Shown one piece after another: positions 1-64,000 of a stretch of 64,000 nucleotides of DNA. The stretch is taken from positions 3,224,001 to 3,288,000 of the forward strand of contig JASTWF010000031.1 in the NCBI GenBank assembly GCA_030390025.1. Direction: 5' to 3'. Positions within the stretch are counted from its first letter, which is position 1. Every line of letters begins with the position of its first letter. A program made the position numbers and the translations under genes. The stretch is from Squalus acanthias. Lineage: Eukaryota. Under the pieces are notes generated by a model. It did not search any database. It worked only from the letters and a program-made list of their open reading frames with translations, and had not been told where the DNA came from.

Positions 1-330
1 CCCGATGGTCGGGGAGTCCAGAACCCGGGGTCACAGTCTAAGGATAAGAGGTAAGCCATTTAGGACAGAAATGAGGAGGAATTTCTTCACCCAGAGAGTG
101 GTGAACCTGTGGAATTCTCTGCCACAGAAGGCAGTAGAGGCCAATTCATTAAATAGATTCAAGAAGGAGTTGGATATATTTCTTAAGGCTAAAGGTATCA
201 AGGGATATGGGGAGAAAGCAGGGACAGGGTACTGAATTTGGATGATCAGCCATGATCACATTGAATGGCGGAGCAGGCTCAGAGGGGCCGAATGGCCTAC
301 TCCTGCTCCTATCTTCTATGATTCTATGTT
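1..330 (+). mobile_element. CR1-clade LINE, 3' end (ORF2 C-terminus, 3'UTR, microsatellite tail)
   Basis: ORF 5-235 reads RTRGHSLRIRGKPFRTEMRRNFFTQRVVNLWNSLP, typical of the CR1 ORF2 C-terminus. It is followed by the 'ggccgaatggcctactcctgctcctat' 3'UTR and a (ttctatg)n tail. Confidence 0.93.
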
Positions 331-607
331 CAAGCAGTTTCTCAATTGTTTACTTTCTCCTAATATTGAGTAACATGGCAATGTTTCTGTACCACATCCA
401 GAAAAAGCCTGTAAAATGTTTCTTTTTTCCTTATAATAGACTATTAAAAAGCCTTTTACATATATTGTGCTCCAACTACAGTATGATCTTCGATATACAT
501 CAGTATATTTGAAAGTTGATCATACACGTAACATTATTCCAACATTTGCCCTTACAAGCTTAATTTTTTAGAAATAATTTCTTGTACACTTTCCACCACT
601 CCAACAG

Positions 608-746
608 GATGTGCTGAATAACTCTGATCACCGGCCTGTGCTTTTCCTATCCAATTTGGTTGAAGGACTGTACACATTTCGCCTAAAAGTAACTGATGCA
701 AAAGGAGAAAATCATATTGACAGAGCAACATTGGAAGTCAGACCTG
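608..746 (+). CDS. KIAA0319L: KIAA0319-like (AAVR) internal exon, end of the last PKD domain
   Basis: cag|GAT...CCT G|gtgagt, 139 nt. Translates DVLNNSDHRPVLFLSNLVEGLYTFRLKVTDAKGENHIDRATLEVRP, matching recalled human EVLNHSDHHPILFLSNLVEGTYTFHLKVTDAKGESDTDRTTVEVKP. Confidence 0.95.
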
Positions 747-766
747 GTGAGTAGAAATCAGCCTTC

Positions 767-1567
767 AATCCTCCACTGGGCTACAGTGTTTAATCCTCCA
801 CTGGGCTACAGTGTTTAATCCTCCACTGGGCTACAGTGTTTAATCCTCCACTGGGCTACAGTGTTTAATCCTCCACTGGGCTACAGTGTTTAATCCTCCA
901 CTGGGCTACAGTGTTTAATCCTCCACTGGGCTACAGTGTTTAATCCTCCACTGGGCTACAGTGTTTAATCCTCCACTGGGCTACAGTGTTTAATCCTCCA
1001 CTGGGCTACAGTGTTTAATCCTCCACTGGGCTACAGTGTTTAATCCTCCACTGGGCTACAGTGTTTAATCCTCCACTGGGCTACAGCGTTTAATCCTCCA
1101 CTGGGCTACAGCGTTTAATCCTCCACTGGGCTACAGTGTTTAATCCTCCACTGGGCTACAGTGTTTAATCCTCCACTGGGCTACAGTGTTTAATCCTCCA
1201 CTGGGCTACAGTGTTTAATCCTCCACTGGGCTACAGTGTTTAATCCTCCACTGGGCTACAGTGTTTAATCCTCCACTGGGCTACAGTGTTTAATCCTCCA
1301 CTGGGCTACAGTGTTTAATCCTCCACTGGGCTACAGCGTTTAATCCTCCACTGGGCTACAGCGTTTAATCCTCCACTGGGCTACAGCGTTTAATCCTCCA
1401 CTGGGCTACAGCGTTTAATCCTCCACTGGGCTACAGCGTTTAATCCTCCACTGGGCTACAGCGTTTAATCCTCCACTGGGCTACAGCCTTTAATCCTCCA
1501 CTGGGCTACAGCCTTTAATCCTCCACTGGGCTACAGCCTTTAATCCTCCACTGGGCTACAGCGTTTA
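767..1567. repeat. 25-bp minisatellite, about 32 head-to-tail copies
   Basis: Unit AATCCTCCACTGGGCTACAGTGTTT with no spacers; variants ending GCGTTT and GCCTTT. Confidence 0.98.
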
Positions 1568-1814
1568 GTCAAAAGTCTGACATGAAAGTAGGTTTTATTC
1601 ATTTAAAAATGGAAAAACTGCCCAAATTCTGTTGGAAAAGATTGGTCTCCCTTCATAATTTATTAGTTTAAGATCGGATGTAATTTTTATTGGCTTTTTT
1701 TTTTTAACCCTTTCCATTGCCACCATGTCTTTGTAGAAGTATGTTGACCCATACTGGAGATGCTCTTCAAGTGTTTCCCAAATCTTTTCTGAAATGTCCT
1801 TCGAGATATAATAA

Positions 1815-2255
1815 CTAATACTTACATTTATAGAACATCTTGAAGTGTTTCACACATGAATTATTGACTGGAATGCAGTGATTATTGTTATATAGACAAA
1901 CGCAGCAAACGTTGTACATCAGCAACATCCTACAAACACGCAATGAGATGAATGGCCAGTTAATCTGTTGTTTTCTGGGCTTGGTTGAGGGAGGAATGTT
2001 AGCCACTGTAACGGGGAGGATTCCCTGCTGCTGTTCAAGCAGCGTCCTGGGACCTTTAACATCCACTTCTGCCACCAGAGCAGGCAGTCAGGACCCTGGC
2101 TTAACATCTCATTCAAAAGATGGCACCTCCAACAATTTGGAACACCTCGGTCCTACACTTGAGTGACAGCAAGATTGTGCTTGGTCTTGGTGTACTGCTC
2201 AAACCCACAACTACCTGGTCCAGAGGTGAGAGCTAAACCAACTGAGCCAAACTTG
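1815..2255 (-). mobile_element. SacSINE1/DeuSINE-like tRNA-derived SINE, diverged
   Basis: Shares motifs such as 'tttaacatctcattcaaaagatggcacctcc' and 'aatgagatgaatggccag..atctgtt' with the copies at 17535 and 23370. Family name is from memory. Confidence 0.7.
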
Positions 2256-3293
2256 TATTGAGTAGAAAGAAAATTGTTCACCCTCTTCAAGCATCACACA
2301 GGAATCACAGCGGACCCATTTTACACCCCTATATGATGAAATAGACAAGCTAGAAAATTGGACATGCTTCAATTTTATTGTGCTGGAGGGTTCTGAGTTT
2401 TAATTCCTGGAGATGTCTCCTTCCATATAAATTGAATTATGGTTATGACCATAATTCTGAAGAATTGTAAAGAAATGCTGGTAGCCTGGAAACGAAGAAA
2501 TCTCACTGAAGCACTGAGTTTGGCAGTCGATTATAATTCTTTTTTGTATTGCTGCCATAACCAGGGGCAATTTCAGCTTACCAAAGTCAATTCCGTTCCC
2601 GATAAATTGTACCGACCATATGCGTGCCCATGTGTTGACTAGCTATGTCTTTCATTCATTTGTTTTTACTTTCCTTTTTGTGCACAAATCTCTGCTTCAT
2701 TCTGTACCAGTCTTTATGCCATATTGTGCCATACATGTTTGTGCTTTTTTGGCATATTTTTCTATGACATTGGATCTATAAGAATGCGTGTCAATCTAGA
2801 GAGATGATTAATAACTTGGTTTCCAATCACTGAAATCTTGGCTTTTAACTTGAAAATTGAATTGAATGAGAGATAATACAACAATCTGAACTATGCTAAA
2901 TTATTTGCACTCTACTGCGAACTGAGATTCACAATTATCTTTGGCTTGAAGAACAAGAAGTCAGAGTTCATACCAGATGAGTTGTTTTTAAAAAGAACCG
3001 TCAATGTCTCTCAATTCACTCTTAAATCAGTATGTTTTTACACCTGTTTCATGTTCATTTCATTATCATATATGTTAATCAGAGTCCTGCTCTGGTCACA
3101 TATTTTACAACTCTTGGCTGCACAATTTCTGACGCAGCACAGAGCCCTAAATCAAGTTAAATTAGTTTAACTCTATTGTTGTGCGACATGAAAAATTGTT
3201 TAATGGGTTGAGGTAGGGCAAAGCTAGTCTAAATAATAATCAAGGACTTAAAGATTTGACAGTTGAAATAAAAATTTCCTTTTTTGTTTTCAG

Positions 3294-3453
3294 ATCCCAG
3301 AAAGAATGATCTTGTAGAAATTATCCTGGATGTCAGTGTCAGTCAGTTAACTGAGAGACAAAAGGGCATGCTAATCCGGCAAATAGCTGTCCTGCTAGGG
3401 GTCCTTGATTCAGATATTACTGTGCAGAAAATTCAACCTTACACTGAACAGAG
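3294..3453 (+). CDS. KIAA0319L: KIAA0319-like exon
   Basis: ttttcag|AT CCC...CAG AG|gtgagg, 160 nt. (D)PRKNDLVEIILDVSVSQLTERQKGMLIRQIAVLLGVLDSDITVQKIQPYTEQ(S). Phase fits the flanking exons. Confidence 0.96.
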
Positions 3454-3913
3454 GTGAGGAGTTTTGTGTGTGTATGAATGGGGCTGACTGTGCTCGGAAA
3501 ATAATTGTCCATTTTGCATTGAATAACAGCATCACGTGTTCTTGAGCCCAAAGAAAAGCTGGTAATCCTACACCTCTGTCCTATTTGCAAGTGATATTTA
3601 ATTTCCATTTATTGGTATCAACTAGAATGTATAAAGTTCACAATTTTTCTTTAACAATTTTACACTAGCCATTTGTAGTCCACAATTAGAGCATTTTTTT
3701 TGTAACAAAACTGCTTATTGGTATTTTGAACAAACATTCCGATCCTGGTGGCTCTATTCAACATTTGTTGGCTCTCAAAAAAAAAGGTTGTTCAAGTAAA
3801 ATTATTTCTTTACCAAAAAGGTGGTATGGGAGAATTGTGTAAAATATGGCCAGCGCGCAGCTATCGATTATCAGTCACACAATGTCTTCTATTCTGCTCA
3901 TTTATTTTCACAG

Positions 3914-4056
3914 CACACAGATTATCTTTTGTGTAAGGAATACACAAGTACATCAGGTATTGAAGGGACAGGATGTCGCTCGGATTCTGAAGAATAAATT
4001 TCGGAAGCAGAAATCAGACTTTCTAGTTTTCCCGGCTCTCCAAGTTGCTACAGTCA
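3914..4056 (+). CDS. KIAA0319L: KIAA0319-like exon
   Basis: ttcacag|C ACA...GTC A|gtgagt, 143 nt. (S)TQIIFCVRNTQVHQVLKGQDVARILKNKFRKQKSDFLVFPALQVATV, contained in ORF 3846-4064. Confidence 0.94.
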
Positions 4057-7000
4057 GTGAGTGAGAATTAATTATTAAATTTTTTGTACAGATTTGTCAA
4101 AGTAAGATTATTTTGAGTTTTGCATTGAGTTTAGTATATTTTAAAATGAGGAGAGGCATTATCGTGCAGAATATAATATAAACAAGAGTAGTCAAGGTAA
4201 ATATTATTGTTGATGAACTCAAAACTGTTGCATCTTTTTATTATTTTCTGGCCACTTTTGATGAAAAATAAACTGATCCCAGGATCTTAAAAGCAAAAGA
4301 TGAATAAGGTGTTGACAGTACTATTTCTGTGGATGTGGAATTTGCTTTTCAAGTAAATTGTTCTTGGACTGTGCCCCCCTTTTATTTCAAGCATGCATTG
4401 AGAGGTTCTTTTTGAACTCCTGGTTCTTGGGTGCTTGTTATACCTCTACTTTATCAAGAAGGTCAAAGGGTAGAGGCCAGATTGGTAGAAGTCATGGTTT
4501 CTGCCCAATCACAGTCTGACCGTCCCACATAGAGGGCTTTAATTTAGAGATGCAGGGATAATAAACCAGTGGACCCTAGCTGGGACAAGAGGGTGAAAAC
4601 ACTCCATGCAAACCACATTCACTTAAATCCATTCCCATGCAGGTTTTTACCACCTTAATGGAGGAGACTTGCATGTGGAGAGTGATTGCTTTCACTGAAT
4701 ACCACGAGTCTTGTCCATGTATACTTCACATACAGGCTGAGCTCTGCCCACTGGCATCCATATGCCAGTTAAATTAATATTGGCAGAGACACAAATCCAT
4801 CCTCATTGCTATATGCTCCTTGAGTCAAAATATTTTCCTTATATAGCAAATTGTTATCGGGAGAAAAAAAATATTTAAAACTGTCTCTCTGCATTCAAAA
4901 GCCTCCTTTAAAAAAAAAAAAAAAAAAAAATCCCCCTGCCCTGAAATTTCTTTTTTTCCTGTTCAGTATTGTCTCTTCCCCTTGTGAAATGCTTTGAAAC
5001 AGAAGGAGCTCTATATAAGCGAATGCTGCTAATATATTTGTTGTTCTTCTGGAGTAAAACCTTCAGATATTTGGGAATGACCGCTCTGATCATTCACTAT
5101 CGTGTTACCTTTACATAATAGGTCACTGTAATAGCAATGTTCTGATAATGATGGTGACTCTTTGGTGAATATTCCTCCAGTGCCATCATTATGGCTTCAT
5201 TGCACTGTCCACTAATGTAAATGTGAAGCACAGCACTCGTTTGAAATGGAATTCATACTTGTTTTACTTGGTTCTTGCTCTATAGATTTTCTAGAGTCCG
5301 TTTGGTATATTGGTACTCCTCAGCACATTGCAGACATGCTCCAGGGAATTACAGACTGGGAGGAGGCACTGCCTGTTTTAATGCAACAGATGATATTGCA
5401 TGCCTAATGATTTGCTATTTAGCAACTGCCTATTTTAATTCCAATTGCCACCTAAAGATTCATGAATATATTGGATAGAAGTATTGTAGGTATACTAAGG
5501 CTAGGATAGCAGATGTCTAATTCGGTGAATGCTGTTATACTAGTATGCAATATGGAACAGTACCAGACCTTTACCGGTCATGGAATTATCCCAGCTATGA
5601 AGCTGGTGTCAGGCTCCTCTACATTTTTTTTTTACAGTAGCCTTTAACGGGGCCAGTATTTGACTTGTACCAGGTTCTTTCTTAAAAAGAAAATCAGAAT
5701 GGACTGGATTGATACATTTTGTTACTAGTCTAACTTTCTTTTTAAAAGATTTCACAAACCTGCATGCACATTATCTCTAATGGTGGTATGGTGGCTATAG
5801 CCAATAACTTTTACAGATGCTTGATGGTATGGCTTTAGCATGTATACAGTATTGTGCTTGCGTTGCAAATGAATAGAGCAGAATGTATTTTATAATCCAT
5901 ATATTTGCTCTGCTAGTTATCGAAAAGAAAAACGGGCTTGACCGGTCTAGCCTTGTCATGACCGAAGAGTGTTTGCTATTTTTTTTTTTAAGTTGGGCAA
6001 GCCAATCCTGTTCAAAGCCAACCAGAAAGAATCCTGATTTTTCCTTTTATTTAAAAAAAAACTGCTCAAATTTAAATACTTTCAAAAATTAAAACCATTC
6101 AATCGACTTCCATTAAAGTTTGTGAAAGAATCCTGCCTTTCAATAAGATTCTGTGCTTTGAACAATTCAAGCATTAATTTTTCAGGTCAGGTTATTCTAG
6201 ATGTCCACATCTACTGATCACGTTAACAGTGATGCTGTCGCATATTTCTTATCCTCACAGCTCATATCGTTTAGTTCTTGCAGAGAACTATTTCAGTCTA
6301 CAGTATATCAACATAAATTGTGTCAAAACAATAAAAAATATCTGGTAGCATTTAAAGACTGTACAAAATATCTTTGAGAAGACTGGAGTATTTTTTAAAA
6401 CTTTCCTTGAACTTGTTGTAGGTGGAAGTTGTTTGCTGTCCATTATGGCCACCATACTGCTTTTCCCAGCTTGGTGTGAGAATGAGAATTCATTAGCTCT
6501 TCTCAGTAAGTCACGAAGAGTTGCCTTTTATGGGGCAGAACCTGATTCTCCCTTTTTTCTTCCTCATATAAAATTCTTTGCTGCCATGCATCGATTCACC
6601 TATTAATTTGACTATTTCTTATTCCTCTTGTCAGAATGCTGTGTGCTCTGCCGTCATCTGTTTGCTGCTAAGAATTACAGGTGAATGTGAATCTAGGAAC
6701 TCGTACTCACTTGCATAATTCTCACTTAAGTATTGAACTGAATTACATAGGAACTACCAATCCTCAGTGAAATTATTTTTTTTTTATCAAGAAAAAGGTG
6801 TTATGGTAGCACAAGTAGCTTAACGAAGTGAGCACAGGGTCCTGTGGCCTGAGGGATAAGAAACCATCAAGAAACATTAACAGGAATTCACATGCTTACA
6901 GAAGAAAAACATTTTATAGGTTCTCTGATATTTGTTTGCAACTGGGAAAAAAAATAACTCGCTAGGCATTAGAGTTTAAAAGCATGTTTTTACAGCTAAC

Positions 7001-7058
7001 CATTACTAACCTGCTCTGTTCCCCTCCCTTCTTCTATTCTGCTGTCTCCTGATTAAAG

Positions 7059-7181
7059 TCTGTCAGTTGAATTGCTCAGACCATGGTCGGTGTGATTCTT
7101 TCAATAAGCGTTGCATCTGTGACCCATTCTGGATGGAGAACTTCATTCGAGTTCAGCTGGGAGATGGAGAAAGCAACTGTG
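7059..7181 (+). CDS. KIAA0319L: KIAA0319-like exon, Cys-rich (C6/EGF-like) juxtamembrane domain
   Basis: taaag|TC TGT...TGT G|gtaagt, 123 nt. (I)CQLNCSDHGRCDSFNKRCICDPFWMENFIRVQLGDGESNC, six cysteines. Confidence 0.96.
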
Positions 7182-8190
7182 GTAAGTTGGAGAAAAACAT
7201 TCATTAAACAGGATCGAATTGCCAGTTTGAACTAAATCTGAACAGAACAAAATATGTATAGTTGTTTATTGGGGATGGGGCACATATCAAAAGACTGTGT
7301 ACAGAAGAATTTGTGTACTTTATGTACATGTGTATAAGCCGACCCATGTAGAAGATGATTTCTCTGCTTTGTAGCCAAAAAAACTTTGAAAAATATCTAT
7401 AACCTAAAGTATAAATATGTGATGGCTCAACAATCACTACAGTAATAAATAGTTAAATAGATTTTAAAAATATTTGGGATAGTAGCAGACATGCTTAAGC
7501 ATAAAATCAGCCAGTCAGCAATCACTGCCTTTTCAAACTTTATTAATTAAATGCATAGAATTGTACTCTTGTGAAATAGTTTTTTTAATTTTATAAGCAC
7601 ATTCGCTTTCTATCATTGGTATAAATGTATTCAGTCTGTTTGCAGCCTAATTGCAAGCAGTCGTTTTGTGGCCCTTCTGTTTCCACTGAGATTTTGTTGT
7701 TTTTATATATAGCGCAACTACCTCCAATATTTTGCCAAAGGGTTAAGGGATTTAGATCAATCTGACTAGGTACTGTACAAATTGACACCAGTGATATAAA
7801 GCACATACAATTCATTGGCTGACGTCATTGGAACTGATTTACTTCACTATTTTACTGAACAATTAAGTACCCCGAGAGTTAACTTGGCTTCAAAAATACT
7901 CCAATATAGTGACTTGCCTTGTAAATTATGTATACCGTCTTGGATTATTAATATCTCCTTGTTAAATTATTAGTTTTGATAAATAGAACTCAAACATATA
8001 ATAACAAGCTTTTAGAAAAACAAAACAATATTTTTCAGTTGACGTCTACTTTCTAGTCACCACAGTGGGGTTAGTCAACTGGTGTTCATGGATCATATCA
8101 TGTGGTATACATAGCGCTAACTGAACCAAATTCTTTTCCATGTGTAAAGCTACTAAGAATTTGCCTTCCTGGCTCTTTTTTTGCCTCTAG

Positions 8191-8281
8191 AATGGAGCGT
8201 GCTCTATGTTGTTATAGCTGCATTTGTCATACTGGTCTCCATTGGAATTCTAGTTTGGATGGTCCTCTGCTTCTGTAAAAG
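8191..8281 (+). CDS. KIAA0319L: KIAA0319-like exon, transmembrane helix
   Basis: ctctag|AA TGG...AAA AG|gtaagg, 91 nt. (E)WSVLYVVIAAFVILVSIGILVWMVLCFCK(R). Confidence 0.96.
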
Positions 8282-9926
8282 GTAAGGATCAGGAAACCTC
8301 CACAAATCTAAATTGGCTCTTTTTCACATCTTCTCCTCAAGACTTCCTCACAGCCCCCTACTGTTGCAAAGCAATTAACCTGTCCTCTTTCCCACAACAT
8401 TGATGCCAGTGTCCTTCCAAGCTCATCTACGAAAATGCATGCTTTCTGTAAGGCAAGATGAACCACTCCCTGATGCTCCACAAAAAAAAGAGAGGTTTTG
8501 CTTTGTTAACTGAACTTAGTTAAACTCCTATCACCTTTTTATTTGTGTGAGCTCTTCATGGCAAGACATGATGTTGCTGTTAGAAACAGAAGGAGGTCAT
8601 TTGCCCCTTGAGTCTGTTCCGCCATTCAGTTAAATGCCAAATTTTCCACAGTCTGAGCGAGCAGCTGGGGAGGGAACGGGGGGTGGAATCAGTGGCAGGG
8701 GAATGGAGTTTGTATCAGGGGCCAAAAATAATAGTTCAGTATTTTCCTGAAGCTTTAGACCCAGAGGTAGTGATTTATTTTCTGTAGGGGCCAGGGGAGA
8801 ATTTTGGTGCTCATCAATTTGAGAGGAGTGCTGGGAAGTGCAACATCCTTCTGCTTTTGCCACCTAGATTGAGCATCAGAATTTGCAGTACCACAAAGTT
8901 TCTTCTGGTGGTGCTGCTAAGCTCCTGCTGTTCACTGCAAGAAATGAATTCTTGGATATCTCCAATTCATTCATAATGTATTGTAAACGGCTGAATTTAA
9001 CTCGGGCTGCCAGTGTGGGTGGTGCATAGAGTTCATCTTGATTTAATGTTTGTCTTTCAGACAAGGATAAAGAGATCAGATCCTGAGAAATGGTTGAGTG
9101 CATTAACAAGTGATTGGCCCAGAATCAGAATATATTCCTACCCCTTTCAATGCTTTGGTGCTACTTAGGTTTTCCCACATACTGCATCCTAATACTAACC
9201 CAGCCATTTAAGTGTCATTGTACAGAATAAAGGTTTGAACATTCATTCTCCCTCTTTCACTTTGAAGCACTATAGACCAACTGGAGAATCATCAGTGTAG
9301 AACGTGCAACGGGGCAGAAGCTGGGAAGAGCAGGGGCCTGGGACTGATGCCAAAGAAAATGCGACGACCAGGGCTGAGGCCAGTAATCCACTAGATCACT
9401 TGGGGAGGAGTTAGCTGGATGTGTGATGCACGGAAATTCATTACCATACTTAAAAGTCCCCAGTGAAGTTTCTGTTTGCCTGATATGAATTGCACATTTT
9501 TTTCCCCGTAATGACACAACCCACTTACCTCATTGCAGAGAGATTAGCCTTTTCTGTTACTAACCTGTGCCTTAAGGACATGATGTGTGCACAGGGGTAC
9601 TATAATAGTTTAACCTGTTAAAACCGCACAGCTTACAAGCACTTTTTGTCCAACAGGACCATCCAACTCCACTGATAGGTGTATCCCTCGAGGCTCTTGT
9701 AATGAGCCAAACTGGCTGGTCAATCATTAACAGAACTGTAGACTAAAGTGGACCTTCCTGACTCTGGTATCGGATTCTGATTGTACCACGATTGATTGAC
9801 TAACAATCTTCCATCTCCGGACACGACCTCATCTCCGCCCCAAAGAGACCCTACCATATTTGTTTTTTGTTATAAAATACGGGAGGGGGGGGGGGGGGAA
9901 TGAAGCTTCACTTAATAAAATGTAAG

Positions 9927-10716
9927 TTTTTTCTTCTTCGTTTTTGGGATGTGAGCGTCGCTGGCAAAGCCAGCATTTATTGCCCATCCCTAATTGCCCT
10001 CGAAGGTGGTGGTGAGCCGCCTTCTTGAACCGCTGCAGTCCGTGTGGTGAAGGTACTCCCACAGTGCTGTTAGGTAGGGAGTTCCAGGATTTTGACCCAG
10101 CGACAATGAAGGAACGGCGATATACTTCTAAGTCAGGATGGTGTGTGACTTGGAGGGGAACTTGCAGGTGGTGGTGTTCCCTTGCGCCTGCTGCCCTTGT
10201 CCTTCTAGGTGGCAACGGTCGCGGATTTGGGAGGTGCTGCCGAAGAAGCCTTGGCGAGTTGCTGCAGTGCATCTTGTAGATGGTACACACTGCAGCCACG
10301 GTACACCGGTGGTGGAGGGAGTGAATGTTTAAGGTGGTGGATGGGGTGCCAATCAAGCGGGCTGCTTTGTCCTGGATGGCGTCGAGCTTCTTGAGTGTTG
10401 TTGGAGCTGCACTCATCCAGGCAAGTGGAGAGTATTCCATCACACTCCTTACTTGTGCCTTGTAGATGGTGGAAAGGCTTTGGGGAGTCAGGAGGTGAGA
10501 CATTCGCCGCAGAATACCTAGCCTCTGACCTGCTCTTGTTGCCACAGTATTTATGTGGCTGGTCCAGTTAAGTTGCTGGTCAATGGTGACCCCCAGGATG
10601 TTGATGGTGTGGGATTTGGTGATCGTAATGCCATTGAATGTCAAGGGGAGGTGGTTAGACTTTCGGTTGTTGGAGATAGTCATTGCCTGGCACTTCTGTG
10701 GCACGAATGTTACCTG
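9927..10716 (-). mobile_element. 5'-truncated non-LTR retrotransposon (CR1/L2 group), ORF2 C-terminal region
   Basis: ORF 9829-10704(-) contains KCQAMTIS...ILGVTIDQQLNWTSHI...YKAQVRSVMEYSPLAW...SWNSLP. A near-identical shorter copy lies at 40431-40802. Confidence 0.9.
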
Positions 10717-10859
10717 CCACGTAAACTATTAAGCTTTGGAGTGAAGTGGGGGAGAAATATCACCCATATGCATACATTATCAATCTGTTAATCTTATTTC
10801 TTTTATAGTATACTGGTACACACCTCTAATTGTCTAAATATTCTGAATTGTTGTTTCAG

Positions 10860-10954
10860 ACGCAAAGGAAAACCTAGAAGAAAAAGCAGATACAAAATAC
10901 TAGATGCTACAGATGATCACGAAAGTCTGGAATTGAAGTCTAGCTCCAAGCCAG
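10860..10954 (+). CDS. KIAA0319L: KIAA0319-like exon, cytoplasmic tail part 1
   Basis: tttcag|A CGC...CCA G|gtattg, 95 nt. (R)RKGKPRRKSRYKILDATDDHESLELKSSSKP, with a YKIL YxxPhi motif. Confidence 0.95.
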
Positions 10955-11374
10955 GTATTGGGATGAGAAAGAAACATTGAAGCTGTGACTTTTGGGGATT
11001 CATTGTCTCTCCTCTTTTCCTCTCCAGTTTCCCTGCATCACTTGGCATCCTCTGTGACAGGAACAGGATGCCTTCCTGCTCTGTCTTCCACCAAAGCCAT
11101 TCTATAGCAGGAACCCACCACGTGGGAAATTGCCACCAAGATCTTTTCTCCTCTCTCTGAATGGAATTCCAATGCATACAGACAAGAAGCATTTTACTCT
11201 TGCAAAGCTATAGAAATTATGCTGATAAATTGATTCTGCCTCTCATTAACATAATGACATAACATGAGTGTTGTGATATGTCTTGTTTTACTGAGCCCCA
11301 GTGCGATCTCAAACCATGTACATGAGTCCGATCTCAGTGGAACTGACCCGAGTTTCCATTGCAGAGTAAATTTT

Positions 11375-11618
11375 GTGAGGCTCTGCTTCTAATGCGGAGC
11401 CTCGCTCAATAGGAGCTCAGATCAGAGAATCTGCCACAGAGGTCAGTGTGCCTCGTTCATGGCATTCCTGATTTTCTAGTCATTAAAATTAATCAGTGGA
11501 AAATTCTGAGCACCACGAATCTGGTATGCTGCCCCCCCCCCCCCCCCCCCCCCCCCGTGCCCAGTTCTCCAATCTGCACTTTGTCGAGCGAGACTCATTT
11601 ATGGGAGCAGAGCCTCAC
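11375..11618. repeat. Imperfect ~62-bp inverted repeat (foldback remnant) enclosing a C25 run
   Basis: 11375-11437 (gtgaggctctgcttc...ctcgctc...cagatcagagaa) is the approximate reverse complement of 11557-11618. Poly-C at 11532-11556. Confidence 0.8.
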
Positions 11619-13209
11619 TGTTATCACTTATTTGCTCACTGTCCTTTCGTCGCTCCTATCTTCAGTTCAACTTTAGCCCAGACTGTGACATTAAAAGTCT
11701 CTTCTGCGCTAATTGTAAAAATGCGAAGTGATAATCAGGCTTGAGATTCTGAAACAAATTCCTGATGGATGTAGGTCTGCAGCATAAATTGCCATCCTCA
11801 AAGAGGCAAGAATGATAGCTGGAAATGAGAAATGGAAATGTCACCATGTAGAGGCACTCTTCTGAAATTAGGGCAAGGCACATTGTTGGGATAGAATAAA
11901 GGGAGATTTACTCTGCATCTGTCCTTACCAGCACAGATGTGCTTGTTGCTGACCATCTGCACAATTATCCCTCGTCTTGATGACAGCGACATTAAAAGCT
12001 TTCAATTATAAAAAGATTTTTAATTGTGCACTGCAACTTTTACACCTGCAGAGAGTGCTGTCTGTTTTTAGTGTAACTCTACAGTATGAATGTTTGGGGA
12101 AGGGAAGAGAAGATCTGGAATATAGATATCAGCTTGCAACTCTCAGCTGGCTGTTTTAGCTGGCTAGCAGGAGCAGCATCTTTCATCCAGTTCATAAAGC
12201 TTGTAGTGCAGATCAAAAAATATTGGATTGGTGTAGACAGTGGGTTTGTTCCATTCAGTTTCTTTGGACACTATGGGCTCGATTTTTGTCATTGGGGCGG
12301 GCTGGGGTCGTGTTAGCCACCCGACTCCAATTGGATGTGGGAGAATTATGTGATTTTCCCCTAATTGGGCAATTGAGTTCCAGCATGTGGGAACCCATGA
12401 CCCAATTAGTTTTTTCAGTCTGAAAGTTGCCTCTGATGATGTCATCATTGCTGCTGCATTTAAGGTCTGCAAAGACTGCCAACCTTTTGGCCTTTGCTGT
12501 GAGAGGGAGTTGGAGGCAGAATGAGCAGCAGGAGACCTAAGTCTGCTCCCAGATTTGCTTTTTTTACCACCACCACCATTACCTTAACTATTAAATATTA
12601 TACTAATCAATCTACTATGGTGTTACGTGGGAACCAAGACCAAGTGTAGTCTTCCCAGGGTTAGAGACCGGGTGATGTTTGGACCAGAGCATGCAGATAT
12701 CATTTAGTCCCCATTTAAAAGTTATACATTCTGTCCTTATTTTTAAATGGATAAGTGTACAGAAACAATAGCACATTGCAGATTTTCAGTTCTTAAAGGC
12801 TTGACTATCCTTCCTCGCATCTTCGGTACTAAACTACAACGTCAAACTAAACTGGACATAGGTCGCAGAATATTATCTTTGGTGTATTTTTGCTGACTGT
12901 CCATGGAGTTCTGGCCTAACTATCTCTCTAATGGCTTCAGATGAACTACTCCATTGCAACAAGGCAGACCAAGATACAGGTCTGGAAAATCCTTCCTGCT
13001 CTTACCCAAATCTCAGGGACAGGGTCATTTGCATATACAGGATGGGTGTCTGGCGTCTGCAAGGATGCTTTAGCAGCAGCTTCCTCAGTCTGAGCCAGGT
13101 CACCCTTCTGAGGGGGAGCAGTGCCTTGCCACTCTGCCTGAGGTCCCATGAGGCCCAAATCAGCCCAGTTTGAAAAAAAATTCGAGGACTAAAGAATTAT
13201 TTTACTAAC

Positions 13210-14030
13210 ATCAGCTTGCATTTATATATTGCCTTTAATGTTGATAAACACCCCAAGGCACTTCACAGAAACTTAATTAGACAAAAACTGATGCCGAGCC
13301 AAAGGAGCAGATATTAGGAGGGTGATTAATAGCTTTGTCAAAGAGCTGGATTTTAAGGATCTTAATGGAGGAGAGGAAGGTGGAGCTTAAGGAGGGAGTT
13401 CCAGAGCTTCGGGCCAAGGCAGCTGAAGGCACAGCCAGCAATGGCGGGGTGAAAGGTGTAGGGGATGCACAATAAGCCAAAACTGGAGGAACGCAGAGTT
13501 CTCGGAGAGTTGTGGGGCTAGAGAGGATTACAGAGATATGGAAAGGTGAAGCCATGACGAAATTTAGATGCAATACTAAGATGAGAATTTTAAATTTGAG
13601 GCTTTGGGGAACCGGGAGCCAATGTAGGTGAATGAACACAGGGATGATGGGTGAATGGTACTTGGTGTGGGCTAGGGTATGGACAACAGCATTTTGGATG
13701 AGCTGAAGTTTATGGAGGGTAGAGGATGGGAGACCGGCCACGAGAGCATTGAAGTTGTTGAGTCTGGAGATGACTGAGGCATAGATGAGTGTTTCAGCAG
13801 CAGCTGGGCTGAGGCAGCGCAGAGACAGGCGATGTTATGGATGTGAAAGTCCTTGTGATGAAGAGGAAATGGGATTAGAATCTCCGCTTGGGGGTCAAAT
13901 AGGATGCTGAGTTTGCGAACAGCGAGGTTCAACCTCAGACATTGGCCAAAGAGGGGGATGGAATCAGTGGTGAAGGTGTGGAGTTTGTGGTGGGGCCGAA
14001 AACGATGGCTTGGGGCCTTCATTAGGGACT
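13210..14030 (-). mobile_element. L2 LINE 3' fragment, degenerate
   Basis: ORF 13277-13741(-) reads AGLPSSTLHKLQLIQN...LHWLPVPQSLKFKIL. L2-type tail 'cttgcatttatatattgcctttaatg' at about 13215. Confidence 0.9.
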
Positions 14031-15168
14031 CATGCCTGGTCTCAACTGCTGAGGCCTTTTATGGGCATAAAGGGAGGCACGTCCCAGGGATGCCTGGGAA
14101 CTCCGCCTCTCCAATTTGTCCCCTTGACATTGGGAATGGGCAGAACATGTTCCCGTATACCCTGACTGGGCTGTAAAGGTCTGGACTCACCAGGGTGGAA
14201 TCCCAGTGGAGTTCCAGCCCATATAACAGGTTCTCTTTCCCCACCCCCATCCATGCAGAAACAGCATTTACGCCTTCCCCAACCTCCGGAATGTTCAAAA
14301 TTTGACCAGGATAAGGAAAATGTGGATACATGTATTTGACTTGAATGGCATAGCTCCTTCCTCAGAAACTTGGTGCATACAAAAGTCTGTTATGACGCTG
14401 TGTATGAAAACAAGCTGAGCACTTTCTATAAGTGAACCTAGTATGTACCAGTGGCCAAAAAAGTGTCAATAAATGTGATTCATCATAGACAAAAATGATT
14501 CATTTTTGTCATAGTCGTAAATGTAAGAGCTTTGGGTATAGCACCATGTAAAATGTTTTTTATCACCATTTATTTCAGTAGCTCATACTGCAATTGATTT
14601 TACAAAGTTAAAAACTGTTCCTGTACAAACTAGTTTAAAACTAATAATCACTTTGAAATTGTTTAATAAGTGATTACATTATTTTTGTGGATGCTGTTTG
14701 GGGCAGGGACCCTAAAATTCTGCTCTATAACTTGGAGATGGTCCTTCTACAGTATATTTATTTTGGTGACTTTTTTTAATGAATATTAAACTTTGGAGCC
14801 TTTGTTGATTATGTTCAGATTTGCTAGAGTGCATTCCTACTTCAGTTGATCAGTCAAAGAAATACAAATGATGGTGAATCTGTTCACTGGACCACACATT
14901 ATCTGTGAAATGGGGTTCGGCTGTCGGTGGAAAGGACTCTGCAGCTGCCATCGACTATGTTCACAGTTAAAACCGTGGCCTTGATGCAGTAGCTACTCTG
15001 CTTGAGTTTTTATAATTACATTTTCAATTACCAAGTCGATGCTATTATCAAACTATTAGCAATTCCACCAGAAAGAATACCAATTAAGATGTTCTGCTTC
15101 CTTCAAGGTGATTTCCCCCTCCCACCCCCCTCTGTATTGCAGTATTGCTGATATATGTTTTATTGTAG

Positions 15169-15356
15169 TTGGCAGGCTGAAAGCTCCGGCACAGAACACC
15201 AGCTTAATGGTTTCAGAATCTGAACTTGACAGTGATGAAGCGATCTTCACCTGGCCAGACAGGGAGAAAGGGAAATTACTGCGAAACCAGAATGGATCAA
15301 TCCACAATGGCCAAGTAGTTCAAAAAACTAAGAAACAAAGAGAAGAAATCCTATAA
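15169..15356 (+). CDS. KIAA0319L: KIAA0319-like terminal coding exon
   Basis: ttgtag|TT GGC... to TAA at 15354-15356. (V)GRLKAPAQNTSLMVSESELDSDEAIFTWPDREKGKLLRNQNGSIHNGQVVQKTKKQREEIL*, matching the recalled human C-terminus SESELDSDDAIFTWPDREKGKLL...REEIL. This distinguishes it from paralogue KIAA0319. Confidence 0.96.
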
Positions 15357-17087
15357 CTGGAATCGAGGTGCCAGACTTGTAAAAACTATAGATCTAGGGT
15401 AGAAACTGTCTCCCAGTATTACACTATCTCTGCTCAGTAAAATGAAGATTGATCTGAAGCAATAGTGACTGCTGTACTGCATGCAGAGAGAGTATGCAAT
15501 CCCTGTGAAATGAGTCAGTTCAGTATCCTAATGCTTAAACTGATCTACTTGTGTGAGTTTAACAGAACTGGTTTCTCACTTGAAGGCCAGAAAAAGACTC
15601 AGGAGAGATGCAAACTGGCCAAAAACTTTTTTTTAATAAAGTTGCCACCCGTCGTGTGTTCATTCATTTCTAAAGCTGAAGCATCGGGTGCAGCCTGTCT
15701 GCACTGTTGTGGCTTTGATGTCCTGTGTTTCCAGTGCGACGCCCACTGGAAATCTATTGTATTGCAGCTTGAAAAATATCTCGAGAAGCCAAAAATGTGA
15801 TGGAGAACACACTGGATGTCCTGTGAACTTTAATCATCACGGGAGGTTTGGATATGACCATTTCCTTCAGGTCAGCAACTTTATAAATGTGCTGAAATCC
15901 ATGGAAAACTGAATACTGTGATACTAAGGACTCTTGTAATTCTGGAAATTTTGCAATGAACTTTTACCTTTCTCCTGTCGAAGAATTGTCATACAGGCGA
16001 CCACAAAGGGATTTGTTGTCTTCACCTGTTGTTGTTTAGAGTTTGAGTTAACCCCTGTGCAGAAATGTTGCACATCTGGCAATGACCCTGGGTCATGTTA
16101 GCTTTATAAAAAATAATTCTCACTACTGATTTTTTTTTTTGTGTTAATATTGGGAATGTGTTGGTTTAAAAACCTTTTATTAGTGTGAAGTATTAACAGG
16201 GTGTTTTTAATTTATTCTTTGATGGGAAGGAACTGCTTTGCAATGTTATTCCCTTCCGATGAATGTAGGTCTATATTTGCTGCTGGTTTGTTTTTCTTTT
16301 ATTGAAACCTATGTCTTCCTTTTAATACACTGGCACCTGACTTCACATCTTGACACTGGTGAACGATCCAATTGGTGGCAACTTAATATGATGGATTAAT
16401 AATGTAATGAGCAAGGCGTTGGTCACCCCTTTCCCCCACGCCCCCTCACCTCGTGCCTTCCAGTAATAGAGATAACATTTTAACCATTTTTGAAATTTAT
16501 CTGTTCTACACGAGCAAAACAAAATGCTGTGCTACTGATAATTAAATTAAAAATAATGTTTTGAAGGAGATATGTACCTTAATTTAAAATGGCAAAAATT
16601 TGGGCAATTTGATATCTGGATCAGTTCTGGATAATGTGATCAAAAACAAAAAAACTGTTTCTGTCATTAAATGATTTTGTCAAACTAATCTCTCAACATT
16701 GCACGACTGCACTATTAGATTTGGACTACAAGCAGCTGAGTTCTCTCATCATGCTGTTTTAACAGTTAAAAAATATCATGACTTATAAACTTGTTGAAAA
16801 ATGTATCCTGTTGCTGGGTACTGCTGTAAGTAAACATTCTCAATGATTTTTTTTTTCAGGTAAAATGTGCCCTAAACATTTGCACACTAAAAAGATTCCT
16901 GTACACTGGATTGCTTTTTAATTCTAGTAATACGAGTGACATGCTTTCTAGAAGTGTAATCCAAACCAAATTCAAAGTGTGATGAGATCGGACTGAGCCA
17001 TATTGGACATGTTTGCAGATTTTCAAAACTTTCCCAGTTTGGAGCTTCTATGCTCTGAGCTGCTCTGTTTGTTTAAAAAGACATGGT

Positions 17088-17440
17088 ATGGGTCCCTGCT
17101 GGCTTGGTGAGTAAATGCATTGGGTTGTGTGCTACTGAACCATATATCAAACAAGATCCCAAGTTCTCGGTGTGTGCTGGTGGAAGCACTACAACTTGCC
17201 TCAGTTGTCCTCTGATTGGAAAGGAGAAAATTATCCAGGTATTCCTGCTGGAAAAGCACATGTGTATTGATAGGATTGAGCTTAGTGGTGATGCCTCTAG
17301 CTGTCGTGTAGCCTGCTCACACATAACAAATGGCTATTTGAGAAATATACCAAAAGGCTGCTGGCACCAATTGAATTGTATTGCAACATGATTCATTGAC
17401 TTCAGGAGACTATGCATGCTCAGAAGCACTAGGAAGAGAA
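17088..17440 (+). mobile_element. LF-SINE-like element, diverged
   Basis: Ordered motifs resembling the recalled LF-SINE consensus: gtaaatgca..., ctacaacttgcctcag, cctgctggaaaag, aggattgagcttagtggtgatgcc, tagcctgctcacacat, cttcaggaga. Confidence 0.7.
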
Positions 17441-17534
17441 AAATTAAATGGACTAGTCACCCAAGACAGCTGTTGTCCACCTCTCAGTGGCTTTAGAGTG
17501 TGATTGGAGAAGGCCTGGAAACTAATATCTAGGA

Positions 17535-17960
17535 AGGAAGGAACTTTCATGACCTCAGGATGTCCCAAAGCACTTTACAGCCATTGAAATGCTCTTCAAG
17601 TGCAGTCACTGTTGTAATGTAGAGAAACATGCCTGACAATTGTGCACAGTAAGGTCCCACAAACAGCAATGAGATAAATGACCGGATAATGTTTTTTTTT
17701 TTAAGTGGTGTTGGCTGAGGGAAATTTGTTGGACACTGGGAGAATTCCCTGCTTTTCTTCGAATAATGCCATGGGATCTTTTACACCACCTGAGAGGGCA
17801 GATGGGGTTTCCGTTTCACAACTCATCCAAAAAATGGCACCTCCGACAGTGCAGCACTCCCTCAGTACTGGAATGATGTGTCAGCGTCGATTCTGTGCTC
17901 AAGTCTCTCGAGTGGGACTTGTACCCATGACCTTCCGACTCGAGACAAGAGTGCCGCCAT
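17535..17960 (-). mobile_element. SacSINE1/DeuSINE-like SINE
   Basis: Motifs 'caggatgtcccaaagcactttacagcca', 'aatgccatgggatcttttac', 'ggcacctccgacagtgcagcactccctcagtactg', then a tRNA-like head at about 17910-17960. Confidence 0.8.
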
Positions 17961-20421
17961 TGTGTGACCAGCACAAATATTCAGTTGTTCCATTTTTGGT
18001 CAGGGAAGTTATGTGGGAGGGAAGGAACAGGTGATTTATTTTTTTATGACATCTTTAGCATTATGCCTGAGGAAAGTATATCTAAGAAATTTCTAAACTA
18101 ATTTGGTCTATGAAATATCATTTACCTGCTTAATTGATTAAATTTAGCGCTGTACAGCAATCCATTATTTTTATTCATGCTCTACCAAGTTACTAGAAAC
18201 AGCTTTTTTCCATGTGGGGTTGATGGAGAAGGAAAGAAAGTTTGAATTGACTGACAAATTGACATTGCATCATCTCACCCTTACAAGAAATCCTCCTTCG
18301 CTTGACTAAGCCACAGAGTAACACAAACGTGAATTGCAGAAGAGACTTCAGTCCATTTGCCCACCTTCCAGCAGATGCAGGATATTTGGACAAATTGATT
18401 TTTTAATAGCTCAGTATCATTTTACAGTAAACTTGCAGCAATTGGTCATATGAACATTTTGATATTTTGTGAAAAGTCACATGTAAATGTGATTTGAAGT
18501 AAAGCCTTTAATATCTGTGTTGCACTTGGTGAGGGGGTAAGGTGATCATGAGGTGTTCTTAAATGCACTGCTTCTGAACCCAGGTACCTGCAAGTAAAGT
18601 AAACTCACTCTAAAATGGTTATACTTAGAGTTAACCATTCATGTCGTAAAGCTAGCTAACTACTGAATGACCTTAAAAGGTGTACAAATCGAGTAAATTT
18701 ACACAGTTGCAGCGAATGACAACAATTGTATCGTTCACCTTTGCTTGTATAGCATACACTATATATTGGAGAGTTGCACTATGCACCAGCGTTTGTCACT
18801 GTGAAGACTTTTGACTGAGCTCTGTTTTTGGTTTACTTTGTGAAGCACGAGTAGTGCTTTCAAAAAGTAATTGGATGGTTTCTGGGAATAAGCAACTGAT
18901 CAGTTGAAGTAAGGATTTTTTTTTTAAAGTAGCAAACTGCCAAATGTTTAAATTTTGTCAATGTCTAAAGTTTATTTTCCAAAAAAACTCAAAACATTTG
19001 TTTTATGTTTTAAATAGTAGATTAGCTCCTTCATTGGCACATTATGTTTACTAGTCAAGTATCCAGGAGGTCTGATTGACGTACATCTGGACATTCCACT
19101 GTTATTTTCCCACAATGTAGTGTATTTTCCACTAAAATGGCATCACACTGCATCCTCATTTAATTTTTTTTTTCCTAGTGTTTTTATTAGGAATTATTCA
19201 TTAAAATTATTTTCTTTAGTTGTATATGTTGTGACCAGACATGACGCACAATAAATATCTCCTCTTGTATTTTCATCCCTCATGAGTTATCCAATCAACC
19301 TCACTTGTGGAGATATTCAGCCTATCATGGATAGCTGTGATATATCCTCCATGGAATTTTATCTTTGCCAATTGCACTGCCTGTGTTTAGTTTTATTTTT
19401 AAATATAGAGGTGCATCAATACTAAATTATATCTAGGTAACAGTAAGTACTCCATTCCCTCATGAATTTGGATAGTCTATGCAAAATTTACAAATTATAC
19501 ACTCCATTATTTATTCATAGGAACCAGGAAATAAACTTTAACAAATGCTATTCTAGAAGCCTTTTGTCAAAACTCTCATGCTAGTAAAGGGGTTAATGAT
19601 CATTTTAAAAGCTTTTGATTAATGTTCTGTCAACTAAAGAAACTCTTGTCTGGAAGGAGTTCAGTGAAAAATCTAGGTAGAATATCTGAGTTTAACTGAA
19701 CTCGGACACATCTGCAGACAGAGCCACAGCTAATCATTTTTAGGTTCTGGCTTGGATTTGATGGTATGTTTCACTCTATTCAAAGGGTGCAAAGTAATAC
19801 AAAATGTTTCTGTTGAATATTCTTTTGAATTGGATATCTAAAATGTATTTTTGGACAACAAAATCTCTTGTTATTGCTGCGTGCATACAAGAAAAGTTTA
19901 AAATGTGTTGGCAACCTAAAAGTACAGTTTAAAAATAGCAGAAGTACCAATAGACAGGTGGTCAACGGCATTTTTAACCCTTTCCCGGCAAAGATTGTTG
20001 GCCCGTTCCGATTTGAAAATAACACACTGAATAGAAGTTAAATTGAGAATTAGCAGTCAATACATTTTTAATCGGTTGCAGTCTTGAGAAAAGATGGACA
20101 ACTGGTACAACATTAGAGGAAATGCAAATTAAGGGCTGGGAATTGATATATTTGGCTTTCATGCATAATGTGAATTTCCCTGCTAACATGACCGTTCTAT
20201 TCAATATGTCTCCATTTTTTTTTAAATATGGCCTCTTTGACATCAAATTGTGGCCACCAGGTGTTTCTGACTAAGCCCAATTTGCAACTCGAAATGTAAA
20301 TCTTGTTTTAAATGTATTAATTTATGTCTGTAACTGCATTTTTTTTTTTAAGAGTATTGGTCTGTGTACTGTGATCTGGATAAAATCTAGTATGCACTGC
20401 TTTGAAAGTCCCTTATCTGCC

Positions 20422-20427
20422 AATAAA
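20422..20427 (+). terminator. Candidate polyadenylation signal AATAAA
   Basis: AATAAA with upstream TGTA elements and a downstream G/T-rich tract (tatgttttttttttgt) about 20-35 nt later. Confidence 0.45.
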
Positions 20428-22589
20428 TGAGCCATTCAATTTTCAGTATGTTTTTTTTGTACTAAAAATGTTTTATCTTCCAACTGTCCATAACCTTGTA
20501 GCACACGTGTGGTCCAAGTTAGTATGATATACATGTTCATCTGCAGTGTTTTGTATCCCACCGTTGCAACTTATTTTTGTTCTCTCTAAGGTGAGGTTCT
20601 GTGGAATGGGACATTCTGGATTGATTGCTAACACATACCATGAGTAAATTGGCAAAGAATCAATGGAGAAATCAGGAATGATGCCCCATGCCACTAACGG
20701 ATAGTGCCAAAAAGAATTGTATATTTGGTGCCAGATGGGTTCTGTTTCTCCCATTATTATCCTCAGTTACATTCATATTGCTCCCATGAATGAGAGAAAA
20801 TAGATTTTTGTAAAGTCTCTGAAGCTGGGGCTTTCTCAGTTTTCAGTGTCATCATCTCTTAAGTTGCAACATTATCCGTCCAGTAATTCCTATTGATTGG
20901 ACAAAATGTATAGTTTCAGGATTGTGTCAATCCCCGTTTTCCCAGCCTCACCAGTGGTTCAATTATCCCAAACTAGGATTGGTAAATCTTTGGTTTGTCG
21001 AGATGGGAAGTCCAGACAACAACTTGTCCCATATCTACCTTAAACGCTTTCTTCAGATACTCCTCATCATATACTAATTATCCTGAGCAAGGTGTGTATT
21101 AATGGATAAGTTAGCTAAGGAAAGTAATAAGGGCAGTTCAAGTTCCAATGCAGAATACATCTCTCCTGTTTATTAAGCAGGTTGCCATTAAGATTGCTTG
21201 TGATACTGTAAACGTCATTAGTTCTATACAAGCAGCTGTACTGATACATTTAGTCTTGGTCCTCCGGAGTGGTTCTGCACTCTGATTATGCATCTTCATT
21301 TGGCACGAAGGAGTTTTTAACTAGACCGGTTGAGGAAATGCAGGAAAGGCAACCTATGAAGGTTATTTTAGCTCTCAATCCTAAAAGACCAAACAAAAAC
21401 AAAATAGTACCCTGGCAAGCAAAGAAAAATTTTGTGGCTGAATAACGTACCTTCAGAAGATTTCAAGACCCACTACCTTGTCTTAAATCTACCAATTAGC
21501 TTCGTAAAAACCTGGACAGCTACAAGGATCCACAGCCCAAACTTCCTAATACTAATAATCCTACTGATTTCCATGAGCAAAGCCCAGTGCGAGGAAACTA
21601 AACATTTTATAAATGTCTGGATACAAATTAGCATAGTTGTATGACTAAGGAATAAAAATTCACATTGTATTCTTTCATCTTCAAGGCCCTTTTGAAAATT
21701 GTAGGGAAATCATATAAACTTGCCATGAATTCAGTAGCAAAATAAATTATTAGAGATTGTTCAGATAAGGAACAAGTGTTGTTGAGGTTTTTTTCATGTT
21801 ACTTTATAGTTTGAAGAAAAAATACCAGTGGTAGCTTATTAGAGGCACAAGCCTCGATAACCTTGATTTATATATAATTATCTTTTTGCCAAATGTGAAA
21901 ATGTGTGATATTCTGCTCCACCAGATCTTGTATGCTTCTTCACCTCTCCCTCTAATTTCTCAACATCTTCTAAAGACAAAGAGGGATCCAGAAGAATTTT
22001 AATTGCTGTTTACTGCAGATGAAAATTGCAGTTGTCTAATCTCTCTCTTGGGGAAATAGTTCCTAGTTCATCCGTATTAAGGAGGATCTATTTTCCCCTC
22101 AAAGGGTTTTCTCACCCTGGGGAGATTGATGATCTGATTATTGGAAGGGACAGATTGAATACTATAGATTATTTGAGACTATTATAGGAACAAGGAGCCC
22201 TAATTGTTTGAAGATGATTATATTTATCAAATTTGGAAGAATATTTAACTGATGTGGCTTCCTTGCTCTTTGTTTTGCTTGAAGAGCCTTCTCGGTATTG
22301 CGCTAATTGCCAACTCCATCAGGCACAAAGCCAAAATCTATATTTTATTCTTCTTATCAAAGGGTTTAGTTTAGAATACCCTTTGTTGTCCAGTATTGTG
22401 AAGAAAAATCAGTCTATTAAATCCTTAACATACAATCTGAATATGTTACTGTAAAAGTAGGAGCCTTCCCTTTAAGCTGATGGTTACCATTGAAATGGGC
22501 TAATATGAAAAGCAGCTAGTCTGATGGATTTACTGTCAGATGGGTTGAATGAATAGCATGTCCCAGTCATTACTTATCTCTGCTATGCT

Positions 22590-22930
22590 GAGCTCCCTGG
22601 ACGCGTGTACCCTGCAGTATGGTCCCATATACGATCCTTGGTTTGTGCTAGCTTAGCTGACCTCCGATTAGAGAGGGAAAAAAATCAGCCAGTGTTTTCA
22701 TTCCTAACTTTCTGGAGTGACCCCTGCTCGAATGTGGGGATGTCATGAGGACAGGTTTGAACTCAACTGGTTGAATATCCTGCTAAGAGTTCGTTATCAC
22801 TCTCGCAGATGAAGAATAGCCATTTGGGCCAGATACCCCAGGGCTGACGGTACTTGTGGAATCAGACATGCATAAGTCACTGTCTTCAGGGGAGGAGTCG
22901 AAAGGGGAGAAAAACGTGGTGAAGTAAAGG
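22590..22930 (+). mobile_element. LF-SINE-like element, diverged
   Basis: 'ggtttgtgctagcttagctgacctc', 'gagggaaaaaaatcagccag', 'gtgacccctgct', 'tgaggacagg', 'atgaagaatagccatttgggc', 'cttcaggggaggag'. Confidence 0.75.
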
Positions 22931-23079
22931 AAGGAAAATCTCTGCCTTGCCTGGTGAGAAGATAGAGGAGTTCTTAACCCAGGTCCACAATTCCTGCATA
23001 AAATCTGGTTGAAGAGGCTGATGTCCCACCTTTTCAGTTTGACTAAATACAAATTGGAATGCTGAATTCATATTATGGA

Positions 23080-23310
23080 CAACAACAACAACTTGTATTT
23101 ATATAGCGCCTTTAATGCAATAAAACATCCCAAGGCGCTTCACAGGAGCATTATCAAAAAAACAACATTTGACACCAAGCCGTATGAGGAGACATTGGGC
23201 CAGATGCCCAAAAGCTTGGTTGAAGAGGTAGGTTTGAAGGAGGAAAAGAGGTAGAGAGGTGGCGAGGTTTATGGAGGGAATTCCAGAGTTTAGGACCTAG
23301 GCAGCTGGGA
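23080..23310 (-). mobile_element. L2 LINE 3' end
   Basis: (aac)n tail plus 'cttgtatttatatagcgcctttaatg...cccaaggcgcttcacagg'. Translates LGPKLWNSL on the minus strand. Confidence 0.85.
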
Positions 23311-23369
23311 AAATAGAAACATTGTGAATTTCTATGAAGTCGTGACTTAGAATTCAAGAAAGACTTACA

Positions 23370-23710
23370 TTGATACAGCACCTTTCAGGACATCCCAAAG
23401 CACTTCACAGCCAATAAAGTAATTTTGAAGTGTAGTCACTGTTGTAGGAAATGTGGCAGCCAATTTGCACACAGTAAGGTCACACAAACAGCAATGTAAT
23501 GATGACCAGATCATCTGTTTTAGGTGTTGGTTGAGGGATAAAATAGTGGCCAGGACAGCAGGAGAAATCCTCTGCTCTTCAAATAGTGTCATTAGATCTT
23601 TTACGTCCATCTTAGAGGGCCTCTGTTTAATGTCTCATCCAAAAGACACCCCTCCGACAGTGCAGCACTCGCTCAGTACTGCACTGAAGAGCCTAGATTT
23701 TTGTGCTTAA
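23370..23710 (-). mobile_element. SacSINE1/DeuSINE-like SINE
   Basis: Colinear with 17535-17900 ('gtgtagtcactgttgta', 'ctccgacagtgcagcactcgctcagtactgcactg'). Confidence 0.8.
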
Positions 23711-24109
23711 CTATCAACAATTCAATAAACCATTTACATCCTATACAGCTAAAACTTTAGATAAGCTTGTCACCAAAAGATTGGTTTATTTGGTCAAAAA
23801 AATATTCAACATTACTACCAGATAGCAAATAAAGATCATTAATAATGTTGAAGGCCTTTGTGAATGAGATGAAGCACTAAATGGCTATAGTTTTATGTAT
23901 TCGGGTACATCTGGAAGCCAGTTAGGACAATTATTGCACTTTTAAGATTTTTGCTACCAAAAGAAACTTGCAACTTTGTAGGCCTTTGCTTTGGTTTCTC
24001 AGCTAACAGACCTCACTTCTTATAATGTTATACTATTTTGGGAAAACTACCCATCATGTACAGTTAAAGGCAGAATCAGGTAGATTACTTGACATATTCG
24101 TAGGAGGCA

Positions 24110-24507
24110 GTTTTCTCCACCACCTGCACCCCCACCCCCGACTTCCTGACAGCACAGAGCTGCTGAATCTTACGGGGGTACTGTTCTGTGGGCACCTGCA
24201 GGTCTCCACTACATCATCCAAGTTGTCAATCTTCAAGCGTGAGCCAAAGCAATGAGTGTGAATGGGTGATTTGACTATAGAGAGCGTCAAAGCTGAAACT
24301 AACCCTGTGCTCACCAGGCTTCTGCAAAAGTACATTTTCCAGCAAGGCTCACCGGTGCTAATCAGGATTGGGGACCCTATATTTTTTTTCTTCTCCCTAA
24401 TCCATGGGTACTGAGGCCAATTATAGCACCCTAACTGCTGCCCTGGCTGAGATCAGGAACTGGGACTTTTCTGGTGTGTATGGCCTACACACTAAGCCTT
24501 CAGGGGA
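24110..24507 (-). mobile_element. LF-SINE-like element
   Basis: 'actgaggccaattatagcaccctaactgctgccctggctgagatcag' and 'ctgggacttttctggtgtgtatggc' are the reverse complement of the LF-SINE core and head. Confidence 0.78.
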
Positions 24508-26665
24508 GAAATTCTTCTTGTAACTAAATAAAGATACTTCCCACCTACAAAATTCCTAATCCCATTCCACTCTGGATTTTGGTCCTGAGTTATCTGCATT
24601 CCTTAGTTTGGGCTTTACGTTAAACTAACCTTGTTTTTTATACCAAACAAAATGTTTACATCTGTCCTTGGAAGTAATTGCAAAAGAGCAAAAAAAAACT
24701 AATTTTAATTGTTACTTCATCATTGAAAGAGAGAACTGTTACTGTTTTGTGGAGGGTGGAAAAAGTACAATCATTATATCAGTTGCAATTATGTTTTATT
24801 GATGCAATTTATATTGTGTTATGCTTACATAAAAAAGAAGCGTTTGCCATGTAAACTTTGGAACAGCAATGCCTCCCTAATGATTTGTTTATAAAATTGC
24901 TATTTATTCCCTCCCTGTAGTTCCCTCCTCAAAGAAGGGGCAATCTATGGTTGAGTCACTTTCTTGCATACCTCCAAGTAGGTAAAACCAGGCTATTTCT
25001 GCATCCTTTTAGATCTGGGCTGTGGTGCAGCGGATGGAGAGATGGGGAAACCCAAAAGCTGATGTATTCTGCTCCTGATAATTCGAAGTTGATTTTTGCA
25101 TTAAAAATTTGAATTCAGCAATGTAAACAACACAGCAAAGTGGGAATTAAGTTTTATTAAAAAAAATGGAGTTATCAAATAATTTGAATTAAGAGAAGTC
25201 AACTGTTTCATAAAATCCTTACTCTTAATAGTTACAATACCTGTGCCATTTTTCTTCAGGACATGATTAACTTGTTTTCATGGTCAGTTACTGAACTAGT
25301 CAGATAACGAGTAATCGCATTTGTGTGATTTATACTCCTGAATGATATCTCAGTGAAGGAGTGGTCCCTGGACTTTGTGTCTGTTATCAGAAAAGGACCT
25401 TAAACAGCATTTTCCAAACTCAGGCCAGAATTGCGCAGTTCCAACGCAGATCGATCGTTTGAGCTCGAAGCTCACCGAAATATTGCAATCAGAGTAATTC
25501 AGTTGGAAGTTGTACAGATGCAGCAGATATTCAGCCAATCAAAGACCGTGTGATCAGAATTAAGGATCTCGATGCCCAGTTGCTGTAATTTCATGAACAC
25601 AGCCCAGGGCCATTGGCCATGGATTTTTTTTTAAATAGATGTGAAGATAGCATCTGTGCGCAGGTTAAGAAAAGGTTACTTTGTTGTAAGTCAGTGAGAT
25701 GGCTTCTGTGTATATAGAAAAGTAAATGTTACTAATTGTCCAGCATGTTTTTGTTGTCAATGCAGCTGCACTAAATTTTGCTTAAATGGGGTGGGCAATC
25801 TATTGGGATGTGAACTGCACCTTTAAAGAGATTAACTATCAGTAATTAAAAGAATTTTGATTGATTTTAATAATCTTTTCATCTGTCTTTTAGATTTTTT
25901 TCAGTGTCATATATTTTTACTTAAGCAATATGTGCATATACCATCCGGGACACTTGCCTGGAACGGTTACCAAGGGAGTTGCATTACTATTCTCGAAATA
26001 TTAATGAGACTTACTGAAATCCCTTTATAGATACTCTATTGACTTTAATTAATTTTCTTGGTAATAAAGGGCTCAGTAACTCTTCCATGTCAGTTCCCTG
26101 ATGATGCCATCACCACTCCTCATTTACAGAAATGTATTTTAAAAATCAACAAAAATTGAAAAATCATTTTGAAATTCATAATTTTTTTTAACATGGTTTT
26201 TTTAAAAGGGGTTTAAAAAAACAGAAATCGCACTATCAATAGCAGCAAAAATTCTTTTTCAAGATTTAAAATAAATAAATTCCACTAAAGATATATAATC
26301 CTTCAAAGGCACAGCTCAGATATGAACTGCTGCTATTGAACTCATGTGAAAGACAATGAACAATTAAAATGTGCCAGATACGAGCAAATGTACAGCCAGT
26401 GTAGGTTGTGTACAGGTGTGAAGTACATGCAAATGTACTGTGTAGTCACAAGTTCTGCTTACCAGACATAAATAGATAGTGAGGTGTGGATTATATTGCT
26501 GATGAATATTTTCCAGTGCTTGCCACCCAGTTATCAGATTTGGCACAGTTAAAGGTAAAAAGAAAACAAATGTTACCAGTAAATTACTGGGGAAAAAATT
26601 ACCTGTACTCGAGACAATTATGGAAATTTAGTAAGCACATATATATGAGACATAATCTTCCTTAC

Positions 26666-26798
26666 AAAAGCAAAATACTGCGGAAGCTGGAAATCTGAAA
26701 TAAAAACAGAAAATGCTGGAAATACTCTGCTGGTCAGGCAGCATCTGTAGAGAGAGAAACAGAGTTAACATTTCAAGTCGATGACCCTTCGTCAGAAC
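26666..26798 (-). mobile_element. Solo Penelope-like pseudo-LTR fragment with 9-bp TSD and hammerhead-like motif
   Basis: Homologous to 28338-28435, 28981-29095 and 31634-31739. CTTCCTTAC is directly repeated at 26657-26665 and 26799-26807. Confidence 0.85.
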
Positions 26799-26799
26799 C
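26763..26799 (-). ncRNA. Minimal type I hammerhead ribozyme-like motif (probably decayed)
   Basis: Minus strand reads GGTT-CTGACGA-AGGGTC ATC GACTT-GAAA-T-GTT-AACT: CUGANGA core, stem II, GAAA, NUH and stem I arms. Confidence 0.65.
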
Positions 26800-28337
26800 T
26801 TCCTTACCCTTCAGTATCCTAATTATTTGCAGGAAGCTGTTGCTGTAAGTGGGGGCTGCACAATTACTAGGGGCCATTAAGCTGAGAGAAGACATAAATG
26901 ATGAATGTATCTGACATCGCTGCTGCTGGTGACTGCCCTGACTTCACTGGTAGCATCACAAGGTAAGTGAGGTGGTTTCAATATACACATTACTATCGGG
27001 GACAGAGACCGCCATCCTATTTGATGCAAGAAGGCTGAGCAGCACAGCCCGTCTGTACAAGCCAACAATGTGGTTTTGCACCTCCATGTACCTGCACCAG
27101 TCTTTGAATAAGGTGGGGAAGCCAGAAAGTAAATCATGAACTATAACTGAAATTACCACACATCCTCAAACCTTGTGCACATTGTGGTGTTTCTCTCTTG
27201 GGCCAGGGTTGTGGAATCTGCCCTGCAATTTGAATGAGGTGGATTCCACAGCCCCCAAACTGTTTCACACTATTGCCAAACTGATTCTCGAAGCAACATA
27301 AATATGTCACGAAAGAAAGTCTGAGGTGCCCAGCAGTGCAGAATCATTCCAAATCACAGTGGCATACTGGCTTAAACAAAATGCACAGTTGCAATTACCG
27401 TATGGAAATTCATTTTTAGGAACAATCACAAGACGGTAAAATAAGTAGATGATGCATGGAAACAACGTTTTAAATTAATCCTGGCAAAGGTTTATGGTTA
27501 CCACGCTCTGCTTTTGAAGTCTTACTTACAGCAACAGTGTATGTGCTTACTAAAGTTTCATATTTGTCTCCAATATAGATAACATTTTCCAATGATTTAA
27601 TGATGACATTCATTTTCGTTTTGCCTTTTTATTGGCTGTGCCAAATCTGATATATGGGTGGGAAGCACTGGAAAATACTCTTCCGAATATAATCCACAGC
27701 TCACCATCTATTTATGTATAGTAATCTGTGCAGCTCTACTGCAGGGGGAGTACTTTTGTTGAAAATGACTTGCCACCTCCTGTCTCCAAGCTATTATTGT
27801 CCTGACTGCTGACTGCAAAAATAAGGCTTGCCACCTAACAAAACTTTTAAATACCAAAAAGAAAACATTTTCGCATACGGTAGCATCTTCTTTCAGTGCT
27901 AAAGACCCATTTTAGGACCATTTTCACTGCAGTTCCTGCCCAAGTAGATTATAGATAATGCCAATACTGCAGCTGTGCAGAGTGCTTGTGGTCTCACAAT
28001 AGCAGCAGTGTTTAGTTTACAATACAGGACCTATATCAAAATGATACAAGGAAAATGAAGGTGTCACTAATATCTAATTTCTTGAGGGTATCGGGTTGAA
28101 GGCACAGCCTATTTACTAAATTTGCATTTTAGTTACACTACTTGATGCTATTAGCTGCACAGTTCCTGCAATAATTTAACCTCTTACAGAACTCGCCATT
28201 GAAAAAGAGAAATTAATGATAGGAACAGCCCGGTCTGGAAGCGCAAGATTGCGAAGTCGCCCCTATATAATATTGGACTTCTATACATGCACTGGGTTCC
28301 CCACTATTAATTTAAAAATGTTATGTCCTTGGACATA

Positions 28338-29095
28338 AAAACAGAAAATGCTGGAAGTACTCAGCAGGTCAGGCAGCATCTGTGGAGAGAGAAACCGAGT
28401 TAATGTTTCAGGTCGATGACTTTTTGTCAGAACTGGAAAAAGTTAGAGATGTAACAGGTTTTAAACAAGTGCAGGGGAAGGGGAGGAAAGAACAAAAGAT
28501 TTGTGATAGAAACATAGAATCTAGGAGCAGGAGTAGGCCATTCGGCCCGTCGAGCCTGCTCCGCCATTCAATACGATCATGGCTGATCATCCAAATCCAG
28601 TACCCTGTCCCTGCTTTAATCCCCACAGTACACATATCTCACCCTACCCCCGTAACCCCACGTATTTAATTCCCCCTAACATATCCCATCCTATCCCCAT
28701 AACCCCACATATTTAATCCCCCCTAACACTAAGGGTCAATTTATCATAGCCAAATCAACCTAACCCACACATTTTTGGACTGTGGGAGGAAACCGGAGCA
28801 CCCGGAGGAAACCCACGCAGACACGGGGAGAATGTGCAAACTCCACACAGACAGTCACCCGAGGTCAGATTCGAACCCGGGTCTCTGGCGCTGTGAGGCA
28901 CCAGTGCTAACCACTATGCCACCGTGTTGCCCTTAGGGTGGAAGGCAGGAGATTAAAAGACAAAAGGGATGATGGTGCGAGACCTGAAACGTGAACTCTG
29001 TTTCTCTCTCCACAGATGCTGCCTGACCTGCTGAGTATTTCCAGCATTTTCTGTTTTTATTTCAGATTTCCAGCATCTGCAGTATTTTGCTTTTG
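28338..29095. mobile_element. Penelope-like element with inverted pseudo-LTRs, interrupted by an HE1 SINE
   Basis: 28338-28414 is the reverse complement of 28981-29058. A degenerate direct repeat flanks it: tgttatgtccttggacata (28319-28337) and tgttaatgtccttaaacata (29096-29115). Confidence 0.8.
28508..28932 (-). mobile_element. HE1-like V-SINE with CR1-derived tail
   Basis: V-domain 'gggaggaaaccggagcacccggaggaaacccacgcagacacggggagaatgtgcaaactccacacag', tRNA-like head with B-box 'ttcgaacccggg', CR1-type tail at 28508-28620 and an internal ~48-bp tandem duplication at about 28631-28727. Confidence 0.9.
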
Positions 29096-29189
29096 TGTTA
29101 ATGTCCTTAAACATAATGGCCTTTGAAACATTAAATTCCTTTCAAAAATGATACTGTTCCTTTGCCTAATTTCTATTTTTCTATCTCTA

Positions 29190-30285
29190 TTGGCTTAGTG
29201 GCAGGAGGCAGAGGGTGATGGTTGAAGGTTGTTTTTGTAACTGGAAGCCTGTGTCCAGTGGTATATCGCAGGGATCGGTGCTGGGTCCCTTGCTGTTTGT
29301 AGTGTACATTAATGATTTAGATATGAATGTAGGAGGTATGATCAGTTAGTTCGCAGATGACACGAAAATTGGTGGAGTGGTAAATAGCGAGGAAGGAAGC
29401 CTCCGTCTACAGGACGATATAGACGGGTTGGTCAGATGGGCAGAACAGTGGCAAATGGAATTGAACCCTGAAAAGTGTGAGGTGATGCATTTTGGGAAGA
29501 CTAACAAGGCAAGGGAATACACAATGAATGGTAGGACCCTAGGAAGGACAGAGGATCAGAGGGACCTTGGTGTGCATGTACATAGATCCCTGAAGGCAGC
29601 AGGACAGGTAGATAAGGTGGTTAAAAAGGCATATGGGATACTTGCCTTCATTAGCCGAGGCATAGAATATAAGAGCAGCGAGGTTATGATGGAGCTGTAC
29701 AAAACGCTAGTTAGGCCACAGCTGGAATACTGTGTGCAGTTCTAGTCACCACACTATAGGAAGGATGTGATTGCATTAGAGAGGGTGCAGAGGAGATTCA
29801 CCAGGATGTTACCTGGGCTGGAGCGTTTCAGCTATGAAGAGAGACTGGACAGGCTGGGGTTGTTTTCCTTAGAGCAGAGAAGGCTGAGGGGGGTCCTGAT
29901 TGAGGTGTACAAAATTATGAGGGGCATAGATAGGGTAGATAGAAAGGAACTTTTCCCCTTAGTAGAGGGGTCAATAACCAGGGTGCATAGTTTCAAGGTA
30001 AGGGGCAGGAGGTTTAGAGGGGATTTGAGGAAAAACGTTTTCACCCAGAGGGTGGTTGGAATCTGGAACTCACTGCCTGAAAGGGTGGTAGAGGCAGGAA
30101 CCCTCACAACATTCAAGAAGCATTTAGATGAGCACTTGAAACGCCATAGCATACAAGGCTACGGACCAAGTGCTGGAAAATGGGATTAGAATAGATAGGG
30201 CTTGATGGCCGGCACAGACACGATGGGCCGAAGGGCCTCTTTCTGTGCTGTATAACTCTGACTATCTATGACTATGACTATCTCC
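29190..30285 (+). mobile_element. CR1 LINE, 5'-truncated, RT domain to 3' tail
   Basis: QGSVLGP and FADD motifs (about 29268-29361). ORFs 29377-29745 and 29767-30189 are one frame broken by a TAG. (ctatga)n tail. Confidence 0.95.
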
Positions 30286-30329
30286 TATCTATCACTAAGA
30301 CCTCCTGTGTAATATTGCCTGTCACTGTC

Positions 30330-30775
30330 CCTACCTCTGATCAAACTGTCATCCACAACTTCTTCAGGCTCAGCTTTTCCTACTTTCTGTTCGCCCACTT
30401 CCTGAGCTCCACCCCACACAAACTTCAAATCAACCGGAGCGCTGCTCCCACATTCTATTTCATACTAAATCCTACTTAGCTACTACCCCTGTCTTTGCTG
30501 ACCCCCACTGGCTACCAAACACAGTGGTGTCAAGATGTCTGTCCTCAATAATGAACCCAATAATGGCCTTGACCCAACCTACCTCTGCAATTGATCCAGC
30601 CCTACCTTTCGGCTTGCACTGTGTACTCTTCCAACTCTGATCTACTCTAAGTCACTCCCTTCTCCCTCCAGTCCATTCTTGCTGGTAGAGCCTTTAGTTG
30701 TTACAGAATTCTCAGCCCAAACCATTCTATTTTGCTTAAACTCTCCCCACCTTCACAAGCCTTCTCAAAAACTAT
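30330..30775 (+). mobile_element. Degenerate L2 fragment (left half of an L2 split by MITE insertion and inversion)
   Basis: 'cactggctacc', 'acctacctctgcaat', 'gtagagcctttag', 'ccttctcaaaaac' resemble the L2 3' ORF2/UTR. The continuation is found inverted at about 35205-35459. Confidence 0.7.
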
Positions 30776-31633
30776 GGGGTAAAAATTATTTGCCGGGGCA
30801 CTAATTTTACGCCCCGAAAAAGTTAGCGCCCCCACGGCCGATTTTCCCAGGTAGCGCCCCAAGAGGGAGGAGGGGCGCTACTGGAAGTGCCCCGCGTCCC
30901 TTTTGGGGCGCTGCGAGCCAATATCGTGGCACGTCGCGCAGCGGTACTGCAGGCCATCCTCCCCTTATTAAAGGGAAGGGGCCTGGCGCAGCGCGACCCT
31001 GGGCCCAGCTGGGCCACCAGGGATCGGGAGTGCCGGCAAACGAGCCCGGCACTCACAGAGAGCAGCCGGCACCCCACGGGGGGGGCTTCACGGGGGCCGG
31101 GGACAGCAACGGGGACAGGTGCTGGCAGGCGGCCAGCAACAAAAATGGCCACCGACCACCTCCCCTTTAACTAGCGCCGCCCCGGCTGCAGGTAGGCCCC
31201 CCTGACCCCGGCAGACATAGCGTCCAGCGGTAAGTCGGGGGGCACCACCCAATATTACAGCCAGGGCGCTGTGCACGGCGATGATGTCATCGCCGGCGGC
31301 GCAGCACCATGCGGGACATCTCGGCCCCTTCGACCCCCGCTGACTCACGGTTCGCCTCGTTGACCCTGGCGAGGTTCGGAGCCGTCGGGAAGCCCACACT
31401 TTAGGTGGCAAAATAGGGATTATCCAAAAAAACTGCCTGTTAACTGCCCGTTAACAGGCAGTTAATTGGCACTGATCTCTTTCCTGCCTCAAGGAGGCGG
31501 CTCTCAGCGTGGGTTGGGTACCCACCTCCTGGGAAGATGGCACGGAGGCGGGTTGGGGGCGGGATGGGTACCCGCCCCCAGATTCTGCCATTTTCCCAGC
31601 AGTCCCGTCCCCAGGGCTGGCAAAATCACCCCC
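30776..31633. mobile_element. Chimeric MITE: family A right part (reversed, 30776-31318) fused to family B right part (31311-31633)
   Basis: 30776-31310 is the reverse complement of about 45145-45760 (both give spurious ORFs starting MPGSFAGTPDPW). 31315-31600 aligns directly with 32500-32790. Confidence 0.88.
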
Positions 31634-31739
31634 ATTAACTCTGTTTCTCTCTTCACAGATGCTGCCTGACCTGCTGAGTATTTCCAGCATTTTCTATTTT
31701 TATTTCAGATTTCCAGCATCCACAGTATTTTGTTTTTGT
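31634..31739 (+). mobile_element. Penelope pseudo-LTR half, displaced by inversion from the element at 35660
   Basis: 'attaactctgtttctctcttcacagatgctgcctgacctgctgagtatttccagc...'. Its reverse complement joins 35660 through the TSD AAT. Confidence 0.88.
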
Positions 31740-31986
31740 AATAGAATAAACATGGACTCCAAATGGAGCAGACTTGGTGGGCCAAATGGTCTTTTGAAGC
31801 TCCAAACTTTATGTTCTTATAAAACTTCAAGCAACAGCTAAAAAAGTGGAAAGCGAATAAAATGACAGAAGATAGGTCAGAGCAGCATATATACTGATGT
31901 GGCTCAGGCAATGGTACTCACTGCTCTGGACATCCTGAATATGAAGCTGATGGATGTTAACACAGAACTTGGTGTAGAAATACTCA

Positions 31987-32831
31987 GGGCTGGATTTTGA
32001 TACTGGGGGCGGGTTGGGGTCGTGAATCCCACTTTTTTGGGTTGTAGACCCGCCTCCATCGACTTGTGGCCAACCCACTGTATTTTCCCTTGATTGACCT
32101 TGTTGAGCCCGCCCAGTGAGCTCAGCAGGCCAATTAAGGGCCACCCGGCAACAGGTGACGTCACAGATTGACATTTCATCTGTCAAGAGCTTTTGACAGA
32201 TGAAATATCAGCGTTTGACAGCTCTGTGAAGCTGTCAAACACTGACAATCTGTCTTCTAACTTGAGTCCTTCCTCTCAGGCTGAGTTAGAAATCATTCCA
32301 GCACAGAATACAGAGGCTGAAACTTTTGACAGGACCACGGCTTTTCTGCTTTCTGTGCCGGTGAGATTTCTGACTCCCGAGAACCGAAGGGCTGACACCT
32401 GCAGGAGGAAGTTAAGGTAAGTAAAACTTTTTTCCACACTTTACACTTACCTTACACACTTACCTCTGCACACATGCACTCATCACTCACCTGCCCACCG
32501 GACATATCGACCCCTCCAACCCCTGCAGACCCACGGTCCGCCTCGCTGAAATGGCGTGGTTGGGACCTGTCGGGAAGCCCACATTTCAGCCATTAAAATA
32601 GGGATTAGGCAAAAAACTGCCTGTTAACTACCTGTTAACAGGCTGCTAATTGTCACTAATCCCCTTCCCGCCTCGGGGAGGCGGGTCCCAGCACAGGTCG
32701 GGTACCCGCTGCTAGCGAAACTGGCATGGAGGCGGGTTGGGGGCGGGATGGGGTCGGGACCCCCGAATCTGCAACTTTAACCCTCCACACGCCTCCAAAC
32801 CCGACTCCACGGGTCAATGAAAATCCAGCCC
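31987..32831. mobile_element. Family B MITE (PIF/Harbinger-like non-autonomous DNA transposon)
   Basis: Perfect 12-bp TIR GGGCTGGATTTT...AAAATCCAGCCC with flanks TCA/TAA and no transposase. An inverted copy lies at 61629-62364. Confidence 0.85.
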
Positions 32832-33869
32832 TAAGGCTCAAGATGGACTCTCAGACCTTGGAGCCATCAATCGGTAAACATTCTCTTATAGTGGTGGGGA
32901 GGGGAAGCTTGCCCAGCTCCTGTTAGTTTGGAGAAAAAAAACATTTGTTTACACTCGGTAGGATTGGAGTTGATTCTGCGGAGATTAATCACTACATTTT
33001 TTAGTTTATTTTTTACTAATGAATCTAACATTTAATTGTTGGACAACATTGCTTGAGTTTTATCATTAATTGCAACATTTAAATGACTATTTCCCTGAAC
33101 ATTTGTTATCATTACAAAATCCCCTTGTTTTAAATGGATTTGTTTGCCTCAAGGTAACGTTAAGAAGGTCAAAAGGTGACTGCACACCTCAGGTCAACAC
33201 ACGAAGTCACTGGGACCAAAGTGTTGAGAGGTTAATAAACTCCTGATTTTGATAGCTGAAACTCTGTGGGACTGCTTGCAAGACTCTATACAGGAGATTT
33301 GTGGGTGAGGTGGTGGGCTCTGTTTGTTATTTGAGTTTGGTTTCGTTACTTTCAGACATGCTTGGACAGATAAGTCAATCCTTGACGCTCTCAGTGAATT
33401 TTGTTGCCTAGCTGCGTTGGCCTTCTACCCTAATAAACCATAGGCTGAACGATATTTTATTCCATTTGCTAATTTTTGCAACAAAGTAGGTGCGAGGAGA
33501 AAGTGGGGAGCATTACTTTTCAATAAAAGGAAAGTGTACCCAACTGTGATTTCACTGGTCATCCATCATGAAAGGAGTTAATTTGGAACAGGAGCAACTT
33601 GTATTTAAATAGTGCATTATCATATCCTCAAGATGTCCCAAAATGCTTCACATGCAGTGAATAATGCCAAGCATTAGTTAAAACTGTTTATGTGTTCGAT
33701 GAATAAACTACTGCAGACACTCTTGCTTCCTCTGTCGTGTGCACAGGATCTGAAAGTCAAGGGTAGGTGTTTGTTTTTATTACGTTTACAGTAGAGAGTT
33801 GAAGTAATGAAACAAGGTAAAATACAAGAACAGGAAGGTAATAAATTATGGTTTAAAATAGGAATTAAA

Positions 33870-34350
33870 AGAACACAGAATTTATAGCACAGAAAGAGGC
33901 CATTCAGCCCATCAAATTGTGCTGATGCTGGCTTTACAGCTGGAGCTGTCTAATCCTATTTCACTGCCCTTCCACATAACCTCTTATATTCTAATTTTCA
34001 AAGACTTATCCAATTGTCTTTTAGATTATGTTATTCCTTTTCCACAATAGCCACTTGTGGTAAACCTGAAAAATTTGCGAAAAAAATGTCCTCTAATTTA
34101 CACCTTTTGTTCTTCTAATATCCCACATTACAACAGTGACTACACTCCAAAAGCACTTCGTTGGCTGTAAAGCACTTTGAGACATCTGGTGGTTGTGAAA
34201 GGCGCTATATAAATGTAAATCTTTCTTTCTTAATGATAATTCTGAAACTATGGCCCCTTGTTACCAATTTATCAATCAGTGGAACAATCTCTTGACTATG
34301 TACTTTCTCAAAACCTTTCAGAATGTTAAAAACCTCAATTAAATCCTTCT
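33870..34350 (-). mobile_element. Degenerate CR1 3' end with a nested SINE tail (about 34120-34231, +)
   Basis: 'agaatttatagcacagaaagaggccattcagcccatc' is a CR1 tail. The nested part reads 'cattacaacagtgactacactccaaaagcacttc...ggcgctatataaatgtaaatctttct'. Confidence 0.7.
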
Positions 34351-35204
34351 CTGTTAATCAGGGCTGGATCCAGATTCTTAGAGTTGAGAGGAAAATACTG
34401 ATCTACAATATCACTCACTCCCCCAATCTTGAATTTTGGATTCATATTCTCCTGAGATTCTTAATCCAGAGAAATATCTTCTCAATCCTTTTCTCTGTAA
34501 CTCTGCCTCATTTTCTTGGAGTTCACCTAACCTGAAGAGACTGATACCAGGGTGACTACACATCCACCCTCTGCTCTTAAGTTCTCCTTCAACACTGGGC
34601 TTTTATTGAAATCTGCCTCTGAAGTAATTGATCAAACGATAGATAACTCCTTAAAAACTGCAGCTCCTGTCTCATGTAATTCTTCTCAATCTTCCACAAG
34701 CTGGTATCTTCTCTGCAGCCTGTCCCCACTGCTCCCGTCCATCACCATCTGTCCCTTCTATGCAATTTCTCTCTCGGTTTTCTTGCCTTGTACATGCTTG
34801 AAGAAAATAATTCCTGAGTGGGGGGGGAATAAAACTAACGATAAGGAAAAATTAAGATTTAATTAAAAAAAATCAAAGTAAACAGATATACAAAATATAA
34901 TTTAAAAAGGCTCAAAGGAATACAAAGAGAAAATGAGAAAAAAGTTACAGGGATAACAGAAAGAATTCAATGTGAAAAAGCAGGAAGAAAAGAACAAGAA
35001 AGGAATAGAAATATAAGGTGTAATTTTCTGACTTTGTACTGCTGGTGGTGAGCCCTACCTGAGCACACAATCCAGATTTGGGCCATGTGCTGCACAAGAT
35101 AATGTCAGAACATCATGGCATTGCCCGCTAGATTTGCAACATGCACTTCGAGCAGGCATGGTTCCTCGGTGGCAGTGCAAAGTCAGAAAATTACCCCTGT
35201 GGAC

Positions 35205-35459
35205 AGTAACAACTTGTATAGTACCTTTAATATATCTAAATAAGAACATAAGAAATAGGAGCAGGAGTAGGCCATGCGGCCCCTCGAGCCTGCTGCGTCA
35301 TTCAATAAGATCATGGCTAATCATCTCACTCAACTCCACTTTCCCGCCCTTACCCTTCTCCCTTGATTCCCCTAGTGTCCAAAAAAAAGTCACAAAGTAG
35401 GAGTCGAAAGAGACACTAAGCAGGAGTTAGAGATGATTGAAAGCATAGTCAAAGTCATA
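35205..35459 (-). mobile_element. L2 3' end (right half of the split L2) with a nested CR1-type tail (about 35243-35380)
   Basis: Reverse complement reads 'tatgactttgactatgctttcaatcatc', continuing the L2 at 30775. L2 tail 'aacaacttgtatagtacctttaat'. Confidence 0.68.
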
Positions 35460-35659
35460 GGGGGCTAAAGAGGGCGCTAACGGGGCGCAAATCAACTAGC
35501 GCCTGGGCGTAGCGCTGCTAACGTGTCCCGCTGGGCGGGCTTAACAAGGTCAATCAAGGGAAAATAGCGTGGGTTGGCCACAAGTCGATGAAGGTCGGAC
35601 TAAAACCCGACAAGTTGGAGTCTCGCCTCCAAAAGCTCCCCATTGAGAAAATCCAGCCC
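35460..35659. mobile_element. Chimeric MITE: family A left part (35460-35531) fused to family B left part (reversed, 35524-35659)
   Basis: 35465-35530 aligns with about 45036-45100. 35531-35600 aligns with about 62236-62300. Ends in the B TIR AAAATCCAGCCC. Confidence 0.88.
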
Positions 35660-36328
35660 AATGTTTCAAGTCAATGACCTTTCATCAGAACTGGAAAAAG
35701 TTAGAGATCTAACAGGTACAGAGGCAGGGAAAGGGGGGAGGGGAGGAAAGAACAAAAGGGAAAGTCTGTGATGGGCTGGAAGGCAGGAGAGATTAAATGG
35801 CAAAAGGGATGATGGTGCAAGGCAAAAGGAGATGGTAATGGGACAAGTAAAGAAACAAAAGATGGGTCTAGAGGAGCTGAAAATGACAAAAGCAGAATCA
35901 TTACCAGCAACTGCAGTATGAAAAAATGGGAGCAGAGGTTATGATCTGAAATTGATGAACTCAGTGTTGAGTCCGGAAGGCTGTAAACTGCTTAATTGAA
36001 AGATGAGGTGCTGTTCCTCGAGCTGCAGTTGAGCTTCATTAGAACAGTGTAGGAGACTGAGGACAGAGCGGTCAGAGTGGGATTGAGGCAGAGAATTAAA
36101 ATGACAGGCGACTGGAAGCTCAGGGGTACCCTTGCGGACTGAACGGAGGTGTTTCGCAAAGCAATCACCCAATCTGTGTTTGGTCTCCCCAATGTAGAGG
36201 CGACCGCATCGTGAGCAGCGAATACAGTATACTAAATTGCAAGAAGTAAATCGCTGTTTCACCTGGAAGGAGTGTTTGGGGGCCTGGACGGTGGGAAGGG
36301 AGGAGGTAAAAGGGCAGGTGTTGCATCA
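35660..36328 (-). mobile_element. Penelope-like retroelement 3' part: GIY-YIG endonuclease, 3'UTR and pseudo-LTR
   Basis: ORF 35939-36262(-) NLVYCIRCSRCGRLYIGETKHRL...H...PVACHFN...EQHLI...PSGLN is the Penelope GIY-YIG domain with its CxxC insert. Confidence 0.92.
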
Positions 36329-38269
36329 GAATTTCTCTTACAATGTCATACAAAAATAATGCTTTTTAAAGCAATTTGTGTCATTGTATAATGTGTAAAT
36401 AAATGTTAAATTGATTGCAAAATATTTTTTCATGAAGACGGTGCCCCTTTAAGTGAATGTGTTTGTTAACATGGTGACCATTAACTGACATGTATTATCA
36501 TTCACAGTTATATTAAATTTTATTTATAGCAACTTGAGAGATAACAAGTCCTTCATCATAGTAAGCTCACCACCAGAACAGAAGCTGCACTCTGTACCAA
36601 TTGCATCATTCTATAAATACACAGAGTCACACTGTATTACATCTCCAGTGAGTTCTCCACCAGTCTCCTTCGTTTACCTGCCAGTGCTGTATAAAATATG
36701 ACATTCCACTTTGAGGCACAGCCTCTAGTATCTGGTAAGTCACACCTAAACCGATCAGGCACCTCCTGTTAAGCCAGGGAAGAAAGGCTGGAGATGAGCT
36801 TCACTTTTCTGCAAACAAAACGTCTTCATTATAAATATCTGAGATTTGAGTATAACATTAGTTGACTAACAAATTGGCAGCCGTTTCAAAAATACATTTG
36901 TGCAGCCTTCAGTTTACCAGATTATTGGAAGTTATCTCGGTGACCTGCTGATAAGTGTTCGCTGTGGCACAAGCAATGCAGAAACGTTGTGTTTGTGCTG
37001 TAGATCCAAAGCTATTGTTTTCCCACTGGCGAGGGATGGGGGAAACTGAATGGGAGACTTGAAGGCTAGCCTCTCCTTCCTGCACAAACGTCCGGCCAGC
37101 TCCGCAGCACTGGCCGATATCTTGGCCACAATGATTGATAGAAAGCTTCTTGTGCCGGTGGAAGGGGACAGAAATATCATTGCCTTTTTGCATCACAGTC
37201 AAAATGTAATCCCTAGTGCCTCATGCTCCTGTTACCCATCTACTGTTTGGAAAAGAATACAATTTTTTGCAATGTCAGCCATTTTCAAATTGTATCGCAA
37301 TTTCAATTCAAAGGTTTCAGGCAATTTTTTATCCTTACTCTTATGTTTTGGGGTTTTTTACAACAGACATTTTCTTCAGGTTCAAGTAGGCCACTCCCAC
37401 AAGTGACTCTGTGCTCCCTACAATATCCAAGTAAATGTTCTGAGCCCAGGAGTTAAACAGATAATCCTTGTCGCTGTAGTCCAGCTTATTGGATATAATA
37501 CGTGATTTCCTTGACTTCAGTAGGGGAGGATATACACTATGTGGCTTAGAATATAAACTATTAGTCAGATTTATTAAATGGTAAACAGATAAATATAAAT
37601 ACTTACAGGATCATATGATCTAGAATTTCTTATATAATTTTAGAGTGCTCTGTGTTTTCATTCCTGAAGAAAATGGTGTAACAAATTGAAAAACAGTTGT
37701 CTTTTAGACCGTACTTCCTGCCTCCTTATAATTAATTCATACTTTATACCACACAGAAGCAGTGGTTTATTTCTAGTGGTTATTTTGCTCCGGGGCCAGT
37801 TCAGGAACTACTCCTGAATTCCATTAAACTGTGTATAACTAAACAGATAAATGAATGGTTTACTGACGAGTGAAGCATCTGAACGACATACTGATATCAC
37901 TTAGTGGCCTATTTTCCTGTAACCATTGATTGTCCCAAGATGCAACAATACAGAAGGTGAGGTTCAAATCAGACAGGTCACAGGCAGCAGGATCATTACA
38001 TTTAGTTGTTGTAGATGCGTGTCCTTCTTCAGCTGGAGCAAGGCAGGATAGTCTCAGCTTCAATCTTCTCCACTACTGCAGTGCTCCATACAGTGAACCA
38101 GCTCACCAATGCCAAAACTCAGCCAGTGAGGGCAAGTGCAAATGAGTATCTGTCAAAACTGTCAATTGAACTCCAGACTCTGTGATTAGCAGAATGGCTA
38201 GCAGACCGCCTCTTCAACATTTATTATCAAGAAATTGAATTATTTAAAAGGGTACAGCCTTCTTGAGAA

Positions 38270-38645
38270 AGGGTTTTCCAGACCTTATCTCATTTGTTGG
38301 CTGGCTTGTGCACTAACATGGGCACCAGGCATCCTCTACTACCTCATCTAAGTGGCCATTCTTCAAATGTGGCCCTAGACAATGTTGACAGGCCACCTGA
38401 CCATTGGAAGCACCACAGCGAACCCAGTTCTGCCCTCATTCATGCACATTCATAGCTGGATACCGGACAGTAAGAGCCTCTGCTGACTTCCCACCTTAAC
38501 TTCCCACAGGTCAATTGTAGCACCTCTACTGTTGCTCCTGCTGAGATCAATTAACTCGCCACATACTTTGACCTGAATGTAGAGCATCCCTGGTTTGGCT
38601 CAGTCGAATATTGGTCAGTGAATTTACTAACTGACCCATCAGGGA
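38270..38645 (-). mobile_element. LF-SINE-like element
   Basis: 'aagtggccattcttcaaatgtggccctagac' and 'tcaattgtagcacctctactgttgctcctgctgagatcaattaactc'. Confidence 0.75.
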
Positions 38646-40430
38646 AGCTACAGCACTTCCTTTAGTTGTCAAATTAATTTGGGTGTGAATGAAAGAAGGA
38701 AAAATGCTTAACACCCTCCACACACAACTATACTTGTTGCTCACTCTATCTATCCAGTTCACACTGCTTGGACTCACTGGGATGTTCAGTGAGCCATTGA
38801 GCTGGTAAACTCAATGCAAGTGAGTGAAGAAATACAATAACTGGAGAAGTTCTGATCACTGACTGAATCTAGATCTTGTCACTCATCGATACCAGCACAA
38901 GCAATGTATAATAGCTGAACCTCCTCCAGTAAATGGTCACTGTTACTCAGCACAATCAGATCCACGGTGGTTAAACCTCTCACAGTCACATCATTTTGCC
39001 TATTACATAGCGCAATTAGCATTAATTGTTACATGTGGAATATCTATTGGAGGGTAATATTGCTGGACTTTCTGCAGTGACATCTGAGAGCCATCCTGCC
39101 CACCCACTGCTAATAGAGGAAGCCACCCATCATTTTACAAGATAGGAACACCTAATAAACTTGATTTTAATAAGGATATCACAATATGCACTTTTTTGAT
39201 TCAACCGCACTGTTTTCTAAAGTCATAATATTGAACATTTTGATTCCATTTCGTCAAACTAATATTTAGACAAATTCAGTACCCAATGTGTCTCTCTGGG
39301 ATTGATATTCTTGAGATAATGAAAATGAGGACATGAGCTGTCAGGAATATGGAACTACCATAGTGACCCTGCAGTACTCCAAAGATGGGTGGTCGTTTTG
39401 GTGATAAATGGCACCGTGACTGCAGTCTTCTGACGATGGCTTTTGATAGTTGTCACTACCACCATTCACCAACTGCTGACCAGTGAATGTAGCTGGGCAG
39501 ATACAAGCGGGTGTTAAAAGAAATGTGCTGCGTTAAACAACTTCATGATTTGGTGGTGGGCACTACAATGCAAGTTTTCCATGGACAAAAAGTTTGAATC
39601 AAGGAGAAAGCAAGTGGAAAATTTCGATATAATATAGGTAGAGTGGGAAACACACCTGAAAGCAGAACATTCCACGATAACAAGCAAGCCCTCTCATTAT
39701 TTTAGCATTTACAGTTGCTGCATGAAGCCGTCCTTTGTTTCTTATTCGACAAGTAATTGCATTTTTCTACATTGTTTTCCTCCCAACTCATTCTGATTGT
39801 GATTTGTTAATATACGCATGCCATACACATTTCACCTGTGCTGGTAAATGGCTTTGAATCCTGCCAACAAAAATAAAAAATCCACCTGTTACTATGTCAA
39901 CAAAACAAATGAGTTATTTTAAGAGATGATTCTAGTTATTCAGAAGAACTTTTTTTTTTAACTTTATTATGTTGACGGGCTCATTAAATCTCAGCTTAAT
40001 GCAGTAAAACAGATCTTTCTGTTTCTGACATTAACTAAAGATGGTTGTTGGAGCTGAATATTTGTTTAAAGAGCTGCTATAACAGATTCTGGTGCACAGT
40101 ACTGATGAATTGCTGTGATCTGCTGTAGATGGAGCGTGTCCTGGTTTACATGACCATACTCCCAATGCTTTGGGTTTGATTACCTTAGCCTGGTTTCACG
40201 AGTATATAAACATGTTATCCTGATGATCACAGGAGTCATGGCTAATAAACGTTAGCTTTAAAACTATTCTTATTATTTGCTTGAAAATATTAACTTAAAT
40301 GTATATTCCTACTGTAATCTTGACTGTTAGTAAATTACCTTAATTTAAGACTTCCAGTGGCATTATTGCAATAAATGGATTAGTCCACCCAGTGCCTACA
40401 GGCGCGTAACCTCTCCATCTCAGGCCCGAC

Positions 40431-40802
40431 TTTTTTTATTCGCTTATGGGATGTGGGCGTCGCTGGCAAGGCCAGCATTTATTACCCATCCCTAGTTGCC
40501 CTTGAGAAGGTGGAGGTGGGCCACCTTCTTGAACTGCTGCAGTCCGTGTGGTGAAGGTACTCCCACAGTGCTGTTAGGTAGGGAGTTCCAGGATTTTGAC
40601 CCAGCGACGATGAAGGATCGGCGATATACTTCTAAGTCAGGATGGTGTGTGACTTGGAGGGGAACTTGGAGGTGGTGGTGTTCCCATGCGCCTGCTACCC
40701 TTGTCCTTCTAGGTGGAAGAGGTCGCAGGTTTGGGAGATGCTGCCGAAGAAGCCTTGGCGAGTTGCTGCAGTGCATCTTGTAGATGGTACACACTGCAGC
40801 CA
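40431..40802 (-). mobile_element. Short 3' copy of the LINE family at 9927-10716
   Basis: ORF 40492-40803(-) AAVCTIYKMHCSNSPRLLRQHLPN... is nearly identical to part of ORF 9829-10704. Confidence 0.92.
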
Positions 40803-43800
40803 TTATTGGAGAAGGAAGCTCTCTTTTTGACTAGGAGGTTCAGCTGGGAAGTAACTGTTATCCCAGCGTGCACAACTACTACATGATCCCTCATGTAAAG
40901 AAATGGAAAAGCTTTTAAATGAACGCAACTTCTGGGTGCAGACAGATTAGTGAGAAATCTAAATAAACTGTGCTGACAAACTGTGCTGAGACTTATGTGC
41001 TGCTGCAGTGACCTTGCATGTTGGGACTGAAACTTAAGTAACATTACAGATGCATTAAACTCTGCCAGCAGTGCAGTGCCTAGTGTATTATGGCTTTGCT
41101 TGCGTTTCAATCAAGTTGGGGCAGTCTCGAATTTAATCAAATCATTTAAATGATTTTTCTCCCCCCAACACCATGTTGTTCTAAGCATCTGTACAACCAC
41201 GCTGAAAAGTCTAATGTGCCAATGCACTCTCCTGTATCATGTGGCAAAGCTGCACAGCGACTTCACAAAATATATTTATTCTTAATGGAAACAAAATATG
41301 ACCTATTTTAGTGTAGTTCACTCTTAAAAGTAAGCATAGCTCCATTTATCTAAATGGGTCGCACCCTTTTCACAAATTTTGCTCTTTAACATTTCCCCAA
41401 TGTTAACTGCCCTGGATTTAAGACATTGTACTATTAATTGTGCATATTTCAAAATTATTTGATACACTTGTAATTTGTGCGCACTTGAGAGGAGTAATTG
41501 TAAAAGGCAACTTAAGTTTAAAAAGATGGTGCTTTAAGTCTCCCCCAATAGTTCATTGAATAAATGAACTGCCTTGTACGGTAGTGGGATACACTTACTT
41601 GCTGAGTCACAGTTTCATCCCTGGTCACGTTAACTGGGGGAAAAAATTGCAACATTATTCAAGTTTAAGATTGCTTAAAGAGGGTTGAGTTAGTGGTTAC
41701 AGAGCATAGGGTCTCACAGATAGATGGAACATTAACAAATAAGAATTACCTACGGTGAAAAATGGTGGGGAAGAAGGGGAAGGGGGTTACAAACTACAGG
41801 TATATACTACTCAGAAAATGACCCTGATTTATTATGCACTTCATGGGTCCAATCTTTCAAGCACTTTGCAACAGTTACTCCATGTAAAGTGTTGCAGTCT
41901 GAGTTACGGAGATGACAGAAATGCAAACAACTACATGCAAATGATAACAAACCACTTCTTCATCATTTGTAGTCACATTTCCACAGTGGTGGAGCCACAG
42001 CCAGTGCACAGCCTGACCACAGGTAGCTTCAGGTGCTCAAGCAGCAGGTTAAGGGCCAACCACTGGGCTTAACCAGAGTTGTTGTGACAGGCATCAGATG
42101 TACTTTCTACTGCTCCTGTTTGCTGTCTTGAGGCTGCTCGTAGCAATCCTCTTCCAACCACTCTTTTATGAATCTGCTAATTCCCAGCTATCAAGTAGCA
42201 TTCCCACCTGCTCCACCCAGAGCCTTTGGTTTTGGTAGCACAGAGATGAGCTTACTCCATTCAGGCCCTCCTGAGCTATCTTGGTCCAGCTCTTCTATGG
42301 GCTTTTTGAAGATGCCTAAAGCTGTCCAGCTTGCTGAACGCATCTGTGTCGACCATTGATACATTGCCATGTCAACTAAATAATCCAGCACCTTAGCTGC
42401 CTCTGCCTAAGGATGTGGCCATTAGATGTTTACTCTGAGTTTGTGCGGACTGGGAACTCCTTATGTGACGCACAGTGCACACGTGCACAAACACATGAGC
42501 AAGTGGACCCTGTCCTTTCAGGCCTTGTGAAAAACTTATTGATAGTAAATGGTCAAGCCTGTCAGAATTAAACCTCCTGCTCATCTGAAATCTGTGTAGG
42601 TTTTGGCAATACTGCAGGATTTTTACAGGAGCCGCTAGGATTCTATTGGACAATGCACATTTAATGTTGACAATAGACCGTCATTTTTCTTCATTTCTGA
42701 CACAGTGACAGCTTGAGTCACTCATAGTAAGAGCCCAATATACAGATCAACTCCTCATTAAGATGCTGATCCTTTATTTATTTGAAGAGCAGACGTTTTC
42801 ATATTCTGTTATCAATGCTACTGTAGGTCATTGAGTGACTAGTATTCTTAAGCAAATGTCCTCTGCTAACTAGCATTAACACCTTTTTTTTTTAAACAGC
42901 TCCAGGCCTCAATTTGAAGAGATTATTTCTTCATTGGCTTGTTGATCTTCCACTTATTTGTACAGCTAACAGTTTTATACCCTCTCATTACTTATTGGTA
43001 GAGTTTCACTAAAGACTGGGAAATAAGAAATGTGTTAGTTTATCTAAGGACCTCTCAGCTAACAGCTGCTGCTGGGGATTGAGCCTATTCTCACGGCCTA
43101 GTGACTTAGAGTGGGCGCAGGCTTCATTTCTGGTCAGGTTTCAATTCAATCTTCGGTGAAAGTTCCAGGCATTCCAGCTGGCAATTGATAGGATTACTCA
43201 CTAATTCTTCATTGGAGTTTTGCTGCTTTTACAGGATAAATGAAAGGAAAACATACTACTTGGATGTTGTAATGAGGTTTCTATGTGGATTTTTCTTTTT
43301 TTAAAACAGATCACATAAGTTTTTCAGCCATTAGCATGTTAGCTGTAGTTGAGTGTGAGACTGTGGAAATAATCAGTTCCTCTGGAATGAATGGCAGATT
43401 ACAGAATAGACAGATTTCCTTCTCCGCACATTGTACCCATTGCTAGTTTGTAAATACCTTTATCTGTATGTTCCTATCTAGTGAGTGGAAAGCTACCAAA
43501 TTGTTCTGTATAAAATAATGAGTTTTCTTGAATTTGGTGTTGAGGAGACAGGAGCTTTTCTCACTGTGAAGAAAGAGACAGTTATCAGTTGCCGATACAG
43601 AAGGAAAGGTGATTTTCCTTTTACAACAAGGACCGTTTATTAACGTGGTTTCTGCTTGAACTCTACTCAAATGCTTCCTATTAAGAGGAAGCACGACAAA
43701 TAATGGAAGGCGGTGGAGGACAAGTTTGTCTGAAGTGAAGAATTGAAGAAAAAAGAAAATGATATCTGCCATGAGATGGAAGGGTGGAGGATACAGAGAG

Positions 43801-43999
43801 TATTTTGCTGCCCTCACTCGTTGCGAAAGGATGAATGCAGGGCAGTGATTGAAGGTGATGGGTAATACTCTGTACTTAATGTTAAATACCAATTACATAC
43901 ATTAGTGATGATACTGTACTTCATACACTCTTCCTCAGTAGTTTCTACTTGTATTATTTAAAATAATTTAGCTAAATCAGATTTTTTTTTAAAGAAGGG

Positions 44000-44420
44000 G
44001 AGAAGATGATTTTCCAAACTTGTGGAAAACTGGGAAGAAGTCTAGAGTGTTGATTTGCAGGATGGATTCCCAGATAAAGCAGTTATTGCCATGTCGATTA
44101 ACATTTTTAAAAGAGAGCGGATTTGATATCTTGATATTGAGACTGAGGCTTAGAAGGATAAGTACAGATAGAGATGATAGAATGCTTTGTGGAACATGAA
44201 CGTTCCTGAATTGCTGCGACCTTGGGAATGTCATACCAGGGAAGGCGATGGCCAAGGATCAACACAGTAGGGTGTAAGGTTAGTTGCTGTGGCAATTTGC
44301 TTGATTTCTATTTGGAAATGAAGTGGTTTGGATAGGGTTTATAACAAGAATGATTGTGCATGATCTTTGATGAGACCAGCTTGATGGGCTGAAAGGCCTT
44401 TTCTTGTTTTATGTTTTCTT
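44000..44420 (+). mobile_element. Highly degenerate CR1 3' end
   Basis: Ends in 'gaccagcttgatgggctgaaaggccttttcttgttttatgttttctt', a CR1 3'UTR stem-loop and tail. Confidence 0.6.
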
Positions 44421-44569
44421 TTGTTGCTAAATAGGAGGAAGTTGCAAGTTCTGTGAATGTTTTGCTCACAACTCCTTACAGCTGCTCTCATAGACCTACG
44501 AGATCAGAGATTAACATTCATGGAAATGACTGCCTTAAGTGATTATATGACAGTCATTTTCTTTTCACG

Positions 44570-44730
44570 TCATGGCTGACTGGGGACATGGTATTTCCAT
44601 ATAGTATCCTGTCCTCACCTGATCTCCATGTATATGCTCCCAGCAAGGATCACTGCAGAGTTCAGGAGTGGGAATCCTGCTTGATTTTGCCTTCTCTTAC
44701 CCAGGGCACTGAGGCCAGTTGCAGTGTCTG
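44570..44730 (-). mobile_element. LF-SINE-like fragment
   Basis: 'atcctgtcctcacctgat...caggagtgggaatcctgcttgatttt...cccagggcactgaggccagttgcag'. Confidence 0.75.
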
Positions 44731-44996
44731 ACATGAATCTTGTCATTCATGTATGAAGTAATACTGAGTGGCCTGCTGGTGGCACTGTCCAGGGAGAGTA
44801 TAAATACTCGGGCATGGGCCCAGCTTGCTTAGGACATTCCTCAACAGCAACTAGTGAAGGACACAACTAGATCTCCATGTTGAAAAACAGTTGATTAAAG
44901 CTTTGTTTAACGCTTAGACCAAGTGCCTAGTAGTTTTCTTACGTCAGTGTCTATACTGCTATGCTGGATGAGAACAGGTAATCCAGCACAGACTAA

Positions 44997-45760
44997 GGGG
45001 GAAAAATTCAGCTGCTTGCGCCTCCCGTTAGCGCCTTAAGAGGGCGCTAATGGGGCGTAAAGCAGCTAACGCCCGGGCGCAGCGCCGCCCACGCCTCCCG
45101 AAAAATTTAGTGGGAGGTTAGCGGCGGCGGCAGCCGGTAGCGCCCTGTGGCGCTGCGCCGCCGGCGATGACGTCATCGCCGTGCGCAGCACCCCGCTCGC
45201 GCCCCGGCCATGATCTTCAGTCGCGCCCCCTGATTTACCGCCAGACGCTATGTCCGACGGGTTCAGGGAGGCGTACGTGCGGCGATATTTAAAGGGGAGG
45301 TGGCAGGCGGCCATTTTTGTTGCTGGCCGCCTGCCAGCACCTGCCCCCGTTGCTGTCCCCGGCCCCCGTGAAGCCCCCCCACCGTGAAGTGCCGGCTGCG
45401 CTCCAAGAGCCCGGCACTTCTCTTGAGTGCCGGGCTCTTTTGCCGGCACTCCCGATCCCTGGGGGCCCAGCTGGGCCCCGGTTCGCGCTGCGCAGGGTCC
45501 CTCCCCTTTAAGAAGGGGAGGAAGGCCTGCAATACCGCGGTGCGACGTGCCGCAGCGCATGGCGCTGCGGCACGTAGCGCCAGGATATTCCCTCGCAGCG
45601 CCCCAAGAGGGATGCGGGGTGCTTCCAGTGGCGCCCCGCTTCCCTCTTGGGGCGCAACCACTGAAGTTCCGGCGCGGGGCCGCTAATTTTTTCGGGGCGC
45701 TAAAAGTCGCGCCCCGGCGAGGTTAGCGCCCCAAATGGGGCGCGACTCAACTTTTACCCC
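44997..45760. mobile_element. Family A GC/CpG-rich MITE (PIF/Harbinger-like)
   Basis: Imperfect TIR GGGGGAAAAATT...AACTTTTACCCC, flanks TAA/TAG, repeated subterminal TAGCGCC/GGCGCTA motifs. Confidence 0.82.
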
Positions 45761-45870
45761 TAGGAATCTAACTTGTGATAACTTCTGTTAGCTAAGATCT
45801 CCTGTGGTACTAAGGGCAGGAGTCTATACACTGAGAGCTTATTTTTAATGTAAAATATGCATAGCCAGTA

Positions 45871-46768
45871 AACATATGAACATAAGAAATAGGAGCAGGA
45901 ATAGGCCACTTGGCCCCTCGAGCCTGCTCTGCCATTCAAGAAGATCATGGCTGATCTTGGGCTCAAAGCCACTTCCCTGCCCGCTCCCCATAACCCTTCA
46001 CTCCCTTATCTTGCAAAAATCTATCTATCTCCACCTTAAATGTATTTAATGACCCAGCCTCCACAGCTCTCTGCGGCAGAGAATTTCACAGATTTACGAC
46101 CCTCTGAGAGAAGAAATTCCTCCTCATCTCAGTTCTAAAAGGGCGACCCTTTATTCTGAAACTATGCCCCCGGAGTTCTAGATTTCCCCACGAGGGGAAA
46201 CATCCTCTCTGCATCTACCTTGTGGAGCCCCCTCAGTATCTTATATATTTCAATAAGATCACCTCTCATTCTTCTAAATTCCAATGCGTATAGGCCCAAC
46301 CTGCTCAACCTTTCCTCATAAGTCAACCCCCTCATCTCTGGAATTAACCTAGTGAATCGTCTCTGAACTGCCTCCAATGCAAGTGTATCCTTCCTTAAAT
46401 AAGGAGACCAAAACTGTACGCAGTACTCAAGGTGTGGTCTCACCAATACCCTGTACAGTTGTAGCAGGACTTCCCTGCTTTTATACTCCAACCCCCTCGA
46501 AATAAAGGCCAGCATTCCATTTGCCTTTTGATTACTTGCTGTACCTGCATGCTAACTTTTTGTGTTTCATGCACAAGGACCCCCAGGTCCCACTGAACTG
46601 TAGCATTTTGTAATCTCTCTCCATTTAAATAATAATTTGCTTTTTTATTTTTCCTGCCAAAGTGGATAACCTCGCACTTTCCCACATTATACTCCATCTG
46701 CCAAATGTTTGCCCACTTACTTAGCCTGTCTATATCCCTTTGCAGATTCTTTGAGTCCTCTGCACAAC
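45871..46768 (-). mobile_element. CR1 LINE, 5'-truncated, frameshifted
   Basis: ORFs 46440-46697(-) MEYNVGKCEVIHFG and 46162-46515(-) LYRVLVRPHLEYCVQFWSP. Tail aacataagaa. Confidence 0.95.
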
Positions 46769-46879
46769 GATTCTATCTGGATGTCATTTTAATTTGTTGG
46801 TGTTGTAGAGGGTAATCCTCATTATTGGGCTGTCCTTGTTACTCCAGATTATTGCTGATTAGCTGTGGTTGAAAGCAAA

Positions 46880-46990
46880 AAAAGAAAGACTTGCAGTTAT
46901 ATAGTGCCTTTTCACAACCTCAAAACATCCCAAAGCGATTTACAGCCAATGGAGTACTTTTGAAATGTAGTCACTGATGTAATGTAGGTT
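46880..46990 (-). mobile_element. SacSINE-like 3' tail fragment
   Basis: 'gaaagacttgcagttatatagtgcc...cccaaagcgatttacagccaatg...gtagtcactg'. Similar tails at 50325-50475 (+) and 59530-59635 (-). Confidence 0.7.
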
Positions 46991-48359
46991 GGGGTTGTGT
47001 CCTTGAAAGATGAGCAGATGTTGAAGTTTCTTTGCTTTCTGTTCATTAGCTCTATCTTAGTTCAGGCTCTAACCAAGGTCTTTACAAACTTTGTCAGTAT
47101 GGAATGGTGGTATGTGTTGTATGAATACAGTCAAAATGGAGATCTTCAGTTGACCATAGGCAATTAAATTAGAACAGTCCCATTCTGACAATTGCCTGCA
47201 GGCTCTTACAGATTACTTACTGGCTCTTCACAACGCTTAACATGGTTGTAAAGAATCACTGATGTTCCTACAGTCATGTTGTACAATCATGGCCTGGTTT
47301 AGTTTTTAAAATGTTCAAATCATATTGATACAATTAAAGCCACATGACCCCACAACTTGTCATTTTTTCCTTGAGTTCTTATTATTTTTGGGATGGTGCT
47401 TTTCTACAATAAAAGCACTAATATAAACACACAGACATAGGAAAAAGGATAGGAAGAGTCCAGCTGGTCCACTGAGCCTGTCCCAACCCAGCATGGTGTA
47501 ACACCATCACTCCTATTCCATACCCCCCCCACCCCGTCCTCCCCACCCCCGACTCCCTGCAGTCACATGGGTGAAGCAACAAAACAGAGAGGAAAAACTT
47601 CGGCTGATTTAGGAAAAAAACACTGGAAAATTCCTCTCTGACCCTAAGACAATCAGGCTAGCTGCAGGAGATCATGGTGACTGATGAAACTAGCCCCCAT
47701 TGACCCAGCTACCTTCTATAGGTCGAGATGTTTACCACTCACAGGAACTCATCCAGCTCCCTTTTGAATCCACAAATGTGAGTTATTGTTGTTCTTTGGT
47801 GATGAGTTCTCATTAAAAGGAACAACCAAAAATACATCTAAAAAATTCCTTGTACTCTTAAAGATATTTCAGCTTAAAGTCGTCAGATTGTGTTTATTTA
47901 CTCAGTTCTGCAGTTGATTGATTGATTGATCGCACCTAATGCCTGGCTGCTGCAGACCAATCATTTTCCTCAGGGATGGGGTTGTAAATCTCTATAAATC
48001 TCTGTAAATCTCTACCTATTATTGTAATATTCCACACCCTGATCATCTCAGTCATCAACTGTCCCATTATCAAACACTGATTGTTATTGAATTCCTATAT
48101 ATATTCAGTTCATGCAGCACACAGTTGACTTTACAGCAATGGCTTTACAAATTGTCAGATAAATAGTAGAAAGATTTAATCAACTATCCAGTAGTTAACA
48201 CATCAGAGAAAAGAAAGCACATAATGTGTTTAGTTAAACAAGGTGTTGTCACTGCATCAGAATTGATTTAGATAGTCACAGCCCTTAGCACAGTCTGGAA
48301 TAATCTTTCAAAAGTCAATTCACACATCAGCAATATTTTCTAAGTATGTTTTCTAGTAC

Positions 48360-49050
48360 ATGATACAATCAGAAATAAATGGACGCCAAGCCAAAGAAGG
48401 AGATATTAGGAGGGGGCAACCAAAAGCTTGGTCAAAGAGGGGAGCTGTAAGAAGTTTCCAAAAAAACAGAGGGAGATGGAGAGACAGAGGGGCTTCGTCA
48501 GGGAATTTCAGAGTGTGGGGCTTAGGCAGCTGAAGGTACTGCTGCCAACATTGGGTGAAGGGAGGGGCGATGCATAAAGGCCAGAGTCGGAGCAACAAAG
48601 AATGGGGGGGAGGATTAAGGTTATGGAGATAGGGAGGGACTTAAACACAAGGGTGAGAATTTTAAATTGGAGGTGCTGGGGGACTTGGAGCTAATGTAGG
48701 TCATCAAGAACAGGGGTGATAGGTGAACGAGACTTGGTGCAGGATAGGATGCAGGCAGGAGAGTTTTGAATGAGCTGAAGTTTACCGTGGATGGAGAATG
48801 GGCGGCCAGGAGAGCATTGGAATAGTCGGGTCCGGAGGTGACAAAGGCATGGATGAGGGTTTCAGCAGCAGATAGGCTGAGGCAGGGGTGGAGGCAGGCA
48901 ATGTTATGGAGGTGGAAGTAGACAGTCTTTGTGATGGATAGGATATAGGGTCCGAAGTTCAACTCGGCCGAATAGGATGCCAAGGTTGCAAACCATCTAG
49001 TTCAGCCTGAGACAATGGCTGGGGAGGAGGATGGAATTCGTGGTAAGGGT
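48360..49050 (-). mobile_element. L2 LINE 3' fragment
   Basis: ORF 48621-48983(-) FHLHNIACLHPCLSLSAAETLIHAFVTS.PDYSNALL. Colinear with 13280-13980. Confidence 0.9.
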
Positions 49051-49499
49051 ATGCTACTTGTTTTTACAGCATCATTTCCTGTTCAAGAACTAAGGGTGTT
49101 CTGGGTTTGACTGTTTGATCTTCTTTATGGAGTATATGGAGTTTATATGAAGTTTCGGTTAGTCTGATCTGATGAAAGATGCTATTTTGCTCCCAGTGTA
49201 GTTTTGTTAGAATATACTTTGACTGTACTGTTCTGGCAGTGAAGACTCTTGACAGTATTAACTTTTTCTTGGTTTCTAACATTCAGATGCTTTGTAATTA
49301 GACACTGCATTCTGGTTGTTGTGAAGTTGTCTGTGCACTTTGTTTATTAATAATCAATTTCTTTTTGTCTTGCTAACAGTTTTTGAATTGCATCCATTTC
49401 ATTCATAGAAAGTAGAATGGTACAATTTGTTCAAACCTAAAAGTAACTGAGTACTGTTTGAGATCCATAAAACCAGCTCTCTTGTCTTGTGCTTTGGAC

Positions 49500-50190
49500 A
49501 CTGCTCGAAGAATTTACTAGGCTATCCTTTATCTACTCCCCTTACTACCTTTTTTTTGAAACCCTGAATCATATTTCCTCCTACTCTTCATTCATTTTTA
49601 AAAGAATTGTAGTGAAGTGATACAATGTCCTTGGACATAAACTCCAAGCATCTGGCACTCTAATGGACTCTAATCTCAGACTAATCAGCATCTCACCCTG
49701 CAGAGACAGTGCTAAAGACAGGTCTTTAGATCCTTTGCTCCACCTTCCACAACATACGATCATTCATCTTGTAGTCAGAGTAAATACATTTTGCATCTAT
49801 TTGCATCATCTTTCATTAATTCATGTAAAATGCCACTTACCATTTACAAGGCCAAAGTAGTCTGCTTCTCTGCATTTCTTTGAATAGTATCTGCATCCTG
49901 TACAAGCCTGTCTCCCACACAGAGTTATGCTACTAGCAAACTTGGATACGACGCGTTTCTCTAGGTCATTTATGAACACTGAGAATAGTCAAGATCCAGG
50001 GATTGAATCCACTAAGTGGCACTCTCCAGCTCAAAGAGTACCCATTTATAATTAACCTTAGTTTCCAATTATCTAGAAATGTTTTAATCTGTTTTACTGC
50101 TTCTCCCTAATTCCATGAACTCTCACATTCTTTACCAGTCTTTTGTGAGGTACTTTATCAAATGTCTTTTGAAAGTCAAGATATAGAGCA
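49500..50190 (-). mobile_element. Very old CR1-like RT fragment
   Basis: 'tgaggtactttatcaaatgtcttttgaaagtcaagatatag' is the reverse complement of YLDFQKxFDKVPH-type coding. 'aaatgccactt' corresponds to KWH. A possibly related 3'UTR lies at about 47435-47770. Confidence 0.6.
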
Positions 50191-51695
50191 TCCACTTAGT
50201 TGCATGTTTTAAAAGGTTCATAAGTTGGAAAGCTGTGAGCTCCCGCTCACAAACACATGCTGACATTCATTCATCATTTTTATTTTTGATACCTGATCCT
50301 GAATTGTATTTCACATTAGCTGGTCATTCATCCAGTTGCTGTTTGTGGGATCTTGCTGTGCAGAGATTGCCTGCACAACAGTCACTGCACTTCAAAGTAA
50401 TTCACTGTATGCAAAGCAATTTGGGAGGTTTCTGAGAGGCAGGATAAAACGCTATATAAGTGCAAGTCTTTCTTTCAAATGTGTTTACGTAATGCTCTCA
50501 GGTATTTTTTTTCCCTGTTTCTGATGTTAAGTGTTTCGTTTTTTAAATTCTCTTGGCCATGCTTCTGAAATCCAAAGCCCATGAGCCACTGTCGAGCGAT
50601 CGGACATCTATCACTTTTGCTGAGTTGCTGAACATTTCTGTCAAAGATTTCTTTAATTACACTTTCCGACATTAAATATCTCATATGATGATACAGATGC
50701 AGTTTGAAAAGCACAGAGGAGATCCAGTGCTCAAAGAGTTAATGCAATCTTTCGTTACCTTTGCTTGAGTTAGAGTAATGTATTTTCACTGTGATACATG
50801 AAGCAGTACAGACACTTTTATCATTAGACACAGTACAGACACTCTGTCATTTGTGCTTATCAGTGCTCTGAGAACAGAGACAGAATGTTTTTACAGAAAG
50901 TCACAGACTTGATCTGTTTTTCAAACATGATAGTGACAAGCAAATTAACCATCTTGTGATGCTGTCGGGTTTAACTGTATGTCATAATATGTCACAGTGG
51001 ATTGGAAAGTATTCCACATGTGTGGTCAGTCTTATTGTAAACTGCCAGGCAAGTGGAAGATTTTCTATTATTGGCCCTGTTTAGAAAATGGAAACCCTGT
51101 TAACAAGGGTATACTGAGACCAATTTACCTCATCATTGATAATATGTAATATAATATATTAAAATTGCATTTTAGGAAAACTCCTTAATATCCAATTGTA
51201 AAGATCACAGTTGATTCAATGTTCTGCCACCAGCCTGAGTTGTATTATGCACAATGTTGTTTCTAGGGTAACAACTTAAATGTTTCTTTGTTGCCATAAC
51301 TTTTAAGAGAATACACTGATTCTAGTTTCTTCATATTGGCTTGGCTCAGGTTTCTGGCCTGGTTTTCACTCATCCCTAGCCTCTACAGTAGCCTTGCCAC
51401 CATGTTCAGTACATATATTCCTGTGAGTACTGGAAGACCCTAACATGGGGTAGAACACCAGCCTTTTTTCAATCACTTGCCATTGACAAGAATAATGTTC
51501 ATGAGAACATAAAGAAAACATAGATAACGTTTCATTAAATTGAAACATTACGTTTTAATAAGCACCTTAAAACACTGCATGAAGCAGCTACTGTATCAAC
51601 TTTATTACACTTAAGACTCTCAACTGAAATATTAAAGTTATAATATAGCATATTTAATCCATTGACTTTTGATTCCATATACAATTTTTTTTTTA

Positions 51696-52170
51696 CATAG
51701 AATTTACAGCACAGAAACAGGACATTCGGCCCAACTGGTCTATACCAGTGTTTATGCCCCACACGAGGCTCCTCCCACCCTACTTCATCTAACCCTATCA
51801 GCACACCCTTCTATTCCTTTCTCCCTCGTGTACTTATCTCGCTTCCTCGCAAATGCATCTGCCTCAACTACTCCACGTGGTAGCAAGTTCCACATTCTAA
51901 CCACTCTCTGGGTAAAGAGGCTTCTCCTGAATTCCTTATTGGATTTATTAGTGACTATCTTATATTTATGACCCCTAGTTTTGATCTGTTTCACAAATGG
52001 AAACATCTTCTCTATGTCTACCCTATCAAGCCCCTTCATAATTTTGAAGACCTCTATTAGGTCACACCTCAGCCTTCTCTTTTCTGGAGAAAAGAGTCAC
52101 AGCTTGTTCATTCTTTCCTGATAGTTACAACCTCTCAGTTCTGGTATCATTCCTGTAAATCTTTTTTTGC
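51696..52170 (-). mobile_element. CR1 LINE 3' end
   Basis: ORF 51785-52039(-) MKGLDRVD...TRGHKYKI...FTQRVVRMWNLLP. Confidence 0.92.
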
Positions 52171-53438
52171 ATTTTTTGGAACATTTTTAGTAATAAAGAT
52201 TGAACGATTATACAAGGTCCAGTCAACTATAACTCTCATTTGTATTTAGTGATTTTTTTTTCTTGTTAACTGAATGATTTTTTGACTTTGATTTTAATTT
52301 TAAACTTTTTGATAACAACATAAGCTATGACCTGAGAGAGGTTACTCATGCAACTTTGTAGCAAAATGTAGCAGAAATTAGAAATCAAAACTGAAATCTT
52401 AGGTAGATTAAAGGAGCACTGCATTCATAAAAAGGCTTGCGTGGAGAGAAAGTGCTGTGGAACAAACAGCTATTCACCCTTTATTCATTTACTGCACATA
52501 TTTTAAAGGAGCACTGCTTTCATATAAATGTATTTATCAAGGCTTTCTTTCTGTTGGTTGGGGAGAGAGAAGAGCTAATTGTCACTTTCATTCTGATAAC
52601 GTCCCGCACAATGACGTGATGATGACGGTGTTATGTGTTTGCAAACAAATGAAATTTGATAAGACAATTTTAATGAAGACAGTGCCTCTTTAATATAGTA
52701 ACTGATTGATTCATTAATTGGTCTTTGTGTGCAGAAGAGGAACTGATTGAGTCATAACCCTGGAAGCATTGTGTTACAACAAATCAACTGGAACTTGGTC
52801 AGATCAGCTAAGGACATTAAGATAGTAAGAGCAATAGACACAGCAAAAGATTTAGATCAGTTATGAAATTGGGCAGAGACAAATTAAATTTAACACTGCA
52901 AAGGGATTGCGAAAAATATGGAACATCACATAAGTGTATAATGAAGAATTAAATGATCACAAAGAGACTTGGGCTGCTTTATTTCAGGTTCCACGAAGCC
53001 ATGTCTGTGAGATGGCTCTCGGTGTTTACATTACTAAATCCAACTTTCTTATCCTGGCAACTGACTCATCTGGATCTACAAGTCAAATACAGGAATGAGG
53101 GAACCAGCTCATGGGCACTGGTCTCTTGGAATATGAATAAAAGCAGCGCCACTATAAAAACAGCTTGGTTGTTTTCTTCTGTCCTTGAACCTGCTGAGAG
53201 CACCTGTTTATGATGTTGTCTTTGGTACACAGCTTGTCCTCTCTCTCCCACCATGCCTTGTTGCACCGAGTATGACTGTCACTCTTGTGTCATTTTGCTT
53301 GGCATTCCTCAAGTTGGTTGGCCCTCAGCGATCTTACATTGCAGGTAAGCAAAGTGCTATGAACCCCCCTTAAATCTGTAAACAGATCTGATTAGTGTGA
53401 AACTAGTTCTTTGAATACAATTTTTTTTAACATCTTTA

Positions 53439-54208
53439 GAGGGAAAAATTCGGTTGGTTAGCGCCTCCAGGGGGCGCTAACGGGGCGCTAGGAACTTCGC
53501 GCCCGAGCGCAGCCATTTTAGCACCGCTCGCGAAATTGACCAGTCGTTTTGCGACGGCGCTAAACACTACCGCCACGATCTCCTGCGCCCGTAGATCGTG
53601 ACATCAGTCAAGTGTGCAACGCCCCAGTAGTGCCCCGGACCGGATATTGAGTTGCGCCCCCTGCCTTAGCGCCTGCCGCTAGGAACGACAGGTAGAGGGG
53701 AACGTTTTCAAGTTGGGAAGGGGCTGGGGAGCGCTATTTAAAGGCAGGCGCTTTCTGCCTTTTCTTGTCGGCAAAATTTTTGGTTTTAACGCTGTGCTAA
53801 GGAGTTTTGGCCCTCAGTACCTCTTTTGAGGTTCTTAAGCGCTGAGCTCTTTCCATGGGCCTATCCATTAGTGCTTCCAACACAATTGCTTTTGAGGTCT
53901 CTCCAGGCCGAGATTCAAGGCTGCAATGAGCAGGGTGTGGCTGGCCAGCAAGATGGCCCCTCCCCTTTAAGAACTGGACAGAACCAGTGTGTCTGGCTTC
54001 CATGGTAATTGGCGTCGCCTGAGCTTTGGTAGCGTTCTGAGGTTTGTGCCTTAAGAGAGGTGTGTAGCGCCTGATTTAGCGCTCAAATCACCTCCGGGGG
54101 CGATAGAGGCGAATTTTGCAGTCGGAGATGATAATTAGCGCCGGGCGCTAAACTTTGCGCCCAGCCGATATTAGCGCCCCAAAATGGGTGATACCGAATT
54201 TTTCCCCC
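53439..54208. mobile_element. Family A-related MITE with TTA target-site duplication
   Basis: TIR GAGGGAAAAATTCGG...CCGAATTTTTCCCCC (14/15 match), TTA on both sides, many TAGCGC(C) subterminal motifs. Confidence 0.85.
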
Positions 54209-56839
54209 TTAATCTTCAACAGAAACAAGACAGGATGATACTGAATTCTTCTTCTTGAAATCATAGATGGGTGGGTGGGAAGGTAAAGAAAAGAGAGAAC
54301 ACTCTATACTGAAAATTCTCTGCACAGTATTCTCCTTTAACTTGGAATTAATGCTGTGGAAGTGGAAGTCACATACAATTTGAATCCAAGAGGGGCAGCA
54401 GTTTCTCACCTTATTTTTTTCTTGGCTATCTTAAATCTCTAATCTGCTTATTTTGCTGTAAGTTTCAAATTAATTATTTACTTTTTCATCTATTGAATTT
54501 ATATAATCCTTCAGTATACAAATGAGTTCCTGAGTTCCCTATGCTGTCTTGAGTATCCTAGTAACATTCTTTCACTGGTAGATTGGGCACCATCATAAAG
54601 TCTCTACTTATTTTGGTATCAAACATGCACGGGTTAAAATTTACAGTAGCCCAGGTAGTAAAATGTGACTCAGGCTATTTATTTTCTAATATTGGCAACC
54701 CAGCTGACTACTTACCTTTTCCTTTTGGAAATGCTAACTTTGAAAAGCAAATGCAGTCAACATGGTTAACAATCGTGCTGAACTTCATCATGCATTTAGC
54801 ACAATAGCCATTGTCTATAGAAATACAGCTTCCAAGTGCAAAAATCAAATTAACCCTTAGGATATTTAGGCTGCACCAAATGTGATGTGCAGGTAGACTA
54901 GCATTTAAAAGAATAATTACTTACCCATGAAATATCTCACCAAATAATGCTTAAACAATAAACAAGGAACATTTGGGCACATCTGAATCTTTCAGCTTCT
55001 AAACTGCAGCAAAGGTAGGGCCAGAAAAATACTTCATCTTGTAAGTCAGGGACAAAAGCATCAGTCTAGGATTTTACCATCCAAGTTTAAGACGCCAGTA
55101 CTGACAGGAGGTCCTGTCATTATCATCTGTTTGTGCAGCTTCCTGATAACACCAGTGCCTTGCAGTAGAGTGACCAAACTAACGCATGGGAAGTTCTTCA
55201 CAAATGTCCAATTTTTAAAACTGGTATAAGTCAGTGAATCAGCTAGATTTTTGGTAGGGGTTTGAGATTTACTTAACAGAGATTTATTGAGAACAGTCAG
55301 CTGGAATGAAGACTGATCCTATTAGAGAATGTTATACATTTCCGCTGAATAAAAAGCAGAGGAAAGATCTGATTGCTGGTCCAGTAACACAGCCGGGCTA
55401 TTATACCCAAAGTGAATAGCGTACTAACCTGAAATTGATTCTGTCACACTCAGCTGACCAGCTTTAAATACACAACTTGGCTGATATAGCAGGAGGGGGA
55501 AAGTTTCCATTTTTTAGCTAATTATAACAAAATTATAAACATGTAGAAAGAACACATTTACAATTTCACTATAAAGACCAAACACTGGAAGTCTCTCTGC
55601 TAACCAGTAATACATGAGATGGTGTGTGTATGTATCAGGGCTTTACTATACCAGTCCCTGGTTTGGCAAAAGGTGATATCCCTATATAGATGCACTTTGG
55701 AGTTTATTGTTGCCATTCGATCCCGTAATGAATATCGACCATTTTTCAGATCTCTTGTGATGTTGCTCATGGTAATCCAGGTGATATGCAGTTTTTTTAA
55801 GGGCAGGAGAGCCATGTCATGTAATTCACAATGTATTAATCTGCTCAAGTGGAGCAATGTCTTTTTAAGCCCACAATGTCTAGTTGTTGTTAAGTAAATC
55901 AGGCATTTAATTGTTGTTTAATTAAATAAATTTGCAGATTGGGATGTACTTGTTAATTTCACACTGCAGCTCAGAAGCAGTCAACACCTTCAGATTGATT
56001 TGCACCTGTAACAAAGTGTGGCACTGATATATAATTGTTAATATCTTATATAGATTGCTTAAATAAAATAAATGCATTCTGATGAAATGCCAGCAAATAG
56101 AGAACAGGCATGGAATAACAGTTTACGTAACAGTCTATAAAATCCTTATGCAGAGGCACAAGAAACACAATGCAAATCCTAAAATCAACACTCTAAGTAT
56201 ACTGTGACTTATTACAGTGCTGCAATAGCCAATCACAGGGTTCTTATTGATCCCACAGTGACCTAATCTCTAAAGAGGGAAATCCTGTGTTCTGTTCCTG
56301 CTGCTCAGATACCTTCAGTGTCCTGACATGATTGTATCAGCACGGCTATGGGTTCAATCACCAGTGCAAATATAGTAACTGAGATAGTGGGAACCACTGG
56401 TGGCTCCATTTACACAGAACAAAGTCTGGCAATTACATTCCATTAGTAATCACAGTGTCTCTTGAATCCTCATAAAGTGTTCTTACAGCGTGGGAAGTTG
56501 TCCCCGAAAGCTTATGGGCAGAATATGCAAAACCTCACTGTATTCACCAGGTGGACTTTATGTGTCAACAGAAGACATCAGAGCTAGTATCCTTTCGCCA
56601 TCAGCATATTGATGATTATTACTTTATAAGTGAAAATATAACTTATTGCACATTATCTGCTGGTTGGTTTTAATCAACCTTGTTTAAACATGCTTCATTA
56701 ACTTAGACAGTGTAATCACATGCAAGAATAAAATCACTTTTTACACTGCATGATTCATAAATGCTCCTTTCTCAACATAATGTTTACATCTTAAAGAGGC
56801 CTGAAGCTTGAATTAAAAAAGGATTTAATTATCCTCATC

Positions 56840-57366
56840 CTTTCTTCCCAATTCTCCCCCGTTATGGCCCGAAGGTGCTGACTGTTGCTGGTTCAATAGC
56901 CATCAAACCTCCTCCAATGCCTTCCCCAAATGGTCATTCTCCATGTGTGAGCCCCAACAACTAGTGTCAGCAGGTGATTCAGCTGTACAGAGTCTCACAG
57001 CAAAGCCCAATCCTGTCCTCACCCAATGGCCACACATCCAGCAAGGGTCACCTGATTGAGATTAGGGGCTGGCTGATTTTTCCCTTCTGTGCCCAGAAGC
57101 TTTGTGACCAACTGTAGCTTCCCAACTCTGATTCTGTTTAGAAAAGAAAGAATATAGAAGCTACAGGGAAGGGATAGGGAAATGGTATTAGAGCAGATAG
57201 CTCCAGTTGAAGAGCGGGCACTGATGCGGGCCTGATAGTTCTGTGCAGTAATTCTATAATTCTGGCTATTGCCCCAGCTGAGATCAGAAGACACATATCA
57301 AACCTGGGACCCTTTGCTTTGTGCTCCAGCAAGCAGTGCCATTACCCATTAAGGCCTTCAGGGGAG
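56840..57366 (-). mobile_element. LF-SINE-like element interrupted by a CR1 3' tail (about 57140-57262, +)
   Basis: 'tggtcattctccatgtgtgagcc', 'cccaatcctgtcctcaccc', 'ctggctgatttttcc', 'gctgagatcag...aacctgggacc'. Confidence 0.78.
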
Positions 57367-57442
57367 CTTTAATGTATATTCCAATGTATGGATGTTATCT
57401 GCTGAGTGATAATTAACAAACCTGTATTCAGCATATTTCATT

Positions 57443-58217
57443 GGCCCGGATTTTGTGGTCAGCGGCGAACGAACGGCGCCAGCTGTTCATTACACTTACA
57501 CTTGTCCACAGACTTTCTGTGGGCTTTTGCACTGCAACTTGCAGTTATTAGAGAGTCAAAACAGTGCGGCGCCCTCTCCAGGGGATCTGAGACCTGTGTG
57601 AACAGCATGTCTCTTTAACCAATCAGATTGAAGAATCCTTACGCAGAGTCTAAATCAGGAAGTGTAAGTTAGAAAATTTAATTCGATGCCAAATCATATG
57701 CAGAAAGCAAAATAAAGAGAGGGAAAGAAAGATGGGACTAAGAGAGAGAGAGAGATAAAAGAGATAGAAAGAAAAAGTTAAAAAAAAATTATTTTAATTT
57801 TTAATTTTTTTTAAAATCTCCAATTATAATTAAAATCTGAAGGAATGAGACTCCACACTTGTAAAAGTACATTTTCAGTGCCAGAGAGGTTGTTTGGAAG
57901 TAATTAAGACTTACCGCACCAGTAAAAATTCACTTACACTTGAATGGACAAGCCCTAACTTTTTCTGGCATGCTTAGTGGGCATCTATTGGATAAGTTCT
58001 GCAAATTCACGCCCTGCCATGTATGTGAATGCTAAGTCTCTCAGTGAGATACTGTTTGAGTGAAGCTTCTGGAGGAGCAGGGCAACTCGGACAGCAACCT
58101 CATGATTTCTGCTTTTAACTGCGCATGTGCGGACACCAGAAATTGCTGTTCGATTTCCTCCTTAATAAGAGTGAGTGCTGAGAGCCTCACCGTTATTCTT
58201 ACTGCAAAATCCAGGCC
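57443..58217. mobile_element. Third MITE family (family C) with TIRs resembling family B
   Basis: GGCCCGGATTTTG...CAAAATCCAGGCC (12/13 match), flanks ATT/ATG, central GA- and AT-rich region. Confidence 0.72.
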
Positions 58218-61200
58218 ATGAATTTAGAAGGCACACCATTCAGTCACATGTAAACAATACAATCAATTTGTACAATGCGTGATTCGCAGAGTACACATAT
58301 TAAAAGTAATATTTACTTTCTTAAAGGCATCTGAAGCTTAAATTCAAAAAGATTTACATTTACTCTCACCCCTCCAGAGGACACTTATTTCAAAAAATAA
58401 TAGAATTGCTAAAAGACCTCGAGTACCGCTCCTTCAACCCAACTCGTCTTGTCTCTCTCTGTCCTGTCTCTGAGTCAACTGGAATGGCAGATGCAAATAT
58501 GAATGTGACCCTGTCACATATATGTGTAACATTGGCTGCCTGAGCAATGGTTGCCAACTGAGATGGTGTGATCCCACAGGCATCAGGTACTGTTTGGTAC
58601 CTTCCACAACTGCCTATACTTCATGTGTATATGTAGGGGGTAATTTCCCCAGTGTGGTAAATTATGGGTCCATTGAAATCGTAGGGTCCATTTCCCCATC
58701 ATGAGCATGTGTTTAAAAAATTACCTTCATAGTGCACTGGCTAGCCCACTATCCTTATGCCTAATTTTAAAAATAAAAATTTGTACTTGAAGGCCATTTC
58801 TTAATGTGAGATCTTAATTTTAATGGTTCTAACATCAACAATCACAAATCAAGACTTGTTTCGTTGTTACTAAAAATACTTATAGCATACAATCTGCCTT
58901 TAATACAGTCAGTACCCCTGACTCCACTTTCACTCTGAATATACTCTATCGCTATCCTGGTGCATATTGGAGAAGCTATTTCAAACTCCTACAGAATCTG
59001 AGGCAAAATACATGAAAAATTCAGTGTGTCAAATAACCTATATGGATCAAGGTCAGTAACGGAGGTATTTCATTTCAACTAAAAGCACAACCTATGGTGT
59101 CAGTTTTTTTTTTCTTATTAATGCAAAATCAAACTACTTTGGAAGAAATATTTTATTCAACAAGTCGGATCACTTTCACGTGAAGAGTGACTTTAGATTA
59201 ACTTTGGGGAACTCCATCTGTGCTGTTATATGCTTCAGTAATAATGTGGCTTCTTCAATAATAAATAGGCATACTTTGGGGTAGTAACAGGTTTCAGGAA
59301 TGGATGGAAAGAAAGTAGATATTTCACTGGAGTTTAAAGTGGTTGCCAGGAGTCTGGAGACATCTCCGACTCACACAGCAGTAACCGAGTTGTCAGCACC
59401 CTGGGTCAGTGCCATTGTACATGGAGTTCACAGACCACCCGTCTATAATAAGGACATAGTTCAGTCAATGAAGCTGTACTATGAATATACAGATGTTTTG
59501 TGATGCCATATGTAATCGTTTCTCAATTTAAGAAAAAGACTTGCATTTATATAGCGCCTTTCACGACCACCAGACATCTCAAAGCACTTTACAGCCAATG
59601 AAGTACTTTTGAAATGGAGTCACTGTTGTAATGTGACTGAAGGTACAGAGCCTCTTGCCCAGTCAGCTTCCCTGGGAGTGTCCATTATTGTGTGCACCTT
59701 TCATTCCACGTGCTCAGTTTAGTTTCCATACTACCACACTTTACTTTGCTGCTCTTGTCAAATTGTAACAGTCCTCCTGAGAGAACCAGAAATTAACCAT
59801 TGTGTGCACGGTATCCCTAAAGTGTCCCAATGCTCTCTGTCACATTTCAGATCTGTAGAGGTTTCAATAATTGAATATTTATGGTGCCCTTATATCAGAA
59901 TGCTTATATGCATATTGACTGTGTAGTTTTTATTGCATTGTTTTATTTTGTAACTGAGGGTGCATAGTGACTTTATCCCTCCATTTTACACACTTTTATT
60001 CAGTTTAACAGTTGCTTTAACATGACTCAAACCCAGCTAGTACAACCAGACTTCAGACCAACCTGAACAGATAGAGATATACAGCCTGCAGGTGGGTGAC
60101 AGTGTGTGGCTGCAGTCTTCAGTTCAACACTACCCGCAGGCAGGCTGTGTAGGAGGGTCAGGCCGCAGGTGGGAAGAACCATCTAGTGCCAGTATAATCA
60201 ACCTGATATTGTCCAACAGGTGATCAGTGAAATGCAGGAATACTGCACTTCCAGAAATTGTGGTTTTTTAAAAAATTATATGCAGAATAATGAATGCCTG
60301 GAAGTGACTACAAGCCAGTAAAGCTTTCCTCCCCAAAAATAAAATTTCAAAAAAGAATAAGTGTTTTTACCTTACAACCTTTTACCAAACAACTGAACTC
60401 TGACCCCAGCCCACGTTCACATGCATACACACACACACACAAGCGCACATGCAAACAAACTATTAAGAAAGCCCAGCCACAATACTATCATTACATGCTC
60501 CAATATTCTTTCTGAAGTAAATACTACAAGAGCTGTGGGCAGTCGAACAGAAAGGTTTGCACCATAAGAGATTGTTCAATGACTGACATTCCATACCCAA
60601 TCTTAACCAACTGTGACTGATCCAATAGACATACAGCAGGCATGACACTAATAGCTGAGCGGCAATCCGAATTTATTAAGTTGCTTTTTATTATTAGCCT
60701 GAACCATCCATATAGAACTAGTTACACTAAGAAAAAATAATTTCTCTATGAAACGCTGTTGTATTTTTGCCGGAGGCAAGGTCTGTTCAAACTGTTCCAT
60801 AGCTGCAACTGTCCAGGGAGTACACTCCAAAATATCCGTTTTCAAGCAGAAAGTTAGAGACATACAGCAAGTGGTGGTCCAAAAAAAGGCACTTAATTAC
60901 TAACAATGTTGGAACAGAATTGCACCAAGGTCACCTACATAGAATTTAGGTGGTGTTAAGCCTTGGCAGTAAGACATCATTTTTGCAACACTCACTCTTA
61001 AATTATAACACGATATGATCCAGCATTCCATTTGATTTCTCTTTCTGGCATTCTTTTATCTTCTTTTCATCATTTCCAGTTTTCATTCAGATAAAATGAA
61101 TCTCAGTTGCAAACTCCATTCTTGGTATCAGTGAAAATGTAGCTTTAGCAGGATTGTGGTGGAGGTCTCTTTGGTGTCAGACTAGTTCCATGCTGCCCCA

Positions 61201-61566
61201 GGGGTAAGGTTTGCCTCCCTTGGAATCTCTACTTGCGGCTGCTTCACTTGAGTTTGTCAGTTTCAGAGCTGGAATGCTGAAGCGAAGGCTGTTGCTACTT
61301 GCCACTGAAGTGTCCTGGAAGCAAAGGATATGTGAGCTGTTGAAGTGGACCGTGAATAGGATTGGGCAAGTCTATGTCATGTTAGAATTGTAATATAAGT
61401 ATCTCACAGTAGTAACATCTTGACCCAAAGCGATTTGGCAGTAAATCTGAATCCTGATAACCTCAGAACTATTTTGCCAAGAAACGTTCTGGGTTTTCCT
61501 TACATGGATCAGGGTGCCTATGAAATGGGGAATTCAGCCAATTGTCATGTCTTTCTAACATAGTGT

Positions 61567-63102
61567 GGGGAGTTTTAACTGCCAAGAATGGGTGGGGTGA
61601 GTGCGAGTGGGAAGGTAAAAAATGTTTAGGGCTGGATTTTCATTGACCCGTGGAGTCGGGTTTGGAGGCGTGTGGGGGGTTAAAGTTGCAGATTCGGGGG
61701 TTAGTGACAATTAACTGCCTGTTAACAGGTAGTTAACAGGCAGTTTTTTGCCTAATCCCTATTTTGAAAGCTGAAATGTGGGCTTCCCGACAGGTCCCAA
61801 CCACGCCAAGTTAGCGAGGCGGACCGTGGGTCTGCAGGGGTTGGATATGTCCGGTGGGCAGGTGAGTGATGGGTGCATGTGTGCAGAGGTAAGTGTGTAA
61901 GGGAAGTGCAAAGTGTGGGGAAAAGTTTTACTTACCTTAACTTCCTCCTGCAGGTGTCAGCCCTTCAGTTCTCGGGAGTCAGAAATCTCACCGGCACAGA
62001 AAGCAGAAAGGCCGTGGTGCTGTCAAAAGTTTCAGCCTCTGTTTTCTGTGCTGGAATGATTTCTAACTCAGCCTGAGAGGAAGGACTCAAGTTAGAAGAC
62101 AAATGGTCAGTGTTTGACAGCTTCACAGAGCTGTCAAACGCTGATATTTCATCTGTCAAAAGCTCTTGACAGATGAAATGTCAATCTGTGACGTCACCTG
62201 TTGCTGGGTGGCCCTTAATTGGCCTGCTGAGCTCACTGGGCGGGCTCAACAAGGTCAATCAAGGGAAAATACAGTGGGTTGGCCACAAGTCGATGGAGGC
62301 GGGTTCACAAGCCAGAATGTGTGATTCCCGACACCAACCCACCCCCAGTATCATAATCCAGACCTTAAAGTCTGAATCCCGACCCCAACCCGTCTACTTC
62401 CGGTTTTAATGGAGGCGGAGGCGGGGGGGGGGGCAGATGATCAACCCGCTCTCAGGAGGCGGGTTGGCCATTAAAATATTTTAAGGAGGTTGTGTGCCTC
62501 CATTTTAACTCATTTTTAAATTTTAACTCATGGAGGCCGGCAGGTAAAAGATGGTGAGCAGGGCCGGATCAACGAGGTAAATACCTTTATTGCACTGCTT
62601 GTGGGCCAGGAGGAACAGGAGGGTTTCCCCCAGTATCAACAAGCTTACCTCCACGCAAGTGGATCCCCGTGATTGGCTGATACACACACCCCAGTGATCG
62701 GCCAACCTCCCCCCCACGATGTCCGAATCCCCCCCCCCACCTGCGATGTTCGAATCCCCCTCCCCCCCTGCGAGGCCAGATTCACCCCCCACTACTGCGA
62801 TGTCCAAATCACCCACGCGATGTCTAATTTACTCTCCCACCCCCCCCGCAATGTCCGAATTACCCCCCCCTTCCGCGACGTTGGACTTACCCATCCGCTC
62901 CCTGACTGATTTCCAGCCTGACAGACAGCCAGCCTGTCAATCTGGCTGGCTGTTGGGCGGGAAACCTGTTCGAAAATTTTTTAAGAGGCCCTGCCATTAA
63001 ATTCAGCAGGGTGTGCGGGAAACCCATACGTCCGGGTTTCGTGGCTGAATATCCTCCCCACACCCCCACTCTCTTCCCAGCTCCGAGTAAATATTAGGGC
63101 CA
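61567..63102. mobile_element. Older GC-rich MITE-like host element containing the nested family B copy
   Basis: GC-rich sequence continues on both sides of the TTA-bounded insert, with internal degenerate ~24-bp repeats (cgatgtccgaatccccccc) at about 62715-62885. Termini are poorly defined. Confidence 0.5.
61629..62364. mobile_element. Family B MITE, inverted relative to 31987-32831, TTA TSD
   Basis: TTA|GGGCTGGATTTT...TAATCCAGACC|TTA. Shares translated stretches with the 31987 copy on the opposite strand (MKCQSVTSPVAGWPLIGLL..., MTDEISAFDSSVKLSNTD...). Lacks about 100 bp (32661-32760 of the other copy). Confidence 0.9.
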
Positions 63103-63343
63103 GTAATTCTAATCATTCATTGAGCAATTCAATTTTAACAAAAATGTAATGTTATAGCAATGATTACACATTGAGAATGTGCTGTCCTCTCCAAAGTGAA
63201 GTTTGGCAGTGAATTAACTATATTAAATATACTGAGCTTTGAAAATTGGATATTTGAGCATTCTTGCCATAATTTTCTGACTGATGTGTCACAGTCACAA
63301 TAAACGCCATTGGCAACTTTGACCAAAGTAGTCTGAGTGGAGT

Positions 63344-63370
63344 GGGCAGGGCAGGGCAGGGCAGGGCAGG
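63344..63370 (+). repeat. (GGGCA)5 microsatellite, G-quadruplex-capable
   Basis: Five GGG tracts with 2-nt loops. Confidence 0.8.
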
Positions 63371-64000
63371 AGCAGCACTGAAGAAGTTCAAACAGGGAAT
63401 TGTGAGCAAGCTGGGCACATTGTTGGTTGCCAATGACTTATTTTTCCAATGCAGTAAAAGCGATAAAATTATATCAATTCTGGTCAAAGATCTTTTTTTT
63501 TTAATATTTTGAAGAAAAGCCTGCCCATGGTGCAACAGGAATTTGCAGGGATCAGATTTTTGATGAACATTTTTAATTAAAAACATACCTTTAAAATTGA
63601 GGTGGCAATAAAGAAAAAAAGACTTTCTGCACGAACAATAAGAGGCGAATCTCCAAAATGGCTTGACGATGGGCACAATGCAGTAGAAGTGGATTAAGAT
63701 GAATTAATATTCAATTAGGCAGCAGAAAATATACTCTGTGTTCTGATGCTAGCCAGGGACTGAATCACCATAGTTTAGAATAATACAATGTGAAATAGTT
63801 ATCAAAAATATGATAAACATATCCTGTTAAAGAGTCGTTCTCCCCTATGTTAATAAATGTCAATAGTTCATTGAGAAACAAAATCCTTTGCTTAGTGCAC
63901 TGAACCATGTATTTCTAGATTTAGTGACATCTAGTTTTTATCATTGCATTTCTTCACATCTGGGGTGGCCATTATTTCCTTTGTCTACAATATATTCTGT

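Follow-up and report, generated by a model that had tools for sequence, protein, structure and literature searches.

A 4.2-kb inversion between two different MITE families in the genome of Squalus acanthias

Introduction

Non-homologous inversions with flanking deletions are a class already described in human genomes. Adjacent indels of >50 bp or further complexity accompany 23 of 51 repeat-free human inversions and are attributed to Alt-NHEJ, MMEJ or MMBIR (10.1101/2021.12.20.472354), and individual cases include an inversion with deletions of 527 and 10 bp and one with a templated insertion of 8 bp (PMC7702065). The templates used in TMEJ are typically <10 bp long, lie near the break and are accompanied by a priming and a resolving microhomology (PMC11541566). 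Inversions are also known from staggered breaks (Ranz et al. 2007, PMC1885836) and from ectopic recombination between hAT MITEs in Atlantic cod (PMC12368964).

Here, we describe a 4.2-kb non-coding segment of the Squalus acanthias genome (31311-35531) that, as judged from paralogous copies of the elements it splits, is flipped relative to the ancestral state. All positions refer to a window of 64,000 nucleotides, the whole stretch of DNA that was analysed. The two breakpoints fall in different MITEs, called A and B.

Like the human repeat-free inversions, the locus has no long inverted repeat at its ends and has lost tens to hundreds of bases (10.1101/2021.12.20.472354, PMC7702065); microhomology over a few bases or a short stretch of templated sequence is a further, here presumed, common trait, as are breaks that often lie in unrelated repeats. 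Unlike them, it was reconstructed from paralogs within one sequence and not from two alleles, belongs to a non-mammalian vertebrate, and has both breaks within hairpin-rich MITEs. The templated insertions of polymerase theta would be comparable, with a template of <10 bp near an end that is kept and with a priming and a resolving microhomology on its sides (PMC11541566), but occur mostly at deletion junctions in cultured human cells, whereas here a third DNA end would be the template in a four-end inversion known from sequence only. With the staggered-break inversions the locus shares a short inverted sequence at both breakpoints, the absence of TE homology and, in some of them, a possible origin from one breakpoint only; the sequences described there measure 46 bp to 1.9 kb, whereas here 8 bp abut deletions on both sides (PMC1885836). 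Breakpoints within MITEs, chimeric elements and swapped target duplications are also found in the cod inversions, but such TE-TE ectopic recombination requires two similar copies of the same family (PMC12368964), while A and B cannot be aligned and their joins are not gapless.

The inverted segment and the markers restored by re-inversion

The inverted segment (31311-35531, no strand assigned) comprises 4221 bp without recognised coding sequence; none of its 49 stop-free frames of at least 45 aa matched Pfam, a scan that short exons may escape. The inversion and its polarity had been proposed from the split repeats, and both are borne out: L2, pLTR and target duplications rejoin when 31311-35531 is flipped, and the triplets TAT (30773-30775), ATA (35457-35459), ATT (31634-31636) and AAT (35660-35662) lie where they had been placed. 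Five markers are regained on in silico re-inversion, namely L2, the pLTR, and the target duplications of MITE A, MITE B and the Penelope-like element.

The host of MITE A is an old LINE fragment, which we take to be L2. Its 5' part, up to the end of the RT frame, occupies 30278-30772 on the plus strand and is 57-59% identical to the copies found at 13.3-13.9 and at 48.4-49.0 kb. The 3' part and tail follow on the minus strand at 35198-35456, where another repeat intervenes at ~35240-35380 and the tail match is weak. As predicted, the flip makes L2 continuous, with an ungapped block across the join against both of two L2 paralogs and one TAT kept. The 25 nt after TAT then match the two paralogs at 18/25 and 15/25 (equalled by 31 and 369 of 200000 random window segments), as opposed to 5/25 and 7/25 in the present-day order. 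The target duplication of MITE A consists of TAT at 30773-30775 (plus strand), where the empty site is gapless against the two L2 paralogs, and of its counterpart at 35457-35459 (minus strand, sequence check). It can also be read as a 4-bp CTAT, with the empty site unchanged.

The host of MITE B is presumably a Penelope-like element (31637-31741 and 35663-36332). The pLTR half inside the inversion (31637-31741, plus strand) is 93-95% identical to three paralogs, and the remainder (35663-36332, minus strand) has pLTR paralogs and a C-terminal GIY-YIG frame at 35942-36325, whose Pfam match is weak (E=0.0067; 17.1 bits, under the curated cutoff of 22.6). RT is absent from this truncated copy, and pLTRs are found in inverted arrangement at 28332-29096. 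The predicted rejoining of the pLTR was confirmed: keeping a single AAT leaves no gap at the join in any of the three paralog comparisons (124/137, 146/167 and 108/116; the 146/167 alignment is gapped by 2 nt at a site remote from the join). The target duplication of MITE B, ATT at 31634-31636 (AAT before the inversion) and AAT at 35660-35662, both listed on the plus strand, follows from a sequence check and the pLTR paralogs. A marker absent from the original prediction is the probable 11-bp target duplication of the Penelope-like element itself, which is split across the breakpoint. Its inner copy (31736-31746, minus strand), whose inner bases overlap the pLTR end, matches the outer copy (36333-36343, plus strand) at 10/11 (null 48/3000) and lies at the same offset from the pLTR end as the 9-bp duplication that flanks a paralog at 26.66-26.80 kb.

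That no inversion took place, and that the hybrids represent independent families or a chance juxtaposition, is hardly conceivable. Taken alone, the 3-bp A/T matches would be weak (9-13% each among all-A/T triplets), but the L2 and Penelope halves join gapless to two and three paralogs and the 11-bp duplication is split, which effectively refutes this view. An assembly or library artefact is very improbable. False small inversions with microhomology are known from transposase libraries (PMC11541566), and the junctions are read from assembled sequence. Against this stand two reciprocal junctions and two deletions, and the breakpoints share no inverted repeat of at least 50 bp, only an 8-bp inverted identity, which offers an assembler no repeat to flip on; moreover, a chimeric molecule would usually yield one junction, and the window is free of N.

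The two MITEs and their losses at the breakpoints

Both MITE families have short TIRs, with 10-12/12 terminal matches in five of five intact MITEs, and their 3-bp target duplications are backed by paralogous empty sites in L2 and the pLTR. The duplications read TAA/TAG, TCA/TAA and TTA/TTA at intact copies, ATT/ATG at a further element C, and TAT and AAT at the broken copies; the 53-kb copy was omitted from this comparison for its uncertain ends. Frames over B gave no Pfam match, and the longest frame in A had no protein relative. These features, together with palindromic subterminal motifs, resemble non-autonomous PIF/Harbinger (PHIS) elements, which have short TIRs, 3-bp A/T-rich duplications and no coding capacity (PMC4482050, PMC9179366, 10.64898/2026.05.26.728016). 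TAT and AAT at the broken copies deviate from the TWA of PHIS elements, AAT fitting the ANT given for Pangu, and an autonomous partner was not found in the window: no transposase was matched in Pfam among the 201 of 601 stop-free frames (at least 45 aa) scanned. An Rfam search of 24000-40000 returned two chance matches (E 2-3) on an A hairpin and no hammerhead. In a contamination check, conserved A and B motifs had 0 matches each in bacterial and archaeal genome contigs.

Re-inversion leaves the L2 and pLTR halves gapless and restores both MITE target duplications, but MITEs A and B do not become whole. The outer, non-inverted piece of A (30776-31310, plus strand) is 87% identical to the intact A copy used as reference (44997-45760, minus strand) and stops at the base of a ~46-nt hairpin. 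The piece inside the inversion (35460-35531, minus strand) is 80% identical to 45035-45100 and lacks ~33 bp of the family terminus. The "one continuous A element" of the original prediction stands as far as colinearity and the bounding target duplications are concerned; what fails is completeness, since 45 bp (45102-45146 of the reference) are missing exactly at the breakpoint. This segment is kept in both relatives (44997-45760, 53440-54207). The ends of the gap share just 5/8 (null 56%), so the loss is unlike a cis slippage deletion, and this origin was rejected. Broken A carries six further indels of at least 9 bp compared with the 45-kb copy, and the 45-bp gap could therefore predate the inversion (~8% coincidence). 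As A is hairpin-rich throughout, with six 60-nt windows of greater stability, the hairpin at its break is no more than suggestive.

MITE B consists of a piece inside the inversion (31311-31633, plus strand; 78% identity to 32500-32778) with a degenerate terminus and an outer, non-inverted piece (35532-35659, minus strand; 81% identity to 31987-32115) with an intact family terminus. An intact B-family MITE within the inversion (31987-32831, plus strand; 12/12 terminal match, 95% identity to 61629-62364) serves as internal control. The re-inverted B is likewise colinear and bounded by its target duplication, as claimed, but short by ~381 bp exactly at the breakpoint, a segment kept in both relatives (31987-32831, 61629-62364) and containing the strongest B hairpins. 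In the intact B, a 7/8 direct repeat (32108-32115 and 32490-32497) bounds this segment, a match found in 1.3% of 20000 random deletions; the microhomology test was picked after the data had been seen, and its register takes one extra base (382 vs 381). The gap is the sole large indel between broken and intact B, so a breakpoint would fall within ±3 nt of it by chance in ~1.6%.

The inverted match at the junctions and the origin of the inversion

The predicted 8-bp inverted match is exact: GCGGGACA at 31311-31318 and TGTCCCGC at 35524-35531 agree over 8 bases inward and 0 outward, and both 8-mers are unique in the window. Right pieces of A and B drawn at random shared an 8-nt start in 0/30000 trials with fixed ends, 14/30000 with a slide of ±3, 19/8000 with ±6 and 48/8000 with ±10. 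The left copy (plus strand) lies in the B register, matching two intact B copies at 6/8; the right copy (minus strand) lies in the A register, where it matches at 5/8, and adjoins the outer B piece as in an internally deleted B. The reference copies are 13-22% diverged (78-87% identical) and probably represent other subfamilies, so the ancestral bases at the joins are not fixed by this comparison and the difference between 6/8 and 5/8 is not decisive. Beyond this, A and B yielded only chance matches of 9-12 nt (E 3.3) and no alignable similarity, which bears out their description as non-homologous.

Because A and B share no homology and both lack bases at the breakpoints, the inversion is neither a product of NAHR nor a clean reciprocal crossover; NAHR between TE copies was rejected on the missing A-B alignment and on the 45-bp and 381-bp gaps at the joins. 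Microhomology-mediated or staggered-break recombination, as initially proposed, survives as a non-NAHR origin, but not as a clean exchange at the 8-mer, with 45 bp of A and ~381 bp of B missing. A clean crossover could be rescued if ancestral short A and B subfamilies had both contained the 8-bp microhomology, which is quite improbable. The 8-mer does resemble A and B in register, a distant A relative has its first three bases, broken A is rich in indels, and A and B have six exact 8-mers in common in the orientation required, which shows that microhomologies of this kind occur. The junction 8-mer is not one of these six, the missing segments are retained in four of four relatives, and two independent prior deletions would have to end at the 8-mer (~8% x 1.6%).

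Probably, a single germline mis-repair event produced the inversion, in which breaks in both MITEs would have been resected and rejoined by theta-type end joining or template switching. The nesting shows the order of events: MITE A inserted into the old L2, MITE B into the younger Penelope-like element ~4.5 kb away, and the inversion followed. One break in each MITE, or template switching by a stalled fork, may have cost A 45-53 bp and B ~381 bp. We infer that the outer B end annealed in cis to the other B piece through the 7/8 direct repeat, copied ~5-8 nt, dissociated and joined the inner A piece by its new end, with CGGGA common to the A register. Little if any microhomology would have been used when the inner B piece, its own 8-mer retained, joined the outer A piece. 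On this view, the 8-mer would be a short templated duplication of B origin, accompanied by a priming and a resolving microhomology of the kind seen in polymerase-theta end joining or MMBIR/FoSTeS, and its signs are the 7/8 priming repeat (null 1.3%) and the matches to B (6/8) and A (5/8), read against references diverged by 13-22%. End joining and template switching are indistinguishable from one sequence. The deletions of ~381 bp (B) and 45 bp (A), measured against paralogs and not the ancestral allele, place the locus among inversions with adjacent indels of >50 bp. The product looks like an ordinary scar of error-prone break repair in which bases were lost, and unlike a clean swap.

Two steps are an unlikely alternative to this single event. 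In the first, slippage or MMEJ between the direct repeats would have removed 381 bp from B, unless B came from a short subfamily. In the second, an 8-nt staggered break at the deletion site and a resected break in A would have been filled in and joined end to end, leaving an inverted duplicate of the 8-mer as in the Ranz-type model, with the stagger at one breakpoint. The final geometry is identical, the B gap resembles a self-contained microhomology deletion (7/8), and one-sided inversion-linked duplications are on record, although the ones described measure 46 bp to 1.9 kb instead of 8 bp (PMC1885836). Furthermore, the later break must land on the old deletion junction (~1.6%), and the two B relatives found in the window are long.

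Transposase-driven alternative transposition, with a hAT-like 8-bp inverted target duplication and subsequent loss of the responsible element, is likewise very improbable. In Ac/Ds alternative transposition the geometry is formally similar, with one duplicated target and one deleted interval. The length would also fit, 8 bp being typical of hAT duplications, which are given as 5-8 bp (PMC4482050), but neither junction has a transposon terminus, the joins being internal to A and B, and both 3-bp duplications are intact, so the MITE ends have not moved. Alternative transposition of the hAT or P type was thus rejected.

The hybrid elements

The original prediction saw in the hybrids a possible route to new chimeric MITE families. 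This is unsupported, as the termini are mismatched, the flanks differ and no second A/B hybrid junction is present in the 64-kb window. The GGG-starting termini ascribed to both hybrids are literally there, but the right end of A falls short of the family terminus and the right end of B is degenerate, which leaves one damaged end on each hybrid. The terminal 12 nt match at 7/12 in the left and 4/12 in the right hybrid (10-12/12 in the intact MITEs); even the re-inverted A reaches only 7/12, and the re-inverted B 9/12. The flanks are unlike (TAT/ATT and ATA/AAT), and neither hybrid has a target duplication of its own. The hybrids were also rejected as mobile units. Protein searches with a 120-aa frame spanning the left junction (none of 74 candidates at E<=0.01) and with a 218-aa frame of intact A (none of 1606 candidates at E<=0.001) yielded no relative, a weak test, as the frames are probably no real genes. 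A hybrid of unrelated MITEs founding a new family was not found described in a search covering mostly literature outside subscription journals; the one paper on chimeric MITEs there deals with recombination within one family.

In a broader reading, GC-rich, hairpin-laden PHIS-like MITEs, which make up 7.7% of the window, would be intrinsic sites of breakage or fork stalling that seed small homology-free inversions throughout this genome, and some of the cross-family hybrids would be cross-mobilised and amplify as chimeric families. GGG-type ends common to different MITE families would permit such cross-mobilisation. As a whole this reading is doubtful. Its fragile-site half is plausible, because both breaks lie in MITEs, the A break at the base of a hairpin, and the strongest hairpins of B are in the segment that it lost; nothing here supports the amplification half. 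A single sequence as the source also favours the detection of breaks within repeats.

Genomic setting

The event is probably a neutral non-coding inversion that left two immobile hybrid scars, and the locus on its own matters little, being non-coding and without a protein family found inside. As a worked example, it illustrates how nested transposons show inversion polarity, event order and lost bases from one assembly. The junctions keep a repair signature, and the inversion would serve as a clean lineage or population marker. If MITEs were enriched at inversion breakpoints genome-wide, they would be a source of homology-free rearrangement in a slowly evolving vertebrate group. The inversion is located ~27 kb past the C-terminal exon of a KIAA0319-family gene (Pfam PF23620, E 1.7e-13, 3843-4061).

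Evidence for the inversion

The inverted segment (31311-35531, 4221 bp) lies between broken copies of two unrelated MITE families, A, which is inserted in an L2 element, and B, which is inserted in a Penelope-like pLTR. The coordinates of the original prediction were rechecked in the window and are all correct, including those of the four target-duplication triplets (TAT/ATA for A at 30773-30775 and 35457-35459; ATT/AAT for B at 31634-31636 and 35660-35662). The 8-bp inverted match between the two A/B junctions (31311-31318 and 35524-35531, hereafter the 8-mer) is exact and has no outward extension.

In-window controls were the A-family copy at 44997-45760 and a distant one at ~53440-54207, the B-family copies at 31987-32831 and 61629-62364, and the copies that extend across the relevant sites, two of L2 and three of the pLTR. 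When the segment is flipped back in silico and one TAT is retained, the L2 halves form a single ungapped block over the join against both L2 paralogs. In the 25 nt past the join, 18/25 and 15/25 positions match these paralogs, compared with only 5/25 and 7/25 in the present-day order, and the null reached the join scores in 31 and 369 of 200000 cases. With one AAT retained, the pLTR halves also join without a gap against all three paralogs (87-93% identity). An added marker is an 11-bp match (10/11; 31736-31746, minus, versus 36333-36343, plus; null 48/3000), whose position relative to the pLTR end equals that of the 9-bp duplication that flanks the 26.66-26.80 kb paralog. Because one copy is located inside the inverted segment and the other outside, the two are direct repeats only after re-inversion. 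The gapless joins and this marker establish that the inversion is real, and an artefact is highly improbable. The nesting gives the order of events: L2 was followed by A, Penelope by B, and the inversion came last. Both triplets and the 8-mer are perfectly retained, which suggests an inversion that is not very old.

Sequence loss at the breakpoints

Re-inversion had been expected to restore A and B as continuous elements, yet 45 bp of A and about 381 bp of B are absent. Both stretches are present in the two relatives of the respective family, and both gaps lie exactly at the breakpoint, flanking the 8-mer on its outer side. Thus, the event was not a clean crossover, unless two earlier deletions had ended at the same 8-mer, and the proposed clean recombination at this shared sequence is not borne out. 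A clean crossover between short subfamilies would require precisely such a coincidence and is very unlikely. Homologous recombination is ruled out, because a comparison of A with B found no alignable similarity.

The 8-mer exceeds chance expectation (0.05-0.6%, depending on the permitted slide of the ends) and calls for an explanation. In register, it matches B at 6/8 and A at 5/8 positions. In intact B, the missing segment is bounded at 32108-32115 and 32490-32497 by a direct repeat with 7/8 identity, a level that 1.3% of 20000 random deletions reach in a test that is post hoc and has a register off by one base. The ends of the A gap give no such signal (5/8, null 56%). At the right junction, the 8-mer adjoins the outer piece of B (35532-35659), as it would in a B copy with an internal deletion. 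An earlier B deletion with a staggered break afterwards is rather unlikely; the duplications at the staggered-break inversions described in PMC1885836 far exceed the 8 bp seen here.

A single-event model

We consider it likely, and the most parsimonious account, that a single event, with two resected breaks, cis priming on B and resolution onto A, produced the locus. One break in each MITE would have been resected, and the outer end of B would have primed in cis on the other piece of B and copied a few bases. This copied end could then have resolved onto A via a 5-nt microhomology, while the inner piece of B (31311-31633) would have joined the outer piece of A (30776-31310). The gaps, the repeat and the registers are observed; the order of priming and resolution we only infer. 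The model has to be read with the caveats that identity between the reference copies and the broken A and B is no more than 78-87% and that the broken A contains six further indels of at least 9 bp. Theta-type junctions, as described in PMC11541566, have a priming/resolving architecture with templates under 10 bp, and the proposed event fits both this layout and the template size. Template switching would be expected to leave the same trace.

Of 183 balanced inversions resolved across 41 human genomes, 51 have no flanking repeats; adjacent indels >50 bp or more complexity accompany 23 of the 51 and were credited to Alt-NHEJ, MMEJ or MMBIR (10.1101/2021.12.20.472354). Tabulated inversions in PMC7702065 include one with 527- and 10-bp deletions and another with an 8-bp templated insertion. 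The present locus behaves like this repeat-free inversion-with-deletion class and shows those of its features that can be tested. In contrast, the chimeric-MITE inversions of cod involve a single family (PMC12368964), whereas A and B are unrelated. The locus is a real, unusually well recorded instance of an already known kind of rearrangement.

Fate of the hybrid elements

The intact MITEs in the window match at 10-12 of their 12 terminal nucleotides (5/5 copies), but the two A/B hybrids at only 7/12 and 4/12. About 33 bp of the family terminus are lost at the inner end of A (35460-35531) and the inner end of B is degenerate, so that the parental elements themselves, once re-inverted, reach no more than 7 (A) and 9 (B) of 12. 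The two flanks of each hybrid no longer match each other, and the window contains no second copy of either hybrid junction. PIF/Harbinger mobilisation depends on a transposase together with a Myb-like protein that binds terminal or subterminal sequence, according to 10.64898/2026.05.26.728016 and PMC9179366; A and B differ in these sequences. Alternative transposition as the origin of the arrangement is scarcely credible. Judged from their sequence, the two hybrids most likely represent dead scars, and the suggested route to chimeric MITE families is unsupported in view of poor termini, unmatched flanks and lack of recurrence in the window. A bolder reading, in which such MITEs act as hotspots of homology-free rearrangement and can occasionally found hybrid families, draws on a single locus, is exposed to detection bias and is unlikely. 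Motif scans of bacterial and archaeal contigs and protein searches with A and left-junction frames found neither further copies nor an ancestral allele.

Repeat and gene context

A and B resemble PHIS-type MITEs; an autonomous partner did not turn up among the 201 of 601 window frames that were scanned. The names L2, CR1, Penelope and Harbinger are partly our assumption, and Pfam support for GIY-YIG and RT is weak. The TWA target rule given in PMC4482050 does not hold at either broken copy. MITEs with GG(G) ends and A/T-rich flanks of 3 bp (44997-45760, 53440-54207, 31987-32831, 57443-58217, 61629-62364 and 35017-35197) fall into at least three to four families, and A, B and C copies occupy 7.7% of the window. 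Harbinger was undetected in elephant shark, and a check of other cartilaginous fish was called for, in PMC9179366; provided that the window is shark DNA, the GG(G)-ended MITEs may be abundant PHIS elements there. The B copy at 61629-62364 has ~100 bp fewer than that at 31987-32831 (at 61701) despite 95% identity, and many indels of 9-33 bp set the A copies apart from one another, so internal deletions are frequent among these elements. The A-family MITEs at 44997-45760 and 30776-31310 retain CpG close to expectation, with an o/e of 0.77-0.98 versus 0.36 for the window, and thus form small CpG-island-like patches.

The inverted segment is located ~27 kb past a KIAA0319-family C-terminal domain exon (3843-4061, +, E 1.7e-13), and none of its 49 frames matches a Pfam family. 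A PI4KB PIK-domain match (7207-7452, minus; E 0.0024) is below cutoff, weak and probably due to chance.

The pLTR stretch 35660-35700 (minus), beside the B insertion, presumably resembles a minimal hammerhead ribozyme; an Rfam scan reported none there. A Penelope-like copy at 28332-29096 has tail-to-tail inverted pLTRs, with other repeats inserted at ~28499-28935, and its inversion point is ~11 bp from the MITE B insertion site of the other copy. A solo 137-bp pLTR fragment (26654-26807) has a perfect 9-bp target duplication. TTAC adjoins the pLTR end in both this duplication and that of the inversion locus, which hints at a target preference. A 188-bp inverted repeat (26459-26641 and 27540-27724; 80% identity, ~900 bp between the arms), with a short Penelope pLTR copy directly inside its left arm, is old and could be either a decayed long-TIR element or an inversion or duplication of greater age.
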